This document shows positions 1 through 64,000 of a stretch of DNA of 64,000 nt, piece after piece; the first letter of the stretch is position 1, and each line of letters begins with the position of its first letter. The DNA is from an uncultured Thermoplasmata archaeon (GTDB taxonomy: Archaea > Thermoplasmatota > Thermoplasmata > RBG-16-68-12): the NCBI GenBank assembly GCA_963768855.1, contig CAVYJM010000015.1, positions 37,905-101,904 on the forward strand. Reading direction: 5' to 3'. The notes below the pieces were generated by a model. That model searched no databases. It was not told where the DNA came from and saw nothing but the letters and a program-made list of their open reading frames with translations. Position numbers and translations under genes: made by a program.

Positions 1-2
1 GT

Positions 3-1616
3 GGCATAGAAGGAGGTCGTGCCGACGGGGTTGAGAGACCAGAACACCGTACCGCCCTGAACGGAGCCAGCGGGATCGATCGACCCTGAGAGAGAGATGC
101 TCGCGCCATCCGCGATGCTCGCCTTCGACTCCCGATCCGAGTACGTCTGGCCCGCGGTCGTCAGGTATAGGGTCCGGTGGCCGTCGGACTGGTCCGAAAC
201 CTGGAGGCGTTGGATCGGAGCATTGGCGAAGAACAGCCAGTCTCCGTTCACGGCATGCTCCGTTGCGCCGTCCGTCCAGGACTTGGCGCCGTGGCCCAAG
301 ACGATGTTGTAGAACGCGTTGCTCAAGCTCATGTGGGTGAGGTCGCTGCCTGCCGCATAGCTGAGCGTGTTGTTGTACCACGCATTGTTGCTCGTGTTCG
401 CGCTGGACCCAGCGCAAGGAGAGTTGGGGCAGATGTAGAACGCCGCGCTTGTCAGATTGGTGAAGGTATTGTGCGCGAAGGTGTTCCCGCCCGCCTGGAC
501 GATCACGCCGATCTGCGCACGGTCGATCGTGTTGTACCGGAAGGTGTTGAGGGCGCTTTCGTAGATGTAGTCGTAGAACCCGTAGCCGAAGCCACCAGAG
601 TTCCCAAGGCAGGTGTTGAACTCCACAAGGCTGTTCGTCATCCCGCCCGCTTCGACGCACTCAGTACCGAAGGACGGGGAGAGATAGGTGACCGTGTTGT
701 GCGCGATGTAGATCCGCTCCGAGAACTCGTTGTCGAAGGCGGCGCTGTTCGAGCCACCAGCCGCATAGTAGAAGGTCACGTTGTTCCAAGTGAGCTGCGC
801 CACCCACTGTCCAGGGTAGATCGGGTGGACCTGCGCGGACTGCTCGTTGATGATTTCGAAGCCCAACGCGTTCTTCCCGTTCGCCCTCAGGTAGAGCGTG
901 TTCGCGAAGAAGAGGGCGTTGCCGTATGTCTCGTAGTTCACGACTGCGCTCTGGAGCCCGAGCGTGATGTTCCACATCGTGTTGTGCTCGAACGTGCTGT
1001 TCGAGCCCATCCAGACGACGTGCTGGTTGAGGAGACTGTCGTCATAGTCCGATATGTTCGAATAGCCGACGTAGTCCCCGTTGACGCCGATCACTTGCAT
1101 GTTCACTCCGCGGATCGTGTCGTACGCGAAGCGGTTCCTCCCTCCCCCCGAGACGACGATGCCGAACGTGGAGCCCGACCCGGCGCCCGTGATCGTCGCG
1201 TGTTCGATCACGACCTTCGCCGGTGTGCCGCTCGAGGTCAGGTACCAGTGATAGTTGTCGTTGGACTGGAGGGCCCCCGATTCCATGACGAGGGTCCCGT
1301 AGATCGCGAAGTTGCGCTGGAGGTCCGCGGTCGAGGAGAACCGGACGAGCATGTTCCAGAGCGACAGGGTCGCGCCCGCGTTCACGGTCAGGCTCCCGGA
1401 AAGGGTCAGGGTTCCGTTGCCCCAGGTCGTATCCGTGTCGATGATGCATGAGCTGGACCAGGTCACGGCACCGAACGCATCGGAGCTCGGAGGACAGCCC
1501 GTGTTCGCCTGGGCAGAGAGAATCGGTTGCGGCAGCAAGCCGGAAAGGAACACAACCAACGCGACCGCGACGACGATGCCGCTCAGACGACCGAGAGAGA
1601 CCTTTCTCGTACGCAT
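3..1616 (-). CDS. Secreted right-handed parallel beta-helix (pectin-lyase-like) surface protein; 3' end runs off the window
   Basis: Own translation from ATG 1616 (MRTRKVSLGRLSGIVVAVALVVFLSGLL) is open to position 3. It is absent from the ORF track because there is no stop in the window. Signal peptide, then Asn/Thr-rich strand repeats (FEHNTMWNIT, IAHNTVTY, FRYNTIDR, FAHNTFTNLT) and many NxS/T sequons. Confidence 0.75.
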   Translation of the reverse strand, partial: MRTRKVSLGRLSGIVVAVALVVFLSGLLPQPILSAQANTGCPPSSDAFGAVTWSSSCIIDTDTTWGNGTLTLSGSLTVNAGATLSLWNMLVRFSSTADLQRNFAIYGTLVMESGALQSNDNYHWYLTSSGTPAKVVIEHATITGAGSGSTFGIVVSGGGRNRFAYDTIRGVNMQVIGVNGDYVGYSNISDYDDSLLNQHVVWMGSNSTFEHNTMWNITLGLQSAVVNYETYGNALFFANTLYLRANGKNALGFEIINEQSAQVHPIYPGQWVAQLTWNNVTFYYAAGGSNSAAFDNEFSERIYIAHNTVTYLSPSFGTECVEAGGMTNSLVEFNTCLGNSGGFGYGFYDYIYESALNTFRYNTIDRAQIGVIVQAGGNTFAHNTFTNLTSAAFYICPNSPCAGSSANTSNNAWYNNTLSYAAGSDLTHMSLSNAFYNIVLGHGAKSWTDGATEHAVNGDWLFFANAPIQRLQVSDQSDGHRTLYLTTAGQTYSDRESKASIADGASISLSGSIDPAGSVQGGTVFWSLNPVGTTSFYA

Positions 1617-2170
1617 GGCCTTGAAACACGTTCCTCATGCCATCCCGCGGGACGCTCGGGAAGGCCTAACTCCTCAGGCCCCCGCGTCTCCGGGAGAGGC
1701 GCCCGTTTTACCTCAGGACAGAAACTCAACCAAACGGGTCGTTAAGTACCTTTGCGTACACCGACCGAACGGCGTGGCGGCTCGGTCCGCGAGGTCGCCG
1801 CCCTCATAGGTGGCTATCCAAATGTTCAAACGCATGGGGGCACCTTCCGCGGGCGTCCTGAAGGCGGACGGGAGACGTGCGTTGGTCGGCCCCCGTGTTC
1901 CAGGTGCCGCAGATCTCGACACGATCCGGGGCGTTCCACCGGGCCAGGAGCGAGTGAGCATCCGCCGTTTCGATTCTTCAATTTCTTTCGCCCCGGGGGC
2001 TCACCAAGAAGAGGACCGAGAGGCTAGGTCCGCGCGTAGCTCCAGGGAGAGATCCGTGAGGTGGGCGGAACAGGAGTCCGCAGCGCGAAGCGCGTCGAAG
2101 AGCGCAGAAGAGGGGCCATCGACGGACCGCCGAGACGGTCTGCCTTCATCGCAGGGCCACGCGGGCTAGA

Positions 2171-3280
2171 ATGACGGGCGTTCGCCGCGAGCTTCCTGAC
2201 GTCGGACGCGTGGCCATCCTCACGGCCTACCTCCCATCGAGCCGCCCAGGCGGCGTGGAGGTCTTCACGGAGCAGCTCGCCGACGCCCTCGGCGGCGCAG
2301 AGATCTTCGCTCCTCCGCCCGGCTACGCGAGCGCATCCCCGCTGCTCACTCACCTGGGCCTCGAACAACCGATGCGCGCGGCGAGACCGGCGCGCATCTT
2401 CCGGGAGGTCCACCGCCGGAATCCCTTCGACCTGGTCATCTCCAACGGGCTCTGCGGGTGGCCGCTCTCCCTCTCCCCCGTGGACACGGTCACAGTCCAG
2501 GTCTACCACTTCACCCTGGCGGGTCTCGCGCTGAAGGCGTTGCCGCTGAAGGGAGATCGGATCACGACGGGCCGCATCGGCGGGTTCTTCGATCGGCTTG
2601 CGGGCGTGCGAAAGACGGTCGTCGCGGTGAGCGAGTCCGTTCGCCGCGAGGTGTCCACGATGTATGGTCACCGAGCGGTCGTGTTGCCGAATGGCGTCGA
2701 CGTCGGCCTCTTCCGGAGGAGCGGGAGGGACGAAGCGAGGGAATTGCTCCACCTCCCTCGCGAGGGTCCGATCGGGCTCTTCGTGGGCCGATCGGAGTAC
2801 GCGAAGGGGTTTGACTTCGTGCAAGCGGTCGCCCGGTCCATGAGCGACGTGCAGTTCGTCTCCGTTTCGCAGCCGGCTCCCGGACCGGCCAATCTCCAGT
2901 TCCGCACGGACCTCCCTCACGACCGGATGCCTCTCCTGTACTCCGCCTCCGACTTCTTCCTCCTGCCGTCGAGGTATGAGGGGTTCAACCTGTCCCTCCT
3001 GGAGGCCCTCGCATGCGAGCTGCCGGTCGTGACAAGTTCCGCGGCCTACCCCTTCGGCGACGAACGGCCCCTCCTGGCGACCGTGGTCGATCCGCTGACC
3101 AAGGATGGTTTGGCAGGGGCCATTCGGGGCGTCCTCGCCCGGGGACCGCAGACGGACCTGCGGGACCGAATCGTCCGGGAGTATTCGCTCGATGCATTCC
3201 GGCGCCGCTGGGTCGACCTCGCTCGGAGCCTCGTGGCCGGGGAGACGGCCGACATGGCCCCGTCACGTCCTGAAGCGTAG
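2171..3280 (+). CDS. Glycosyltransferase family 4
   Basis: N-terminal PGGVE, VLPNGVD, FVGR, and C-terminal PSRYEGFNLSLLEALACELPVV (GT-B EX7E motif). Confidence 0.92.
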   Translation: MTGVRRELPDVGRVAILTAYLPSSRPGGVEVFTEQLADALGGAEIFAPPPGYASASPLLTHLGLEQPMRAARPARIFREVHRRNPFDLVISNGLCGWPLSLSPVDTVTVQVYHFTLAGLALKALPLKGDRITTGRIGGFFDRLAGVRKTVVAVSESVRREVSTMYGHRAVVLPNGVDVGLFRRSGRDEARELLHLPREGPIGLFVGRSEYAKGFDFVQAVARSMSDVQFVSVSQPAPGPANLQFRTDLPHDRMPLLYSASDFFLLPSRYEGFNLSLLEALACELPVVTSSAAYPFGDERPLLATVVDPLTKDGLAGAIRGVLARGPQTDLRDRIVREYSLDAFRRRWVDLARSLVAGETADMAPSRPEA

Positions 3281-3396
3281 GATACGTTCGCCCGGAGTCG
3301 CGGAATCGTCCGCGATCGGTCGGGCTCGCTCGATGGGCTCTCGACGATTTCCGTGATAACCTTTACAGCCCTTCACACCTTTCCGAACCGCTCGAG

Positions 3397-4356
3397 GTGG
3401 AACCAGCGCGGGCGAGGCCAGACCGAACGGCCCGGTGGGCTCTCGCTTATTCAAGGACGGCCTACCAGGAGTATTTCCGCCACCGTCAGTGGAGCATCGG
3501 ATTGGTCCGAGCGCCGATCCATCGCTTCGTCGAACCCGGTTTCCGACCCGAGGTCGAATGGATCCGGGTGCCCCGCCGCGACGAATATCTCGCCGATCCG
3601 TTCGGAATCATCCACGACGGCCGCGTATCCGTCCTCTGCGAACGGTACGACCGCAGGACCTTGAAAGGGACCCTCGTGTCGTTCGACTGGCCGGCACGAG
3701 GCGTTCGACCGGACCCGGAGGCCGTGTTCTCCCTGGAATCCCACGCGTCCTATCCATTCCTCATCGAGCACGAGGGGCATGTCTACTGCGTGCCCGAAAC
3801 CTCCCGAGCCAACGAAGTCGCACTCTACGAGGCGGCCACCGATCCGCACCGGTGGACGAAGGTCACCACCCTGGTCCAAGGGTTTCCCGGGGTCGATTCC
3901 GCGGTGTTCCGCTTCGACGGGCGCTGGTGGCTCGCCAGCACGCACGCGGAGGCGCCCGATCGGCAGCTCTCCCTCTGGTACGCGGAGGACCTCCAGGGAC
4001 CCTGGCAACCTCACCCGAAGAACCCCGTCAAGGACGACCTGACGTCGGCTCGATCCGCGGGGACGCCGTTCGTCTGGCAAGGTACGCTGTACCGCCCCGC
4101 CCAGGATTGCTCGAGGACCTATGGCGGCCGCGTCGCCATGAACGCGGTCGGGCAACTCTCTCCCGACGCATTCGAGGAACACGTCCTGACGTTCGTCGAA
4201 CCGGATCCCAAGGGACCGTACCACCGGGGCTTGCATACGCTGTCCTCCGTGGGCGACATGACCCTCATCGACGGGTTCCGGAACGTGTTCAGCCGGGCGG
4301 CGTTCCGTCAGAGGCTCGCGAAGGGATTCGCGGGGCGTCGCGCTCGAGGGTCGTAG
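3397..4356 (+). CDS. Five-bladed beta-propeller glycoside-hydrolase-like protein (GH32/GH43 clan, GINT1 N-terminal-like)
   Basis: Motifs YLADPF, HASYPFL, YCVPET, GPWQPHPKNPV, ARSAGTPF, LYRPAQDC and GLHTLS, as recalled for this propeller family. Confidence 0.7.
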   Translation: MEPARARPDRTARWALAYSRTAYQEYFRHRQWSIGLVRAPIHRFVEPGFRPEVEWIRVPRRDEYLADPFGIIHDGRVSVLCERYDRRTLKGTLVSFDWPARGVRPDPEAVFSLESHASYPFLIEHEGHVYCVPETSRANEVALYEAATDPHRWTKVTTLVQGFPGVDSAVFRFDGRWWLASTHAEAPDRQLSLWYAEDLQGPWQPHPKNPVKDDLTSARSAGTPFVWQGTLYRPAQDCSRTYGGRVAMNAVGQLSPDAFEEHVLTFVEPDPKGPYHRGLHTLSSVGDMTLIDGFRNVFSRAAFRQRLAKGFAGRRARGS

Positions 4357-4393
4357 ACACGCGTCCAGGTCGCGACCGTGCCGTCCCGCCGCC

Positions 4394-5503
4394 TCACGCC
4401 GACTCGACGAGCGACCGGATCTGACGGAGCTCCTCCTGGGAGGGGGACGTCGGCATCTGGACCTCGAAGCATCGGGCATGGCTGAACGCCTTTTGCAGGA
4501 CCGCCGCACCGGCCTGGGCAAAGTCGAGCGGTCCGTCGGGCATGCCGGCATACGCCTTGGCGGTTCGATCCAGATTGAACATGTACCGCTCGTACATCGC
4601 GGTGAGGGCGACCCGCCGGGCCAGCTCCTCCGGGGCCAGGTCCGCGATCCCGACGCGACGGGACCGACCCGTCGAGAGCAAGCACGCCTTGGTCAGGGGA
4701 GCCCGGATGCCCTCGCGGCTGCCCGGGATAACGCGGTTAATCGGGGCTCGGACGTAGATGAAGAACCGGCTCTCCAACCGAGCGCGGATGTTGGCCGAGA
4801 TCGCGGCGTCCGGATTGAGGGAGCGGGCGAGACGATTCATCGCGAGGCGGCGCTCCAGGCTGCGTCGCGCCTTCGGGCCGCCGACGGTGGACCGGAGCTG
4901 GGGATGGGCCTCGAAGTTATAGGAGAACAGACGGAGCCACCGAGGATAGCCGAGGAGCTCCCCGGAGGAGGAGACGAGACACCAGTCGTCCGCCATGTAG
5001 TCGTATCCGTTCGAGACGAACTCCAGGGCCACGTTCGTCTTCCCGGTGTGGGCCCAGGCCGGGAACAGGATCCCCACTCCGTCGCGGGAGACCGCGGAGC
5101 TGTGGGCCAGGAACGCCCCCCGGGACATCACGTGGAAGAAGAGGAGGCCCTCGACCCACCGGGCATAGAGGTCTTCTGGATCCAGCCCCGGTTCCGCGCG
5201 GATGACCCCTTCCGAGAGACGGATCCGTCCGGAGCTCGTGCCCATGACCATCGAATCCTTGTCGAACGAGTAGATCGTGGAGAGCAGTCGATCGTCGCTG
5301 CCCACCTCGCCCTCCTCGACGATGAGATCCACGGGGCCGTCCGGGCGTGCGTTGCGGTCGAGGAAGAACGGGAACTCCTCGCGCATGAGACCGGCGAGCC
5401 TCCGGTGGGCGACCCGGACCGAGAAGAGGCCGTGGAAGGAGAAGGTCGCGGGGAGCGATTCGTTCAGTACGGAGGGCGAGCCCATCGTGGCCAGGGACGA
5501 CAC
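4394..5503 (-). CDS. HPr-kinase-related P-loop kinase
   Basis: FLAHSSAVSRDGVGILFPAWAHTGKT (His-x-S-A-V plus variant Walker A) and YMADDW (DD motif). Confidence 0.75.
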   Translation of the reverse strand: MSSLATMGSPSVLNESLPATFSFHGLFSVRVAHRRLAGLMREEFPFFLDRNARPDGPVDLIVEEGEVGSDDRLLSTIYSFDKDSMVMGTSSGRIRLSEGVIRAEPGLDPEDLYARWVEGLLFFHVMSRGAFLAHSSAVSRDGVGILFPAWAHTGKTNVALEFVSNGYDYMADDWCLVSSSGELLGYPRWLRLFSYNFEAHPQLRSTVGGPKARRSLERRLAMNRLARSLNPDAAISANIRARLESRFFIYVRAPINRVIPGSREGIRAPLTKACLLSTGRSRRVGIADLAPEELARRVALTAMYERYMFNLDRTAKAYAGMPDGPLDFAQAGAAVLQKAFSHARCFEVQMPTSPSQEELRQIRSLVESA

Positions 5504-5572
5504 CGGTCCAGCATAAGGGGTTTGGAATAAGTGGGTTGCGTCTCGGCGCGCAGGGAGGAGGAGCGGGACCCG

Positions 5573-6580
5573 CTAGAAGAGGGAGAGGACCCGCTCTCGG
5601 GCCTCTGCGGTCCGGGACATCACAAGGCGGTAGGAGGGCACCGCGCGCGCAAGGACCTCGAGGCCCTCCAGACTCGAGGGAGGCGCGAGGGGACCCAGAT
5701 ACGTGTGCCGTGGGAATTCATGGGTCATCTCCTGGACCTGGACGAGGCGTCGGAATCCCTCTTCGGGAGGGAGGCGGGCGAACGCGGTCTCGTTTCCCAG
5801 CGAGAGGAAGACGAGGGCCAGAGCCTCCGCGGTCGTCTTCGTCTTCCCTGAATCGGGTCGCATGAAGTACTTGCCGTGCGCGGTCGGGAGGGCCGGGGAT
5901 CCGGCCGCAGGAGGACCGGGCATCCTCAGGGCGGCCGGGAAGCCGAGGACGCTCGAGCGATCGAGGGCCACGAAGTTATCGGACACGTAGTCCAGCTGGT
6001 CCAGGAGGCTTGCGCAGAGGGTCGACTTCCCGCTTCCGTTGAGCCCCACCAGGAGCACGGCACGTCCGTCCCTCGCCACCGCGGAGGCGTGCAGGATGAG
6101 GGCCCCCCTTCGCTCCAGCTTCAGAAGGACGGGCTCCTGGACTCCGAGACGGAACAACGCGAACTCGTCCTCCCAGGGCTGCCCTTTCCCGAAGATCCTC
6201 CGCACGCGGGAGGTGCGATCAAGGATGTAGGAGGCTCGGACGAGGGCGTCGTTCCCGTCCGTGTATCGAACGACGAGCTTCCCCGCGGCATAGCGAGCCG
6301 TCCCGCCCTCGAGGAATTCGTTCGTGCCCAGGCGCTCCTCCTTCCCGCGACGCTCGATCCCGACCCCGGGCGATTCGAACCAGCCACGGACTCGCAGGTC
6401 CACATGGACAGAGAGGGATTCCGAGGACGGGCCCGAACGATCGAAGGCACCGAACATCAGATCGCTCAGCGTGAGGAACTCGGGCCAAGGCGACGCGACC
6501 GAGACGCGGATTCCGTGGACCGTGAACGTCCGCGTCTCGTCATTGGGACGCGGCTGGGCGGAATCGGACAGATCGGACAC
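5573..6580 (-). CDS. HPr-kinase-related P-loop kinase (second, divergent paralog)
   Basis: LILHASAVARDGRAVLLVGLNGSGKST and YVSDNF. GTG start at 6580 with GGAGGG upstream. Confidence 0.75.
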   Translation of the reverse strand: MSDLSDSAQPRPNDETRTFTVHGIRVSVASPWPEFLTLSDLMFGAFDRSGPSSESLSVHVDLRVRGWFESPGVGIERRGKEERLGTNEFLEGGTARYAAGKLVVRYTDGNDALVRASYILDRTSRVRRIFGKGQPWEDEFALFRLGVQEPVLLKLERRGALILHASAVARDGRAVLLVGLNGSGKSTLCASLLDQLDYVSDNFVALDRSSVLGFPAALRMPGPPAAGSPALPTAHGKYFMRPDSGKTKTTAEALALVFLSLGNETAFARLPPEEGFRRLVQVQEMTHEFPRHTYLGPLAPPSSLEGLEVLARAVPSYRLVMSRTAEARERVLSLF

Positions 6581-6864
6581 GGGCCCTCCGGGGCGCGAGG
6601 CGAGGCGCGGAGGTCCGCGAGTGCAGCGCCGCTCGCGGCCGGGCCATAGGGGCACCTCTACATATCTCATTCTGTCACATGGAGGGGAGCGTGCCCTGTG
6701 GTCGCCGCGTTCCCCAGGCGGATTCCGTCATTTCGGTTATCGGCAATCACGTTCGATAGGCGACCAAGAACCGACTTATAGACTGCACCGGCGTGCGGCG
6801 CCAGCCCACCGAAATGTCCGGACACTCCCCCAAACCGCAATGGTCCGCATGCAACGGCCCCCAG

Positions 6865-9800
6865 ATGAATCGAACCGAACCTCATGCCTCAATTCGCGGC
6901 AATCACCGCCGAGTCGTGGCCTGCCTGCTCGGCGCGTTGGCGGTGATCCTCCTCATCGCGTCCCTCGCAGGGGCCGGTGTCCCGCTCCATGCAGTTCCGA
7001 ACCTGACCGCGGACTACACGCAAACCGCGAGCATCTACGTCCGCGTGGTGCGCACAGGATGGAGCGAAGCCGCGGTCCTCGGCGTCCAGAACGGGACGGG
7101 GTCGGCAGTCGCGGTGAGCATCCTCGTGAACGGGGCCGTCAAGAACTCGACGACCACGATCTATAACGGGGAGTTCTGGTCGCTCCACGTGAGTGTGGCG
7201 AACGGCTCGAGCGTCCAGGCCGTCATCGGCAGCTACATCTCGAACCCCGCCTCCGTGCCCGCCTATCGGCCCCAGCCCGTGACGCCGGGAGGCATCATCT
7301 ACGCTCGCGGATCCCAGCTCTTCGTCAACGGCACTCCCGTTCAACTCTTCGGGGTCGACGAGGAGACCGGGTTCACCTATGCGATGATTGCGGCCGGGCT
7401 CTGCGGGTGGACGAACCCGTCCCAGTACTGGGGCAACAACCAGCTCTTCCCCTCCGGACCGAGCACGAAGATCCCGGGGGTCTCGAGCGTGGACCAGTAT
7501 TGGCAGAAGTTCTTCCAGTACTTCCTCCACTACAACCAAGTCGCCGGGAACGCGACGAACCCGAAGATCAATGTCATCCGGATCACCGTCGTCGACGACA
7601 CGTTCGTGCCGGAAGGCGCGTACTGGGCGTGGAAGAACAACCCGACCACCTTCTGGCAAATCTTCGACAGCATGCTCTATTGGGCCGGCCGCGCCGGCTT
7701 GTATGTCGTCCCGGTCCTCGGCCACATCGCCCAGAAGGGGACGAGCACGGTCGAGACCTGGTACGACACCTCCACCCCCCAGTTCGCCCACCACGTCGCA
7801 CTGGTCCAGGCCATCCTCGCGCGGTACAACAACAACACCCGGATCGCGATGTGGGACCTCTGGAACGAACCCGAGGTGAACAACGATGTGTACTGGGCCA
7901 GCGTCGGCGGGATCACGGGCTTCCGGGCCTGGGCAACGACGCTCATCTCGGCCGTGAAGCCCTACAGCTCGAACCACCTCCTCACGATGGGCACCTGCGG
8001 GTGGACCCTGTTCCCCGGAATCCCCGGATTCGGATGGGAGTACTACTTCTTCTTCAACGACATGCCCGGTCTGGACGTGGCCTCGAACCACTACTACGCC
8101 ACGGCGCAGGACCAGTACCTGGTCACCTGGCAGACGGACTGGCACAAGGGATTGAACATCCCCGAGTTCCAGGGGGAGTTCGGCTACGGTGCGTCGGGCG
8201 GGAACCAGCTCGGCTACGGATACTGGCCCTGGTTCGCTCAGCACACGATGGCCGCCGGATGGTCCGTCGCGACGATGGTGTTCCTGAACGACGGAGTGGG
8301 CCCCTATGCGGACTACCCGTACCTCGGATCGCTCCCCTCCTACCCGAACGGGACGGCCCCCGGACCCCAGGGTCCCGTCGCGAGCTTCGTCGTCACCCCC
8401 AGCTCTCCGGTGGCCGGCACGGCCGCGACCTTTGACGGTTCCCTCTCCTCGGACACGGCGACGATCACGTCCTATGCGTGGACCTTCGGGGATGGGGGCT
8501 CCGGCACGGGCGCGGTGCTGAGCCACACCTACGCCTCGGCCGGCACGTACCTCGCCTCCCTGAAGGTGACGGATACGAACGCTGCGAGCAACACGACCTC
8601 TCGATCCGTGCAGGTCACGTCGGCCCAGCCGCCGCCCGCGGACACGACGCCCCCCGCCCAGGTGACGGACCTACAGACCACATCGGTGGGTGCGACCGCG
8701 GTCGCCCTCCGATGGACCGCGCCAGGGAACAACGGAACCACGGGGCAGGCGACCCAGTACGATCTGCGCTATAACACGCTGGGTCCGCTGGACGACACGA
8801 ACTTCACCTCGGGCGTCCGGGTGCCGACGCCCGCCCCGAGCCCGGCGGGCACGACGGAGACCTTGAGCGTGACGGGCCTCACACCCGCCACGGACTACTG
8901 GTTTGCCCTCCGCACCGCGGATGCGGTGCCGAACTGGTCCCCGGTCTCGAACGATGCCGTGACGACCACGGCGTCTCCGCCCATGAGCCCCACCCCGCCG
9001 TCCGTCACGACCTTCGCGGCGACCGCGAGGGGCCAGACCACGGCCACGCTCAACGGGAACCTCGGAAGCCTCGGCTCGGGCTCTCCGGTCACGGTGGGCT
9101 TCTGGTACGGGACGAGCCCGACCCTTGCGGGCGCCCTCAATGCGACCGCCGGATCCGTCACGATTCCAGGTTCCTTCAGCTTGAAGATCAACGGGCTCAC
9201 CTCCGGCGGAGTGTACTACTTCTCCGCGTGGGCGAACGGGACCGGCTTCGCCAGCGGCGCTGTGCTGAACTTCACCTCCTCCAACCCGGGCACCCTCGCG
9301 CCGCGCGCGAACACCCACAAGCCCCACGGTTCGACCGCGACGACCGCCACGGTGAGCGGGAACGTGTCGAGCCTCGGCAACGCGTCTGCGGTCAATGTCG
9401 GCTTCCTCATCAGCACGAGCCCGACCCTTTTCGGGGCCATGAACGTGACCGTCAGCACCCTCGCGGATCCCGCCGAATTCCAACTATCGGTCAGCGGCCT
9501 GGCGCCGAACACGGTGTACTACTATGAGGCGTGGGCGGCCGGACAGGGGTTCGCGCTCGGCGGGATCTTGAACGTGTCCACCTCGGCCCTCCTGCCGCCT
9601 TCCGTTGCACCCGCGGTCCTCGGGGTCACGTACAGTCCCGAGACGCAGTCGCTCGACATCGCCTTCTCCCAGCCCATGAACCGCAGCTCCGTCCAGGACG
9701 CCGTCGCGATTTCCCCCTCCGTGAGCTACCAACTCGTCTGGGTCAACGACAGCCATGTGCAGCTCCAGCTGGAGTCCGCACTCACCGCGAACCAGGACTA

Positions 9801-10200
9801 CGGCCTCACCGTCGGATCGACCGCCCTCAGTGCGAGCGGGCAGCCCATGGGGGACCCGTTCACGTTCCGCTTCACGGCGCCTCCCGCTGCGAGCATCGCG
9901 GCGCCGAACCTGTGGGACGCCCTGTGGCTCACCTGGCTCCCGTGGATCGTCCTGGGGCTCGCGGCATTGTGGGCCATCGCCCTCCTCCTGCACATCCGGG
10001 GGCGGCGGAAGCTCCGCGCACTCCGGGACAAGACCCGCCTCCTCGCGCGTCGCATCGATGAGCTGCGCACCGAGAATTCACGCTTGACGCCGAAGGCGGC
10101 CTCCCCACCGGCCCTTCGGCCCGTACCCGTTCGGCGCGTCCCGCTGAAGGTCGCCCCTCGCGGGGGCACCGGGAGCGGAAAACCCTTAAGCGGGCCGTAG
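6865..10200 (+). CDS. Membrane-anchored GH5 (clan GH-A) glycoside hydrolase with PKD, FN3-like x3 and SbsA-type Ig domains
   Basis: Signal/TM segment. Catalytic WDLWNEPE (acid/base), NHYY and QGEFG (nucleophile). PKD motif SYAWTFGDG; FN3 motifs ALRWTAPG and GLTPATDYWF; Ig motif FSQPMNRSSV; C-terminal TM and basic tail. Confidence 0.85.
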   Translation: MNRTEPHASIRGNHRRVVACLLGALAVILLIASLAGAGVPLHAVPNLTADYTQTASIYVRVVRTGWSEAAVLGVQNGTGSAVAVSILVNGAVKNSTTTIYNGEFWSLHVSVANGSSVQAVIGSYISNPASVPAYRPQPVTPGGIIYARGSQLFVNGTPVQLFGVDEETGFTYAMIAAGLCGWTNPSQYWGNNQLFPSGPSTKIPGVSSVDQYWQKFFQYFLHYNQVAGNATNPKINVIRITVVDDTFVPEGAYWAWKNNPTTFWQIFDSMLYWAGRAGLYVVPVLGHIAQKGTSTVETWYDTSTPQFAHHVALVQAILARYNNNTRIAMWDLWNEPEVNNDVYWASVGGITGFRAWATTLISAVKPYSSNHLLTMGTCGWTLFPGIPGFGWEYYFFFNDMPGLDVASNHYYATAQDQYLVTWQTDWHKGLNIPEFQGEFGYGASGGNQLGYGYWPWFAQHTMAAGWSVATMVFLNDGVGPYADYPYLGSLPSYPNGTAPGPQGPVASFVVTPSSPVAGTAATFDGSLSSDTATITSYAWTFGDGGSGTGAVLSHTYASAGTYLASLKVTDTNAASNTTSRSVQVTSAQPPPADTTPPAQVTDLQTTSVGATAVALRWTAPGNNGTTGQATQYDLRYNTLGPLDDTNFTSGVRVPTPAPSPAGTTETLSVTGLTPATDYWFALRTADAVPNWSPVSNDAVTTTASPPMSPTPPSVTTFAATARGQTTATLNGNLGSLGSGSPVTVGFWYGTSPTLAGALNATAGSVTIPGSFSLKINGLTSGGVYYFSAWANGTGFASGAVLNFTSSNPGTLAPRANTHKPHGSTATTATVSGNVSSLGNASAVNVGFLISTSPTLFGAMNVTVSTLADPAEFQLSVSGLAPNTVYYYEAWAAGQGFALGGILNVSTSALLPPSVAPAVLGVTYSPETQSLDIAFSQPMNRSSVQDAVAISPSVSYQLVWVNDSHVQLQLESALTANQDYGLTVGSTALSASGQPMGDPFTFRFTAPPAASIAAPNLWDALWLTWLPWIVLGLAALWAIALLLHIRGRRKLRALRDKTRLLARRIDELRTENSRLTPKAASPPALRPVPVRRVPLKVAPRGGTGSGKPLSGP

Positions 10201-10222
10201 GGTCTCCCTCTCCGGGGTCCCC

Positions 10223-11113
10223 GTGCGCATCCACTTCCAGGCCGTGCCGTGGGATCTCTACGCAGCCGCCATCTACTCGCTCGTGGTCTCCGTCGGCCTG
10301 CTCGCCGCAGGTGCCGGCAGCCCGTTCGGGCTCGTCCTCATCCTGTTCGTGCCAGGCTACCTCGCAAACTCGGCCCTCCTGCCCCGCAAAGGCGACGCGG
10401 ACGCTCTCCTGAGGCTCGCCCTCAGCGTCGGGCTCAGCCTCGCCCTCGCCGCGTTCGCGGGCCTCGTCCTGAACTTCACCCCGTGGGGGATCAGCTTCGA
10501 CTCGATGATCCTCGCGCTCCTCGTGCTCTCCCTCCCCCTGGCGGTCGTGGCCTACCAGCGCCGGATGAGCGTCCCACCGAACGAGCGGCTCGAGGTGTCC
10601 GTCCATCTCGCGCCCGTGCGCTGGTCGGAGTACGCTTGGAGCGAGAAGATCCTGGCGGTCGTCCTCGTGGTCACCCTCGCCGCAGCGATTCCGCTCCTCG
10701 GCCTCGCCTTGACGCAGCCCAGGCCCACCGAGCCGTTCACGGAGCTCTACATCCTCGGACCGACGGGCAACTTCACAGGCTACCCCACCCGCCTCAACGT
10801 CTCGCAGCCCGGGACGGTGCAGGTCGTCGTCGCGAACCACGAGGCCGCCGCGGTGAACTACACGCTCCGCGTGGACCTCGTGGGGGTTCGAATCGTGTAC
10901 AATGCGACCGCCGACACCAATGACACGATCGAGGTGAACCGGACGACATGGTCGTGGGACAACAAGACGCTCCCGGACGGGGATGCCTGGACGCAGACCT
11001 ACACGTTCGCCATCCCCTCCGCGGGCACGTGGCAGGTGCAGTTCCTCCTGTACCGCAACGGGGCGCTGACAACGATCTACCGGGAAGCGGCCCTGCTCGT
11101 CTCCGTTCCCTAG
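10223..11113 (+). CDS. DUF1616-type archaeal membrane protein
   Basis: LFVPGY, RLALSVGLS, LNFTPWGI, EPFTELYILGP, YPTRL and VANHE are characteristic motifs; the family usually sits in archaeal glycosylation loci. Confidence 0.85.
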   Translation: MRIHFQAVPWDLYAAAIYSLVVSVGLLAAGAGSPFGLVLILFVPGYLANSALLPRKGDADALLRLALSVGLSLALAAFAGLVLNFTPWGISFDSMILALLVLSLPLAVVAYQRRMSVPPNERLEVSVHLAPVRWSEYAWSEKILAVVLVVTLAAAIPLLGLALTQPRPTEPFTELYILGPTGNFTGYPTRLNVSQPGTVQVVVANHEAAAVNYTLRVDLVGVRIVYNATADTNDTIEVNRTTWSWDNKTLPDGDAWTQTYTFAIPSAGTWQVQFLLYRNGALTTIYREAALLVSVP

Positions 11114-11208
11114 GTGATCCCTCCGCGAGGATGCGGTCGCGAAGCGGGAGCAAGGACCGCAATCCGAAGCCGGCCCAATCGGGCTCGAGGCCCGGACCGA
11201 GGCCGGAC

Positions 11209-12309
11209 TCAGTTCTCTCCGGCGAGCTCTTCGTACTGCCGATCGAAGAACTCGGTGAGCTTCTTCCAGTCCCGGTGCTCGTGTACGAAGGCCTGGCCGC
11301 GGCGACCCAGTTCCGGATGGTCCAGAGCCGCCAAGGTCTGCCGCTCGAGATCCTCGAGGGACGAGGGATCGAAGAGGAAACCGCCGCCGGAGTCCTGGAT
11401 GATCTCGCGGGGGCCGAACAGGTTCGGACCCACGACCGTCTTCCCGCACGTCATCGCCTCCGGGAGCGTCGTCGACGCGGACTCATAGAGGCTCGTGCTG
11501 ACGTGGACCGAGCAACCCTGGAAGGCGGACACGACCATGGGACGGGGCAGCCGCTCGAAGTAGCGCACATTGGCAGGCCAGGGCTCCCTCACTTCCTGCT
11601 GGGCCTCCGCGAGCGGACGGTCCGTCACGACGACGAACACGCGGTCTGGGATTCGCTTCGCGAGCCAGACGAAGGAGTCCAAACCCTTCTCGTGAGAGAG
11701 CCTCCCCACCCATAGGAGATACCCGGGCGGCAGCCCGCTGGTCTTCAGGAAGTCCTCCGGGCCCGTGCGGTCGAACTCGGCGAAGTCGATGCCGGGCGGG
11801 GTGACCGCCGGCGAGAGGCCCGTCCGCTCCTTCACGTAATCCCGTAGCCACCGGGCCACGACGGTCGACCGGGGAGCGGCCTGGACCACACGGAGCGCCG
11901 CCGCGTTATACTCCCGGATGTCGCGGATCATGTCGGGCCGGTGGGGCCAGTGCTCCTCGAACCCGACGCCATGGAGGGTGAACATCCATGGGAGGAATTT
12001 CGGCATGGAGCCCATGACCTCCGCGTACACGATCGACCGGTGGACGTGGGCCACTCGTTCGCGGCGAGCGATGCGCTCGAACGCGGGATAGGCGAACGAC
12101 AGGGCCCGGCTCCGGCGTCCCGCCCAACGGAGACCCCAGACGATTTCCTCGACTTCGCGGGCGACGTGCAGATCGTGTCGAGAATGGGCGGCGATCGACT
12201 GGAGGAAGCGGGCGCCGCCACCGGGTCGCTTCGCGAGTGGGCCGATCCAGACTCGGAGACGTTCAGTGGTCGGACGGCTCCCCCCGGGGGTGCGCGGATG
12301 CCGCCCGTC
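11209..12309 (-). CDS. Glycosyltransferase family 4; frame extends 85 codons above the annotated GTG but has no canonical start
   Basis: C-terminal TSLYESASTTLPEAMTCGK and WVGRLSHEKG. Upstream in-frame LRVWIGPLAKRPGGGARFLQ (from 12258) resembles a GT4 N-terminus. The frame is closed by TAG TAG at 12315-12310. Confidence 0.8.
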   Translation of the reverse strand, partial: DGRHPRTPGGSRPTTERLRVWIGPLAKRPGGGARFLQSIAAHSRHDLHVAREVEEIVWGLRWAGRRSRALSFAYPAFERIARRERVAHVHRSIVYAEVMGSMPKFLPWMFTLHGVGFEEHWPHRPDMIRDIREYNAAALRVVQAAPRSTVVARWLRDYVKERTGLSPAVTPPGIDFAEFDRTGPEDFLKTSGLPPGYLLWVGRLSHEKGLDSFVWLAKRIPDRVFVVVTDRPLAEAQQEVREPWPANVRYFERLPRPMVVSAFQGCSVHVSTSLYESASTTLPEAMTCGKTVVGPNLFGPREIIQDSGGGFLFDPSSLEDLERQTLAALDHPELGRRGQAFVHEHRDWKKLTEFFDRQYEELAGEN

Positions 12310-12358
12310 CTACTAATAACCGCGCTTGGAGGACCCGAACCTCCGCGGGAACGTGAAC

Positions 12359-13555
12359 CTAGGTGCGAGCGCTCGCGGCGAGGAACGATTCGAGGTCCTT
12401 CGCGTAGCTCTCAAGGGAATGATGTTCCCGCACCGTTTGCAGCGCGCGCGCCGTGATCTCGGATTCGTCATCCTCTAAGGTCCGGATGATCGAGTCCGCC
12501 AACTGCTCGGGCGACTTCTCCGGAACGAGATGCCCCGTGTCGCCGTCCACGACCAACTCGCTGAGCCCGCCGATGTCGCTGCACACCAGCGGAACGCCGG
12601 ACGCCATGGCCTCTATCGCCGAAATCGATGACGCTTCCTGGATTCCCTGGATCGTGATGGACGGGATGACGACGACATCCGCGACGTTGTACAGGTAGGG
12701 GATGATCGGAGGGGCCACGCCGCCCAGGAAAGTGACGCGGCCTTCCACGCCGAGGCTCTTTCGGAGCTGGAACAACTCCGGGTACTGGATGCCTTCTCCG
12801 GCGATGAGGAACTGGACCCGCTCCCTGCGCTCGGCGAGGATCTTCGCGGCGCGAATGAAGACGTCGACCCCATTCTTGGGGCTCAGCCTCCGCGGGCAGA
12901 GAACCACCTTGGCATCCTCCTTGACGTACTCGTCGAGATGCAGGCCGCTGCGATCGAGCGCCTCGCGTGCGACCGACTTGTCCCGAGGCCTGAATTCGGA
13001 CGTGTCCACGAAGTTGAGCCGAACCGACATCTTGCGGGGATCCGGGTTCGCCTCTTCCAGGATGTAGTTCTTGATCCGGGAGTCCACGGCAAAGATGAGG
13101 TCGGCGTGGCGATAGGCGTACTTCTCCAGGGCCCGCGCGAACTCCGCGTCCCGGGTGTTAGGCTGCAGGAAGCCTGCATGCAGGTCCCCGAAGGTGTAGT
13201 AGTCATGCACCGTCAGGAGGACGGGCACGTCGAGGAACCGGGCGATCCAGCGAGCGCCGAGCAAGCAGGAAACGTGATGGGCGTTCACGAGCTTCGTGTC
13301 CGAGCGGACTACGTGCCGGAGCGCCAAGGAGGCGTGGACGACCTCGGTCAGAATCGTGGAAACGGCCAGGTGTTTTCCAGGGAACAACTTGGAGATCCAC
13401 CAGCAGGCGCCGAGAACGGGCTTTGGAATCGTGTTGTGGGACGAGAGGAGGCTCGTGTTGCCCGTGAGAGCGATGACCTTCTCGAGCGAGGCCATGTGGG
13501 ACGAGGCGCCCCCCATTTCCCAGTCGGCCCAAGGAGCCATGAGCAGCACTTTCAT
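12359..13555 (-). CDS. Glycosyltransferase family 4
   Basis: MKVLLMAPW..GGASSH, CPRRLSPKNG, QEASSISAIEAMASGVPLV. Confidence 0.92.
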   Translation of the reverse strand: MKVLLMAPWADWEMGGASSHMASLEKVIALTGNTSLLSSHNTIPKPVLGACWWISKLFPGKHLAVSTILTEVVHASLALRHVVRSDTKLVNAHHVSCLLGARWIARFLDVPVLLTVHDYYTFGDLHAGFLQPNTRDAEFARALEKYAYRHADLIFAVDSRIKNYILEEANPDPRKMSVRLNFVDTSEFRPRDKSVAREALDRSGLHLDEYVKEDAKVVLCPRRLSPKNGVDVFIRAAKILAERRERVQFLIAGEGIQYPELFQLRKSLGVEGRVTFLGGVAPPIIPYLYNVADVVVIPSITIQGIQEASSISAIEAMASGVPLVCSDIGGLSELVVDGDTGHLVPEKSPEQLADSIIRTLEDDESEITARALQTVREHHSLESYAKDLESFLAASART

Positions 13556-13794
13556 GATGCTCGATCCCCGCTCCGCGTCCCCTTCATCGTGCGACCCGAT
13601 GCTCTTCTGAAAAACCGATCCAGACGGAACTCAGATACGTCGCCCCAGCCGGTTCCTTCCTCCCGAGCGCCGCTCGATGAGGCCGGTCTTATTTCAACGT
13701 TCTTTCCGCCCTCGCGGGAATCAGTTCGACGAGTGTCTAACGCCCCCGCGTGCCGCCGCGCCATCGAAGTGCGAAGGAGCGCGCTGAGACCCCG

Positions 13795-15090
13795 CTAGGG
13801 GTTCTGCTCCCGTGGCGGCTCCGCCGACCACGAGTGCCTCATCAACGACGTACCGATCCACCACGATTCGACCATCTTCCCCGAGCCGAAGAAGTCCCCG
13901 CTCTCGACGCGGAGCATGACCCCGCTCGGGCAGAGCAGCTCGAGTTCGTGAGGACCCCGCAGGGTGACGGGCAGATTGTACTCTCCCGGGGCAAGGGGCA
14001 CCTCCGGAATCCGGCAGACGAACGAGGTGAGGGGTGAATCGATCCTCAGATCCTCATCCGTGAGCAGGTTGCTGACGTTCGCGATGCGGCGACCCGAGGT
14101 GTCGTCGATTCCGATGTCGATCGCGACGCCTCCCGAGACTCCCTTCGTCTCGAACGTGCATCGGATTAGGAACGTCTGTCCCGACACGACCCGGTCGATG
14201 ACGTGGCCCTGCTCGTCGAGGAAGTCGACTGCGACGAGGGACGCGCGACCGTCCGGCGTCGTGGCCAGGGTCCGGCCGGACTGCGCGGTGGTCGGCACGG
14301 ACTTGAGGTACTGGTCGACCACGTAGTGCGGCTCCCCGTCGCACACGAGGCGGCCCTCCGCCAGCATGAATGCGCGCGTGCAAATCCCCTGGATCGAGGC
14401 CATGTTGTGACTCACGACGAGGACGGTCCTCCCTTCCCTCGTGATCTCCCGCATCTTGCCCAGGCTCTTCTTCTGGAACGCGGTGTCGCCGACCGCGAGG
14501 ACCTCGTCGACGAGGAGGATCTCCGTGTCGAGATGGGCCGCCACGGAGAAGCCGAGCCGGACCTGCATCCCGCTCGAGTACCGCTTGACGGGAGTGTCGA
14601 TGAACTTCTCGTACTCCGCGAACGCGACGATCTCGTCGAACTTGCGATCGATCTCGGCCCGCTTCATGCCCAGGATCGCGCCGCTGAGGTAGACGTTCTC
14701 GCGGCCCGTCAGCTCCTGGTGGAATCCGGTTCCCACCTCCAGGAGCGAGCCGATCCGCCCGTGGATCTCGCCCCGGCCCTCCGTGGGATCCGTGACGCGG
14801 GAGAGGATCTTGAGCAACGTCGTCTTCCCGGCCCCGTTGCGGCCGACGATCCCGACGACCTCGCCGGGCTCAACCGTGAACGAGACGTCCTTCAGGGCCC
14901 AGATGTAGGACGATGCGTCGGAGTCAGACCCGGCTGCCCCGCTTCCGCCGTTCGAACCGAGCCGACCTCGGGCTCTCGAGAACGGCCCCATGAGGGTGTC
15001 CCGGAGCGTATTGTAGCTGTACCGCTGCCCGATCCGATATCGTTTCGACAGCTTCTCGGCTCGAATCGCGATTTCGCTCACGTCGGTCAC
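13795..15090 (-). CDS. wzt: Polysaccharide ABC exporter ATPase (Wzt/TagH-like) with C-terminal Wzt_C carbohydrate-binding-type module
   Basis: WALKDVSF, GRNGAGKTT, YSSGMQVRLGFS, ILLVDEVLAVGD, then an ~150 aa beta-rich extension (PLAPGEY). True start GTG 15090 overlaps the wzm stop (GTGA). Confidence 0.92.
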   Translation of the reverse strand: MTDVSEIAIRAEKLSKRYRIGQRYSYNTLRDTLMGPFSRARGRLGSNGGSGAAGSDSDASSYIWALKDVSFTVEPGEVVGIVGRNGAGKTTLLKILSRVTDPTEGRGEIHGRIGSLLEVGTGFHQELTGRENVYLSGAILGMKRAEIDRKFDEIVAFAEYEKFIDTPVKRYSSGMQVRLGFSVAAHLDTEILLVDEVLAVGDTAFQKKSLGKMREITREGRTVLVVSHNMASIQGICTRAFMLAEGRLVCDGEPHYVVDQYLKSVPTTAQSGRTLATTPDGRASLVAVDFLDEQGHVIDRVVSGQTFLIRCTFETKGVSGGVAIDIGIDDTSGRRIANVSNLLTDEDLRIDSPLTSFVCRIPEVPLAPGEYNLPVTLRGPHELELLCPSGVMLRVESGDFFGSGKMVESWWIGTSLMRHSWSAEPPREQNP

Positions 15091-15941
15091 ACCACATCCG
15101 GAAGGGTCTTCTCGACCCGAGCAAAGTAGAACGCGCCGCTCACGAAGAGGACGAGGGCGACGAGGACGGAGAGCCAGGACGTCGCGTCGAAGCCAAAGGC
15201 CTGTCCGAGCAGGGCCCACCGGAACCCGTCGACGACCCCGACCATCGGGTTCAGGGAGTAGATCCATCGGAACGGGCCCGTGACGAACGAGGGCGGGTAG
15301 ATGACCGGAGTCGCGAACAGCCAGAACTGGGTGAGGAAGGGGATCGTGTAGTGGATGTCGCGATACCGCGCGTCCAGCGCGGAGAGCCAGAAGGCGATCC
15401 CCAGGCTCGTGACGATCGCGAGGAGCAGGAAGAGGGGGAGCGCGATCATCGCCAGGGTCGGAACGAGCCCGAAGTAGAGCATGAGCCCGACGAGGACGAC
15501 GGAGGCGATCCCGAAGTCGACGAGCCCGGCGACCACGGTCGAGGCGGGCAGGAGGATCCGCGGGAAGTAGACCTTCGTGATCAAGGCCTGGTTCGCCGTG
15601 ATGCTCATGCCGCCGGTCGCCAGGCCGGTGGCGAAGAGCCCCCACGGGAGGAGGCCCGCATAGGAGAAGGCGGGATACGGGATCCCGTTCGTCTGGATCG
15701 CCGCCACCTGTCCGAAGAAGATGGTGAACACGATCATCAGGAGCACAGGCTGGAGGATCGCCCAGGCGGCGCCGATCACCGTCTGCTTGTAGCGGACCTT
15801 GAGGTCGCGCCATGCGAAGAAGTACAGGAGCTCGCGGTACTCCCACATCTCGCGGAGGTTGATCCGGCTCCACCCCTTCGAGGGGCGGATCCGCAGAACC
15901 GGAGGGTGCTTGCGCGCTTGGGCGGGGACCGACTCGGCCAT
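15087..15941 (-). CDS. wzm: Polysaccharide ABC exporter permease (Wzm)
   Basis: WRDLKVRYKQTVIGAAWAILQP, ITKVYFPR, WLFATPVIYP, LNPMVGVVDGFRWAL. Confidence 0.95.
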   Translation of the reverse strand: MAESVPAQARKHPPVLRIRPSKGWSRINLREMWEYRELLYFFAWRDLKVRYKQTVIGAAWAILQPVLLMIVFTIFFGQVAAIQTNGIPYPAFSYAGLLPWGLFATGLATGGMSITANQALITKVYFPRILLPASTVVAGLVDFGIASVVLVGLMLYFGLVPTLAMIALPLFLLLAIVTSLGIAFWLSALDARYRDIHYTIPFLTQFWLFATPVIYPPSFVTGPFRWIYSLNPMVGVVDGFRWALLGQAFGFDATSWLSVLVALVLFVSGAFYFARVEKTLPDVV

Positions 15942-16271
15942 CTACCGGTCCCTCCTCCCGGCCCGGGCCGAGCAGAGCCCGCGTTCTCCGTCACCGCGGG
16001 CGTCACGCGGGCCTCCTGCGGCCCCGCCCGAACCGAGGGCGACGGGTGGGGTGAAGGGTACGGACGGAGCGGGCGTGGAGGGTCACCTTCTGGATGGCCG
16101 TGGCCGAACACGCCAGTCCCACTTATTTCTATTCGTTCGGGGCAGGGAGCCGGACGGGCGTTCGACCCTCCTTTGGGTCGTGGCCCTCGTCCCAGCGCGG
16201 AAGCCGGAACGGACGGCCGGGACATCGATCGGTCCGGCCCAACCCGTCCGAGCCACGAAGGGCCGGAGCCG

Positions 16272-16538
16272 TCACGCGGACGTGACGCCCCGGTTCCAAT
16301 CGAACATCGGGCGGTAGCCCATGAGGCGGTCGTACTGCTCGTCGTCGAGGCTGTCCCGCGCCTGCCGCAGGACAGACCGCATCGACTTGACGTCCATGGG
16401 CCGGTTCGAGGCCATGACCAAGAGGAGCTCGAGGTATTGGGAGACGACATTGAGGCGCATGCTGTCGTCGTAGTGCTCGAGCGGAAAGAGCCAGCCCCGG
16501 ACGGTCCGGAGGCTCGACGACGCGCGCTCCGTGAGCAT
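16272..16538 (-). CDS. Small hypothetical helical protein (88 aa)
   Basis: MLTERASSSLRTVRGWLFPLEHYDDSMRLNVVSQYLELLL has protein-like composition and GC3-rich codons; no family recognised. Confidence 0.45.
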   Translation of the reverse strand: MLTERASSSLRTVRGWLFPLEHYDDSMRLNVVSQYLELLLVMASNRPMDVKSMRSVLRQARDSLDDEQYDRLMGYRPMFDWNRGVTSA

Positions 16539-16963
16539 GACGGGGCCGTTCGGCTTGGGCCGCGGGTCCCACTCGCGAATCCCCTCATTCTGCGGTCGAT
16601 GCGCCTTCACGTTCTCCGGAGTGGGTGCCGTCGCGGTGTATGTAAGGCTTGGCGGGGCGGTATCAGAGGCGGTAATTATGCACGGCGCCGCCCCGCCGGG
16701 TCCGTCTGCGTACCCATGGCGTGGCGGGGTGGGCGTTGCGGGAAGCGGCAGGCTTATATGTGGCAAGGGGGAGGGTTCATAGGCTTGCACTCCCCTATCG
16801 TGAGGCACGTGAATCGGGGGAGTGCGGACCGCTTAGCGACCGGATGCGAGCCTCGGCGGGGCTCGGCCCTCGCTCGCGCGCACGCATCCGTCTGCCAGGG
16901 GATCGAACCGCCCTGGTTCGGCGGGCCGCGTGGATGGATGCCGTTCACAAAGGGGGAGGTCGC

Positions 16964-17539
16964 ATGACGGACAAGAGCTACGACGAACTGACTCGGGAGC
17001 TGGTACGACTACGGGAGCAACTGAATGCCGAGGAGAGCGCGGGGCCTCGGAAGAAAAGGCGGGGACTCGCGGCCTTCAAGGTCGAAGTGCTCGCTCTCGC
17101 GTTCATCCTGACCTCCGTCGGCGTACTCGCCACCTTCGTGCTCTTCTCGCAGACGCCGACCTACGTCTCGAGCGCGAACCTCACGAGCGGATGCGCCACG
17201 CCGAGCGGGGCGGCCGTCGGGTCCTTGCTCATCTTCTCGTGCCCGGCCGCGCCCATCCACGTCGCGAGCACCGCATCGGGCTCCGTGACCTATTCCGCAT
17301 TCACCCATCCGACGAACATCACGGATGCCTACCTGGCCGATGCAGCGGTGAGCAGTGGCACGACGTGCGCCCTCTGGAGTTCCCCTGGAAACGAGCCGAT
17401 CCCACTGGCCTTCGTGGGTGGCTCGATCTCCATCGGAACGAATGTGGGGACCCTACGTCAGAATCACGGATACTTCTACTGCATGGACTTCTCGTCCGCG
17501 CCGCCGAGCTTCAGCTTCACGGTGGACTGGACCCAGTAG
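16964..17539 (+). CDS. Single-pass membrane protein with N-terminal short coiled coil and extracellular Ser/Thr-rich beta domain
   Basis: GGGGGAGGT SD before ATG 16964. YDELTRELVRLREQL, then RKKRR, a TM segment and a Cys-containing beta domain. Confidence 0.7.
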   Translation: MTDKSYDELTRELVRLREQLNAEESAGPRKKRRGLAAFKVEVLALAFILTSVGVLATFVLFSQTPTYVSSANLTSGCATPSGAAVGSLLIFSCPAAPIHVASTASGSVTYSAFTHPTNITDAYLADAAVSSGTTCALWSSPGNEPIPLAFVGGSISIGTNVGTLRQNHGYFYCMDFSSAPPSFSFTVDWTQ

Positions 17540-17851
17540 AGCCCGTCCTTCGGTAGCCCGTCCCGCCCCCTCGAGGCGCGGTCCTCGGGGCGGCGAACCC
17601 GCCAGGATCCAGCTCCGCCCAGGCCATCGAGGACCTGGCGAAGGACCCGAGGCCACGCCGGGGCCCGGGCATCGGTCTCCCCGCAGGACGGAGGGGGGTT
17701 GGCGACTGCGCGTCGGAGCCAGCCGGACCATCCACGAACTCGGAGCGAGGGACCTCCAGTTTACGCGGTCGGGCCATTGGTCCAGGGCGTACCTGGTCGG
17801 ACCCGGGGACGAAGACGCGGAGATCGCACGGGCCTGGGGAGCCTTCTCCGC

Positions 17852-20800
17852 CTAGGGCCGCGGAGGTGGCAGGTCGATCGGGTCGGGCTCTTCGGGAGGG
17901 GTCCCCGCCCCGGGCGTCGTGCCGACCCTTGACTCCGGCGGCCCACGCTTCCTTCGCTGCCAGACGCTCAGGGCCACGAACCCCGCCACGATCGCCGCGA
18001 GCGCTCCAATCCCGATCCCTGCGGCCAGGACGCCGACATCGAATCCGGCCGAGGACGCCTGGACGATCACGCTGAACGAGGCAGTCGCCTGATTGCCGGC
18101 CGCGTCCACGGCCGTGCAGGTGACCGACGTCGTCCCGATTGGGAACGTGGAGCCAGACGCGGGGGAGCACGTCACGGTGGGCGCGGGATCCGCGGTGTCC
18201 GAGACCGTGGGCGCAAAATAGACCACGGCTCCGCTCGGTCCCGTCGAGTTCACGGTGAAATCCTCCGGCACGACGAGGGTCGGCCGGGTCGTGTCCCGCA
18301 CGGTCACCCGGAACGTGGAGGCCGCGCGGTTCCCGGTCTCGTCCACCGCCGTGCAGGCCACCGACGTCACGCCGAGCGGGAACGTGGAGCCCGAGGCAGG
18401 CACGCAGGTCGGGGCGAGGGGGCCGCCCAGGTTATCCGTCGCGGACGCCTCGAAGACCACCTTCGCGCCCGAGGGCGACGTGGCCTCCACGGTCACGTCG
18501 GCCGGTGCGGTGACGACCGGGGGAACGGGGTCCAGGATCCAGGGCTCGGCGCCCGTCGTCCCGTTGTCCGCGGTGACCAGCAAGGCACCGTTCAGGCCCG
18601 CCATGGACCCGCGTCCGAAGCCGTCGGGCCGGAGGGCGGCGAGGACCACGATAGGCCCAAAGAGGCCGCCACCGCCGAAGTACAGGCCGCTCACCTGGGC
18701 CGTCCCTGCGGCCGTCCCGTTCGTGCGCCACAGGACGGCGCCGCCCGTGCCGTCGTCCGCGAGGAAGTACAGGACGCCGTCAATCGGGGTGATCATGCCG
18801 GCACCGCCGCCCAGCGGACCGGGGAGCAGGTCGAGGACCATGCTCGTGCCCGCGGACGTGCCGTCGCTGCGCCAGAGCTCCGGGCCGTGGACCCGGTCGT
18901 CCGCCGCGAAGTACGCGATGCCCTGGAAGACCGTGATGGGGCCGAAGATGCTGCTGTTCGCCCCCGGCGCGATGTTCTTCACGAGGACCGTGCCCGCCGA
19001 GGTGGCGTCGGACCGCCAGAGCTCGCCCCCGTTGAGCGGATCCTCCGCGGCGAACAGGAGGAGATTGCCCAACGCACTCGCGTACCGCGCGTAGGAGCTC
19101 TCTCCGCCCGGGTAGATGTCGCGGAGCATGTACGTCCCCGCGTTCGTCCCGTCGCTGCGCCAGAGCTCACTGCCGTTCGCGTCGTATGCGGTGAAGAAGA
19201 GGAGCCCGTTCGCCACGACGAACTGCGAGGGGTATCCGCCGGACGTCCCCGGCACGAGGTCGCTCACGAGCTCGGTGCCCGCGGCTTCCCCGTCCGACCG
19301 CCACAGCTCGCATCCCGTGGTCCCGTTGCTCGCGGCGAAGTAGACGTCCCCGCTAAAGGGGATGACGGGGCCGCCGCAGTATCCGTCGGCGATCCCCGGC
19401 GCGATGTCCTGGACGAGGACCGTGCCCACGGCGGTGCCGTCGCTCCTCCAGAGCTCCAGGCCCAGCACGGGGTCCCTCGCGGCGAAGTACAGGCCGTCCC
19501 CGACGGCCGTCAGGTCCATCGCGCCGGCCTGCGCGCCGAGGTTCCGGACCAGGTGGGTGCCTCCCTCCGTGCCGTCGCTCGTCCACAGGTTGTACCCGCT
19601 CACCCCATCTCCCGCGAGGAAGTAGAGGGAGCCGTTCATGATCGTGAGATCGGAGATCATCGAGCCCCCGGGGCCGGGGTTGATGTCCTTGACGAGGCGC
19701 GTCCCCGCGCCGCTGCCGTCCGTGGCCCAGAGCTCGTCCCCGTGCTCCGTGTCGACCGCGCGGAAGAAGCTCACGTTGCCGAGGGTCGTGAACATGGAAG
19801 CGCCGCTGCCCTGGGTGCCCGTGTTCACGTCCTTCACGAGGACCGTGCCCGCGCTCGTGCCGTCGCTCTTCCACAGCTCCAAGCCGGTCGCATCCGACAT
19901 CGCGGCGAAGAAGAGTGCTGAGCCCAGGGCGGTCAGGCCCGTCGGGTAGGAACCGTCGGGGCCGGCGAGGATGTCCTTCAGGAGGACCGCGTCCCCGGGA
20001 CCACCCGCGGTCCGCCACAGTTCGTAGCCGTGGATGCCGTCGTTCGCGCGGAAGTAGAGGATCCCACCCACGGGCGTGAGAGAGTCCGGATAGCTGCCCA
20101 CGGAGCCGGGACCGATGTCCTTCGTCATCCACGTCCCGGAGGCGGTGCCGTTCGTGCGCCAGAGCTCCCAGCCGCTCGCGTTGTAGGCGGTGAAGTAGAG
20201 CAGGCCGCCCGCGACGGTGAGGTAGGACGGGCTGCTGCCGATGGATCCCGGGTACACGTCGTCGACCATCCACGTCCCCGATGCCGTGCCGTTGGTCCGC
20301 CAGAGCTCCTGGCCGCTCGCGTTGGTCGCGACGAAGTAGAGCAGGCCGCCCATCGGCGTGAAGAGGTAGGGATTGCTGTCGCCGAGCGGGTTGATGTCCT
20401 TCACGAGGTAGGTGCCCGCGGTCGTGCCGTCGCTCCGCCACACCTCCTGCCCGCTCGCGTTGGCCGCGCGGAAGAACAGGAGCCCGCCCCAGGACGTGAA
20501 GCTGCTCGGGCCGCCGGAGGAGGCGCCCGGGTAGACGTCCTTGACGAGCCGCGTGCCCGCGGTCGTGCCGTCCGTCCCCCAAAGTTCCGTGCCGTTGAGC
20601 GCGTCGGTGCCCGTGAAGAACAGGGTCGATCCGACGGCGGCGAGATTGTACCCGATGCTGAAATAGGCCGACGGGGAAGGGCCTCCAGACGAGGACCGTG
20701 CCCGCCTCCGTGCCGTCCGTCCGCCAGAGCTGCGTGCCGTTCACGGGATCCGTGGCCTGGAAGAAGACCGAGCCGGCGAAGGGTGTGCAGCTCATCGGGT

Positions 20801-21464
20801 ACGAATCGCCCGTGCCCGGCCAGATGTCCTTGGTCAGGTGCGTCCCCGCGGTCGTGCCGTCCGTGACCCAGAGCTCCAGTCCGTGCGTCGGATCAATCCC
20901 GGCGAAGAAGATCTTCCCGTACGCGACGCACCAGGAGTCCGGGTTGCTGCCCGTGATGCCGGGGTAGATGTCCGCGACGAGGACGGTGCCCGCCGCGGTG
21001 CCGTCCGTCTTCCACCATTCCCACCCGTGGACGCCGTCGTTCGCCACGAAGAGGAGCTCGGTGCCCAGGACCGTGAGCCCGTTCGGACTCGAGCTCGCGA
21101 GGCCGGAGGCGATGTCCTTGACGAGGACCGTGCCCGCCTCCGTGCCGTCCGTCTTCCAGAGCTCGTTGCCATGGGCGTCGTACGCCGCGAAGTAGAGCGC
21201 GCCGTTGAACGCCGCGAAGTTCTGCGGGAAGGAGTCGCCGGGACCCGGGCCGATGTCGCGGAGGAGCCGCGGCACCGTGGACGCGGTCACGCCCGCGGCG
21301 GGGACCGGGACCGGATCGTCCATCGTGGCCGACGACGCGAGCGGGGCCCCCGCCGCGCGGGACGGCGGCAGGAAGGCCATGGAGGAGACCACGAGGAGGG
21401 CGGCGAGCCCGAGGATCCCGAGCCCCCGTGCGACCGAAGCGACGTTCCCCTGGCTGACCCGCAC
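17852..21464 (-). CDS. ELWxxDGT-repeat surface protein with two HYR domains and a C-terminal TM anchor; one +1 frameshift near 20675
   Basis: GTG 21464 with GAGAGG, then a signal peptide. Repeats continue across two ORF-track frames, which are joined by removing one base from the G4 run at 20673-20676. HYR motif CVPASGSTFPLGVTSV occurs twice, then TM and a Pro-rich tail. Confidence 0.85.
18700..21180 (-). repeat. About 18 tandem ~48-aa ELWxxDGT repeats plus one degenerate unit (EPWILD)
   Basis: Counted motifs: ELWKTDGT, EWWKTDGT, ELWVTDGT, QLWRTDGT, ELWGTDGT, EVWRSDGT, ELWRTNGT x2, ELWRTAGG, ELWKSDGT, ELWATDGS, NLWTSDGT, ELWRSDGT, ELWRSDGE, ELWRSDGT, ELWRSDAT, ELWRSDGT, VLWRTNGT. Confidence 0.9.
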
Positions 21465-21831
21465 CCTCTCCGACTCGCCGATCCGGACCGACAATCCGTC
21501 CACCTTCTCGCTCCGCCGCGAAAGTCGGGGGACGCCGCAGACCGTGGCGGCAGCCTCCCGGGGTGGGCGGCGCCCCGAATCCAACCTCGGGGGCGACCGC
21601 CCATCGGCGCGGCCACAGCGGCCGCGCAGATCCCCGGCGGGACCGCGCCGCATTCCGACGGCGCCCCTCGACGGAATGAATGGGGAACAAAATGCTTGGT
21701 TGTTGCCTATATACGAGGCCCCGGGAGACCGTGGAATCGGGAGGGGCCCGGGAGAAAGAGGCTCGCGGGAGTCTATGTACAAGGAAATGAAATAGCCCCT
21801 TTCCCGATGTTTCGCCTGGGTGAGGGATGGC

Positions 21832-22200
21832 ATGTTCTGCATGAAGTGCGGCGCGTCGCTGCCGGACAGTGCGCAGTTCTGTTATCATTGCGGAGCGTCG
21901 GTCGGTCCCGCGGCGACTCCAGGGCAGGCGCCCGCGGCCATGGGTGCGCCGCCGTACGCGCAGCCCGCGCCGGCCCGCCGACGCGTGTCGGGCTTGGAAC
22001 TCGCCGGTGATCTGATCGCGCTCCTGGGCATGGTCATCCTGATCGTCGACTACTGGGCGGACTGGTGGGTGCTCCTCGTCATCGGCCTCTTCTTCCTCGT
22101 CGTCGGGCTCGTCCTGTACCTCTTCGCATGGTTGCACAAGCAGCGCGCGCAACCCGCGGGCCCGTATCCCACTCCCTACCAGCCTCCGCCCCAAGCCTGA
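21832..22200 (+). CDS. Zinc-ribbon (double CxxC) membrane protein
   Basis: MFCMKCG...FCYHCG, Pro/Ala linker, two TM helices, Pro-rich tail. Confidence 0.8.
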   Translation: MFCMKCGASLPDSAQFCYHCGASVGPAATPGQAPAAMGAPPYAQPAPARRRVSGLELAGDLIALLGMVILIVDYWADWWVLLVIGLFFLVVGLVLYLFAWLHKQRAQPAGPYPTPYQPPPQA

Positions 22201-22224
22201 GCCCGCGGACGGGGGGAGGTCTCC

Positions 22225-22788
22225 ATGTTCTGCATGCAGTGCGGTTCACCGGTCCCCGAGGGCGCGAGGTTCTGCGCGAATTGCGGTGGACCGGTGGGTT
22301 CGACGACACCGCGGGCCCTGGCGTCCGTCGCTCCCGTGTCCGCGACCGTCCCGTCCGGAGGGGAGCGCTACCTGGGTGGCTTCATGAGCCCCAACCTCCA
22401 CCTCCGAGGGCGGGGGGTGAGCTCCATGGGCTACGGCGTCTACGTCACGGACCGCAGGATCTTCGGGGTCAACACGATCCGCGGCCTTTTCGCGGGGCTC
22501 GCCTTCGTGGGCGGCGTGGTCGGTGCCGCCTTTGCGGTGGCCGGCGCCGGGGACGACTCGGCCAAGGCCATCGCGGAGCTGGAGCAGAAGAAGGACTTCG
22601 ACGTCCGGAAGGAGGATGTCGGGGGCATCGAGGTGCGGCGGCCGCGCGGAATCCGGGTGGGATACCTGGACATCCGCCAGACCTCGGGACAGGTCATCCG
22701 CGTCACGATCGCCGACAAACCGGAGTTCGAGCAACTCCGGGGCCTCATGCAGGCCTTCGCCGCCGACCGCACGACCGCGGACCCCTAG
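22225..22788 (+). CDS. Zinc-ribbon protein with a PH-like C-terminal domain interrupted by a hydrophobic segment
   Basis: MFCMQCG...FCANCG; GVYVTDRRIFGV and a beta-rich C-terminus (PH-like assignment is tentative). Confidence 0.7.
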   Translation: MFCMQCGSPVPEGARFCANCGGPVGSTTPRALASVAPVSATVPSGGERYLGGFMSPNLHLRGRGVSSMGYGVYVTDRRIFGVNTIRGLFAGLAFVGGVVGAAFAVAGAGDDSAKAIAELEQKKDFDVRKEDVGGIEVRRPRGIRVGYLDIRQTSGQVIRVTIADKPEFEQLRGLMQAFAADRTTADP

Positions 22789-22896
22789 CGCGCTGCGTCG
22801 TGCGGGGACCCTTTGCAGCGCCGCGCCGCAGCGGAGCCGTTCGGGCAGGAGAATCGGCTTAGGCGCCGATTCCGCGATCCGATCGAGCGTGGAGGC

Positions 22897-23211
22897 ATGC
22901 CGACCGGGACGTCGCCCGCGGAGAGCGTGGAGCTCGTCGCAGGCCGCCCTCCCTCGGAACGCGAGGCCGCGATCGGAAGGACGCGGATCGGAATCGAGAT
23001 CCTCATCCTTGCCGTGCTCCTGCAGTGGGTCCCGCTCGTCGAGTACCTGGGGTACCTCGTTGGGGCCGTCGGCGTCATCCAAGTCTTCCGAGGCATGCGC
23101 GTCTTCGGCCGGAGGCACGAACGAGGCGTCGAATCTTCCCTGGCGGTCTTCGCGTCCGCCGCGGGTCCGCTTACGCCGCGGGCGTCAGGACGAGCGGGTC
23201 GGAACCGATGA
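22897..23211 (+). pseudogene. Truncated membrane protein (DUF973-like N-terminal helices)
   Basis: GGAGG SD and ATG 22897. Two TM helices (IGIEILILAVLLQWVPLVEYLGYLVGAVGVIQVF, RVFGRRHERGV), then the sequence loses protein-like character near 23160, just before the TA promoter. Confidence 0.5.
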
Positions 23212-23244
23212 GGGGAATTCAGATTTGTCCACCAGGATGGATTA

Positions 23245-23260
23245 TAAGTATTTATACTTA
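23245..23260. promoter_or_regulatory. Inverted repeat operator overlapping a TATA box upstream of the NTase TA pair
   Basis: TAAGTAT-TT-ATACTTA (perfect 7-bp arms) containing TTTATA, 20 nt before ATG 23280. Confidence 0.65.
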
Positions 23261-23279
23261 ATTCGTCATCACTAGTATC

Positions 23280-23843
23280 ATGGAACCGGAGTCAAGCCTC
23301 GTTCGAACCGTGCAGGATCGGCGGCTGCCCCCTGCAATCCTGAGGCGCGAAGGGAGGACGAACCATCGGCCGCCGGCCCGATACCGCCTCACCGTACGGG
23401 ACGCGCACGACGCACGGGAGGCCCATGCGCTCGGGATCCCGGTCTTCGCGATCCCGGATTCCGCGATCACGATGATGGGCTATCCGATGCGCTCACCGAC
23501 CCTCCTCGTCCTGCCCCGCCGGCTACGGCGGGTGGTCGACACGTCTCTGCCCGTGGTGGAGTTCGTGTCCGAGGACGCGGTGATGCGACCTCGGCTCGAG
23601 GACATCCCGGTGGCGTTGCTCCGGTTCGACCTCCTCGCAGGCCGGGCGCTAATCGAGAGGAATCTCGACCTGCTCGACCGGCAGTACCTGCTCAAGCGAA
23701 TCTACCAAGAGGACCTTGAGGAGGAAGCGACCCGGGTCCGCCTCCAGGACTTCCTCCCGCTCCCGCCGAGGGGTGAGCCCCTCCCGGAGCGCGCGCTGCG
23801 ACGCGTGACGGCGGAGAACCGGCCCCGCGGGAGGATCCCGTGA
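23280..23843 (+). CDS. Putative antitoxin/partner of the downstream nucleotidyltransferase
   Basis: Translationally coupled (GTGA overlap) to 23840 and preceded by a palindromic operator. No family recognised; the assignment rests on context. Confidence 0.5.
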   Translation: MEPESSLVRTVQDRRLPPAILRREGRTNHRPPARYRLTVRDAHDAREAHALGIPVFAIPDSAITMMGYPMRSPTLLVLPRRLRRVVDTSLPVVEFVSEDAVMRPRLEDIPVALLRFDLLAGRALIERNLDLLDRQYLLKRIYQEDLEEEATRVRLQDFLPLPPRGEPLPERALRRVTAENRPRGRIP

Positions 23844-24403
23844 TCCTCGACGACCTGCCCGCGGTCTGCCGCGAGCTGGACAAGGTTGGAATCGCGTACA
23901 TCGTCGTGGGCGGCGCCTCCCTGGAGCGGACCTACCCGATCGGCACGGGCGACATCGATATCGCCGTCGCGCTCAAGGACTATCCCCGCGTCCTGGAGAC
24001 GCTCCGAGCCCATCCACGCTTCCGAAACATCGAGGACGTCGGGACGATGGCCGGGTCGGAGTTCCGGCTCGGGACGCGCTGGGTGGACATAGAGTTCATC
24101 AACCCGAGGCTCTTCGCCGGGAAACGCCCCCCGGACGAGTTCATCGATTACGTGCGACGGCATCGCTCGGAGCGGACGGACATCGCGACGTTCGCGTCCC
24201 CCGAGATCGTCTGGTACATGCGTCTGGCGATCCCCGACTGGGAAGTCTACGTGCAGAAGATCCTGAGGGACGTCCGGGCGGGTGTGCCACCGGGCCTGCT
24301 AGACAAGGTCCTCGACGTCGCGAGACACTTCGGCAACCTCGAGACGCTCGCGCCGCGCGTGGCCGAGACGAGGAGGATGGCGGAGCTGGCGACGCGTCGG
24401 TGA
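23840..24403 (+). CDS. DNA-pol-beta-superfamily nucleotidyltransferase (AbiEii/DUF6036-like toxin)
   Basis: YIVVGGASL..GTGDIDIAV (GG + DxD) and a later VDIEF strand. Confidence 0.75.
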   Translation: MILDDLPAVCRELDKVGIAYIVVGGASLERTYPIGTGDIDIAVALKDYPRVLETLRAHPRFRNIEDVGTMAGSEFRLGTRWVDIEFINPRLFAGKRPPDEFIDYVRRHRSERTDIATFASPEIVWYMRLAIPDWEVYVQKILRDVRAGVPPGLLDKVLDVARHFGNLETLAPRVAETRRMAELATRR

Positions 24404-24513
24404 CCGAGGGATCCGGTCCGTCCACGCCGCGAGCGAACGGGCCGAGGGAATCGGTCGTCGCCCGCCGCGACCGAACCTTTCAAATCCTCGACGCTCCCCT
24501 AGGACGGTTCGCC

Positions 24514-24717
24514 ATGATTCCCACACCCCGCGGCCCGGGGGACCTCCCGGTGCCGCCGGAGGAGCCCGGGCCTGCGATCCGCCGAGGCGAGTCGGGCTCC
24601 CTGGTCCTCCAGGCCCTCGAGGAGATCGAGGAACTGAAGCGGTCTCTCGCCGAGCTCGTGAAGCGGCTCGAGGCGCTCGAGCACCGCGTCTCCGGCCTCG
24701 AAGCGCCGAAGGCGTAG
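24514..24717 (+). CDS. Small Pro-rich plus coiled-coil protein
   Basis: LEEIEELKRSLAELVKRLEALEHRVSGLE heptads; AT-rich TTTCAAAT upstream. Confidence 0.45.
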   Translation: MIPTPRGPGDLPVPPEEPGPAIRRGESGSLVLQALEEIEELKRSLAELVKRLEALEHRVSGLEAPKA

Positions 24718-24862
24718 GCGACACCGACCCGACCCACCGCGATGCACCCCGAGGCCAGGCCATCCCTTGGACGCCGAGGGAGAGCGCGTCCTCACGCCGG
24801 GCGAGGTTTGGCGCAACGCCGGCCGACCGTGCCGCAAATCCGACGATGGCGCCGCCGCTCCC

Positions 24863-25237
24863 CTACTCGATCTCGATGATGATCTTGCGTCCTGCCTTGG
24901 AGACGGAGACCTCCTCGTCCCCGCGCAGGCCGAGGGTGCGCTCGATATCCGCCGGAATCCGGAGCACGGTCCCCCGTCCGCTCCGAGAGAGCTTCCGGCG
25001 GAGCTTCAGCGGGCCACCCCAGATTCCGAGGCGACGCGCGACCTTGATGAGCCGCTGGCTCTCCTCCTCCGGGAGGAACTCCTCCCCGCAGACCGTGCAA
25101 CGGCGCCCGCGCTCCACGAAGGTGTAGCCCTCGATCTCCGAGACGATATCGTCGACGGGCACCAGCTCCCCCCTGCCGCACACAGGGCAGCGGGTTCCGC
25201 CCTTATCCTTCCGCGCCGGTGATGACGAAGACCTCAT
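24863..25237 (-). CDS. Antitoxin: YgiT/MqsA-type Zn finger fused to an AbrB/SpoVT DNA-binding domain
   Basis: CPVCG...CTVCGEEFL, then RKLSRSGRGTVLRIPADIERTLGLRGDEEV. Confidence 0.8.
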   Translation of the reverse strand: MRSSSSPARKDKGGTRCPVCGRGELVPVDDIVSEIEGYTFVERGRRCTVCGEEFLPEEESQRLIKVARRLGIWGGPLKLRRKLSRSGRGTVLRIPADIERTLGLRGDEEVSVSKAGRKIIIEIE

Positions 25238-25448
25238 TCGTATCCGCCTCGTAGACGAGGATGAGTTTCTTGTCCCCCTTCCTTCGGACGAAGATCTCCC
25301 ATTTGCCCTTTCCGGATCGGGTGACCCGATAGGCCTCCCGGAGCGCCTCGCGCAGCTCGACGTGGTCCCAGTCCCATTTCCGCATCCAGGTGTTCCGGAA
25401 GTGCTTGCTCACGTCGATCTGGGCTTCGTCGACGTCGAAGGGGAGCAA
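25203..25448 (-). CDS. RelE/BrnT-fold toxin (DUF4258-like)
   Basis: VSKHFRN..R..W and LILVYE..EVFVIT pattern; 81 aa; lies directly upstream of and overlaps the Zn-finger antitoxin. Confidence 0.65.
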   Translation of the reverse strand: MLPFDVDEAQIDVSKHFRNTWMRKWDWDHVELREALREAYRVTRSGKGKWEIFVRRKGDKKLILVYEADTNEVFVITGAEG

Positions 25449-25454
25449 TCCGAT

Positions 25455-25637
25455 TCACTTTATTTTGTAATGCTTTTCATCTACTTGAGTCTTCCCGTGG
25501 GGTGGATGAATCCCCGCAGGCGCCCGAGGAGCGCATGCTTCCGCAAGGGTGCCGGGCCCGGCGAGGGGGACGAGCGCCACCAAAACCAAGAGGACGACGA
25601 TCGCCTTCGGCGCGATGACCAGGCTCCCTCCGGTCAT
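25455..25637 (-). pseudogene. 5' remnant of a secreted-protein gene (signal peptide only)
   Basis: MTGGSLVIAPKAIVVLLVLVALVPLAGPGTLAEA reads as a signal peptide; the frame then enters the AT-rich TA promoter and stops. Confidence 0.35.
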
Positions 25638-25751
25638 GGGGAAGAGAGAGTCACGGCAGAGGGAGAAACCTCCGTATGTTCTGCAAAGAAGGGAGCGGTG
25701 GGGGCTCCGAGCGAGCCCTGCCCAGGTGGGCACGCCGCGGGTTCGCCCGCC

Positions 25752-26603
25752 TCACGCTTCCCCGACGACAAGCTTCCGCGGCTGCGGGGCCGCGAGAGCC
25801 TCCTTCCCCGCAGGCGTGATCGTGAAGTGGGAGGTCACCGGGATGGACCGCGTGTCGACGAACGTCGCGGGTGTGTACTCGGCGGGCTGGATCAGTCCGA
25901 GCTCGACGAGCGTGTCGAGCTCCGCCATGACCGCCTTCGGGTCCGAGGACTTGAACGCCTCGATGATCTCTCCTTTCGAGCGGCCCGTGATCTCGCGGTG
26001 GGCGATCGCCGCCAGGATGCCGTAGCGCAGGGACTCCCGCGACGCAGCCTGTTTCTGGCCGTCCAAGATCCCCTCGACGGACCGGAGGATGATCGCGTTG
26101 AAGGCCTCCTCGACCCCCTGCCCCGTGAGGGCGCTGGTCATATAGGTCGTCACCCCGGGGAGCTGCTCCGCGACGGACCGCATGTCCGAGGCGCCGATCG
26201 CGACCGCCTGGCCGAGGTCCAGCTTGTTGCACGCGATGACCGGGGGGACGTCGCCCGCCACGGCGGACACGGCCTGGATCCAGTCGACGAGGGACTGCAG
26301 GGTCTCCGGCCGGCCGAGGTCGCAGACCGCGAGGACGCCGTGCGCCCCGTAGAAGATCGCGTCGCGGAAGTTGTCGCGCAGGGCGTGCTCCCCCATGAAA
26401 TCGAAGAGGTCCGCCCGCACCTTCGCGATCTCCTCGCCGTCCAGGGGAATCTCGACCTCGACGGGGTGAAGGTGCGCGCCCAGGGTGCCCTTCTCGCTCG
26501 CGAGGTACTGACCTGCAGCGAAGCGCCGCAGGAGGCTCGTCTTGCCGACACCACGGTCCCCGACGAGGCAGATCTTGACCCGCATGCGCCGGATCCGCAT
26601 CAC
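25752..26603 (-). CDS. Rab/Roc-like small GTPase fused to a C-terminal winged-helix domain
   Basis: G1 GDRGVGKTS, switch I KGTLG, G3 FDFMGE, YGAHGVLAVCD, G4 NKLD, G5 TSALTGQGVEEAF. C-terminal ILAAIA..SKGEIIEAF..ELDTLVELGLI..FTITPAGKEAL. Confidence 0.85.
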   Translation of the reverse strand: MMRIRRMRVKICLVGDRGVGKTSLLRRFAAGQYLASEKGTLGAHLHPVEVEIPLDGEEIAKVRADLFDFMGEHALRDNFRDAIFYGAHGVLAVCDLGRPETLQSLVDWIQAVSAVAGDVPPVIACNKLDLGQAVAIGASDMRSVAEQLPGVTTYMTSALTGQGVEEAFNAIILRSVEGILDGQKQAASRESLRYGILAAIAHREITGRSKGEIIEAFKSSDPKAVMAELDTLVELGLIQPAEYTPATFVDTRSIPVTSHFTITPAGKEALAAPQPRKLVVGEA

Positions 26604-26956
26604 CGAGGAAAGCGACCTTGCGGCCTCTAAAGGATGGCCCCTGGTTATCACCCGGGAAAGCGACGCGGGGATGCCGACGACGGGGAGGACCGGAGCCGCG
26701 ACGCGCCCGCGCGGCGAACTCGGTCCTTGGTGACGGTGGTGCTAGGCGTCCCAAGAGTTCGAAGCGACCCAGGAGACCGTTCACTGCGTGAGGACCGTAT
26801 CTCCTCCGGGTCCGTGGGTCCTGGAATCATTCTTGAACCTGGGAACGATGGCGCACTGCACACAAGTCTGCGTTCCACTCCCGTTACCTCAGTCGCATCC
26901 GGGCATGGGTTTAAGCAGAAAGAAAACCCGTCCCGGGGGCCAGGAGGAGTGGTGAG

Positions 26957-29900
26957 TTGCATTCACCGTCACACAAGTGTCTAGCGTTAGTCTTGACCGT
27001 CGTCATGATCGGATCGTTCGGCCTGGTCCCCGTGGCGAATTTGATTGGCACGGCGCAGGCCGCACTGTCCGGGATCAGCGCGCTCGGGTTGTCGTCGCCT
27101 GCCCAGCCCCTGCAGCTCGTCGATAGCGTGGGCATGCGGAGCTTGACGCTGTCGAAGGCGCAGAGCGTCGAAGTGATCGTGGGCCTCCAAGGCTTGTCCC
27201 TCGCCGGAGAGCAGGCGTACCGGGCACAGATGGGCCTTCCGCCCCTCGATGGCGCGGGCCAGCGGGCCTATGTCGCCTCCCTCGCGGCGGCCCAGGCGCC
27301 CGTGGTCGCGGCCCTGACCGCGGCGGGCGCGTCGGTCCGCTATCAGTACCGCCTCACCTACGACGGAATCGACGTGGTCGGCGGCCGCGTCGCCCTCACC
27401 CAGGTCATCTCTCGGCTGCCCGGCGTGCAGCGGATCGACCTCGCCCAGGCGGACAACCTCGAGCTGGACTCGAGCGTCCCCTTCATCTTCGACGACGCAA
27501 CCTACGCGCAGCTCGGCGGCGACGGGACGGGCGTGACAATCGCCCTGATCGACACGGGCATCGACTACACGCACGCGACGTTCGGCGGCGCCGGGACCCT
27601 CGCGGCCTACCAGGCCATCGATCCGACGACCCTCGTGAACTCCGGCTTCCCCACGGCCAAGGTGGTCGGCGGCTTCGACCTCGTCGGGGAGAACTACGAT
27701 GCGCGGGGCGCCACGGCGCCCGGGGGCGTGTGCAGCACGACCCTGGTTCCCGACCCCAACCCGCTTGACGTGAACGGCCACGGGACGCACACGGCGAGCA
27801 CGGCCGCGGGCATGGAGGTCCGCGATCCGAACACGGACGCCCTCCTGACGCCCCACGGCGTCGCGCCCGGTGCGCTCGTGTACGAGTTCAAGGTCTTCAG
27901 CGGCTGCGCCGCGGACGGGACCGCGAGCACCGCGAACTCGAACGTGATCGCGGCGATCGAGATGGCCGTCGACCCGAACGGGGACGGCGACACCTCGGAC
28001 CACGCGAACGTCATCAGCATGTCCCTCGGCAGCGATTTCGGCCGCGACACGACTCCCGACAGCGTGGCGGCGAACGCAGCCGTGGACCTCGGCGCGATCG
28101 TCGTGGCCTCCGCCGGCAACGCGGGAAACGTCCCCTACATCACGGGCAGCCCCGCGACGGGCTCCGAAGTAATCAGCGTCGCCGCGGGCAACGACCCGAA
28201 GATCAAGGTACAGCTCCTCGGCGTCGCGAACTCGAACGGCGCGGACGGGAGCTACGAGTCTGTCGAGGCGGCCATCACGCCGCCCCTCGTGACCACGGGT
28301 CCCGTCTCCGGCCTCACGGTCAGCACGGGCCTCGCATGCACCCCGTTCCCCGCGGGCTCCTTGACGGGGATGATTCCGTTGATCCCCCGCGGGACCTGCA
28401 CGTTCCATGACAAGATCCTGAACGCGCAGAACGCGGGAGCCGTCGCCGTCGTCGTGCGCAACAACGCGGCGGGCGACCCGATCGTCATGGGCGGGGACAG
28501 CACGGGGCTCACGATCCCCGCCGTGATGGTCAGTCAGGCGGACGGCGTGACGATCCGCGCGGCCCTGACCTCGACCACGACCTTCACCCTGGATCCTGCG
28601 AACCAGCTGCCGATCCCGGACCGCCTGGCGGCGTTCACGTCGGCCGGACCGCGTTTCGGTGACTCTGCGATCAAGCCCGACCTGACCGCACCCGGCGTAA
28701 ACATCCTCTCGGCCCAGGTCGCCACGGGCACCGAGTCCACCTCCGTGAGCGGGACATCGTTCTCCGCGCCCCACATTGCGGGCGCGGCGGCCATCCTGCG
28801 GGAGATCCACCCGGATTGGACGCCCGCCGAGATCAAGGACGTCCTGATGAACACGGCGACGGACTCGTCCCGCGACGGCGTCCCGTACCCGGTCGCCCTC
28901 ATGGGCGCGGGCCGCGCGCGGGTCGACGTGGCGGCGAACAGCGAATCCCTCGTGGACCCGGGCGCCGCGTCGTTCGGCGTCCAGGAGCTGTCCGGACTCG
29001 GCAAGAAGACCTACACGGACACGCTCACCCTGGAGAACAAGGGCCCGTCCACGAAGACGTTCTCCCTGGGCGCGGCCTTCCGCCTCGCGAGCGACAACGA
29101 CGGGAGCATCGCCCTCTTCTTCCCGTCCACCGTGAGCGTGAAGGCGGGGAGCTCCGTGGCGTTCGGCTTCCAGCTCCAGGTGAACTTCGCGAAGCTCGCG
29201 AACCCGGACGGCGTGCTGAAGGAGACGGACGGCTTCCTCACCCTGACCGAAACCTCGTCGGGCGGGGACGTCCTCCGCGTGCCCTTCCTCGTCGTCCCGA
29301 TCCCGCGGGCCCAGGTCGCCCTGAAAGGCAACCCGCACTCCTTGTCGAACGGGGTGCCGCTGACCTTCACGAACAAGGGCCTGCGCGCGAGCGGCGTGGA
29401 CGTCTTCCAGTTCGGCGCGAAGAACCCGCGGGAGAACCTGCTGCCTGGGGAGTCGAGCGCGTGGCTGAACATCCGGTACACGGGTGCACGGGCCTACGAT
29501 GTCGAAGGCCTCGGCCGCATCCTGGAGTTCGGCGTCGCGAACTACGGCCCGCGGAGCTCGTCGAGCAACATGCAGACGGACATCCTGATCGATGCGAACG
29601 GGGACGGCGTGCCTGACTACGACGTCGTCGTGGCGGACCTCGGCCCCCTGACAGGGGCGGCGATCAGCGGCCAGATGGTCTCCGCGGTCTTCTCCCTCTC
29701 GACGGGAAACGGCTTCCTCGAGTTCCTCGTGGACAGCGAGAACAACGTGGCCTGGGAGACCGCGCCGATCCTCCTGGACGACCTGAACGCCCTCGGCGGG
29801 CCGACGATCGACAACCTGAACCCGAGCATCTCGTACCTCGTCGTGACGACGGACCTGCAGACCGGCTTCGCGGACGTCTCGGGGAGCGCCATGTTCAACG

Positions 29901-30067
29901 TGATCGCCCCCGCGATCGACGTGAACGTGAACTCCTTCGTGCTGCCGGCGGGCGCCTCGGGGACGATCGGCGTCCTGGGCAACGGCCCGGGTGGGCTCCT
30001 CGTGCTCCTGGAGAACAACATCGGCGGGACGGGCCAGAGCCTCGTGATCCCGGCGAAGCTAGGGTAG
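26957..30067 (+). CDS. Secreted S8 subtilisin-like serine protease with prodomain and PA domain (Vpr-like)
   Basis: Triad IDTGID, HGTHTAST, GTSFSAPH; oxyanion SAGN; PA domain LIPRGTCTFHDKILNAQNAGA; signal peptide. Confidence 0.95.
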   Translation: MHSPSHKCLALVLTVVMIGSFGLVPVANLIGTAQAALSGISALGLSSPAQPLQLVDSVGMRSLTLSKAQSVEVIVGLQGLSLAGEQAYRAQMGLPPLDGAGQRAYVASLAAAQAPVVAALTAAGASVRYQYRLTYDGIDVVGGRVALTQVISRLPGVQRIDLAQADNLELDSSVPFIFDDATYAQLGGDGTGVTIALIDTGIDYTHATFGGAGTLAAYQAIDPTTLVNSGFPTAKVVGGFDLVGENYDARGATAPGGVCSTTLVPDPNPLDVNGHGTHTASTAAGMEVRDPNTDALLTPHGVAPGALVYEFKVFSGCAADGTASTANSNVIAAIEMAVDPNGDGDTSDHANVISMSLGSDFGRDTTPDSVAANAAVDLGAIVVASAGNAGNVPYITGSPATGSEVISVAAGNDPKIKVQLLGVANSNGADGSYESVEAAITPPLVTTGPVSGLTVSTGLACTPFPAGSLTGMIPLIPRGTCTFHDKILNAQNAGAVAVVVRNNAAGDPIVMGGDSTGLTIPAVMVSQADGVTIRAALTSTTTFTLDPANQLPIPDRLAAFTSAGPRFGDSAIKPDLTAPGVNILSAQVATGTESTSVSGTSFSAPHIAGAAAILREIHPDWTPAEIKDVLMNTATDSSRDGVPYPVALMGAGRARVDVAANSESLVDPGAASFGVQELSGLGKKTYTDTLTLENKGPSTKTFSLGAAFRLASDNDGSIALFFPSTVSVKAGSSVAFGFQLQVNFAKLANPDGVLKETDGFLTLTETSSGGDVLRVPFLVVPIPRAQVALKGNPHSLSNGVPLTFTNKGLRASGVDVFQFGAKNPRENLLPGESSAWLNIRYTGARAYDVEGLGRILEFGVANYGPRSSSSNMQTDILIDANGDGVPDYDVVVADLGPLTGAAISGQMVSAVFSLSTGNGFLEFLVDSENNVAWETAPILLDDLNALGGPTIDNLNPSISYLVVTTDLQTGFADVSGSAMFNVIAPAIDVNVNSFVLPAGASGTIGVLGNGPGGLLVLLENNIGGTGQSLVIPAKLG

Positions 30068-30109
30068 GGAGGGAGAGGAGAGACCTAGCCATCGACCTCG
30101 AAACCGAAT

Positions 30110-30150
30110 GGAGGGCGGACCGCGACGGGCGTCCGCCCTCCCCTTTTTCT
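30110..30150 (+). terminator. GC hairpin plus U-tract downstream of the protease gene
   Basis: GGAGGGCGGAC (30110-30120) pairs with GTCCGCCCTCC (30131-30141), followed by CCTTTTTCT. Confidence 0.65.
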
Positions 30151-30369
30151 CTGAACTCCGGAGAACCCTTGTGGCGTTCCTGCGGTGAGGGATCCCCATC
30201 TCACCCTCCGAGACTAAACGTTTCAAGTCCCACGGTGCCCCTGCACAAGCCGCCCTTCTGATTCCCGCGGATCAGGCTCCCACCTCGCGGGCGCACAGGC
30301 CAGCGAGCGGTCGACAGACTTATGCTCCGTGAGACCCCTGTCACGAAATAGCAGAGTGAAGGGGGACAC

Positions 30370-30660
30370 ATGCCGCACTACGTGACCCTGGTCAAGTGGA
30401 CGGACCGGGGGTTGCAGGAGGTCATGGACGCGCCGCAGCGCTTCGCCGGCGTGATCAAGATGGTGGAGAACCTGGGCGGGAAGATCCAGATCTACTCGAC
30501 GATGGGGGAGTACGACTTCGTGGCCATCGCGGACGCGCCGAACGACGACGTCGCGATGCAGGCGGCGCTCCAGCTCGAGAGTGCAGGGAACGCGCGCACG
30601 GTCACCATGAAGGCGTGGACCCTCGACGAGGCCGCGAAGATCATCGCGAAGATCCAGTGA
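30370..30660 (+). CDS. GYD-domain protein
   Basis: Y..L.KWTDRG, STMGEYDFVAI, GNARTVTMKAW; 96 aa. Confidence 0.88.
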   Translation: MPHYVTLVKWTDRGLQEVMDAPQRFAGVIKMVENLGGKIQIYSTMGEYDFVAIADAPNDDVAMQAALQLESAGNARTVTMKAWTLDEAAKIIAKIQ

Positions 30661-30685
30661 GCGGCCGGAAGGGCGATGCGGCGCG

Positions 30686-31453
30686 CTAGGATGGACGGAG
30701 GGTCGCCTCGGCATCGTCCGTGACGACCGGCTTCAGCGGCGTCCCATCCCGACCGCACGCCGTTTCGCCGCCGAGGTACCAGCGGCCGCAGGCCGGGCAG
30801 AAGCGTCGGGCCGGCGTGGGTGGGGCCGGCGTCGGCACGGACGAATCCAGCCGGAGCTCGGGGTGGGGCGCAGCGGTGGTCGGGGTCAGGCCGGCGTTCA
30901 GCGCCCGGAGGTGGAGGGTGAGGGGGTCCTGGGTGATGAAGTGGGCCTCGGCCTTCCGGATCCAATCGTCCTCGCTCTCCCGTTTGAAGAACGGGATCAG
31001 GGCCACAAGGGAGGCCGTGATGCCCATCCACAGGCCGACCGACGGGCCGACGTACACGGTGCCCGCAGCCACCGTGAGGCTCCGAGGAAAGGAGAGAATC
31101 GCGATCACGCTCATCCCGGCGCCGAGGAGCATCGCCCACCCCGCCCAGCGGATCGACTCGAAGGTCTGGGCCAACACGAGGACGCAGCCCGAAGCGAACA
31201 GGATCGCGCCGATCGTCCAGACGCCCGCGCCGACGGCCGTCTGCACCGCCCACGTCTGGTAGGCCGGATCCGCCAGGGTGCGGGGATCCAGGGGCGTCAC
31301 GAGGCCGGCGAGCAGCTGCGCCGGGCTTTCGCCGCCAAAGACGTTGGAAGAGAAGACGGCACTGAATCCCACCCACGGGAGGAAGAAGCTGAGACCTCCC
31401 AGGGCGGCCGCGATCAGGGACCAGCGCACCTTCGGGGTGAAGTCGAGCGCCAT
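30686..31453 (-). CDS. Multi-pass membrane protein with C-terminal Zn ribbon
   Basis: Four hydrophobic helices; C-terminal RFCPACG...CGRDGTPL. Confidence 0.75.
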   Translation of the reverse strand: MALDFTPKVRWSLIAAALGGLSFFLPWVGFSAVFSSNVFGGESPAQLLAGLVTPLDPRTLADPAYQTWAVQTAVGAGVWTIGAILFASGCVLVLAQTFESIRWAGWAMLLGAGMSVIAILSFPRSLTVAAGTVYVGPSVGLWMGITASLVALIPFFKRESEDDWIRKAEAHFITQDPLTLHLRALNAGLTPTTAAPHPELRLDSSVPTPAPPTPARRFCPACGRWYLGGETACGRDGTPLKPVVTDDAEATLRPS

Positions 31454-31875
31454 ATCCGGCACCCTCCGCGCGGGTATCGAGCCGGCCCGCTCATAGAGGT
31501 TTGCGTCCGGGGCATCGAGGCACGCACACGTGGTGAGCCTCCGGCTCACGGGTTCGAAGGGGGCCGGGCCGTCCGGGGTCGCGGCTCTCCCTTTTCCGGT
31601 CTCGAAGGCGTTTGAGGCGAATCGACGCCCTCATGCCGCGGTCCTCCCGCCTCCGTTTGCGACGTCGACGGCCTTCCGGTCGCGGCAACGTCCGACCTTG
31701 GGCCTGCGGGGTGCGCGGGTCTTCCTTTGGGTCGCGGGCTAGGTTGGTCAGGAGTCGTTATCGGGTGTGCATCCGTCGCCGATTCGGCGCCGCGACCTGG
31801 GCGCCCGCCCTCCCGTCGAGACGCTCCGACGACGGCCCGGAGGGTTCATGCCCGCGGAGGTCCGATGCGGGGACC

Positions 31876-32202
31876 ATGGCCGAGACGAAGCGGGCGGCGA
31901 GGAGGAGTGGGCAAGGGAGGGGACCGGCCCGGGTGCCGGAGAACGCGATCGCGGTCCTCGAGACCGAGGCGCTGCGCGGGGCGATGTTCGGACAGGACCA
32001 GCTCGCGGACCGCCTGAAGAAGGCCGTGGAGGCCGTCCGGACGTCCATGGCGCGGGTCGAGCAGCTGGGGGACTACCGCCTCACCGAAATCGACCTCACC
32101 TGCTCGCTCAAGGCGGGGTTCGTGATCCTGGACGTGGAGGGGGGCCTCACGCTGACCTACACGATCCCGAGGCCGGCCGCGGGCGCGGGGCAGGACGCCT
32201 AG
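31876..32202 (+). CDS. Small Pepco/Trypco-like (peptidase-co-occurring) domain protein
   Basis: Helix LADRLKKAVEAVRTSMARVE, then GDYRLTEIDLTCSL..GF..VEGGLTLTY; pattern recalled for Trypco/Pepco domains. Confidence 0.5.
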   Translation: MAETKRAARRSGQGRGPARVPENAIAVLETEALRGAMFGQDQLADRLKKAVEAVRTSMARVEQLGDYRLTEIDLTCSLKAGFVILDVEGGLTLTYTIPRPAAGAGQDA

Positions 32203-32429
32203 CCACCCGCCGAAGCAGGGCGGGGGACCGTGGACCGGATCGCGTCCAGCGGGGCGAGCGAGGCCGAGCCCCCTGCCGGCGTTCCTCCTGGGGCAAAATC
32301 AAACATTCTAGGCAATACTTTTAAGCGTAGGACCTACTTTCGAGGCGCCTAAGAAGCGCTTTCCGGCCAGGGAACGGCCTAGTCCGCCTCAGGCCGGTGG
32401 CGTGTGCGAGGGATCGTACGGTCACGGAG

Positions 32430-33402
32430 ATGGCGCCGGAAGGGACCCGGGAAGCGGGGTCGAGGGCTGCGCCGAGGCTGCATGGCAGTGCGCCAGGCGT
32501 CGTGCTCAACGGCGCGAACGGAACGTCGCCGCGGGTCCTCGTGGCGATCCCCTGCCTGAACGAGGGCTCGACGATCGGGTCCGTGGTCCTCAAGGCGAGG
32601 CAGTACGCGGACGAGGTCGTCGTCGTGGACGACGGGTCCACGGACGACACGGCCGAGGTGGCGGAGCTGGCCGGGGCGAAGGTCCTGCGCCACGCACGGA
32701 ACCTGGGGAAGGGGATGGCGATCCGGACCGCGTGGCTGTACGCGCGGGAGGCGAGCCCGGTCGCGTTCGTGCTCATGGACGGGGACCACCAGCACCACGC
32801 GGAGGACATTCCGCGGCTGGCGGAGCGCGTGCTGGCGGACGAGGCGGACTTCGTGATCGGCGTGCGCTGGGGCAAGACGTCCGGGATGCCCATGTACCGC
32901 CGCGTCGGGAAGCGCGTGCTGGACTACGCGACGGCCGCGGGGGCGAAGAACGGGAGGCTGACGGACTCCCAGAGCGGGCTTCGCGGGTTCTCGAACGCGG
33001 CGCTGATCGCGATGGAGCCGACGGAGAACGGGCTGTCGATCGAATCACAGATGCTCCTGGAGGCCCAGGAGAAGGACCTGCGGATCGACGAGGTGAACGT
33101 GGACTTCCAGTACGATGTCGACGGATCCACGGTGTCGCCGGGCAGGCACGGGACGAGCGTCCTTGGGCCGCATCGTCACGCTGGTTTCGTGGAAGAGACC
33201 ACTGTTCTTCTTCGGAGTGTCGGGGGCTATCCTCGTGACTGTTGCAGCGGCGCTCGGTGCTGTGGTCCTGGGAACGTACAATGCCACAGGCAAACTGGCA
33301 ACCGGCTACACCTTCATTGTGGTCATGCTTGGCATCGTCGGTATCGTCTCCGTCTTCATCGGAATCACGCTCAACGCGATGAAGCACCTCGCGGCGAAGT
33401 GA
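32430..33402 (+). CDS. GT2 glycosyltransferase (Dol-P-sugar synthase-like) with C-terminal TM helices; +1 frameshift near 33165
   Basis: IPCLNE, VVVDDGSTD, MDGDHQH, DSQSGLR. Deleting one G at 33165-33167 joins it to the LGRIVTLVSWKRPL..TM frame ending at 33402. Confidence 0.85.
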
Positions 33403-33437
33403 TTAGTTCCCCGTCGGGGCGTTGCGCTTCAGCGGCA

Positions 33438-34637
33438 CTATGCGGGGTGGTCCGCAAGGTCCTTCAGATACCTCTCGAACGTATCAGTGATTGAGTTCCA
33501 GTCGTTGCCCGAAACGAAATCTCTCCCCGCTCTCCCGATCGACTCCAGACTCCCTTCGCGTGCGAGGTCGACCGCCTTCGAGACGACCCCCTCGGGACTG
33601 TCCACGTAGACCACTCCATGCCCCTCGCCGAACTCCTTCACCAACCCGGGGAGTCGAGTAGCGATGACGGGCTTGCCAGCCGCGAGGTATTCGTACATTT
33701 TGATCGGCACGATGTTGAGCATGGTCTCCGTCGCCTGGGCGGGCAACAGGCACACATCTGCCGCCGCGAGATAGGGGGGCACCTCGGCGTACGGCTGGAA
33801 CCCGACCAGCTTGATCCGGTCCCCTGCCTCTCGACTCTTGGCGAGCCTCGCCAACTCGTCCCAGGAATCCCCTTTTCCGACAACGAGGAGCTTCACACTG
33901 GCGTCGCGGCCTTCGCCGGCCGAAAGACTCTCCGCGACCTCTCGCAACCCAGAGAACGGGTAGACCCAACCCATGAAGAAGAGCACGAGGTCGGTAGTGG
34001 CCAAACCGAGCCGCTCGCGAATCGCAGGGCCACCCTCCGACTTGAGGTACCGCGGGAGATCGACCCCAGCTGGAAGGACCTTCGCTCGGTCGGGGGGCGC
34101 CCCCATCTCTACGGTGTACTCACGGAGGGCCTGATTGATCGAAAGGACGAGGGATGCGCTGCGGACGTTAGCTTGTTCGACCACCCGCGCAAGCCCTTGG
34201 AACGCCTGTTGCGGCACGAGGCGGTGGAGCTCGTCGATGAGGTAGTAGACGAAGGGAATTCTCGCCCTCCGTGCGAGTCGAATCCCCGCAAAGGCATTGA
34301 GCAACCCGAGGCCCACGACGATGTTGGGCTGGAACTCGCGGATTTGCTTCCGAATCTCGAACGCGTGCGTCACGAACGAAAAGACATAGTCGAAGGCCGG
34401 GAGATGAATCGCCGTGGGGCGCACGACCTCGATATCGGCTCCCTCGACGACCTTCGAAGGTGCGATCAGGACACGCCGAGGTGTAATTCGGCCGATTTCT
34501 GGACGTTCACGCCAGCCGATTTCGAAATCGACCACCCGAACCTGATGGCCGCGCTGGCGAAGCCTCTCGAGGAGGTGGTGGCTCTGATGCGGGCCCCGCT
34601 CAATCCAGTCCGATTCTTGAAGGACGAGTATTCTCAC
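33438..34637 (-). CDS. Glycosyltransferase family 4
   Basis: PAGVD, FMGW, VPIKMYEYLAAGKPVIAT. Confidence 0.92.
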   Translation of the reverse strand: MRILVLQESDWIERGPHQSHHLLERLRQRGHQVRVVDFEIGWRERPEIGRITPRRVLIAPSKVVEGADIEVVRPTAIHLPAFDYVFSFVTHAFEIRKQIREFQPNIVVGLGLLNAFAGIRLARRARIPFVYYLIDELHRLVPQQAFQGLARVVEQANVRSASLVLSINQALREYTVEMGAPPDRAKVLPAGVDLPRYLKSEGGPAIRERLGLATTDLVLFFMGWVYPFSGLREVAESLSAGEGRDASVKLLVVGKGDSWDELARLAKSREAGDRIKLVGFQPYAEVPPYLAAADVCLLPAQATETMLNIVPIKMYEYLAAGKPVIATRLPGLVKEFGEGHGVVYVDSPEGVVSKAVDLAREGSLESIGRAGRDFVSGNDWNSITDTFERYLKDLADHPA

Positions 34638-34686
34638 GCTGCACTACCCCAGATCCACATGCGCCACACGCAAGCACTCCAAGGGA

Positions 34687-34693
34687 TTTATAA
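34687..34693 (+). promoter_or_regulatory. TATA box in a divergent intergenic region
   Basis: TTTATAA 25 nt upstream of GTG 34718, the spacing expected for a leaderless archaeal transcript. Confidence 0.55.
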
Positions 34694-34717
34694 GTCCGTC
34701 CTCCATGCATCGGAACC

Positions 34718-35645
34718 GTGAGAATCCTGGTAACCGGCGGCCGCGGGACGATTGGCCGCCCTTTGGTGAGTGCGCTTGAGGAGGACGGTCACGAGGTCTG
34801 GGTTTGCGATCTCGGTCACGACCCTTCGCGACGATACTTCCGGTGCGATGTCGGAGAGTATCGCCAAATCGAACACGTCGTTGAGCGTGCCAGACCCGAT
34901 TTCGTCTACCATCTGGCTGCAGAGTTCGGACGCCGCAACGGGGAAGATTTCTATGAGACGCTGTGGCGGACCAATGCCATCGGCACGAAGAATATCCTGC
35001 GCCTGCAGGAGCAGCCATGGGTTCCGCATGGTCTTCGCATCCTCCTCGGAGATATACGGAGAGTACGGAGGCGTGATGTCCGGAGCCGGTCCCCGACCGG
35101 ATTCCCCTTCAACAACTCAACGACTACGCCATATCGAAATGGGTGAACGAGCTCCAAGTGCGCAATTCCGCGATGCGGTTTGGCACCGAGACCGTCCGCG
35201 TCCGGATTTTCAACACGTACGGCCCTGGGGAGTACTACTCACCGTACCGTTCCGTGGCCTGCATCTTCGTGTACCACGCGATGCACCGCAAGCCGTACGA
35301 TGTCTACCTGAACCACAAGCGCTCATCGACCTACATTGACGACACAATCGGGGCGCTTCGTGCCATCGCAGAGTCACTTCAAAGCAGGCGAGGTCTACAA
35401 CATCTGCGGCGACGAGTGCCACTCCATCAAACGGCTCTCCGATCTTGTCCTCAAGGAGACGGGTGCATCCAGAAAGCTCGCCCGCTATCCGGAAGGTCGA
35501 GGCATTCAACACCCTCGTCAAGAGGGGCGACAACCGGAAGGCCAAGCGAGACCTTCATTGGGCGCCTCGGGTTCGCCTCGAGGATGGAATACGACGGACC
35601 GTCGAGTGGCAGCGGGACGTCTACTTTGGGGGAAAGATGGCATGA
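34718..35645 (+). CDS. NAD-dependent nucleotide-sugar epimerase/dehydratase (extended SDR), split by four +1 frameshifts
   Basis: TGGRGTIG, YHLAAE, ASSSEIYG, YAISK, FNTYGPG, GEVYNI and LEDGIRRTVEW are collinear after removing single bases near 35015, 35082, 35374 and 35489. Confidence 0.8.
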
Positions 35646-36866
35646 GAACACGAGAAGATCGTCGTCCTCGGAACCGGGTATGTCGGTTTCCCGCTTGCTG
35701 TCGTCCTCGCTCGGTCGGGGTTCAAGGTCGTAGGCGTAGACATCCGAAAAGAAGTGGTGCGCGGAATCAACTCCGGAAACCTGCCCATCAAAGAGAAGGA
35801 CATCGAGACCATCTTCAAGGAACCGGCTGTCCGAGAGAACCTCATCGCATCGGAAGCCGTGGAAGATGGCGATGTCTACGTGATTTCCGTTCCCACACCG
35901 CTGGAGAAGCGAAGGAAAGTCGCGGATCTGAGCGCAGTCATTGCCGCGACGGAATCCATCGTTCCGCACCTGAAGAAGGGCAATCTTGTGATTCTTGAGA
36001 GCACGGTGCCGCCGCTCACATGCCGCGAGGTCCTTACGCCAATCATCGAGCAGCGAACAGGATTGCGAGTGAATGTGGACGTAGGTCTCGTGCATTGTCC
36101 AGAGCGGATTCTCCCTGGGAGGGTCTTTGAGGAGATCGTGAAAAACGACCGGGTCATCGGCTCCTTGTCCGAGGAGGCTCGGGAACGAGCGAAGGCCATC
36201 TATGGGACGTTCGTCAAGGGGAAGATCTTCCTTACGGACGACGTCACGGCTGAGCTCGTCAAGATCATGGAGAACACCTACCGGGATGTGAACATCGCGC
36301 TCGCGAACGAGTTCGCGATGGTAGCCCGGACCCTCGGTGTGGACGCCAACCGAGCCATTGAGATTGCCAACGCCCATCCACGGGTGGACATTCTGCGACC
36401 TGGAATCGGCGTTGGCGGCCACTGCATCCCCGTCGACCCCTGGTTCCTCACCGAGATCGACCCAGCAGATACGGAATTGATCACGACAGCGCGCCGCATC
36501 AACGACTCGATGCCACTGCGAACGGCAGCGATGCTGCGCGAGGCCGTCGCCGACCTTCCTGACCCAGAAATCGCCATCGTTGGTATGGCCTACAAAGCCG
36601 AAACCGACGATCTCCGAGAGAGCCCCGCCCTCCGTATCGCTGACCTCCTGAGAAGGGACGGCTACCATGTGCGACAATACGATCCGTTCGTTGGAGGACA
36701 CAGTTATCCGTCGCTAGTCGAAGCTGCAAAGGGAGCGGATCTGCTGGCGATTCTTGTCCCTCACGACATTGTAATGGAGGAGTTCCATGCCAAAGAGAGG
36801 AATATCAAGGCGGCCATGCACACACCCCGAATCATCACGTTCCATGCTGATGGCAAGTCTGCCTAG
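35642..36866 (+). CDS. UDP-N-acetylhexosamine (ManNAc/GlcNAc) 6-dehydrogenase, WecC/WbpO-like; +1 frameshift just after the ATG
   Basis: KIVVLGTGYVG, ISVPTP, ESTVPP, HCPER, ENTYRDVNIALANE, catalytic PGIGVGGHC, AYKAETDDLRESP. Confidence 0.88.
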
Positions 36867-36999
36867 GAAACCCGCAAACTCGTGGCGACAGTCCGCACAT
36901 CTCCGGGAACCATACTCTGATATAGCGAACGACAGTGTTCAGGAGGCGATCACAAGAAGGGACCGCCGTGTCGTGGAAGGCTAGGGGTGGTTGGCCGCT

Positions 37000-38184
37000 A
37001 TGCGCATCTTGCAAGTAGCGCCCTATTTCGCTCCGGCCTATGCGTATGGAGGCCCACCAGAGACAGTGCACAAACTCTCTAAGGCCCTAGCAGATCGAGG
37101 GCACGAAGTCTCTGTCCTCACAAGCGATGCTTTCTCTGCGACGGCGCGCCAGCCGGAAAGGCACAGTACCAATGACCTTGACGTCTACTACCTCAGGAAT
37201 CTCAGCAACTACCTGGCCTGGAAGCACCAGATGTTCCTTCCTTTGGGAACAAATGCATTCCTCCGGCGGCACGCAAGGGAATTCGACATAATCCACGTAC
37301 ACTCTTTCCGAACGTACCAGAACATAGTGGTCCGCCAGCATGCCCTCGGCGCAGGAATCCCATACATCCTTTCGGCTCATGGATCCGTGCCGAGAATCGT
37401 GCGGATGAAGCTAGTAAAGAGCCTATTCGACTCAATCGTAGGACAGGACGTTCTTGAGGATGCTGCTCACCTGATTGCAGTATCCAATGCGGAGCAGCAG
37501 CAGTACGAAACGATGGGCGTTCCTGCTTCGAAGATTGCGGTGATACCAAATGGAATTGACGCGGAGCAGTACTCCTCTTTGCCCCCCCGGGGAGCATTCT
37601 CCCGCCGGCATGGTTTGGACGGGAAGAAACTTGTCACCTACCTCGGTCGGCTTAATCCCCGAAAGGGCCTTGACACACTACTCAAGAGTGCACGGATGCT
37701 CGCGGACACGCGATCCGACTTCGTGTTGGTACTGGTTGGACCCGACGACGGATATCGCGGGAACGTTGAGAGATTGGCTAAGCGACTCTCGCTCCAGGAT
37801 CACGTCCTCCTCCCGGGACTGATTACCATGCCAGAGAAGCTCGAGGTCTTGGTCGATAGCGATGTGGTCGTCTATCCGGGGGCCTTCGAAATCTTCGGCC
37901 TTGTCCCTTTCGAGGCCCTCCTCTGCGGGCGACCAGTCGTAGTCGCTGATGACTCCGGATGTGGAGAGATTGTCAGGAGAGCACAAGGCGGCCTCACAGT
38001 TCCATATGGGAATCCGGACAGCTTGATGGCGGCCATTCAGCAGGCCCTGCAGAATCCCGAAGCGCTCCAGAAGATGACACAACGCGGGCGGACGTACGTC
38101 CTGGAGCAAATGAACTGGGGCCGCATCGCTGGTCAAACGGAAGAAGTGTATCGCGGCGCCATCAACGCCGCCTCTTCGAATTAG
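37000..38184 (+). CDS. Glycosyltransferase family 4
   Basis: YGGPP, IPNGID, YLGRLNPRKG, EIFGLVPFEALLCG. Confidence 0.92.
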   Translation: MRILQVAPYFAPAYAYGGPPETVHKLSKALADRGHEVSVLTSDAFSATARQPERHSTNDLDVYYLRNLSNYLAWKHQMFLPLGTNAFLRRHAREFDIIHVHSFRTYQNIVVRQHALGAGIPYILSAHGSVPRIVRMKLVKSLFDSIVGQDVLEDAAHLIAVSNAEQQQYETMGVPASKIAVIPNGIDAEQYSSLPPRGAFSRRHGLDGKKLVTYLGRLNPRKGLDTLLKSARMLADTRSDFVLVLVGPDDGYRGNVERLAKRLSLQDHVLLPGLITMPEKLEVLVDSDVVVYPGAFEIFGLVPFEALLCGRPVVVADDSGCGEIVRRAQGGLTVPYGNPDSLMAAIQQALQNPEALQKMTQRGRTYVLEQMNWGRIAGQTEEVYRGAINAASSN

Positions 38185-38247
38185 TGATCCACAATCACTG
38201 CTGCTGGGACGTGACATGACGCTGCCGAAATCTAGAGAGGCCGGTCG

Positions 38248-39426
38248 ATGCCTTCCCTCAATGTCCTGATGGTTACGCTCTCGTTCAGCCCGGGATCCGT
38301 CTCTCCGTATCCCGGAGTAAACCGCTATTCTATCTCCCTTGCGGAAGCTCTCCAAGCCAGAGGATGTCACATCCGCGTCGTCACGCCTCTTTTCAAGAAT
38401 ACTGCCTCCCGGGAGACATGGAACGGGATCGAGATTGCCCGCCTCCCAGACACAAAGACAGTATTCGGCAGTCTGGGGGTCCTTGCGGAGATGAACTTCG
38501 TCTCCTTCGAGCTGAACCTTCTGCGCCATCCCGAGCTGTTCGAGGACTGCCAGGTGTTGCAATCAGACATCCCCCTTACAAGGTTCCGAAGGAGCTGGGG
38601 AACGAGGCCGTATGTTGCTCTAGTGCATCATACGTATCGCATATGGACTGGACTTGACGTGTTGACGACGCCATTTGGCAGGCTGTATCAGCGGCGGGCG
38701 CTGCGGCAGGCAGACGCAGTCGTCGTGCATTCCTCGTCAGCCGGGAAAGACGTAGCAGATTCATATGGGGTTCCCAGGGATAGGATCCAGGTCATTCACC
38801 CCGGCGTTGACACAGACTTCTTTCACCCATGCGAGTCTCGGTCAGAAATGGCGGATCACCGCGGACCGAGCTTGGTGTACGTTGGCCTGCTCGAGCCCAG
38901 AAAGGGGGTCCACGACCTCCTTCCCATGTTCTCCATCGTTTCGAAAGCACTCCCCGATGCCAGACTAAGTGTAATCGGCGTGGGCCCGGAGGAGGAGGCA
39001 ATGAAGGCGGCCTGCCGTCGCGAGGGGCTGTCGGACCGAGTGGCATTCGAAGGAAAAGTGAGTGAAAACCGACTCCTGGCGGTCCTCAAGACTGCAGATG
39101 TCTTCGTATTCCCGTCGCAACAGGAAGGCTTCGGCCTGGCATGCGCTGAGGCGATGGCGTGCGGCAAGCCAGTCGTGGCTTATCGCAACCCAGTAAGTGA
39201 GGAAGTCATCGGAGAGGGAGGGGTGCTTGTCGCCAACCGAGACCTTGGAGCTTTCGCCGACGCAGTAATCCGACTCGCTGCCAATCCAGTCGAAGCCACC
39301 GGACTGGGGGAAAATGGCAGACTCAGGGTCATGAATTCCTTCAGTTGGGATGTAGCTGCCGCGGAGTACATCAGACTGTATGAGAGCCTTGTCGGGGTGA
39401 TGTCCACACAGTTGGAAGATATCTGA
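38248..39426 (+). CDS. Glycosyltransferase family 4
   Basis: PGVD, YVGLLEPRKG, PSQQEGFGLACAEAMACGKPVV. Confidence 0.92.
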   Translation: MPSLNVLMVTLSFSPGSVSPYPGVNRYSISLAEALQARGCHIRVVTPLFKNTASRETWNGIEIARLPDTKTVFGSLGVLAEMNFVSFELNLLRHPELFEDCQVLQSDIPLTRFRRSWGTRPYVALVHHTYRIWTGLDVLTTPFGRLYQRRALRQADAVVVHSSSAGKDVADSYGVPRDRIQVIHPGVDTDFFHPCESRSEMADHRGPSLVYVGLLEPRKGVHDLLPMFSIVSKALPDARLSVIGVGPEEEAMKAACRREGLSDRVAFEGKVSENRLLAVLKTADVFVFPSQQEGFGLACAEAMACGKPVVAYRNPVSEEVIGEGGVLVANRDLGAFADAVIRLAANPVEATGLGENGRLRVMNSFSWDVAAAEYIRLYESLVGVMSTQLEDI

Positions 39427-39966
39427 CGCTTGACCACACTTGTCCCCTCACGCTCGTCCTGCCGATCAAGGTGCGGCCGCGATGCTGACAAGACGTCTCC
39501 CAGCCTTGGAGGAGGCCCTCACACACGGAGCACGGGTACCCCGTCCACTGATTTCCGGTATTGACTCGAGATGGGGGGCGAACTCCGCCCACTCCAGAGA
39601 GAGAGCCTCGACAGCCAAGCCGAACGGGGAGGGCGACCTAGACTCGTCGGACCCTCTGCAATCACTCGTCTTCTCCATGAGGCTCAGGCGGCGGCTCCCT
39701 GGACCCGGCTACTCCGCGCCCTCTGGCGCACTCGGCGCGATCCTACAACCCGCATGCGTTGTCAGAGAACGCAACCATTAAGTAACGACCCAAGGGTTCC
39801 GGCCCCGACTCAGGGCCCACGGAGGTCGCGGGTCGCGAGAGTGCGTCACGACACGACCCGTGTGACCGAAGGGACTCACATGCTTGACCCGGGACCGCGC
39901 GAGATTCCGATATCCCCCGCCGCCGAGGGCGGCGCAGTCGGGATTCGCGGCGCCGCGGCCGGGGCC

Positions 39967-40839
39967 ATGCTGAGCGATAAGGAACATGAACTTGTCAGTG
40001 TCGTGATTCCATCTTACGGACGAGACGCCGTGCTGCAACGGCTAATCTCACGGATCTTGGACCAAAGCTTTCCCACGTTTGAAGTCGTCGTTGTTCACCA
40101 AGGTGAACATCCATTCACGGCCTCGAACGAAAAGGTACGGGTGATTAACTACAGCCACCCAATCGGATTGCCACTGGCGAGGAATGTGGGAATCGATGCA
40201 GCACGCGGAACGCACATTGCCTTCATCGACGATGATGCCTACCCCGAGAGTACGAATTGGCTAGCTGAGCTGGTCGCACCGTTTTCCGAAAGCAGCAGTA
40301 TTGGTGCGGTTGGCGGACGAGTTGTCCCACTGGGCCATCCGCCCGGCCGCGTCGTTGGCAATCGGAAACCGGTTGGCAGAATAGTCCGGAACTCGCTCGG
40401 CATGTACAAGATCATCGCGAACTTCGATCTCGAAGGGAGAACCGACGCGGACCATCTGCCGGGCGGCAACTTTGTCGTTGCCCGCCACGCTCTGGAGAGT
40501 CTCCGCCGCCCTTACTTCAACCCTGCTTTCATAGGGTTAAGCTACCGTGAAGAGACGGACTTTTTCCTCCGACTTCGAAAGAGCGGGTTCCGGCTGGTTC
40601 ATGCCGGGAACGGCACTGTCATTCACGAGGCGCTGCCGTATGGCGGTGTGCGCAAGCCGAGGGCGCTAGGGGCTTACTGGCACGGATACGGAGACGCCAT
40701 CCTATTCCGTAATGCCTTTTGGGACGGGACTCCCACTAGCACATTCAGATTTCTAGTCCAGGAAGGATTGCTCGATTGGACTCGATATCAACCGTCCAGG
40801 GTAGTCGGATGCATAGTGGGCTTGCGGCGCTCCCGCTGA
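39967..40839 (+). CDS. Glycosyltransferase family 2
   Basis: VSVVIPSY, ARNVG, FIDDD, GGNF, REETDF. Confidence 0.88.
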   Translation: MLSDKEHELVSVVIPSYGRDAVLQRLISRILDQSFPTFEVVVVHQGEHPFTASNEKVRVINYSHPIGLPLARNVGIDAARGTHIAFIDDDAYPESTNWLAELVAPFSESSSIGAVGGRVVPLGHPPGRVVGNRKPVGRIVRNSLGMYKIIANFDLEGRTDADHLPGGNFVVARHALESLRRPYFNPAFIGLSYREETDFFLRLRKSGFRLVHAGNGTVIHEALPYGGVRKPRALGAYWHGYGDAILFRNAFWDGTPTSTFRFLVQEGLLDWTRYQPSRVVGCIVGLRRSR

Positions 40840-41096
40840 AACTAGACGCGTGCTTAGCCTGACGTAGTCCGCCCGAGTTAGGATTCTGAAGACACGTCGC
40901 CACGCCCCCAAGGAATTCGACGGGAAGACTGCCCATTTCGCATCCGGGATCGACCACTAGCCCTCACTCAGGTGCAACTACTGCTAAAGTCGCTCAGTCC
41001 CCAGACACTGCAGACGGAGTTCGGGGACGCAACCATTGGGTAGCCTTGATTAGGCGGGTGGTGTTTGGGGCTCGCGGTAGAGACATCCGTTAGCGA

Positions 41097-42962
41097 ATGG
41101 CGCACGGTGCTCAGATGCAGCTGTCTGGTGACTCGGGAAAAGCAACGTGGCGAGCCGTCCCCCGCGATCAAGCGGCTGTGCTCGCCTTGTTATCATTGAT
41201 TGTTGGCCTGGCCATCTACTTTCGGAATGCACAGCTTCTGCTCGCACAACTGTTGGTGGCACTCTTTGCGTTGCTGATTTACCTACTCTTCCTGCGCGCG
41301 AGCGGCCAGGAGATAGCGCTGCCGGGCCTGGCAGTCTCCTTCCGACTGAGTACAAGCCAAAGAGGCAAGTTGCGTGCCCTGGCCGCAGTGCTCGTTTTCT
41401 GGATTCTCGCGTATGTTGGTGTCCTAGGGCCGCTGCACGACCAACTCCTGGTTAGGCTACTGGTGCTCGTGCCAATTGGGCTCGTTGTAATCAACATACT
41501 AACAGCCGGTCCCGCCGAAGCCGACTCGGTGTGGTGGAACACGCAGGTGCTCGGTGTGACCCTCGCGGCGGCAATTGCTGTCCGAGCATCGAGTTACTTC
41601 GGAACTCCGGGTGTGGCCGGACTCGATCCGTGGTTCCACTTTGCCGTGATCCAGCAAATCCTGACATCGGGATCCATCCCCGCTACCATTTATTCAGATT
41701 TCCCGTCCTTTCACATCGCAGGATCAATGGTGGCTGTCGTGGCCGGCGTGGACGCGAGACTCGCCATGTTCATCATTGGTTCGCTTCTCGAGAGTGGGAC
41801 CCTGGTCTTTGGATACCTCTTGTTCACTCTCTTCGCCGACAGGAAGACTTCCTTGCTGGCAGCCGTCCTCGTCGGGTTCGCCGTGTCGAATCTGCACTGG
41901 GGCTTCTATCCGATAACGATGTCGTTGGCAGTGCCACTGTTCATCGGCGCCGTTTGGACCTTCCTCGCTCTCACAACGAAAGCGAAACCCAAAGTCGGGT
42001 TCCTGGTGGCGTTTCTCTTGTTCTCTTGGGGGGTCATCCTGACCCATCCCCCGGCGTCCCTGATCCTCATGGCAGTGCTGACTGGTTGCTGGGTACTACT
42101 TCATGCGGGAACCAGAGTCGTAAGGAGTCCTCCCAGTTTGTCGGGTATCGCTCTGGCCTGGATCTTCCTCCTAGGCTACTGGCTTTACGTTTCCGGCAGT
42201 TTCACAGTGTTTGTTGGATACATTCGTGGCAGCCTGGCTTTCGACAACCCTTTGAATCCCGAGGTCGCTGTGACTGGAAGTAGCACCCTTCTCTCGACGC
42301 TGTGGACTCACCTCTCATCCTATCTGCTGGAGTTGCTCGCTATCCCGGGAATTCTGTTGGGGATACAGAAGAAGACCTATCGGATGTACGGTGTTCTCGG
42401 GATCATTGGAATCAGCCTGACGGCATATTCGTTCATTCTCACAAGTGGGGCAGCATCAGTTGCAGGCTACTCTGACCGTCTGCAAGTGTTTGCGGAAGTT
42501 CTGGTTGCGCCGGCCATGGTGCTCGGACTATACGTCATCCTTAGACTTGCACGCAGCCGACGCGTAGCCACCACTCTTGCAGTTGCTCTGATAGTTGTCA
42601 CAGTCTTCGCGTCGCTCACAAACTATCAATCGGCCGCGACACCAATACTCCTCAACACCGGTCACCCAGCCATTGGACTCACCGAGACGGAATTGTCTTC
42701 ACTCAACGAGATCAGAGGTCTCTCCAATGGCCTTGTCTTGTCAGACCCGTTCTCCATATCCTACCTTCGCTGGGCCTTGAACAGCCCAACACTTCTGCTA
42801 AGCAACCTTACTAATGCAAAGCCGAGTCAGGTCGCAGTATTCCGCATCTCGGCACTGAACGACCTCTCCCTGCAACCGACTTATGCGAATTTCGACTCAT
42901 CGATCCAAGCGACACGTTTCTATGACTCGGGGTCAACCGTTGGGTTTGAAGTGACCGCATGA
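41097..42962 (+). CDS. Polytopic membrane protein, GT-C-fold glycosyltransferase/polymerase-like
   Basis: About 13 hydrophobic segments, luminal GLDPWFH...YSDFPSFH loop and soluble C-terminal domain; sits inside a GT operon. Confidence 0.6.
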   Translation: MAHGAQMQLSGDSGKATWRAVPRDQAAVLALLSLIVGLAIYFRNAQLLLAQLLVALFALLIYLLFLRASGQEIALPGLAVSFRLSTSQRGKLRALAAVLVFWILAYVGVLGPLHDQLLVRLLVLVPIGLVVINILTAGPAEADSVWWNTQVLGVTLAAAIAVRASSYFGTPGVAGLDPWFHFAVIQQILTSGSIPATIYSDFPSFHIAGSMVAVVAGVDARLAMFIIGSLLESGTLVFGYLLFTLFADRKTSLLAAVLVGFAVSNLHWGFYPITMSLAVPLFIGAVWTFLALTTKAKPKVGFLVAFLLFSWGVILTHPPASLILMAVLTGCWVLLHAGTRVVRSPPSLSGIALAWIFLLGYWLYVSGSFTVFVGYIRGSLAFDNPLNPEVAVTGSSTLLSTLWTHLSSYLLELLAIPGILLGIQKKTYRMYGVLGIIGISLTAYSFILTSGAASVAGYSDRLQVFAEVLVAPAMVLGLYVILRLARSRRVATTLAVALIVVTVFASLTNYQSAATPILLNTGHPAIGLTETELSSLNEIRGLSNGLVLSDPFSISYLRWALNSPTLLLSNLTNAKPSQVAVFRISALNDLSLQPTYANFDSSIQATRFYDSGSTVGFEVTA

Positions 42963-43177
42963 GAGGGTGCCGGATTCGGGACCTACTTTGCGACGATTGC
43001 CTTTGAGGCCTCCGGAGCCTCCAAGAAGTCTGCGAAGGGCTCATCTAGGTCCGGGCGCTTGCCACCCGGTGACGTGCCATCATCGCCGTGGAAGAAGGTT
43101 TCTGGGATAGAGTCGTAGTTCCATGTGGTTTCCGTTGACAATCAAGATGTCCCTTCATCCGGATCGGGAGAGGTCGA

Positions 43178-44333
43178 GTGATCCAACTCAGGCCAAAGAT
43201 GCTCCCCGACATCCGAGACGGAGTCGGTAACGATCTTTCTCCCTTCGTTGGGCGGAGGCGGGGCTGAAAGGGCTATGCTCAACTTGGCAAGGGGCTTTGC
43301 GGACAGGAAACTACGAGTTCATCTGGTTGTGAGCTCAGCGAACGGCCCGTATCTTGACCAGGTTCCTTCCAACGTGCGTTTGGTGGACCTGGGGCATTCG
43401 AACGTATGGAGAAGCTTGCCAGGGCTGCTCCATTTCATCAAGCGTGAGAAACCTGGGACGATAATCTCTGCCCTCGAATACCCGAACATGATTGCCATTT
43501 GGGCAAAACATCTCAGCGGGGTTACTTCTCGTGTTGTAGTCACAGTCCACTCGATCACTTCGATATACGTGAGACAGAGCCTGCATCCCACGATGAGAGT
43601 TGTCCCGAGTCTGATCAAGCGGGCTTATCCGCTGGCTGACCACATCGTCGCCGTTTCCAAAGGAGTGGCTAATGACTTGATTCGAATCACCGGGTTGCCC
43701 GAATCGCGGGTGACAGTCATCCACAACCCCATTGTCACCCCGGAATTGGCTTCCGAAGCGAAGCGCCGTCCAAAACACCGCTGGTTGGAACCCGGCGAGC
43801 CGCCGCTCATACTTACCGCCGGTAGTCTGATAACCAGCAAGAATCACTCTGCACTCATTAGGGCCTTCGCAGAAGTGAGGCACGCCCGGGAATGTCACCT
43901 AATGATACTCGGGGAAGGAACAGAGAGGACGAGGTTGATGGACCTCATACAGAGAATGCACTTGCAGGAGGATGTGGAAATGCCCGGGTTCGAGGTGAAT
44001 CCGTTTCCCTATATCGCCTCCGCCTCGGTGTTTGTCTTGGCCTCGAGGTTGGAAGGGCTACCGAGCGTTCTTGTGGAAGCGTTGGCTTGCGGTACTCCCA
44101 TAGTCAGTACGGACTGTCCAAGTGGACCTTCAGAGATTCTCGACGGAGGGAAGTACGGGCAACTCGTCCCGGTGGACGACACTCATGCCATGGCTCAGGC
44201 CATCCTTACCACCCTGGAGGCTCCGCCTGATCGGAGCGCGTTGAGACGCCGCGCAGCAGACTTCTCGTTGGAACGGGTTACATCTCAGTATCTCGCTCTC
44301 ATTGCCGATCGCAATCCGCCTCCCTGGGGTTAG
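43178..44333 (+). CDS. Glycosyltransferase family 4 (PglJ/WabH-like); probable +1 frameshift near 43205-43220
   Basis: IFLPSLGGGGAER, HNPI, NPFPY, SRLEGLPSVLVEALACGTPIVSTDCPSGPSEIL. The only upstream starts (GTG 43178 with SD, ATG 43199) are one base out of frame. Confidence 0.88.
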
Positions 44334-44535
44334 ATTGCATGGAGCACCTTGCGCGTGTTCGCAAGCCTGCATGGTGCGCAAATTCTGGGTGAAGAAGACG
44401 GTCAGGGCAAGAACATACTAAACCACCTGACTAAGATTACGGGTTCTGAACCAACTAGAGTATTGGGCATCGATGGTCGCGGGTAAATGAGATGAACTCC
44501 CCATCAACACAGCGCTCACGAAACACGCGGTAACA

Positions 44536-44620
44536 AGCGTGAACTGCAGGGTTCAAGTGGACCTAGTCAGCCTGCAGATTGTCTACAACGCGACCGCGTA
44601 TGCTAATGAGACCATCGGAG
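44536..44620 (+). pseudogene. Remnant of a DUF1616 paralog (C-terminal fragment)
   Basis: SVNCRVQVDLVSLQIVYNATAYANETIG aligns with AVNYTLRVDLVGVRIVYNATADTNDTIE of the intact gene at ~10850-10935. Confidence 0.65.
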
Positions 44621-44744
44621 ATGCCCGTCTAGGGAACGCAAAGTGCCAATAGACCTTAGGCCGTTACAGCGGGCGGGATGGTCCGCCATTCAGCCGGACA
44701 ATTCTGAACCCTCAAAACTGGCCTTGCCTCGAGGAGGCATTCCA

Positions 44745-45506
44745 ATGGGATCTCTGGCGAGTACGCAGTATTGGGATTCGATGTGGGAGAGAATCCAACC
44801 TAAGTACAGCACTGACCTTGCATTTCGGGACTTGTTCGACAAGTATCTCACGCGCGGAGGAACCTGCTTCGAAGTCGGATGCTATCCAGGGAGCTTCCTC
44901 GCATATTTGTGCAAGACTTTCGACTATGAGGCTAACGGAATCGACACAACACCTTTCGTCGTCACGCGCCTTCCCAAGTTTCTCAGGTCATGCGGGATCC
45001 AGATCGGGGAACTCGTGCAGGGGGACTTCCGCGAACATCGATTCAATCGGCGCTACGACGTCGTTTGTTCCTTCGGCTTCCTCGAACACTTCACCGACTA
45101 CCCGATGATCATCCGGAAGCACGCCGAAATTGTCAATGACGGAGGGACGCTCATACTTACGTGCCCCAACTTCCGGGGAGCTCAGCACCTGCTGCGAGAC
45201 CTCCTTGATCCCGAGGACCTGCGACGGCATGTGCTGCGGAGCATGGATTTCAAGGCGTGGACGAGCATCCTGAGAGACGCCAGGATGAACATCCTTTTCC
45301 AGGGATACTATCAGACCTTCGGCTTCTGGACGAGCTATCAGAGCGAGGACTCCGCACGAGGTCAGATCGCCCGACTCATGGCAGCCATGTCGACTGGAAT
45401 CAACAGGTATGTCAACATTCCCAACTCAGTGACCTCGCCACTTATGGTTAGCATATCGAGAAGACAAGGAAGCTGGCAGCCGCAGGGCTATCCTACTGCC
45501 AAGTGA
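44745..45506 (+). CDS. Class I SAM-dependent methyltransferase
   Basis: FEVGCYPG (motif I), YDVVCSFGFLEH, GGTLILTCPN; GAGGAGG SD. Confidence 0.88.
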   Translation: MGSLASTQYWDSMWERIQPKYSTDLAFRDLFDKYLTRGGTCFEVGCYPGSFLAYLCKTFDYEANGIDTTPFVVTRLPKFLRSCGIQIGELVQGDFREHRFNRRYDVVCSFGFLEHFTDYPMIIRKHAEIVNDGGTLILTCPNFRGAQHLLRDLLDPEDLRRHVLRSMDFKAWTSILRDARMNILFQGYYQTFGFWTSYQSEDSARGQIARLMAAMSTGINRYVNIPNSVTSPLMVSISRRQGSWQPQGYPTAK

Positions 45507-45604
45507 ACAGAAGGAGTCGATGGAGGGACGCTGCTGTGATCCAGTACGTGTCGAACTCGAATGGAGCAGCCACGCAACACACGAGTGCGTGCTCCTAGGC
45601 CATG

Positions 45605-45896
45605 TCATACGGAGGGCTCATGAAGCCCTACTGGGTGCTCCGTCGTCAGCTCGACCGTTCGCACCTGTACCTCGGGCCCGAGCTCCTTGAGCAACGGCGA
45701 CGACCCTCGCCGCGTCCTCCGTCCGCACGATGACCACGCCTCGGATCAACCGTACTTGCGGGATCTCGTCCGGGAGCCCCTGCAAGCGGTACACGCACTT
45801 CCCGCCTTAGCCCGACGTCGCTGGCGTGTACGGGCGCTTCACGGGCTCGCTCGCCCGCTCCCGGTCGTACCTCGCAAGGCGGAAGGCGAGGCGCGT
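45605..45896 (-). pseudogene. Cas2/VapD-like ferredoxin-fold mini-gene, copy 1 (near full length, TAA plus a frameshift)
   Basis: TRLAFRLARYDRERASEPVKRPY..SG*GGKCVYRLQGLPDEIPQVRLIRGVVIVRTEDAARVVA/LLKELGPEVQVRTVEL; homologous to 48263-48490 and 53553-53657. Confidence 0.7.
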
Positions 45897-46756
45897 CAGT
45901 GAACCTTGGCGTCGCTTTGGCTCATGACTTCCTGAAGAACATGTCTGTACTCGGCGCGACCAGAGGCCATGGCCAGGGTGGCCTTCAGCCATCCTGCGAC
46001 GTCCCCAACGTCGTACCGCACGCCGCGGTACACCACCCCGTGCACGTTCCCAGAGGATATCATGCTCTTGATCGCGTCCGTGAGCTGGATTTCCCCGTTC
46101 TTCCCGGGCTCAGTGGACCTGAGCACCTCGAATATCTCAGGCGACAGAACGTAGCGACCGATTGCTGCGAGACTCGAACGCACCTCTTCGGGTCTAGGCT
46201 TCTCGACAAAATCCGTCAGGCGCAAGACCCCGGGTTCAATCTCCTTCCCGACCGCCATCCCGTAGCGGCCGATGTCCTCCGGAGGAACCTCCTGAAGCCC
46301 GACGACGACCCCACCGACGTGACGATAGGCGTCCAGCACGACCTGGGTACAGGGGGGATTCATCGTCAAATCGTCGCCGAGGAGTACCGCGAAGGGCTCT
46401 CGCCCGACGAACCCCTCGGCACAGGCGATCGCATCGCCCAGTCCGTGCGGACCCTGTTGCCGGGTGTAGTGGATTCTCACCTTCCGCATCAGCTCGTGGA
46501 GGTCGCTCATGGCCGGACTCTGCTCCTCAGGAACCAGAGAATTCTCGCGACTGCCATTCATATCGAAGTGGTCCTCCACGGCGCGCTTCGTGCGCGCGGT
46601 GATGATCAGGATGTCCCGAATCCCGCTCGCAGCCGCCTCCTCCACCACATACTGGAGGGCCGGTTTGTCCAGGACCGGGATCATTTCCTTGGGCTGACTC
46701 TTCGTGTACGGCAAAAACCGAACCCCCAACCCGGCAGCGGGGATCACGGCCTTCAT
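45896..46756 (-). CDS. galU: UTP--glucose-1-phosphate uridylyltransferase
   Basis: MKAVIPAAGLG.RFLPYTKSQPKEMIPV, GLGDAI, LLGDD, VEKP, GEIQLTDAI, YDVG. Confidence 0.95.
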   Translation of the reverse strand: MKAVIPAAGLGVRFLPYTKSQPKEMIPVLDKPALQYVVEEAAASGIRDILIITARTKRAVEDHFDMNGSRENSLVPEEQSPAMSDLHELMRKVRIHYTRQQGPHGLGDAIACAEGFVGREPFAVLLGDDLTMNPPCTQVVLDAYRHVGGVVVGLQEVPPEDIGRYGMAVGKEIEPGVLRLTDFVEKPRPEEVRSSLAAIGRYVLSPEIFEVLRSTEPGKNGEIQLTDAIKSMISSGNVHGVVYRGVRYDVGDVAGWLKATLAMASGRAEYRHVLQEVMSQSDAKVH

Positions 46757-46832
46757 TACCAGGAGGGAATGAAGCTGAGGAAATAAAGGCATCCGTCTGA
46801 TTGTGCAAAGCGAGAGAATCCTTTTGCCGGCA

Positions 46833-48139
46833 CTATCCCCCGAGAACCCGCAGCTGAACCTGCCGGAGTCGCTCGCGATCCAAAATGCGCCGACCGTCCA
46901 CCACAGCACCTCCATGCATCCGGTCGAAGTCCTTGGAGGTCAAGGAGTGCCATTCGGGCCAGTCATTGTGCACCACACACACGTCGGCCCCAGCCAAGGC
47001 GCTCTTCACATCCGGCGCGATCTCCACCTTGGGCACCGCCGCGTGGAACGCCTCATTCGCCACTGGATCGTAGCCTACTACCTTCGCGCCCTTCCTCAGC
47101 AACGCCTTCGCGAGCGGGATCGCCCGAGACTCCCGAACGTCGTCACTCCCGCCCTTGAAGGAAAGGCCCAGGATCGCCACCCGTTTCCCCTTCAACGATC
47201 CCACCGCGGCCTCCGCCATGGCCACGGCCTGCAGTGGCTGGCGGTCGTTGACTTCGAGCACGCTCTTCAGCAGCCTAGCTTCGTATCCTTTCGTCCGTCC
47301 CGCGGCCAAGATCGCCCTCACGTCCTTAGGGAAGCAGGATCCGCCGAATCCGAGGCCTGCCTTCAAGAACCGCGGGTTGATCCTCGGGTCTAGCCCCATT
47401 CCCTCCACGACCTTGTCCACATCCAACCCGCCGATCGCGTCGCACAGGTTCGCGAGCTCGTTCGCGAAGGACACCTTCGTCGCGAGGAACGCATTCGTGG
47501 CGTACTTGACCATCTCTGCGGTCCGCAAATCCGTCAGCAGCCGCGGCGCCTCGACGCGGGCGTAGACGGCCGTCAGAGCGTCCCGCGACCGCTCGTCGAG
47601 CGACCCGATCACGATCCGGTCCGGATGGAGGGCGTCCTCCACCGCGGACCCCTCCCGCAGGAACTCAGGGTTCATCGCGAGCCCGAAGTCTCGTCCGGCC
47701 TTCTTTCCCGACGCCTTCTCGAGGGCGGCGCGCACGACCTTCTCCGTCGTGCCGGGGATGACAGTCGACTTTACGGCGACGACTTTGTAGGAACCCTCAG
47801 CGGAGCGCAGCCCTTCCCCACGCTCACGGGCTGCCTTCCGCACGTACGAAGTATCGATGGAGCCGTCCTCTCGCGACGGCGTGCCGACGCACAGGAAGAC
47901 GACCTCCGCCTCCGTCACCGCACCCTCGACCTCGGTGGTGAAGGAGAGGCGCCTCGTCTTGCGCGCCTTCGCCAAGGCCGCGTCCAGACCAGGCTCGAAG
48001 AAGGTTGGCCTCCCATCGCCGAGGCGTTCGACGACTTGGCGTCCACATCGGTTCCGACGACCTCGTGGCCCCGGAGGGTGAAGGCGACCGCGTAGACGAG
48101 GCCGACGTGGCCCGTCCCGACGATGGCGAGTCGCGTCAT
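46833..48139 (-). CDS. ugd: UDP-glucose 6-dehydrogenase; -1 frameshift near 48035
   Basis: IVGTGHVG, FFEPGL, CVGTP, VKSTV.PGT, NPEFLREG, GFGGSCFPKD, FKGGSDDVRES. One missing G (AAG|TCGTC) joins the two ORFs. Confidence 0.9.
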
Positions 48140-48262
48140 ACTCGGTCCGCCGGATGACCCACGCAGGCTTAAGGGCCTTCGGGCGCAGCCTCAGATGCTC
48201 CTCCGGGTGGACTGCCGGGGCTTACAGGTTGGGTGCCAGGGAGGCCTCGCCCGAAGCGGGTG

Positions 48263-48490
48263 TCACGCTCCAAGGCGTCTCGGTCCCCCTTCGTCCAGGT
48301 CGACACTCCTGACGTGCACCTCCGCCCCCACACTCCTCGAGCAGACGCACTATCGCGTCCCTACGTCCTTCGTCCGCACGATGACCACGCCGCGGATCAG
48401 CCGCACGTGCGCGATCTCGTCCAGGAGCCCCTTCGCTGAGGTACGCGCACTTCCCGCCGTGGACCTGACGCTGCGTGCCCGTACAGGTGG
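48263..48490 (-). pseudogene. Cas2/VapD-like mini-gene, copy 2 (3' two-thirds, frameshifted)
   Basis: LYG..VHGGKCAY/KGLLDEIAHVRLIRGVVIVRTKD/DAIVRLLEECG/AEVHVRSVDL. Positions 48371-48431 match 45720-45780 with 6 mismatches in 61 nt. Confidence 0.75.
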
Positions 48491-48544
48491 GCCCAGAAGG
48501 ATGTGAGCGTGTCAATCATGTCCTGGGCGAGGCCCCGAAGAATC

Positions 48545-48960
48545 CTACGTTCGCCTTCGAACGACGGGCTTTCCCCGAAGCTCCTTGCGGAGCAGAGCGG
48601 AAGCGTTCCGCACTGTGTTTTGAATCGGGAACCTCGCGAGAAGCAGTGCCCATGTCGCCTGACGCACGCTTGCCGGCACTTCCTTCGTCCACACCGAGAT
48701 CCGCGGTCCCTCGGGCGCGGAGGGTGCTCCTTCCGAGGCAGTCAGGCCTAACGTCGTCGAGTCTCGCAAGAACACCTTCGAACCCTTCCCGGGACTCGGG
48801 AGCCACGGGCCCGAAAATGCCACACGCGTTCACGTACCTCTTGTACACTTCCTCAGTTGGGACTGACTTCAACTGTGCCTTTTCTGGAAATACGCAATTG
48901 TGTCCAGAGCGAGGAGTTCCTGGTTCGTTAGGTTCGACAGCGCGTTCGCGTTCTCGGATC
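48545..48960 (-). pseudogene. Frameshifted Cdc6-C-type winged-helix domain
   Basis: NLTNQELLALDTI/KSVPTEEVYKRYVNACGIFG..SREGFEGVLARLDDV/GL matches the Cdc6 wH pattern (TGEVY..Y...C, R.F...L..L...GL). Confidence 0.55.
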
Positions 48961-49097
48961 CGACCGAGACGGGGGGCTCCGACCGTTTCGGATCTAACGT
49001 CGCTGGTGGAGGAGGTGTTGGAGTTCCAGCGTCGCCCACGGTCCCAGCGGGGCTGGTGGCCTCCGCCTGGATCGGAAACGGCGTCGGGACCAGGGAA

Positions 49098-50427
49098 TCA
49101 CCTACCTTCGTGACGCCGGACCCGGGCTGCTCGGAGAGCAGGCTTTTCCGGGTGCCTGTGTGGAGAGTGGAGAGCGTAGACCGCGCGGACGAGCTCGAAG
49201 TCCGCTTTGATCCAGACGAGACGCCGTCGCCCGTACCTCCCCGAGGACTGGACCATGCTTTCCACAAGTCCGTGCATCTCCAGGTTGTCGAGGAAATCGA
49301 GGAAACGGCGACGACGTCGGGGCTCCAGGCCCCAGTCGAAGCACTGCAGCCGGTACTTCTGGAAGAGCTCTTCGGTTGGAGACCACCGCACTGAAGCTGC
49401 GGCGGTCCCCGACGATAGGCTCCATCGCGGGTCCCCTCGCTTGAACGTGAGGAGACCGCTCAGGACTTCCAAGACGACGACTTCGTGGTCCGGCAGGGCC
49501 CGGATGACCTCTTCCGTCCTCTCGCCGTCCGCCTCGGTCCGTGCCCACCAAATGTGGTTGACCGAAGACCTTGGGATACTGTCCTCGGTCCGCGAGCTCC
49601 CCGGCGGTCCTCAAGAGGTGGAGCGCCCGGCGAGCGTCTCCGTGTTCCTCGGAGGCGAGCTTCGCGCATTCCGCGAGCACGTCCTCGTGAAGCTGTCCGG
49701 CCGGAAGGCGGCCTCACGCGCCTTGGAGGATGTCGAGCAGGGTCTGCCGGTCGTACGGGGCGAAGAATACGCTGTGGCTTCCCGTGCTCGACTTCACACG
49801 GCTGTCGAGGCGGACTCCAAGCCCAGGAGCCGGTTCGTGATCGTGATCAGGCCGACGACTGGAGGATCCGCGCTGTTGCGGTGCCGGACGAGCCGGTATA
49901 CGAAGTCCGACGGGTTGTACCGGTCCATGTCCGAACGCCGCGTCCACTTCGTCGAGGACCGAGAGCAGGTACGGCCGGTCTCGCGTCGCGGCCCAGAGTT
50001 GCTCGAAGACGCCGTCGAGGCCCGACACCGGGGGCTCGGACGAACCGGTCACGTTCGACAGAATCCGGTTCGCGACCGCGTACAGAGAATGGCACTGCTT
50101 CAGGTTCACGTACACGACGCGAATCTGTGGGAACTCTTGGCCGGCATGAGCGGTCACCTGCTGGACCACCGTCGTCTTGCCCGACCCTGTGGGCCCGTAG
50201 ACTTGGATCAAGGGAGGCAAGTACCCTTGGTCCACGTCCGCCAGATACCGGACAAGCGTCTCGTACTGCTCCGAGCGTCCGATGATCTCTGGTGTGAACA
50301 GGGACGGGTCGAGGAGGGCCTTGTTCGCGAAGACGCTCTGCGCGGCCTTTTCCCGCTGACGGGCGAATAGGTCGGCGATCGGTGAGCAGACGGATTCGGT
50401 TGCGGTTCCTACAATCTCGGTTTCCAT
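49098..50427 (-). pseudogene. cdc6: Orc1/Cdc6 replication initiator, interrupted by about 5 indels (pseudogene or sequencing errors)
   Basis: [68 protein letters not shown], w[17 protein letters not shown]...GRYG. Indels near 49930, 49812, 49720, 49685 and 49565. Confidence 0.85.
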
Positions 50428-50615
50428 GCACACCACTCCTAGAGACACCGATACTTGAGGCCTCGACGGGGTGTGTGAAAGTATTCCGATACGATATATA
50501 TTGCTGAGGTGGATATTCCTATACGATTACCCCAAAAGGGAGGAGGCAACCTTCGGTCATGGCCTTCAGCGGGTCCCATTGAGTGGTCCGAAAGCCCACA
50601 GCCCTCGCAAAGAAA

Positions 50616-50629
50616 GTTCCACTTGCAGC
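50616..50629 (+). promoter_or_regulatory. Possible degenerate mini-ORB (origin recognition box) upstream of cdc6
   Basis: GTTCCACTTGCAGC resembles the GTTCCA(C/G)T(T/G)GAAAC ORB core and lies near the AT-rich tract 50470-50530. Only one copy is seen and there is no G-string. Confidence 0.25.
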
Positions 50630-50709
50630 ACGACACACGAAACGGAACCGGCGAGACGCTGTTCGGTCGGAATCTCGGCCTGCGAAAGGTTCAGTTCCGC
50701 CTCTTCAAG

Positions 50710-50875
50710 GACGGCGACCGCACATCGGCGAACCGCCGGCATGGCGAAAGTGACGGCCTCGGCACGATCCGCGTCGTCTTCCGCGACGCCTGCCGCGCGC
50801 TCGCGGTCGACGCGTGGGACGGGCGACGCAGACGGCGGGGCTAGGGCAACACGCACCTCGACCCGAAGACGCTCG
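50710..50875 (+). repeat. Zn-ribbon mini-gene repeat, copy A (decayed)
   Basis: GLGTIRVVFRDACRALAVDAWDGRRRRRG*GNTHLDPKTL; core GCGACGCCTGCCG at 50783-50795; TGG to TAG at 50842. Confidence 0.8.
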
Positions 50876-50943
50876 GTCCGATGCTAGCCACGAGCCGTCC
50901 TACTCGGTTCCTCGACAGCCTGCGTCGCGCACTCCTGTGGGAA

Positions 50944-51675
50944 TCACTCGCGCGGCAGGCTGCCGGTCCGGGACAGCGCCGCCCGGAGTTCGAGGACCAA
51001 CCCCCGGGTCCGGTCGGCGAGCCGCCGGAACGCGCGCGGGTCGAGCGCGTGCACGCCCTTCAGGGAGTCCTCGTAGTCCCGTCGCCCGAGCGCGGTCGAG
51101 AGGGCGTCCAGATGCTCTTCCAGGACGTCCCGCCGCACCCCCCGGAGGAAGGCGGCGACGGCCTCCGCGTCCACTCCGGCCCCGGCGAGGACCGCAAGGT
51201 CCCGCAGATCCACGAGGCGGGCCGACTCAAGCTTGAGGGCGACGAGGACCTCGGCGGACGCGACGAGGGGGCGCGCCTCGGACGCGGGGTCCAGACCCCG
51301 CACGGTGCGACGGCGAGCCCAGCGCCGGATCGCCGCGTACGGGTGGGAGGCGCCGGATACGCGGTCCGAGATCCCGTCCACGAGCAGGTCCACGGAAAGG
51401 GGAAGGGCCTCCTTCCCGCGGGACCAGCGCTCCGCGCGGCCCGCGAAGGCGGCTCCTCCGGCCCAGTACCGCATCCGGGCGAGCCCCGCCTCCCGCAAGA
51501 TCGCCTGGAGGCCGGGGACCTCCTTCTCCGGGGTCACGAGGTCCAGATCCAAGGAGAACCGGGGCGGGCCGTAGGCGCTCACCGCGTAGCCGCCGACGAG
51601 GACGGCCTCACGACCCGCCAGCGCGCGGAGGAGGGCAAAGGAGGCGCGCTCCCGCTCGAGATCCCGAGGTTTCAT
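50944..51675 (-). CDS. Nucleotidyltransferase toxin (AbiEii/DUF6036-like)
   Basis: VLVGGYAV..RFSLDLDLV, VDLL, LVALKLESAR.VDLRD; ATGA overlap with the upstream gene. Confidence 0.8.
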   Translation of the reverse strand: MKPRDLERERASFALLRALAGREAVLVGGYAVSAYGPPRFSLDLDLVTPEKEVPGLQAILREAGLARMRYWAGGAAFAGRAERWSRGKEALPLSVDLLVDGISDRVSGASHPYAAIRRWARRRTVRGLDPASEARPLVASAEVLVALKLESARLVDLRDLAVLAGAGVDAEAVAAFLRGVRRDVLEEHLDALSTALGRRDYEDSLKGVHALDPRAFRRLADRTRGLVLELRAALSRTGSLPRE

Positions 51676-52277
51676 GGGTCCTTTCCTCCAAGCGCATCGC
51701 GGAGGATTGGAAGGACCGGCTCGTAGAGGTAGGGCCGGGCGGCGGCGTACCCGTACGCTTCGCGGAGGGGCACGACCCGGACGCCCCCGTGGTCCACGGA
51801 GCGGACCCGCGCGACCGGGTGGAGGACGTGGATCACGCCGAAGAGGGTCTCCCGCGCGCCCGCGACGACGGCCCGCGCGCCCGAGGCGCGGAAGAAGGCC
51901 CTCCAGGCCGAGAGGTCCGTACGCCGAACGCGGAGATGGAGGGGGCGGAAGCCGCGGGTGAAGCCCGTCCAGTACCCCCCGTCGGTCCAGACCGTGACCG
52001 CGGTGGCGTCGCAATACGCGTGGGGGAGCTCGGAGCGGTCCGCGAGGCCGAGGGCGTTTTCCTCCCGCTCGAGGAACGCGTGCATCCGACGCTCGGGGGC
52101 GACGAGCCGATACTTCCCGACCCCCACGGACTCGAGGTAGCCGAGGCGGTGGAGGTCGGAGAGGACCTTGCCGGGGGCGGGGGACGGGAAGGTCTCGCGG
52201 AACGACGCGATTGTGAACGGGTCCGGACCGAACGCCGCGTGAATCCAGGCGTAGAGGGACTCATAGGCGGTGGGCAT
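51672..52277 (-). CDS. AbiEi-like antitoxin with N-terminal winged helix
   Basis: FTIASFRETF..KVLSDLHRLGYLESVGVGKYRL; coupled to the NTase gene. Confidence 0.7.
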   Translation of the reverse strand: MPTAYESLYAWIHAAFGPDPFTIASFRETFPSPAPGKVLSDLHRLGYLESVGVGKYRLVAPERRMHAFLEREENALGLADRSELPHAYCDATAVTVWTDGGYWTGFTRGFRPLHLRVRRTDLSAWRAFFRASGARAVVAGARETLFGVIHVLHPVARVRSVDHGGVRVVPLREAYGYAAARPYLYEPVLPILRDALGGKDP

Positions 52278-52281
52278 TTGA

Positions 52282-52307
52282 TAACCATAATGGTTACTAA
52301 TATTAGT
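52282..52307. promoter_or_regulatory. Two abutting palindromes in the AbiE-like TA promoter
   Basis: TAACCAT-A-ATGGTTA (52282-52296) and ACTAATATTAGT (52296-52307), immediately upstream of the start at 52277. Confidence 0.7.
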
Positions 52308-52401
52308 GCATTCCTATCGGGGGACCGAAACGGCCGCAGAGCCCTCCGGGCTCGTTCCATAGGTGCCGTCTCTTGCGGGGAATGAGGATAACGCCGTGCA
52401 T

Positions 52402-52637
52402 CCTTCCGGCGCCTCCGCGGCAAGGGCATAGAGTGCACGGGCACGACCTAGGTCGGCCACGTCGAGGCCGAGCTCGGCGAGATCCGATACGCCTTCTGCG
52501 ACGCCTGCCGGCCGATCACCGTGGACGCCTGGGGCGCACGACGGCGGCGAGAGAACTGGGGAATCCCGTACCTCGACCCGAGGACCTTTGAACCCAACCC
52601 CGGAATCCGCCGGGAGGATTGGATGGTCGGCCGGTGA
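52402..52637 (+). repeat. Zn-ribbon mini-gene repeat, copy B (decayed)
   Basis: GIECTGTT*VGHVEAELGEIRYAFCDACRPITVDAWGARRRRENWGIPYLDPRTF; TAG at 52449; core at 52498-52510; upstream CCTTCCGGCGCC shared with copy C. Confidence 0.85.
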
Positions 52638-52720
52638 GGGCGGAGGCGTGTATCGCCCCGCTTCCCCAGGAAGGAAGTCGACGCATCGGAGTCGGAGCCG
52701 ACGGGTAACGGAAGGATTGA

Positions 52721-52751
52721 CATGGTATTCTACCATGCAAGACTTTAAATG
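52721..52751 (+). promoter_or_regulatory. Inverted-repeat operator and TATA box of the AbrB-VapC pair
   Basis: CATGGTA-TTC-TACCATG (52721-52737) followed by TTTAAAT (52745-52751), ~23 nt before ATG 52774. Confidence 0.65.
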
Positions 52752-52773
52752 GTATTATGGCATAGAACCCCTC

Positions 52774-53040
52774 ATGGAAGACATCGTCGCGGTGGACCGG
52801 GCCGGACGCGTGGTCATCCCCAAGGCCATCCGCGAGGCGGCCGGAATCGACGAGCGCGCGAAGCTCCTCATCGCCGTCACGGCGGCGGGCCGCATCGTGC
52901 TGCAGAAGCTCGACGTGGAGACCGTCGCCGCGCGCCTCGAGAAGGAGCTCGCGGGGCGCGACGTCGACGCGATCGCGCGCAAGATCCGGGAGGAGATCCG
53001 TGCCCGCGTCCGAAAGGAGTATCCGGACCTTCCTGCTTGA
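52774..53040 (+). CDS. AbrB/MazE-type antitoxin
   Basis: VDRAGRVVIPKAIREAAGI. Confidence 0.88.
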   Translation: MEDIVAVDRAGRVVIPKAIREAAGIDERAKLLIAVTAAGRIVLQKLDVETVAARLEKELAGRDVDAIARKIREEIRARVRKEYPDLPA

Positions 53041-53494
53041 CACGAACGTCTTCGTGGCAGCGGTGAAGCACCCGCGCCGGGAGACCGCGACCTTGCGGTT
53101 CCTCCTCGCCCTCCTCGAGCGGGAGGACCTGCGGCTCGTGGGCAACGCGTTCTGGATCGAGGAGATGGTCCGCTACGCCGAGGAGTTCCGCTCGGAGACC
53201 GCGGCGTGGCTCGTCGGTGCGCTCTTGGACCGCACGAGGGTCGTCCGGGTCGAGCGGAACTTCGTCACGATCTGCGCGAAGTACGTCACGACGCCGGATC
53301 CGGCGGATGTGCTCCACGCGGCGACGTGCCTCCAGGAGAGGGCCATCCTCGTCTCCAACGACCGGCATTTCGACCGCATCCGGGACGAGGGCGTGATCGA
53401 GGTCTGGAGCATTGCCAAGGCGATCCGGTCCCTGGCAGGATCGCACCCCGGCATGAACCCCTTCGCCCACACGGAAGAGTCGCATGAGCCCTGA
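53000..53494 (+). CDS. vapC: PIN-domain toxin (VapC)
   Basis: LLDTNVFV, EEM, DPADVLHAATC, LVSNDRHF; GGAGGAG SD. Confidence 0.9.
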   Translation: MPASERSIRTFLLDTNVFVAAVKHPRRETATLRFLLALLEREDLRLVGNAFWIEEMVRYAEEFRSETAAWLVGALLDRTRVVRVERNFVTICAKYVTTPDPADVLHAATCLQERAILVSNDRHFDRIRDEGVIEVWSIAKAIRSLAGSHPGMNPFAHTEESHEP

Positions 53495-53555
53495 AGCGCG
53501 CTTCGACCGAGTGCTGGACTCCTTCGGGTGGGTCGAGTACTTCCGGGGCACGCCC
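53484..53555 (+). pseudogene. 5' fragment of a second PIN/VapC gene
   Basis: MSPEARFDRVLDSFGWVEYFRGTP (PIN N-terminal xLDSxxWxEYF motif), cut off at the Cas2-like remnant. Confidence 0.55.
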
Positions 53556-53657
53556 GCCGTGGCTCGACGTCCGCTGCCCGTACAGGCGCTTCACGAGCTC
53601 GCTCGCCTTGTCCGGGTCGTACGACGCCAGGCGGAACGCGATCCGCGTGCCCTCCAC
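53553..53657 (-). pseudogene. Cas2/VapD-like mini-gene, copy 3 (5' third)
   Basis: (G)TG MEGTRIAFRLASYDPDKASELVKRLYGQRTSSHGG; DNA at 53580-53648 aligns with 45828-45896. Confidence 0.75.
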
Positions 53658-53698
53658 GGAACCCGTCGTATGCCCGTCATAAAGGCATAGTCCCTCAG

Positions 53699-53925
53699 CC
53701 TTCCGGCGCCCATGGGGGATGTGCATGGAGTGCAACGGCACGACATAGGTGGGCACGTTCGAGGACGACCTCGACACGATCCGCCTCGTCTTCAGCGACA
53801 CCTGCCGCACAATCGCGCTCGCTGCGTGGGACGGGAGGCGGAAGCGGAGGAGCGGGGCCATCACGTGCCTCGGCCCGAGGACTCAGGCCGGCGCTGGTTC
53901 TCTCCGGCAGGCGACCGAGAGGTGA
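53699..53925 (+). repeat. Zn-ribbon mini-gene repeat, copy C (most complete)
   Basis: ATG 53719: MCMECNGTT*VGTFEDDLDTIRLVFSDTCRTIALAAWDGRRKRRSGAITCL; TAG at 53746; core GCGACACCTGCCG at 53795-53807. Confidence 0.85.
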
Positions 53926-53928
53926 GCG

Positions 53929-54579
53929 CTACCGGGGCTCTGGCACCGCGATGGACGCCCACTTCCGAATGTCTTCGAGGAGGCGCCTCATCTCGTCGAC
54001 TTGGCTCAGCATCCGTCCCGCAAAGCCCGGATAGTCAACCTCGCGGAGCAGATGGAGGCGTGGCCCCCCGAGATTGATACACGTGATCCGCCACGCGGGG
54101 AAGCCGCGCTCCAGGAGCCTCGGCTCCGTGCACTCGAAGAAAAAGAGCCACCACGCAGGATTCGAGAGCGCGCCGGCCACCTCGGCCAGCCGCCGGGCGA
54201 TGTCCGGCGGAAGTCCGTTGATGGGTTTCCGGCTCCGCTCGAGCAGCCGTCGACGGTACCCGCGAATGGCGCGCTCGAACTTCGCGTGCTCTCCCACGCC
54301 CGGTGTCGCGATCGTTCCGTCCGCCCGGCCCATCAGGGTGAACTGGAACACCAGCGAAGCGTCGACGCCCATGATGGTCGTGACGTAGAGCCCGTTGTCG
54401 AACTGGAATCGATGGCGGCGGGACAGGGGCTGAAACCAACCTCGGTGGCTCACGATCCGGGCGGCGCCTTGGCGGAGGATCTCATCCTCAATCCACGCCA
54501 TCTCATGTTCGAACCGGGCGACCATCGCTTGAAACCAGCGACTCCCGTCTCGCCGCGGCAGGCGGAGGAGCCAGGGCAT
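53929..54579 (-). CDS. Hypothetical protein (216 aa)
   Basis: Globular, aromatic-rich sequence (MPWLLRLPRRDGSRWFQAMVARFEHE...); no family recognised. Confidence 0.55.
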   Translation of the reverse strand: MPWLLRLPRRDGSRWFQAMVARFEHEMAWIEDEILRQGAARIVSHRGWFQPLSRRHRFQFDNGLYVTTIMGVDASLVFQFTLMGRADGTIATPGVGEHAKFERAIRGYRRRLLERSRKPINGLPPDIARRLAEVAGALSNPAWWLFFFECTEPRLLERGFPAWRITCINLGGPRLHLLREVDYPGFAGRMLSQVDEMRRLLEDIRKWASIAVPEPR

Positions 54580-54702
54580 CACGTACCTCGTGCCCAAGGA
54601 CGGTCGGGCGCACGTCCTTCGCCCGACGGGATGACTCCCATCCGGTAACGGCCGCTTTCTTAAATACCGGGAGAAGCCGATGGTCCGGAGGGAGGAGTCT
54701 CC

Positions 54703-55626
54703 GTGAAGGACGTTCGGGCTCGGCTCTGGCTCCAGTCGATCCGCGGCCCCTTCCTTGTCGCCTCCCTGGTCCCCGCCTGCGTGGGCGGGCTCGCGGCGTG
54801 GCAAGTCCGGTCTGCCTTCAATCCCGCCCTCTTCCTCCTGGCCCTCCTCGGCGCAGTCTGCATCCACATCGCCGCGAACATGGCCAACGACGCGTGGGAC
54901 TACCGGAGCGGGAACGACCTCGCCGTGCGGCACCGCAACCCGTTCGCGGGCGGCGGTCGCGTCTTGATCCAGGGCGTCCTCGATCCGCGGCTCCATCTCG
55001 CCGTCGCGATGGGCTTCCTCGTCGCGGGTTCCCTGATCGGTTTGTACCTGGTCTCCCTCGTCGGCTGGCCTCTCTTCGTGCTCGGCCTCTTCGGCGTCCT
55101 CGTCGCGTACGCCTACGTCGGGCCGCCCCTCCGGCTCGCACACCACGGCGTCGGAGAGGTCGCGGTCGGGCTCGAGTTCGGGCCCGTCGTGCTCCTGGGG
55201 ACGTACTACGTCCTGACGCGGGCATTCGACCCGCCCGCCGTCGTCCTGTCCGCGGTGATGGGCCTCCTCGTCACGGGCATCCTGTGGATCAACGAGGTCC
55301 CGGACGTCGCCGCGGACGCCGCGGTCGGCAAGCGCACCCTCGTCGTGCGCCTGGGCGTGGGTCGCGCGACCGTGGCCTTCCAGGGGATCATCGCGGCGGC
55401 GTACGCAGTCCTCGTCCTCGGCGTGGCCTTCGCCGGCCTGACGCCTTGGGCGCTGCTCGCCCTGCTCAGCGTGCCCCTGGCCCTCCGGCCCGTTCGCGGG
55501 CTGCGGCGCACCGGGGGCGACCCGAACGCCCTCATCCCCTCGAACGCGGCGATGATCGTGACCACGTTCGTGGCGGGGGCGTTGCTCGCGGCCGGGCTGG
55601 CCATCGACGCGTTCCTCCTGCCGTGA
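54703..55626 (+). CDS. menA: 1,4-dihydroxy-2-naphthoate polyprenyltransferase (UbiA family)
   Basis: NMANDAWDYRSGND, GGGRVL, YVGPP..L...G.GE, INEVPDVAADAAVGKRTLVVRLG; TTAAATA promoter at 54660. Confidence 0.9.
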   Translation: MKDVRARLWLQSIRGPFLVASLVPACVGGLAAWQVRSAFNPALFLLALLGAVCIHIAANMANDAWDYRSGNDLAVRHRNPFAGGGRVLIQGVLDPRLHLAVAMGFLVAGSLIGLYLVSLVGWPLFVLGLFGVLVAYAYVGPPLRLAHHGVGEVAVGLEFGPVVLLGTYYVLTRAFDPPAVVLSAVMGLLVTGILWINEVPDVAADAAVGKRTLVVRLGVGRATVAFQGIIAAAYAVLVLGVAFAGLTPWALLALLSVPLALRPVRGLRRTGGDPNALIPSNAAMIVTTFVAGALLAAGLAIDAFLLP

Positions 55627-55731
55627 CCGTGAGCCCCGCCATCGCCGAGGCCGCCTCCATCGACCTCCGATTCGGCGCTCCCACCGAAAGACATATAACC
55701 ATATTACACAGATAACATACACAGGTCCACT

Positions 55732-55989
55732 ATGGAAATCAAGACGATCGCCCTCGACCGCGAGGCGTACGACCTCCTCCGGAAGCGCAAGCGAAAGGAC
55801 GAGAGCTTCAGCGACGCGGTCAAGCGCATCGCGCGGGAGACGCGGCCCGTGTCCGCCTTCGCGGGCGTCTGGAGGAAGCACCTCTCCGACTCGGACCTTG
55901 AGACGATCGAGAAGATCGAGAAGGCTCTCTGTCGCGGACGGGCGGCGGACCGCGAGCGGACGCGCAAGCTCCTCGTGCGGCAGGGATGA
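55732..55989 (+). CDS. VapB-type antitoxin (UPF0330-like)
   Basis: KTIALDREAYDLLRKRKRKDESFSDAVKR..FAGVW. Confidence 0.88.
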   Translation: MEIKTIALDREAYDLLRKRKRKDESFSDAVKRIARETRPVSAFAGVWRKHLSDSDLETIEKIEKALCRGRAADRERTRKLLVRQG

Positions 55990-56378
55990 GGGTGCGCTGC
56001 CTCGATTCGACCTTCCTCATCGACCTCCTCAAGGGCGACCCGGCCGCGACGGCGAAGATGCGGGAGATCGAGGCCCTGGGCGAGGCGGTCAGCCTGCCCG
56101 CTCCCTGCCTCGCGGAGGTCCTCCTCGGCGCGCACTTCAGGGGCGGCGACCTGCTCCGGGTTACGCTGGATGTCGTCGAGCGCCTCGATGTGCTCGAGGT
56201 CGATGCCGTTGTCGCGGGGGAGGCCGGCCGACTGGGCGCGGAACTCCTTCGACGCGGTGAGTCGCTGCCGACCACTGACCTGCTCATCGCGGCCGCCGCG
56301 CGGCTGAGCGGGCAGATCCTCGTCACGCGGGACACGGACTTCGCGCGGATTCCCGGCCTCGCCGTCGAAGGATACTGA
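55986..56378 (+). CDS. vapC: PIN-domain toxin (VapC)
   Basis: CLDSTFLIDLL, LAEV, DLLIAAAA, LVTRDTDFARIPGL; ATGA overlap. Confidence 0.92.
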   Translation: MRVRCLDSTFLIDLLKGDPAATAKMREIEALGEAVSLPAPCLAEVLLGAHFRGGDLLRVTLDVVERLDVLEVDAVVAGEAGRLGAELLRRGESLPTTDLLIAAAARLSGQILVTRDTDFARIPGLAVEGY

Positions 56379-56407
56379 AGGCGCGGGAACCTCTTCGGAG
56401 GCGTACA

Positions 56408-56433
56408 TATAAGTGGTTATAAGGAATTATAAG
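56408..56433 (+). promoter_or_regulatory. Three TATAAG direct repeats at exact 10-bp period in the TA promoter
   Basis: TATAAG at 56408, 56418 and 56428, immediately before ATG 56436. Confidence 0.7.
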
Positions 56434-56435
56434 CG

Positions 56436-56624
56436 ATGATGAGCACGACGACGATCCCGATCTCCCGCGAGGTCCGCGACCGGCTCAAACGGCTCGCCTC
56501 GAAGGGAGAGACGTACGACGCCCTCCTGCGGCGCATGATCGCGGACGCGGAGGCTCGCCTCCTGTACGAGCGGGAGAAGCGCATCCTGGAGACCGAGGAG
56601 TTCGTCCCTCTTGACGAAGCGTAA
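56436..56624 (+). CDS. Ribbon-helix-helix-type antitoxin
   Basis: TTIPISREVRDRLKRLASKGETYDALLRRMI; C-terminal EEFVPLDE. Confidence 0.82.
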   Translation: MMSTTTIPISREVRDRLKRLASKGETYDALLRRMIADAEARLLYEREKRILETEEFVPLDEA

Positions 56625-56892
56625 GGTCCTCCTCTCCAGGACCGCGCTCCGCGAGCTGGAGCGGCTGCCCACCGACGCGGCTCGAAGGCTTCGCGAGCGG
56701 ATGGAGGCGCTCGGGGACGACCCCATCCGTCCGCGTCCCGGGGCGGACATCAAGCCCTTGTGGACCGACGACGATCCGCCCATGTACCGCCTGCGGGTCG
56801 GCGACGACCGCGTCCTCTACTTCGTCCTCCCGGGTGAGGTTCGCGTCACCGAGATCGTCCACCGGTCCCAGGCGGATCGTGGCTTGGACTGA
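56611..56892 (+). CDS. relE: RelE/ParE-family toxin
   Basis: ALRELERLP, DIKPL, YRLRVGDDRVLY, IVHR. Confidence 0.88.
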   Translation: MTKRKVLLSRTALRELERLPTDAARRLRERMEALGDDPIRPRPGADIKPLWTDDDPPMYRLRVGDDRVLYFVLPGEVRVTEIVHRSQADRGLD

Positions 56893-57082
56893 CTGCGCTC
56901 TGGCGCCGGAGGGTCTGCTCCAGCTTCTCGCGGAGCACGTCCCGCGGCAGCTCTCGCATCCCGACGTGTCGGTTCAGCCACATCACGTGCCTCACGTCGC
57001 TCGCCTCCGCCAACGCCCAGAAGTGGTCCGCAAGGCGTGCGACGTCCGCGAGCTCAGCGGGGCACACGGGACAAGCGATCAT
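56846..57082 (-). CDS. Small C2H2 zinc-finger protein
   Basis: CPVC...LADH...DVRHVMWLNRH; GTGA overlap with the upstream gene. Confidence 0.7.
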   Translation of the reverse strand: MIACPVCPAELADVARLADHFWALAEASDVRHVMWLNRHVGMRELPRDVLREKLEQTLRRQSAVSPSHDPPGTGGRSR

Positions 57083-57387
57083 CGGAGGTCCAGTCGCGTG
57101 ATCGTGCCGTCGTCGTTGCCTGCCACGAAGAAGCGCACTTCCTGCTTGCCGCAGCGCGCCCGGCCGTCCGCCTCGTTGCCCTGCATGTCATCCAGGAACA
57201 GGAAGTCGACGCGCGGCCAGCCGGTCTTCGTCTTGAGCACGTTCGCCGCGTTCTCCCACGCGTCCGCGCAGAGGGAACAGCAGAAGAAGCGGTTCACGCC
57301 TTCGACCGTGCGCCAGTAGTTCCCCCAGGAGCTCCCGCAGAGGGCGCAGCCCGCGTCCTTCGACTCCCCGGGGATCGGCTCGGTCAC
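57079..57387 (-). CDS. TA0938-family zinc-binding protein
   Basis: GCALCGSSWGNYW..VEG..FFCCSLCA..KTGW matches the Thermoplasma TA0938 pattern (GCALCG.TWG.YY..FFCC.ICA..RTGW). Confidence 0.8.
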   Translation of the reverse strand: MTEPIPGESKDAGCALCGSSWGNYWRTVEGVNRFFCCSLCADAWENAANVLKTKTGWPRVDFLFLDDMQGNEADGRARCGKQEVRFFVAGNDDGTITRLDLR

Positions 57388-58118
57388 GTCCCCGCCTCCA
57401 GGAGTTCGCGCCGCCGCTCCGCAATCGCCTCGAGGTAGAGCCGCATGTCCTCCATGGATCGTCGGAAGGTCGTGAGCACAGCCTCGGGCGTGGAGTCCGT
57501 CGCGGCGTACTTCGCCACCAGATCCGCCGCGCGACCCGCGTGGGCCGTGTCCGCGGCCGTCGTCGAGAGCCAGCGGCGCGTGGCCGGGCCGAACGCGCCC
57601 TGCTCGATGAAGCTCCGGTCGCTCACGATGGAGGGCATCGCGAAGTCCGGGTGCTTCTTGAGGCGCTGGTCCGCGAGCATCTCCGTGCCGTGGACCGCGG
57701 CCATGGCCTCCACCCAGGGCCGGTCGCGCACGATGGCGTACCAATCGACGATCGCGCGCTGCATCTTCGGGTGGGCCCGTCCGCGGTCGATCTCCTGGTC
57801 GCTCCAGCCGCTCTCCCGGCACGCCTGCCTCACGATCACATAGTGCCCCCCGCCCACCGCCGGGTCATGGACGAGCTTGTCGTGCAGGTTGTCGATCTCG
57901 TACTCCCAGACGTCCTGATGGGGACACCGCGCGACGATGGCGCCGCACCACCGCGGGAAGGCCTGGAGGAATCGCCAGTGCTCGATCGTCATGGCCTTCA
58001 CGAACGCGGCGTCGGGCGAGTAGAGGACGCGGATCGCCTCCGGCGCGTCCTTCGAGTAGAAGGCGCGCACGACGATCGTCCGCAGCCGGTCCTGAAGGGA
58101 TTCCGCAGCTTCGCCCAT
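57384..58118 (-). CDS. Heme-oxygenase-like helical-bundle protein (PqqC/CADD/TenA superfamily)
   Basis: AFPRWCGAIVARCP, DNLHDK...H, W.EAMAA..GTE, ADTAH; all-helical; first gene of a 3-gene coupled operon. Confidence 0.75.
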   Translation of the reverse strand: MGEAAESLQDRLRTIVVRAFYSKDAPEAIRVLYSPDAAFVKAMTIEHWRFLQAFPRWCGAIVARCPHQDVWEYEIDNLHDKLVHDPAVGGGHYVIVRQACRESGWSDQEIDRGRAHPKMQRAIVDWYAIVRDRPWVEAMAAVHGTEMLADQRLKKHPDFAMPSIVSDRSFIEQGAFGPATRRWLSTTAADTAHAGRAADLVAKYAATDSTPEAVLTTFRRSMEDMRLYLEAIAERRRELLEAGT

Positions 58119-58409
58119 TCCATCGCCCCGCTCCGCTTCGCGCTCACAAGCCATGAACCTTCCCGTCGATGAAGTTGATGAATTCATCGCCGTCGATGCC
58201 GGGTGGCGGCCCACGGATCGGCCACTCCATCCGGACCCGGGAGAGCGTGCGGCGTGGGCCTGCGTGAACGCCAAGGTCGTCTAGCCCAGGACCCTGCCTC
58301 CCCGAGCCATGGACGGGCCATCCGTCGGGTTCCAGGTGGTGTCCCCCACGCGCGAGGGAAACCGCACGGCGGGGTCCACCGCGTGGCCACGGAGGCGGCC
58401 ATCAGGACG

Positions 58410-58552
58410 GCCATCGGGCATGGCCATGGTGGAAGCCAGACGATGGCTCCTCCCTGGGCGACGCCTGCCGGACGATCGCCGGGGACGCCTGGGACGCGCG
58501 CCAAGGACGAAAGAGCTGGGGCATCACCCACCTAGAACCGGAGACACCCTAA
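58410..58552 (+). repeat. Zn-ribbon mini-gene repeat, copy D (internal deletion)
   Basis: GDACRTIAGDAWDARQGRKSWGITHLEPET; core at 58458-58470; upstream CCATCGGGC shared with copy F. Confidence 0.75.
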
Positions 58553-58711
58553 CGTCCCGGCACGATAGCTGTCCGCGCCCTGCCGCACCGCCACCCTGAG
58601 CCCAAGGATAAATCTCGGGCCCGATAACGGCAGCCTGCGTTCTTAATAGAGCCACGGCGAAAGGATTCCGCGGTCGGTCAGCGCCTTCGCGACGCGGGAG
58701 GCCGATGCATC

Positions 58712-61700
58712 ATGCTCCGAGTTCCAGTAGCCTTGGCCGAGGCCATCCTGCTCCGCGGTCTCGGCAAGGCTCTCGCCACCGTGCTCGTCCTCGCACCCAC
58801 GAAGCTGAGGATGCAGACCCAAGTCAAGAAGATTTTCGTCTTGGACGGCACGGGCGAGGTGGCGAACGAGTACGTTCTCGACGCCACCTGCCCCCTGACG
58901 TACGACGACTTCCTCAAGGCCTTGCCGGAGAAGGACCTCGGCGACCGAGAGGCTCTCTTCGTCGGCGAGTACGCCTTCACGATCTTCCGGAGTGGCCGGT
59001 CCGCGTTCGTCGTCCTGTCCCGGGGACGCCTGGCCCCCGAGGACGTCGAATGGACGGGGTTCCTCCTCACGACCGCGGCGTCCGACCGGGTTCCCTCGCA
59101 CGCCGCCGGGGGGGAAGCACCTGACTCGCGTCCCGCCCGAGAGCTCGCGGGCCCCCGTCCGGACGGTGCGGCGCACGTCGAGACGCCCGAGAAGGGGCTC
59201 GGCGACGTTGAGGCGCGTAAGATCGAGAAATTCCTCCAGAAGCGCGCGTTGGACCTCTTCGACCGCGAGGAGAAGCTCCGGACCCGAGAGGAGGGCATCG
59301 CTCCCCGCGAACGGAGTCTGGACGGACGGGAGGAGTCGCTCCGCGCCAAGGAGTCGTCCCTCGCCCGTAAGGAGCAAGCGCTCCGCGAGCTCGAAGCCCA
59401 TCTCGCGGCCGACCGCGCGACGCTGCAAGGCGACGTCGCCGCCTTCGAGGCCGGTGCCCACGATCGCAAGGTGCAGTTCGACGCACACACGGGCAAGTTC
59501 CGGGAGGAGGAAGCCCGCAAGGCGGAGGAGCTCCGGCAGTGGGAGGCCGCCTTGGAGTCCGAAAAGGCCCTCCTCACCGAGCGACGTTCGAGCTTCGAAG
59601 AGGAGATGGCCGACGTCCGGGACTCCTGGACGGGCCGGATCGCCCGCGTGGAGCGGCAGGAGGGCGACGTGCGCAACCGGGGGGACCGGATCCGTGCCGA
59701 CGTCGAACGGGTCGCGCGGAGCGGGGACGAATTCACGCGGCGCGAGAAAGCCCTCGAGGAGAGCGCGCGGGGGAACGCCGAACTCAAGGTCCAACTCGGG
59801 GAACTCCAGAAGGAACTCCACCAACGATCCCTCGACATCGAGACTTGGGAGCGGGCGCACGAGGAGAAGGCGACCGCCCGGACCGCCGAGCTGGCCGAGC
59901 GCGAGGAAACCATCGCGGCTGGCCTGGCGAGTCTCGCTCGCCGCACGGCGGAGTCGGAGCAAGCCCTAGCTGCGAAGACTCGGCGGTTCGAGGAGGCCGA
60001 AGGCGACCTCGCCAAGCGCAGGATGGAAGTAGAGGCGCACGCCACGGAACTCGAACGCCGCGCGAAGGAATTGGCCGATCGCGTCTCGCGCCTCGATGCG
60101 GATACGGTCCGCCTGGTCCAGGAGCAGGCCGAACAGAAGGCACAGGCCCAGCAGCTGCAAGCCGAGCGGCTCGGCCTCGCCCAAGCCAAGGAAGTCCTGG
60201 ATGCTGACACGTCCCGATTCCGAATCGAGTCGGACGAGGCGCGGAAAGCCCTGGGGAACGAGGCGGCCAATCTCCGCGCGGATCGGGGGCGGTTTGAAAC
60301 GGAGTCCTCCGTGGTGCGGCGCGAATGGGAGTCCAAGGCTCGCGAGACAGCGGACCACGAGAAGACCCTCGCCGTACGCGAAGACACCCTCGCCGCAGCC
60401 GAACACGAACTCGAGCTGCGTGCCCGAGAGATCGAGGACCGCGAGCGTGCGGCCGAGGCCCAAGGGACCGCCTTGTCGGCGGAGGCCGAACGACTGGCCC
60501 GCGCAGACCAGGACATGGCGAGGCGCACGGGGGCGTTCGACGAGAAGGTCGCAGGCTTTGAAGCCGAGGCGGCGGCGAAGCGAACGGATTGGGAAGCGCG
60601 GGAGTCCTCGTTCCAATCGCGGCAGGTCGAGTTCTCCGCGAACGTGGAAAGGCACGAGGCGGAGATCGCGAAGCGGACCGAGGAGGTGGCCCGGCGCGAA
60701 CAGCTCCTGGAGGCCGCGTCCGCGCACCTCCAGCAGGAGCACGCCCGCCTGGAGGCCGAGGGGAAGGACCTCACGGCCCGAGAGGCCGACGTCGAGGCGG
60801 CGTTCGCACGGGCCGAGGCACGGGCCGCCGAACTGCGGTCGGTGGACGAGGCCCTCGCCAAGGCCCAGGCAGCGTTCGATTCGGAGAAGGACGCGTGGGC
60901 GGCCCGCCGCGACGACGAGCTGCACCAGCTCAAGGCTGCTCAGGAGGCCGCACGAGAGCAGGCGGAGCGAGCCGACCACCTCGGCCAGGAGGCCCAGCGG
61001 CGTGAGGCCGAGGCGTCGGACGCGAAGCAGGCCGCGGAGCAGGAGAGAGCGAAACTCCTGGAGCAGCAGGCACAGGTTCAGGCCCGCGGGGCTGAAGCCG
61101 AACGGGCTCTGCACGAAGCCGAGGCCCGAATGGGCCAGCTTGAAGAGACCGCCAAAAGGCTCGCGGAGCGGGAAGCGAACCTCGGGCTCCAGATCCGCGC
61201 CGTGGAGATCCGCGAAACCAAGCTTGCCGCATCCGAGGAAGCTCACGGCATCGCAATGGCCGATCTCCAGAACCAGCGCGAGGCGCTCGCCCGCGACGAC
61301 GAACGCCTTTCCTCCTGGACCGCGGAGCTGGAACGGAGGACGACGGAGGACGACGCGCGTCGGGTCGCCCTGGATTCCAAGGTCGCCGAGGTGGCCAAGC
61401 ACCAGGAGGCCTTGTCGGCCGACCTCCACTGGAGTGACAACCTGATGGCCAACCTGGTCCGCAAGGAAGATGCCCTGGACGCACGCGACAAGGACCTGGC
61501 CGAGCGCGAGGGACGGCTCGCAGAATCGGAGGAGGCTCTGGCGCAGCGGGACGCGGACCTCCGGGAACACGCCCAGGCCCTGGATCGCATCCGGAACGAG
61601 CATGCGACCGTCGCGGCCGAGTTGGAAGCGGCCCGCCGGGCCCTCACGGAGGCCCACCAGGAGTCCGAGACCAGCCACGCCGAGGCCGCTCGGGTGAGGG

Positions 61701-62134
61701 CGCAAGCGGACGCGCTGAAGGCGGACGTCTCGAAGGAGGTGCGGTCCGCCCAGAGGAAGGCCCTCGACATCTTCCTCCAGGAGGAGAAGCTCCGAGCTCG
61801 GGAGGCGCAGGTCGAGAGCGCGGAGAAGGCCCTGGACGCTCGCCGGGGAGCCTTGGAGGAGGAGGAACGGTCCTGGGAGGCGAGACGGGGGCAGACCGAG
61901 GGCGAGCTCGCCACGATGCGGACGGAGGTCGAGGCGCTACGCGCGAAGCTCGGCGGGGTCGACACGCGGACCCCGCCGGCCGGTGGCCCGGACGATGCGA
62001 AGGGAGGTGCCGAGGGCCGCACCAAGCTCACCCCGAGCGCGCCCCAGCTCCGAGACCGCGCGGATACGACGGGTGAGGGAGACGAGCACGTTCCGCCCCG
62101 CAAGGCGAAGCGGGCGGCCACGAAGGCACCGTAA
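58712..62134 (+). CDS. Giant coiled-coil protein (~900 aa E/R/A heptads) with N-terminal alpha/beta (longin/roadblock-like) domain
   Basis: KIFVLDGTGEVANEY...YAFTIFRSGRSAFVVLSRG head domain, low-complexity linker, continuous charged helical rod, basic tail; no Walker motifs. Confidence 0.8.
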   Translation: MLRVPVALAEAILLRGLGKALATVLVLAPTKLRMQTQVKKIFVLDGTGEVANEYVLDATCPLTYDDFLKALPEKDLGDREALFVGEYAFTIFRSGRSAFVVLSRGRLAPEDVEWTGFLLTTAASDRVPSHAAGGEAPDSRPARELAGPRPDGAAHVETPEKGLGDVEARKIEKFLQKRALDLFDREEKLRTREEGIAPRERSLDGREESLRAKESSLARKEQALRELEAHLAADRATLQGDVAAFEAGAHDRKVQFDAHTGKFREEEARKAEELRQWEAALESEKALLTERRSSFEEEMADVRDSWTGRIARVERQEGDVRNRGDRIRADVERVARSGDEFTRREKALEESARGNAELKVQLGELQKELHQRSLDIETWERAHEEKATARTAELAEREETIAAGLASLARRTAESEQALAAKTRRFEEAEGDLAKRRMEVEAHATELERRAKELADRVSRLDADTVRLVQEQAEQKAQAQQLQAERLGLAQAKEVLDADTSRFRIESDEARKALGNEAANLRADRGRFETESSVVRREWESKARETADHEKTLAVREDTLAAAEHELELRAREIEDRERAAEAQGTALSAEAERLARADQDMARRTGAFDEKVAGFEAEAAAKRTDWEARESSFQSRQVEFSANVERHEAEIAKRTEEVARREQLLEAASAHLQQEHARLEAEGKDLTAREADVEAAFARAEARAAELRSVDEALAKAQAAFDSEKDAWAARRDDELHQLKAAQEAAREQAERADHLGQEAQRREAEASDAKQAAEQERAKLLEQQAQVQARGAEAERALHEAEARMGQLEETAKRLAEREANLGLQIRAVEIRETKLAASEEAHGIAMADLQNQREALARDDERLSSWTAELERRTTEDDARRVALDSKVAEVAKHQEALSADLHWSDNLMANLVRKEDALDARDKDLAEREGRLAESEEALAQRDADLREHAQALDRIRNEHATVAAELEAARRALTEAHQESETSHAEAARVRAQADALKADVSKEVRSAQRKALDIFLQEEKLRAREAQVESAEKALDARRGALEEEERSWEARRGQTEGELATMRTEVEALRAKLGGVDTRTPPAGGPDDAKGGAEGRTKLTPSAPQLRDRADTTGEGDEHVPPRKAKRAATKAP

Positions 62135-62470
62135 TCGCCGCCGCTCAGGCCCGTTTCTCGAGAATCCGGTCGACCCGCCTCCACAACGCCCGCCACTCCT
62201 TCGAGGTCCCTCATCGCCTCGCCCGGTTCATCCGGAGGACCGCGGCATCGTGGGCCGCGAGAGCCCGAAGGGACTCGTCCGGGCTCTGGGTGCGTCGTCG
62301 GAGGGCCTCGAGGATCACCTCCACCTCACGGCGCGCGGCCTCGGTCCTTCGGAGGCGGACCTTCGGGGTCTCCACGGAGGATACGATGGCCCCGGACCGG
62401 ATGAACGATTCGGAGAGAGACGCGAACGAGGCATCCGAAAAGCCGGGGAGGAAAGGCGGGCGGGAACGCA

Positions 62471-62674
62471 GATTGCAACGGCACGACCGCCGTAGGCACG
62501 CTCGAAGACGACCCCGGAGGGATCCGCGCCGTCTTCTGCGACGCCTGCCGGACGATTGGCGTGGATGCGTCAGGCGCAGACTCGAAGCGGGAGCCAAGGG
62601 GCTCCCGACGACCTGAGACCATTCGCGCGGGAGGGCTTGCCGGACACCGCCGGCAGCGATGGGATGCGCTCTAG
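62471..62674 (+). repeat. Zn-ribbon mini-gene repeat, copy E (decayed)
   Basis: DCNGTTAVGTLEDDPGGIRAVFCDACRTIGVDA; TGCAACGGCACGAC identical to copy C; core at 62538-62550. Confidence 0.85.
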
Positions 62675-62839
62675 GCGATTCCGTCGATGGGCGAGTGTCG
62701 TACTCTCTCGGCGGTCGATCGTGCCGTCTTGGCTCGTGCGGGTGGAACTGCCACCCTGACGGCGCTCCGGGACCGAATGAGTTTGCGATGGCGCGCAATG
62801 GATTAATACTGTCACGCTGGTGTCAACAGTCTGACCGCG

Positions 62840-63763
62840 ATGAGAATCGGGATTGTCGGGGCCGGAGCGCAAGGCTGCTTCTTCGGTGCTCTCCTAGCGA
62901 ATGCCGGTAACCAGGTGACCTTCATCGCGAGGGGACAAGCTCTGAACGCACTGCGAACGAATGGGCTTCGCGTCAAATCACAATCTCTCGGCGAAATCGC
63001 CTTGCCCGTGAGTGCGACGGACCGGCCGGATGAGGTCGGGCCCGTCGACCTGATCATGTTCTGCGTGAAGACGTACGACCTCGAGCCCGCTGCGAAGCAA
63101 ATGCTCCCCCTTGTGGGACGAGACACGGCCATCCTACCCATTCAAAACGGCGTGGAAGCGGCGGACAACATCGGGAGCATCGTGGGGATGGAACATGTTC
63201 TCGGGGGAGTCTCCTGGGTGGGGGCCATGGCCGAGAAGCCCGGCGTGATCGTACACGGAGGCTCCACGAGGCTGGTGTTCGGTGAACTGAACGGAGGGAT
63301 CTCGAGTCGGGCGGAACGGATCTGCAAGACCCTCACCGAAGCCAAGATCGCCGCGGAACTCCACACGAACATCCGCCAAGCATTGTGGGAGAAGCTCGTG
63401 GTGAACTCCGCCGCAGCCGGCATTCTTTCGCTCACCCGATTGCCGGCGGGGCCGGTCCTGGATTGCTCGGATACGATGCAGCTTCTAATCGACACCATCC
63501 GGGAGAGTGCGGAGGTGGCCAAGGCGTGTGGATTCCCGCCACCTGAGCGGTTCCTCGACGATGCCAAGAAGCTGCTCGAAGGATACCCGAGGTGGACGAG
63601 GCCATCCATGGAGGTGGACCTGATTGCAGGTCGCCGCCTGGAGCTCGAAGCCATGGTTGGGGCCATCGTCCGATTGGGCCGGGAAAAGGGGGTAGCAACG
63701 CCCATCAACTCCACCATCTACCGGGCGCTCAAGCCTCACGTGAACGGTACGCCCTCCATGTGA
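62840..63763 (+). CDS. panE: 2-dehydropantoate 2-reductase (PanE/ApbA family)
   Basis: GAGAQG, CVKTYD, QNGVE, WEKLVVN, SMEVDLIAGRRLELE. Confidence 0.92.
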   Translation: MRIGIVGAGAQGCFFGALLANAGNQVTFIARGQALNALRTNGLRVKSQSLGEIALPVSATDRPDEVGPVDLIMFCVKTYDLEPAAKQMLPLVGRDTAILPIQNGVEAADNIGSIVGMEHVLGGVSWVGAMAEKPGVIVHGGSTRLVFGELNGGISSRAERICKTLTEAKIAAELHTNIRQALWEKLVVNSAAAGILSLTRLPAGPVLDCSDTMQLLIDTIRESAEVAKACGFPPPERFLDDAKKLLEGYPRWTRPSMEVDLIAGRRLELEAMVGAIVRLGREKGVATPINSTIYRALKPHVNGTPSM

Positions 63764-63956
63764 GGTCAGCGCCCTCCGCGGGTCTCCGTGCTCGTCCGCT
63801 GCGAATCGCGCACATCCCTTCACGACGGCTTTTCGAATCGAATCCGCCCGGGTCTTGGACGTGCGGTACTTACGTGCGGACTCGGAGAGAAGCCGCGCTG
63901 AGCCCGCCTCCAACTCGCATTGAACTCGGATCATGATGATCTGAGGCACGTGCGGG

Positions 63957-64000
63957 CCATCGGGCGCCCATGCAGCGAGGCGGGGAGTGCAACGGCACGA
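63957..64000 (+). repeat. Zn-ribbon mini-gene repeat, copy F (cut by the window end)
   Basis: GGAGTGCAACGGCACGA (63984-64000) is identical to 53727-53743; upstream GGCGCCCATG is also shared with copy C. Confidence 0.75.

Follow-up and report, generated by a model that had tools for sequence, protein, structure and literature searches.

The DNA analysed here, a 64,000-nucleotide stretch from the genome of an uncultured soil Thermoplasmata archaeon (the window), carries a row of degenerate copies of one small gene, separated by unrelated genes and toxin–antitoxin (TA) modules. We give about an even chance to the reading that this array is the fossil record of serial, homology-anchored insertions at that gene. 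The repeated unit is the pseudogene of a real 54-residue gene, which we call mini, rather than an RNA or an attC site. The real unit is a divergent two-gene module of mini and a second gene, X, a partner missing from the account of the array from which we started (the original prediction).

The window has six co-oriented copies, A to F, all on the plus strand (Table 1). An nhmmer model of the unit returned A to E and sequence matching F, which starts near 63957; this bore out the number, places and common strand originally predicted for them. The 13-mer described as exact in A, B, D and E and with one mismatch in C is so; allowing one mismatch, it has 6 matches in the window versus 0.64 expected by chance. 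The 17-mer common to C and F is likewise exact. Unit F is cut by the window end, which is also the end of the contig (C15:101904). In its wider form, unit B also covers the native intergenic region (60 nt) and reaches about 16 nt into the 5′ end of X; it aligns to L041 9642-9918. The tail-only fragment followed by UbiA has the same arrangement in contig L066. Five more copies lie on the minus strand at C11:410717-425977, adjoining the end of contig C11, and the 2.87-Mb assembly holds none outside the C15 array and the C11 end. The two contigs probably join, as both places are at contig ends and their content is interleaved on one contig of genome G009. A genome-wide scatter of copies without variable cargo, which would have spoken against the predicted array, was not what we saw: all copies lie in one locus, at two contig ends. 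We considered a MITE or transposon and rejected it, since the copies occupy one locus only, on one strand, and show no inverted termini in alignments.

Table 1. Features of the array and its left flank (window coordinates)
Feature	Position	Strand	Evidence or remark
X copy 1, pseudogene (internal stop, no start)	45635..45907	-	Aligns to intact X of L041, L040, L033
Sugar-nucleotide pair, flanked by X copies 1 and 2	45896..48200	-	
NTP-transferase, galU-like	45896-46915	-	PF00483
UDP-glucose dehydrogenase	46833 to about 48100	-	PF03721/PF00984/PF03720
X copy 2, broken middle and 3′ part	48270..48487	-	Alignments to L033, L041
Orc1/Cdc6 remnant, at least two frames	49098..50448	-	Pfam AAA_16, AAA_22, Cdc6_C
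Unit A, mini pseudogene	50691-50870	+	nhmmer E 9e-34
AbiE-type TA pair	50944..52277	-	90% identical to G009:C13 (blastn)
AbiEii	From 50944, in ORF 50944-52014; overlaps AbiEi	-	PF08843, 28.7 bits vs cut-off 22.5; PADLOC AbiEii
AbiEi-like	51672-52277	-	N-terminus common to G009, G053
Unit B	52403-52585; wider element 52345..52585	+	nhmmer E 6e-45 (52403-52585)
MazE/AbrB-type antitoxin and PIN toxin cassette	52588..53494	+	PF04014, PF01850
X copy 3, 5′ fragment	53553..53657	-	Contiguous with unit C as in native divergent pair
Unit C	53700-53882	+	nhmmer E 1e-42
Tail-only unit fragment, 35 nt, 5′ of UbiA	54558-54592	+	nhmmer, model positions 142-176
UbiA prenyltransferase	54703-55626	+	Pfam
VapB	55732-55989	+	Pfam
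PIN (VapB partner)	55986-56378	+	Pfam
DUF7557	56436-56624	+	Pfam
ParE	56611-56892	+	Pfam
Minus-strand operon	56846..58274	-	Pfam
C2H2 zinc finger	56846-57082	-	Pfam
Ta0938 family	57079-57822	-	Pfam
TENA/haem-oxygenase-like ORF	Ends 58274	-	Pfam
Unit D	58375-58545	+	nhmmer E 3e-29
1140-aa coiled-coil protein (D–E cargo)	58712..62134	+	Weak SMC/Rad50-type coiled-coil matches only
Unit E	62455-62618	+	nhmmer E 2e-31
Ketopantoate reductase PanE (E–F cargo)	62840..63763	+	PF02558, PF08546
Unit F, 5′ end only	63957..64000	+	17-mer same as in C

Translations of A to F agree with the claim that every complete copy is broken or degenerate, and none of the 11 mini copies and 3 X copies of this genome is intact. 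Unit A has a Cys-to-Arg change, a Trp codon turned into TAG and an unrecognisable 5′ half; B has ATG changed to ATA and a Tyr codon to TAG; C combines a Tyr codon changed to TAG (TAC to TAG) with a Cys-to-Ser change. The 5′ half of D is unrecognisable or lost, with TAA at the family's normal stop position, E has no start codon and a 5-nt deletion near its 3′ end, and F has no start codon. The TAG shared by B and C is a mutated Tyr codon; recoding of this stop as Pyl or Sec was rejected, as most intact homologues have Tyr there and a few Thr or Trp. The remaining copies read TAC, GCC or TGA at this codon. Among six copies (three of this genome, two broken ones of G009 and the intact one of G013), substitutions are spread 200:208:234 over the codon positions, as in a pseudogene. 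Orthologous units in two species are 80-84% identical, versus a pS of 0.17-0.29 in flanking genes. Unit divergence thus roughly equals synonymous change in the neighbouring genes, as in neutral drift, and the array in this genome is therefore a fossil rather than a working platform.

Intact homologues of 54 residues were found in 24 cases, with about 80% amino-acid identity, and their dN/dS of 0.15-0.32 shows purifying selection. TAG, TAA and TGA stops fall at one common position across different copies, and the unit has no match in Rfam. The idea that the recurring junction is a dead mini-gene was sound, its intact homologues being under purifying selection. An AF2 model of the mini protein is a four-strand beta meander (pLDDT 85), and a fold search with it gave no informative match. 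The predicted CxxC..CxxC zinc ribbon did not hold up: an alignment of 25 intact proteins conserves only C3, C24 and C27, the extra upstream Cys occurs in copy C only, and no zinc-ribbon Pfam family matches mini at E ≤ 10. With only three conserved Cys, we rejected a zinc ribbon of two CxxC/CxxH knuckles and four ligands, though mini may bind metal in another way. The mini family was found in this genus only, while X extends into bacteria. Both are conserved protein families without annotation.

X encodes a ferredoxin-like protein of about 96-112 residues, of a generic fold without likeness to recombinases. It is divergent from mini and 57-68 nt apart from it in every intact context checked, and a divergent X stands beside mini in 12/12 soil contigs that carry a full mini copy with flank. 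The module normally sits at the edge of a (surface-)glycosylation gene cluster and heads arrays. The three broken X copies of the window fit into this arrangement as follows. Copy 1 immediately follows the terminal methyltransferase gene of the glycosylation cluster, and a genome search with X shows stops inside its match. Over ~34 nt, the right end of copy 2 imperfectly repeats the left end of copy 3 in direct orientation. Between them lies a 5.07-kb insert (48488-53552), which includes the Orc1/Cdc6 remnant (AAA part 49714-50448, winged helix 49098-49472). Copy 3 and unit C together (53553-53878) are 83% identical to L041 9553-9878, and unit C, which falls in the tree with the L040 and L041 head copies, is probably the native head copy, now broken.

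As predicted, the copies form a cluster with one common orientation, and the modules that they separate are self-contained and in many cases TA pairs. MazE with PIN, VapB with PIN, DUF7557 with ParE, and AbiEii all score above Pfam cut-offs, their TA class being assigned by family models. Pfam also agreed with the cargo calls for MazE/AbrB-PIN, UbiA, VapB-PIN, DUF7557-ParE, the coiled coil and PanE; the AbiE pair proved to be on the minus strand. On C11, one PIN gene is above the cut-off with a VapB-like partner below it (20.3 bits versus 27.9), and another PIN gene is solitary.

In 8/38 genomes of the genus and in many soil contigs, co-oriented arrays have a full X/mini pair at their head. 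Their cassettes of 0.8-1.7 kb contain TA pairs, AsnA, UbiA or a Ras-like GTPase, and each ends in a full or 5′-truncated copy that retains the 3′ end of mini. L070, for example, reads X, full mini, cargo, tail, MazE-PIN, truncated unit, wHTH, truncated unit; the arrays of L084, L075/L049 and L063 resemble it. Within any one contig, the copies all lie on the same strand (7+5 in G000, this genome; 5 in G009; 2-4 on nine other contigs). The stop codon, at model position ~184, is retained in every truncated copy, and the 5′ ends of these copies vary between model positions 58 and 147. Identical gene order in relatives, another pattern that would have weakened the prediction, was not seen: module content and order differ, and single cassettes recur between genomes in differing orders. 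The VapB-PIN pair and its unit occur in G000, G005, G052, G053 and L049 with different neighbours (a 99% clade in the unit tree). Behind CopD and unit H comes VapB-PIN in G000 but MazE-PIN in G009, and the MazE/AbrB-PIN cassette of the window is 86% identical to one on G009:C13, where it follows a different unit. The copies of G000 are not monophyletic in the unit tree and interleave with those of other genomes, each tied to its own cargo.

The label integron-like fared less well. A six-frame search of the whole assembly for tyrosine recombinases (PF00589) gave 7 matches, none on C15 and none less than 380 kb from the C11 end; none of the ~60 island ORFs has a recombinase Pfam match, and no tyrosine recombinase was seen on the array contigs that we scanned. 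RNAalifold on 12 units gave -1.0 kcal/mol with 7 pairs and no covariation, and single-stranded DNA folding of 5 units on both strands gave z-scores of +0.2 to -1.7 against shuffles, with no hairpin beyond controls. Together with the varying 5′ truncation points, these results leave a co-oriented array of short cassettes with a repeated site and variable content, without IntI or attC.

On the reading that we prefer, mini would serve as a homology anchor for the repeated acquisition of short DNA segments. A circle or loop of incoming DNA, bearing a single gene or operon together with a mini homologue or only its 3′ part, would recombine with the resident mini copy by a Campbell-type single crossover, the likely enzyme being the general recombination machinery. 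After each event the head gene would still be full length, followed by the new cargo and then by a second copy, often 5′-truncated and always complete at its 3′ end. Crossover with partial homologues predicts the fixed 3′ end and variable 5′ ends of the truncated copies. Reiteration, exchange between units and deletions would then build a co-oriented cassette array, in which TA cargo is over-represented, plausibly since TA modules resist loss. In this genome, the process has long been dead, and the copies drift at about the neutral rate. Against homology anchoring, copies that are 70-80% alike are a poor recombination substrate unless they were once more similar, and the retained 3′ ~110 nt with a well-preserved 22-26-nt core could mark a protein-recognised site. 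Some cargo (FtsZ, ABC-2, PanE) also looks ordinarily chromosomal, and part of the pattern may be rearrangement rather than capture.

If the 3′ ~110 nt of mini and its core were such a site, the array would be the work of a dedicated, integron-like system whose cassettes excise and insert there, by a recombinase encoded elsewhere or by X and/or the mini protein. The cassettes are small, holding one gene or TA pair, the unit follows 0-13 nt after the cargo stop codon, co-orientation is strict and a minimal form (model positions ~70-184) recurs before unrelated cargo. The X/mini head stands where intI/attI would, and TA modules and small enzymes are typical integron cargo, archaeal included (PMC9668308). 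The core is only ~11% off consensus (G000, hand count), versus a mean tree branch length of ~0.27 substitutions per site overall; it coincides, however, with the most conserved protein residues and their G/C-ending codons, which explains its preservation without a function at the DNA level. Given also the lack of a tyrosine recombinase on C15, near the C11 end and on the array contigs scanned, the missing hairpin and covariation, truncation boundaries that do not fall on one nucleotide, the near-neutral drift of orthologous units and the generic fold of X, we consider a dedicated system unlikely. It is similarly doubtful that the X/mini pair is the platform of an undescribed integrase-independent archaeal cassette capture, in which the 3′ ~110 nt would be the site and X, the mini protein or a recruited host enzyme would catalyse or direct insertion and excision.

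Capture might not have occurred at all, had the X/mini locus and its neighbours undergone segmental or tandem duplication followed by differential deletion, gene replacement and decay, with the units as leftover paralogues in a rearrangement-prone island. Many junctions do look illegitimate: the 5′ part of ParE is fused to a unit tail in G009, a unit to a 5′-truncated ParE in G013, and the 3′ end of PIN to a VapB/PIN fragment in the window. The breaks in synteny with relatives fall exactly at gene ends, X is likewise multi-copy and fragmentary in the same genomes, and the PIN modules are paralogous. Duplication, however, predicts repeated cargo, and most of the cargo between units shows no relation in sequence or function; nor does duplication fit the interleaving of G000 copies with those of other genomes, or the full heads and 3′-retaining, 5′-truncated copies shared by independent contigs, which random deletion does not predict. 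We therefore regard it as improbable. A series of plasmid- or virus-like elements integrated at X/mini by integrases since lost, with the repeats as ghosts of att sites as in tandem tRNA-gene islands, seems to us quite improbable. It would suit the 5.07-kb insert with its broken Orc1/Cdc6 gene and flanking repeat inside X, the tail-only fragments of ~45-55 nt, of which one in G053 immediately follows a full unit, the TA modules as typical addiction cargo and, in a distant lineage, an X beside an integrase and a DDE transposase. But most inter-unit segments are too small at 0.8-1.7 kb to carry an integrase, the island yielded no integrase remnant, IMG/VR viral contigs yielded no member of the mini family, and the repeats are gene copies of 110-185 nt, not short identical cores.

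The resemblance to known systems is partial in each case. Like integrons, among them archaeal ones and TA-rich chromosomal superintegrons (PMC9668308), the array has co-oriented short cassettes, in which a gene or TA pair is closely followed by a repeat of ~110-185 nt, a conserved head at one end, frequent TA modules, and an order and content that vary between related genomes. Unlike integrons, it has no IntI or nearby tyrosine recombinase, its repeat is a fragment of a protein-coding gene without an inverted-repeat hairpin or covariation, its cargo lies on both strands, repeat boundaries vary, and the units of this genome drift neutrally. Orphan toxin/immunity arrays that lie downstream of rhs and cdiA genes, explained by displacement and recombination (PMC4927057), likewise show a full-length head followed by same-strand, 5′-truncated copies that keep the 3′ part, as in L070, L084 and L075/L049; they too read as a fossil record of acquisitions, and the retained homology would permit recombination with the head. 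There, the variable part is the repeated gene's own C-terminus with its immunity gene (PMC4927057). We rejected a polymorphic C-terminus with immunity module for mini, whose fragment is conserved through the stop and whose cargo belongs to independent, unrelated families (TA pairs, AsnA, UbiA, PanE, GTPase); there are also no transposase or integrase genes between modules, and the head gene has 54 codons, not thousands. Tandem genomic islands at the 3′ end of a target gene (tRNA, tmRNA or protein-coding attB) share the co-oriented 3′ fragments of one gene that bound inserts, inserts with a replication-gene remnant (here Orc1/Cdc6) and TA genes, and a hypervariable spot, here beside a surface-glycosylation cluster. 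They differ in that the present inserts are mostly cassette-sized and lack integrases, and the repeats are long, diverged (70-80% identity) and in many cases full-length, not short exact cores.

Gene-cassette arrays are a main route by which prokaryotes sample accessory genes. To our knowledge, the arrays described so far are associated either with integron integrases and their attC hairpins or with giant polymorphic-toxin genes. The same architecture recurs in a genus of uncultured soil Thermoplasmata: short cassettes behind a head, repeats in one orientation, TA enrichment, and reshuffling between genomes. Its repeat is a 54-codon gene, and the sequence tested yielded no recombinase. If general recombination suffices, nothing more than a small conserved gene is needed to seed a hotspot of accretion; a dedicated activity, should there be one, would be a new recombination system, and an X/mini capture platform, if true, would be a functional analogue of integrons made from unrelated parts. 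Both the mini and the X family offer clear hypotheses to test, and the X/mini head is a marker for finding variable islands in these archaea.

The original prediction placed six same-strand copies of a mini-gene in the window, and a direct-repeat scan recovered the family just there (units A–F). The 13-mer it singled out is indeed found unaltered in A, B, D and E, and with one mismatch in C; allowing up to one mismatch, the window contains six matches where 0.64 would be expected by chance, and five of these fall within copies A–E. Unit F runs off the window, which ends where contig C15 (CAVYJM010000015.1) ends. A genome-wide search of the assembly (G000, GCA_963768855.1) found five further copies (G–K) near the end of a second contig, C11, 1.4–16.6 kb from that end, and none outside the C15 and C11 ends. 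In a related species, segments homologous to both ends are interleaved on a single contig (G009:C13), so the two very probably represent one locus, at least 30 kb long, that was split by an assembly gap. A direct C15–C11 join was rejected, as the missing part of unit F is absent from the C11 end; a gap or a further contig therefore lies between them.

Coordinates of the repeat units, the partner gene X and associated features (window positions unless C11 is indicated)
Feature	Position	Strand	Remark
X1	45635-45907	-	broken X copy
galU-like NTP-transferase and UDP-glucose dehydrogenase (ugd) genes	45896-48200	-	bracketed by X1 and X2
X2	48270-48487	-	broken X copy
Direct repeat, left	48454-48487		~34 nt, imperfect, within X
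Insert	48488-53552		5.07 kb
Unit A	50691-50870	+	nhmmer model of unit
Second 3′ motif	50881-50925
Unit B	52403-52585	+	nhmmer model of unit
Direct repeat, right	53553-53586		~34 nt, imperfect, within X
X3	53553-53657	-	broken X copy
Unit C	53700-53882	+	nhmmer model of unit
Tail fragment of unit	54558-54592	+	35 nt; nhmmer model of unit
C–D interval operon	56846-58274	-	C2H2 zinc finger (PF16293), Ta0938 family, TENA/haem-oxygenase-like; three overlapping genes
Unit D	58375-58545	+	nhmmer model of unit
Unit E	62455-62618	+	nhmmer model of unit
Unit F	from ~63957	+	cut by window and contig end
Units G–K	C11:410717-425977	-	five copies
FtsZ-family gene	C11:417197-418345		complete; L001 9867-11015; between unit J and SDR

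The unit is a dead gene. With P0002 of genome G013, the sole unbroken copy in the genus, as the protein query, we retrieved 24 intact homologues, mostly of 54 residues and ~80% identical, of a gene that we call mini. The dN/dS among intact copies was 0.15–0.32, and the terminal stop falls at one shared codon, which is TAG, TAA or TGA depending on the copy. All copies in G000 are damaged, by loss of the start, of a cysteine, of the frame or of all three, and for A–E breakage had already been claimed. Six copies, namely units B, C and H of G000, two broken ones from G009 and the intact one from G013, had 200:208:234 substitutions among them at codon positions 1:2:3, and the broken copies showed no third-position bias in any frame. 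The unit DNA, at 65% GC, is open in all six frames; a gene on the opposite strand was rejected because the intact homologues, the dN/dS and the shared stop positions confirm the plus frame. We also rejected recoding of TAG as pyrrolysine. The in-frame TAG common to B and C is a TAC codon with one base changed, the family consensus at this position being Tyr, and other copies read TAC, GCC or TGA there, which argues against recoding. A structured RNA or riboswitch was rejected as well, since Rfam gave no match to the unit at E ≤ 1, the RNAalifold consensus reached −1 kcal/mol with no covariation, and no tRNA was found near the unit. Likewise, a DNA hairpin was dismissed because single-stranded DNA folds of the units were no better than those of shuffled sequence.

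The proposed Zn ribbon with two CxxC pairs fared less well. The mini family keeps three cysteines, its AlphaFold model (four-strand beta meander; pLDDT 85) has no informative structural neighbors, and mini matches no family in Pfam, NCBIfam or PADLOC; a Zn ribbon is thus unproven. Neither mini nor its partner gene X (see below) could be assigned to a known family, and Foldseek, ESM Atlas and VIA-align returned only generic small beta-meander and ferredoxin-like matches for the two, Cas2 chains being among many equal ones (TM about 0.4–0.5, Z 6.4). A viral origin was rejected: no relative was found in IMG/VR, and the scan of GTDB genomes returned only members of the same group plus one weak Methanomassiliicoccales match. 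In units without the normal stop, the frame continues to another conserved motif (R-x-L-D/E-R-L/V-R-R-A-F-A type), ~15–20 codons downstream. It was seen in the window at 50881-50925, downstream of units G, H and J on C11 (L001), and in proteins P0006, P0011, P0015, P0019 and P0026; it may mark a longer mini isoform of ~75–83 residues or a conserved downstream element.

The check for an intact homologue and its neighbors revealed a two-gene module, of which the unit is one half. In the intact pairs inspected (L040, L041, L049, L051, L053 and L054), a divergent minus-strand ORF of ~96–112 residues, X, starts 57–68 nt upstream of every intact mini, and the same pairing occurs in 12 of 12 contigs from soil metagenomes with a full mini copy and its flank. 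The X family is strongly conserved, numbers more than 120 proteins and extends to bacteria (for example, a Sulfurimonas MAG). X received no annotation from Pfam, NCBIfam, PADLOC or a PDB sequence profile; its predicted fold is generic ferredoxin-like (pLDDT 88), and the predicted X–mini complex scored 0.23, below the mark for a verdict either way. Among 38 genomes of the genus, mini is present in eight and X in eight, largely the same minority, in which both are multi-copy and fragmentary. The window contains three broken X copies, of which X3 is contiguous with unit C in exactly the layout of the native pair, this stretch being 83% identical to L041 over 326 nt. In relatives, the X/mini pair directly follows a glycosyltransferase/methyltransferase cluster, and the same cluster occupies 41–45.5 kb of the window. 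Beyond the genus, X also occurs without mini (L055, a 790-kb scaffold; L056/L057), with about 55–60% identity between archaeal and bacterial records. One such X is flanked by aspartyl-tRNA synthetase on one side and a ferredoxin/2-oxoacid oxidoreductase operon on the other; another is found beside a DDE transposase and a tyrosine integrase.

On C15, the island runs from a methyltransferase gene through X1, the galU-like and ugd genes and X2 to an insert that comprises a split Orc1/Cdc6 gene, unit A, a minus-strand AbiE pair, unit B and MazE-PIN. There follow X3 with unit C, the tail fragment, UbiA, VapB-PIN and DUF7557-ParE, the C–D interval operon, and then unit D, a 1140-residue coiled coil, unit E, PanE and unit F. 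The C11 side carries SDR, tail G, an NHL propeller and a CopD-like gene; unit H, VapB-PIN and unit I; glyoxalase, Usp, MarR and ABC-2; and unit J, FtsZ, SDR, a C39 peptidase, MFS, PIN and unit K. Because the galU-like/ugd pair lies between X copies, glycosylation genes can also be "cargo" between partner-gene repeats. The insert, flanked by direct repeats within X, resembles a single replicon that integrated, decayed and now lies within the array. In genome G051 (L033/L058), an AbiE pair without nucleotide similarity to that of the window lies between X and an intact mini, placed and oriented like the window pair by unit B; this match between unrelated pairs suggests that AbiE modules have landed repeatedly in the intergenic region of X and mini.

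Comparable arrays exist in relatives, all of which are MAGs or short contigs. Co-oriented clustered copies occur in G009 (five on one contig), G052 and G053. Soil-metagenome arrays were gathered by a scan for exact matches to the core, a well-kept stretch of the unit, and cannot for that reason serve as an argument for core conservation; their cargo was named by Pfam. L070 reads X, full mini, a 99-residue ORF, a tail, MazE-PIN, a truncated unit, a wHTH gene, a truncated unit and PIN; L084 reads X, full mini, PIN and a truncated unit; and L075/L049 reads X, full mini, AsnA, a full unit, VapB-PIN and a unit. L063 (Usp, unit, Ras-like GTPase, unit, wHTH, unit) adjoins the gene for the large subunit of DNA polymerase D, so the arrays are not confined to the border of the glycosylation cluster. 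Its Ras/Roc-like small GTPase forms a single-gene cassette between two units; this arrangement of GTPase and polymerase gene was noted at L063:2293-3192 and L063:4843-8262. The dead mini gene as a recurrent cassette junction is borne out. Units are mostly spaced 0.8–1.7 kb apart, often start 0–13 nt past the stop codon of the cargo and share one strand on each contig. All truncated copies keep the 3′ end (position ~184 of the nhmmer model, the stop codon). We found no single sharp 5′ boundary: the truncated units start at scattered positions, ~58–87, just before the conserved core, and the tails, a second group, at ~107–147.

Cassettes have been reshuffled between genomes. In G000 the copies occur only at the two contig ends, among variable modules, and relatives differ in order: VapB-PIN follows the CopD + H block in G000 and MazE-PIN in G009, the DNA after the AbiE + B block differs among G000, G009 and G053, and VapB-PIN with its unit has differing left neighbors in four genomes. 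Neither outcome that the original prediction had named as refuting it, copies strewn over the genome without a link to variable cargo or relatives with an identical gene order between copies, was observed. In a tree of 28 unit copies, unit H pairs with G009_b (99% support), both after the same cargo; unit I pairs with copies of G005, G053 and L049 (99%), each preceded by the same cargo; and unit C falls together with the L040 and L041 head copies, heads being the full X/mini pairs that start an array.

The likeness to integrons, as first proposed, holds in architecture only; the defining parts, a tyrosine recombinase, a hairpin and one crossover point, are missing from the G000 array. No tyrosine recombinase was found on C15, near the C11 end or among the scanned ORFs, and no single crossover point in the units; a number of junctions are clearly illegitimate fusions. 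A dedicated system with a putative site-specific enzyme is unlikely. Less likely again is plain duplication and decay; in the tree, the G000 copies do not group together. Serial integration of integrase-bearing elements, the integrases having since been lost, best fits the Orc1/Cdc6 insert and its flanking repeats in X, and is the least probable of these readings.

We consider serial Campbell-type recombination between a resident mini and mini-bearing DNA to be the most likely mechanism, at about an even chance. Incoming or excised DNA would bring a mini homologue, either whole or as its 3′ part, together with a single gene or operon, and a Campbell-type crossover with the resident mini would yield a full-length head, then the cargo, then a second copy with its 5′ limit set by the incoming homology and its 3′ end always complete. 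Such a product is the pattern observed. Later exchange between units, along with deletions, would reorder the array and wear it down. Among described models, the "displaced orphan module" model of rhs/cdi loci (PMC4927057) comes closest in its logic, although the variable part there is the gene's own C-terminus, whereas mini arrays carry independent cargo.

TA cargo is common in archaeal integrons (PMC9668308), and a putative stabilization of the array by its TA modules is plausible. Orthologous units of G000 and G009 are 80–84% identical and the flanking genes have a pS of 0.17–0.29; the units have therefore drifted about neutrally since the two species split, and the array is older than that split. 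The 22–26-nt core encodes the most conserved residues of mini, in G/C-ending codons, so its preservation needs no function at the DNA level. The array in G000 is a fossil, and arrays in relatives with intact heads may still be active.
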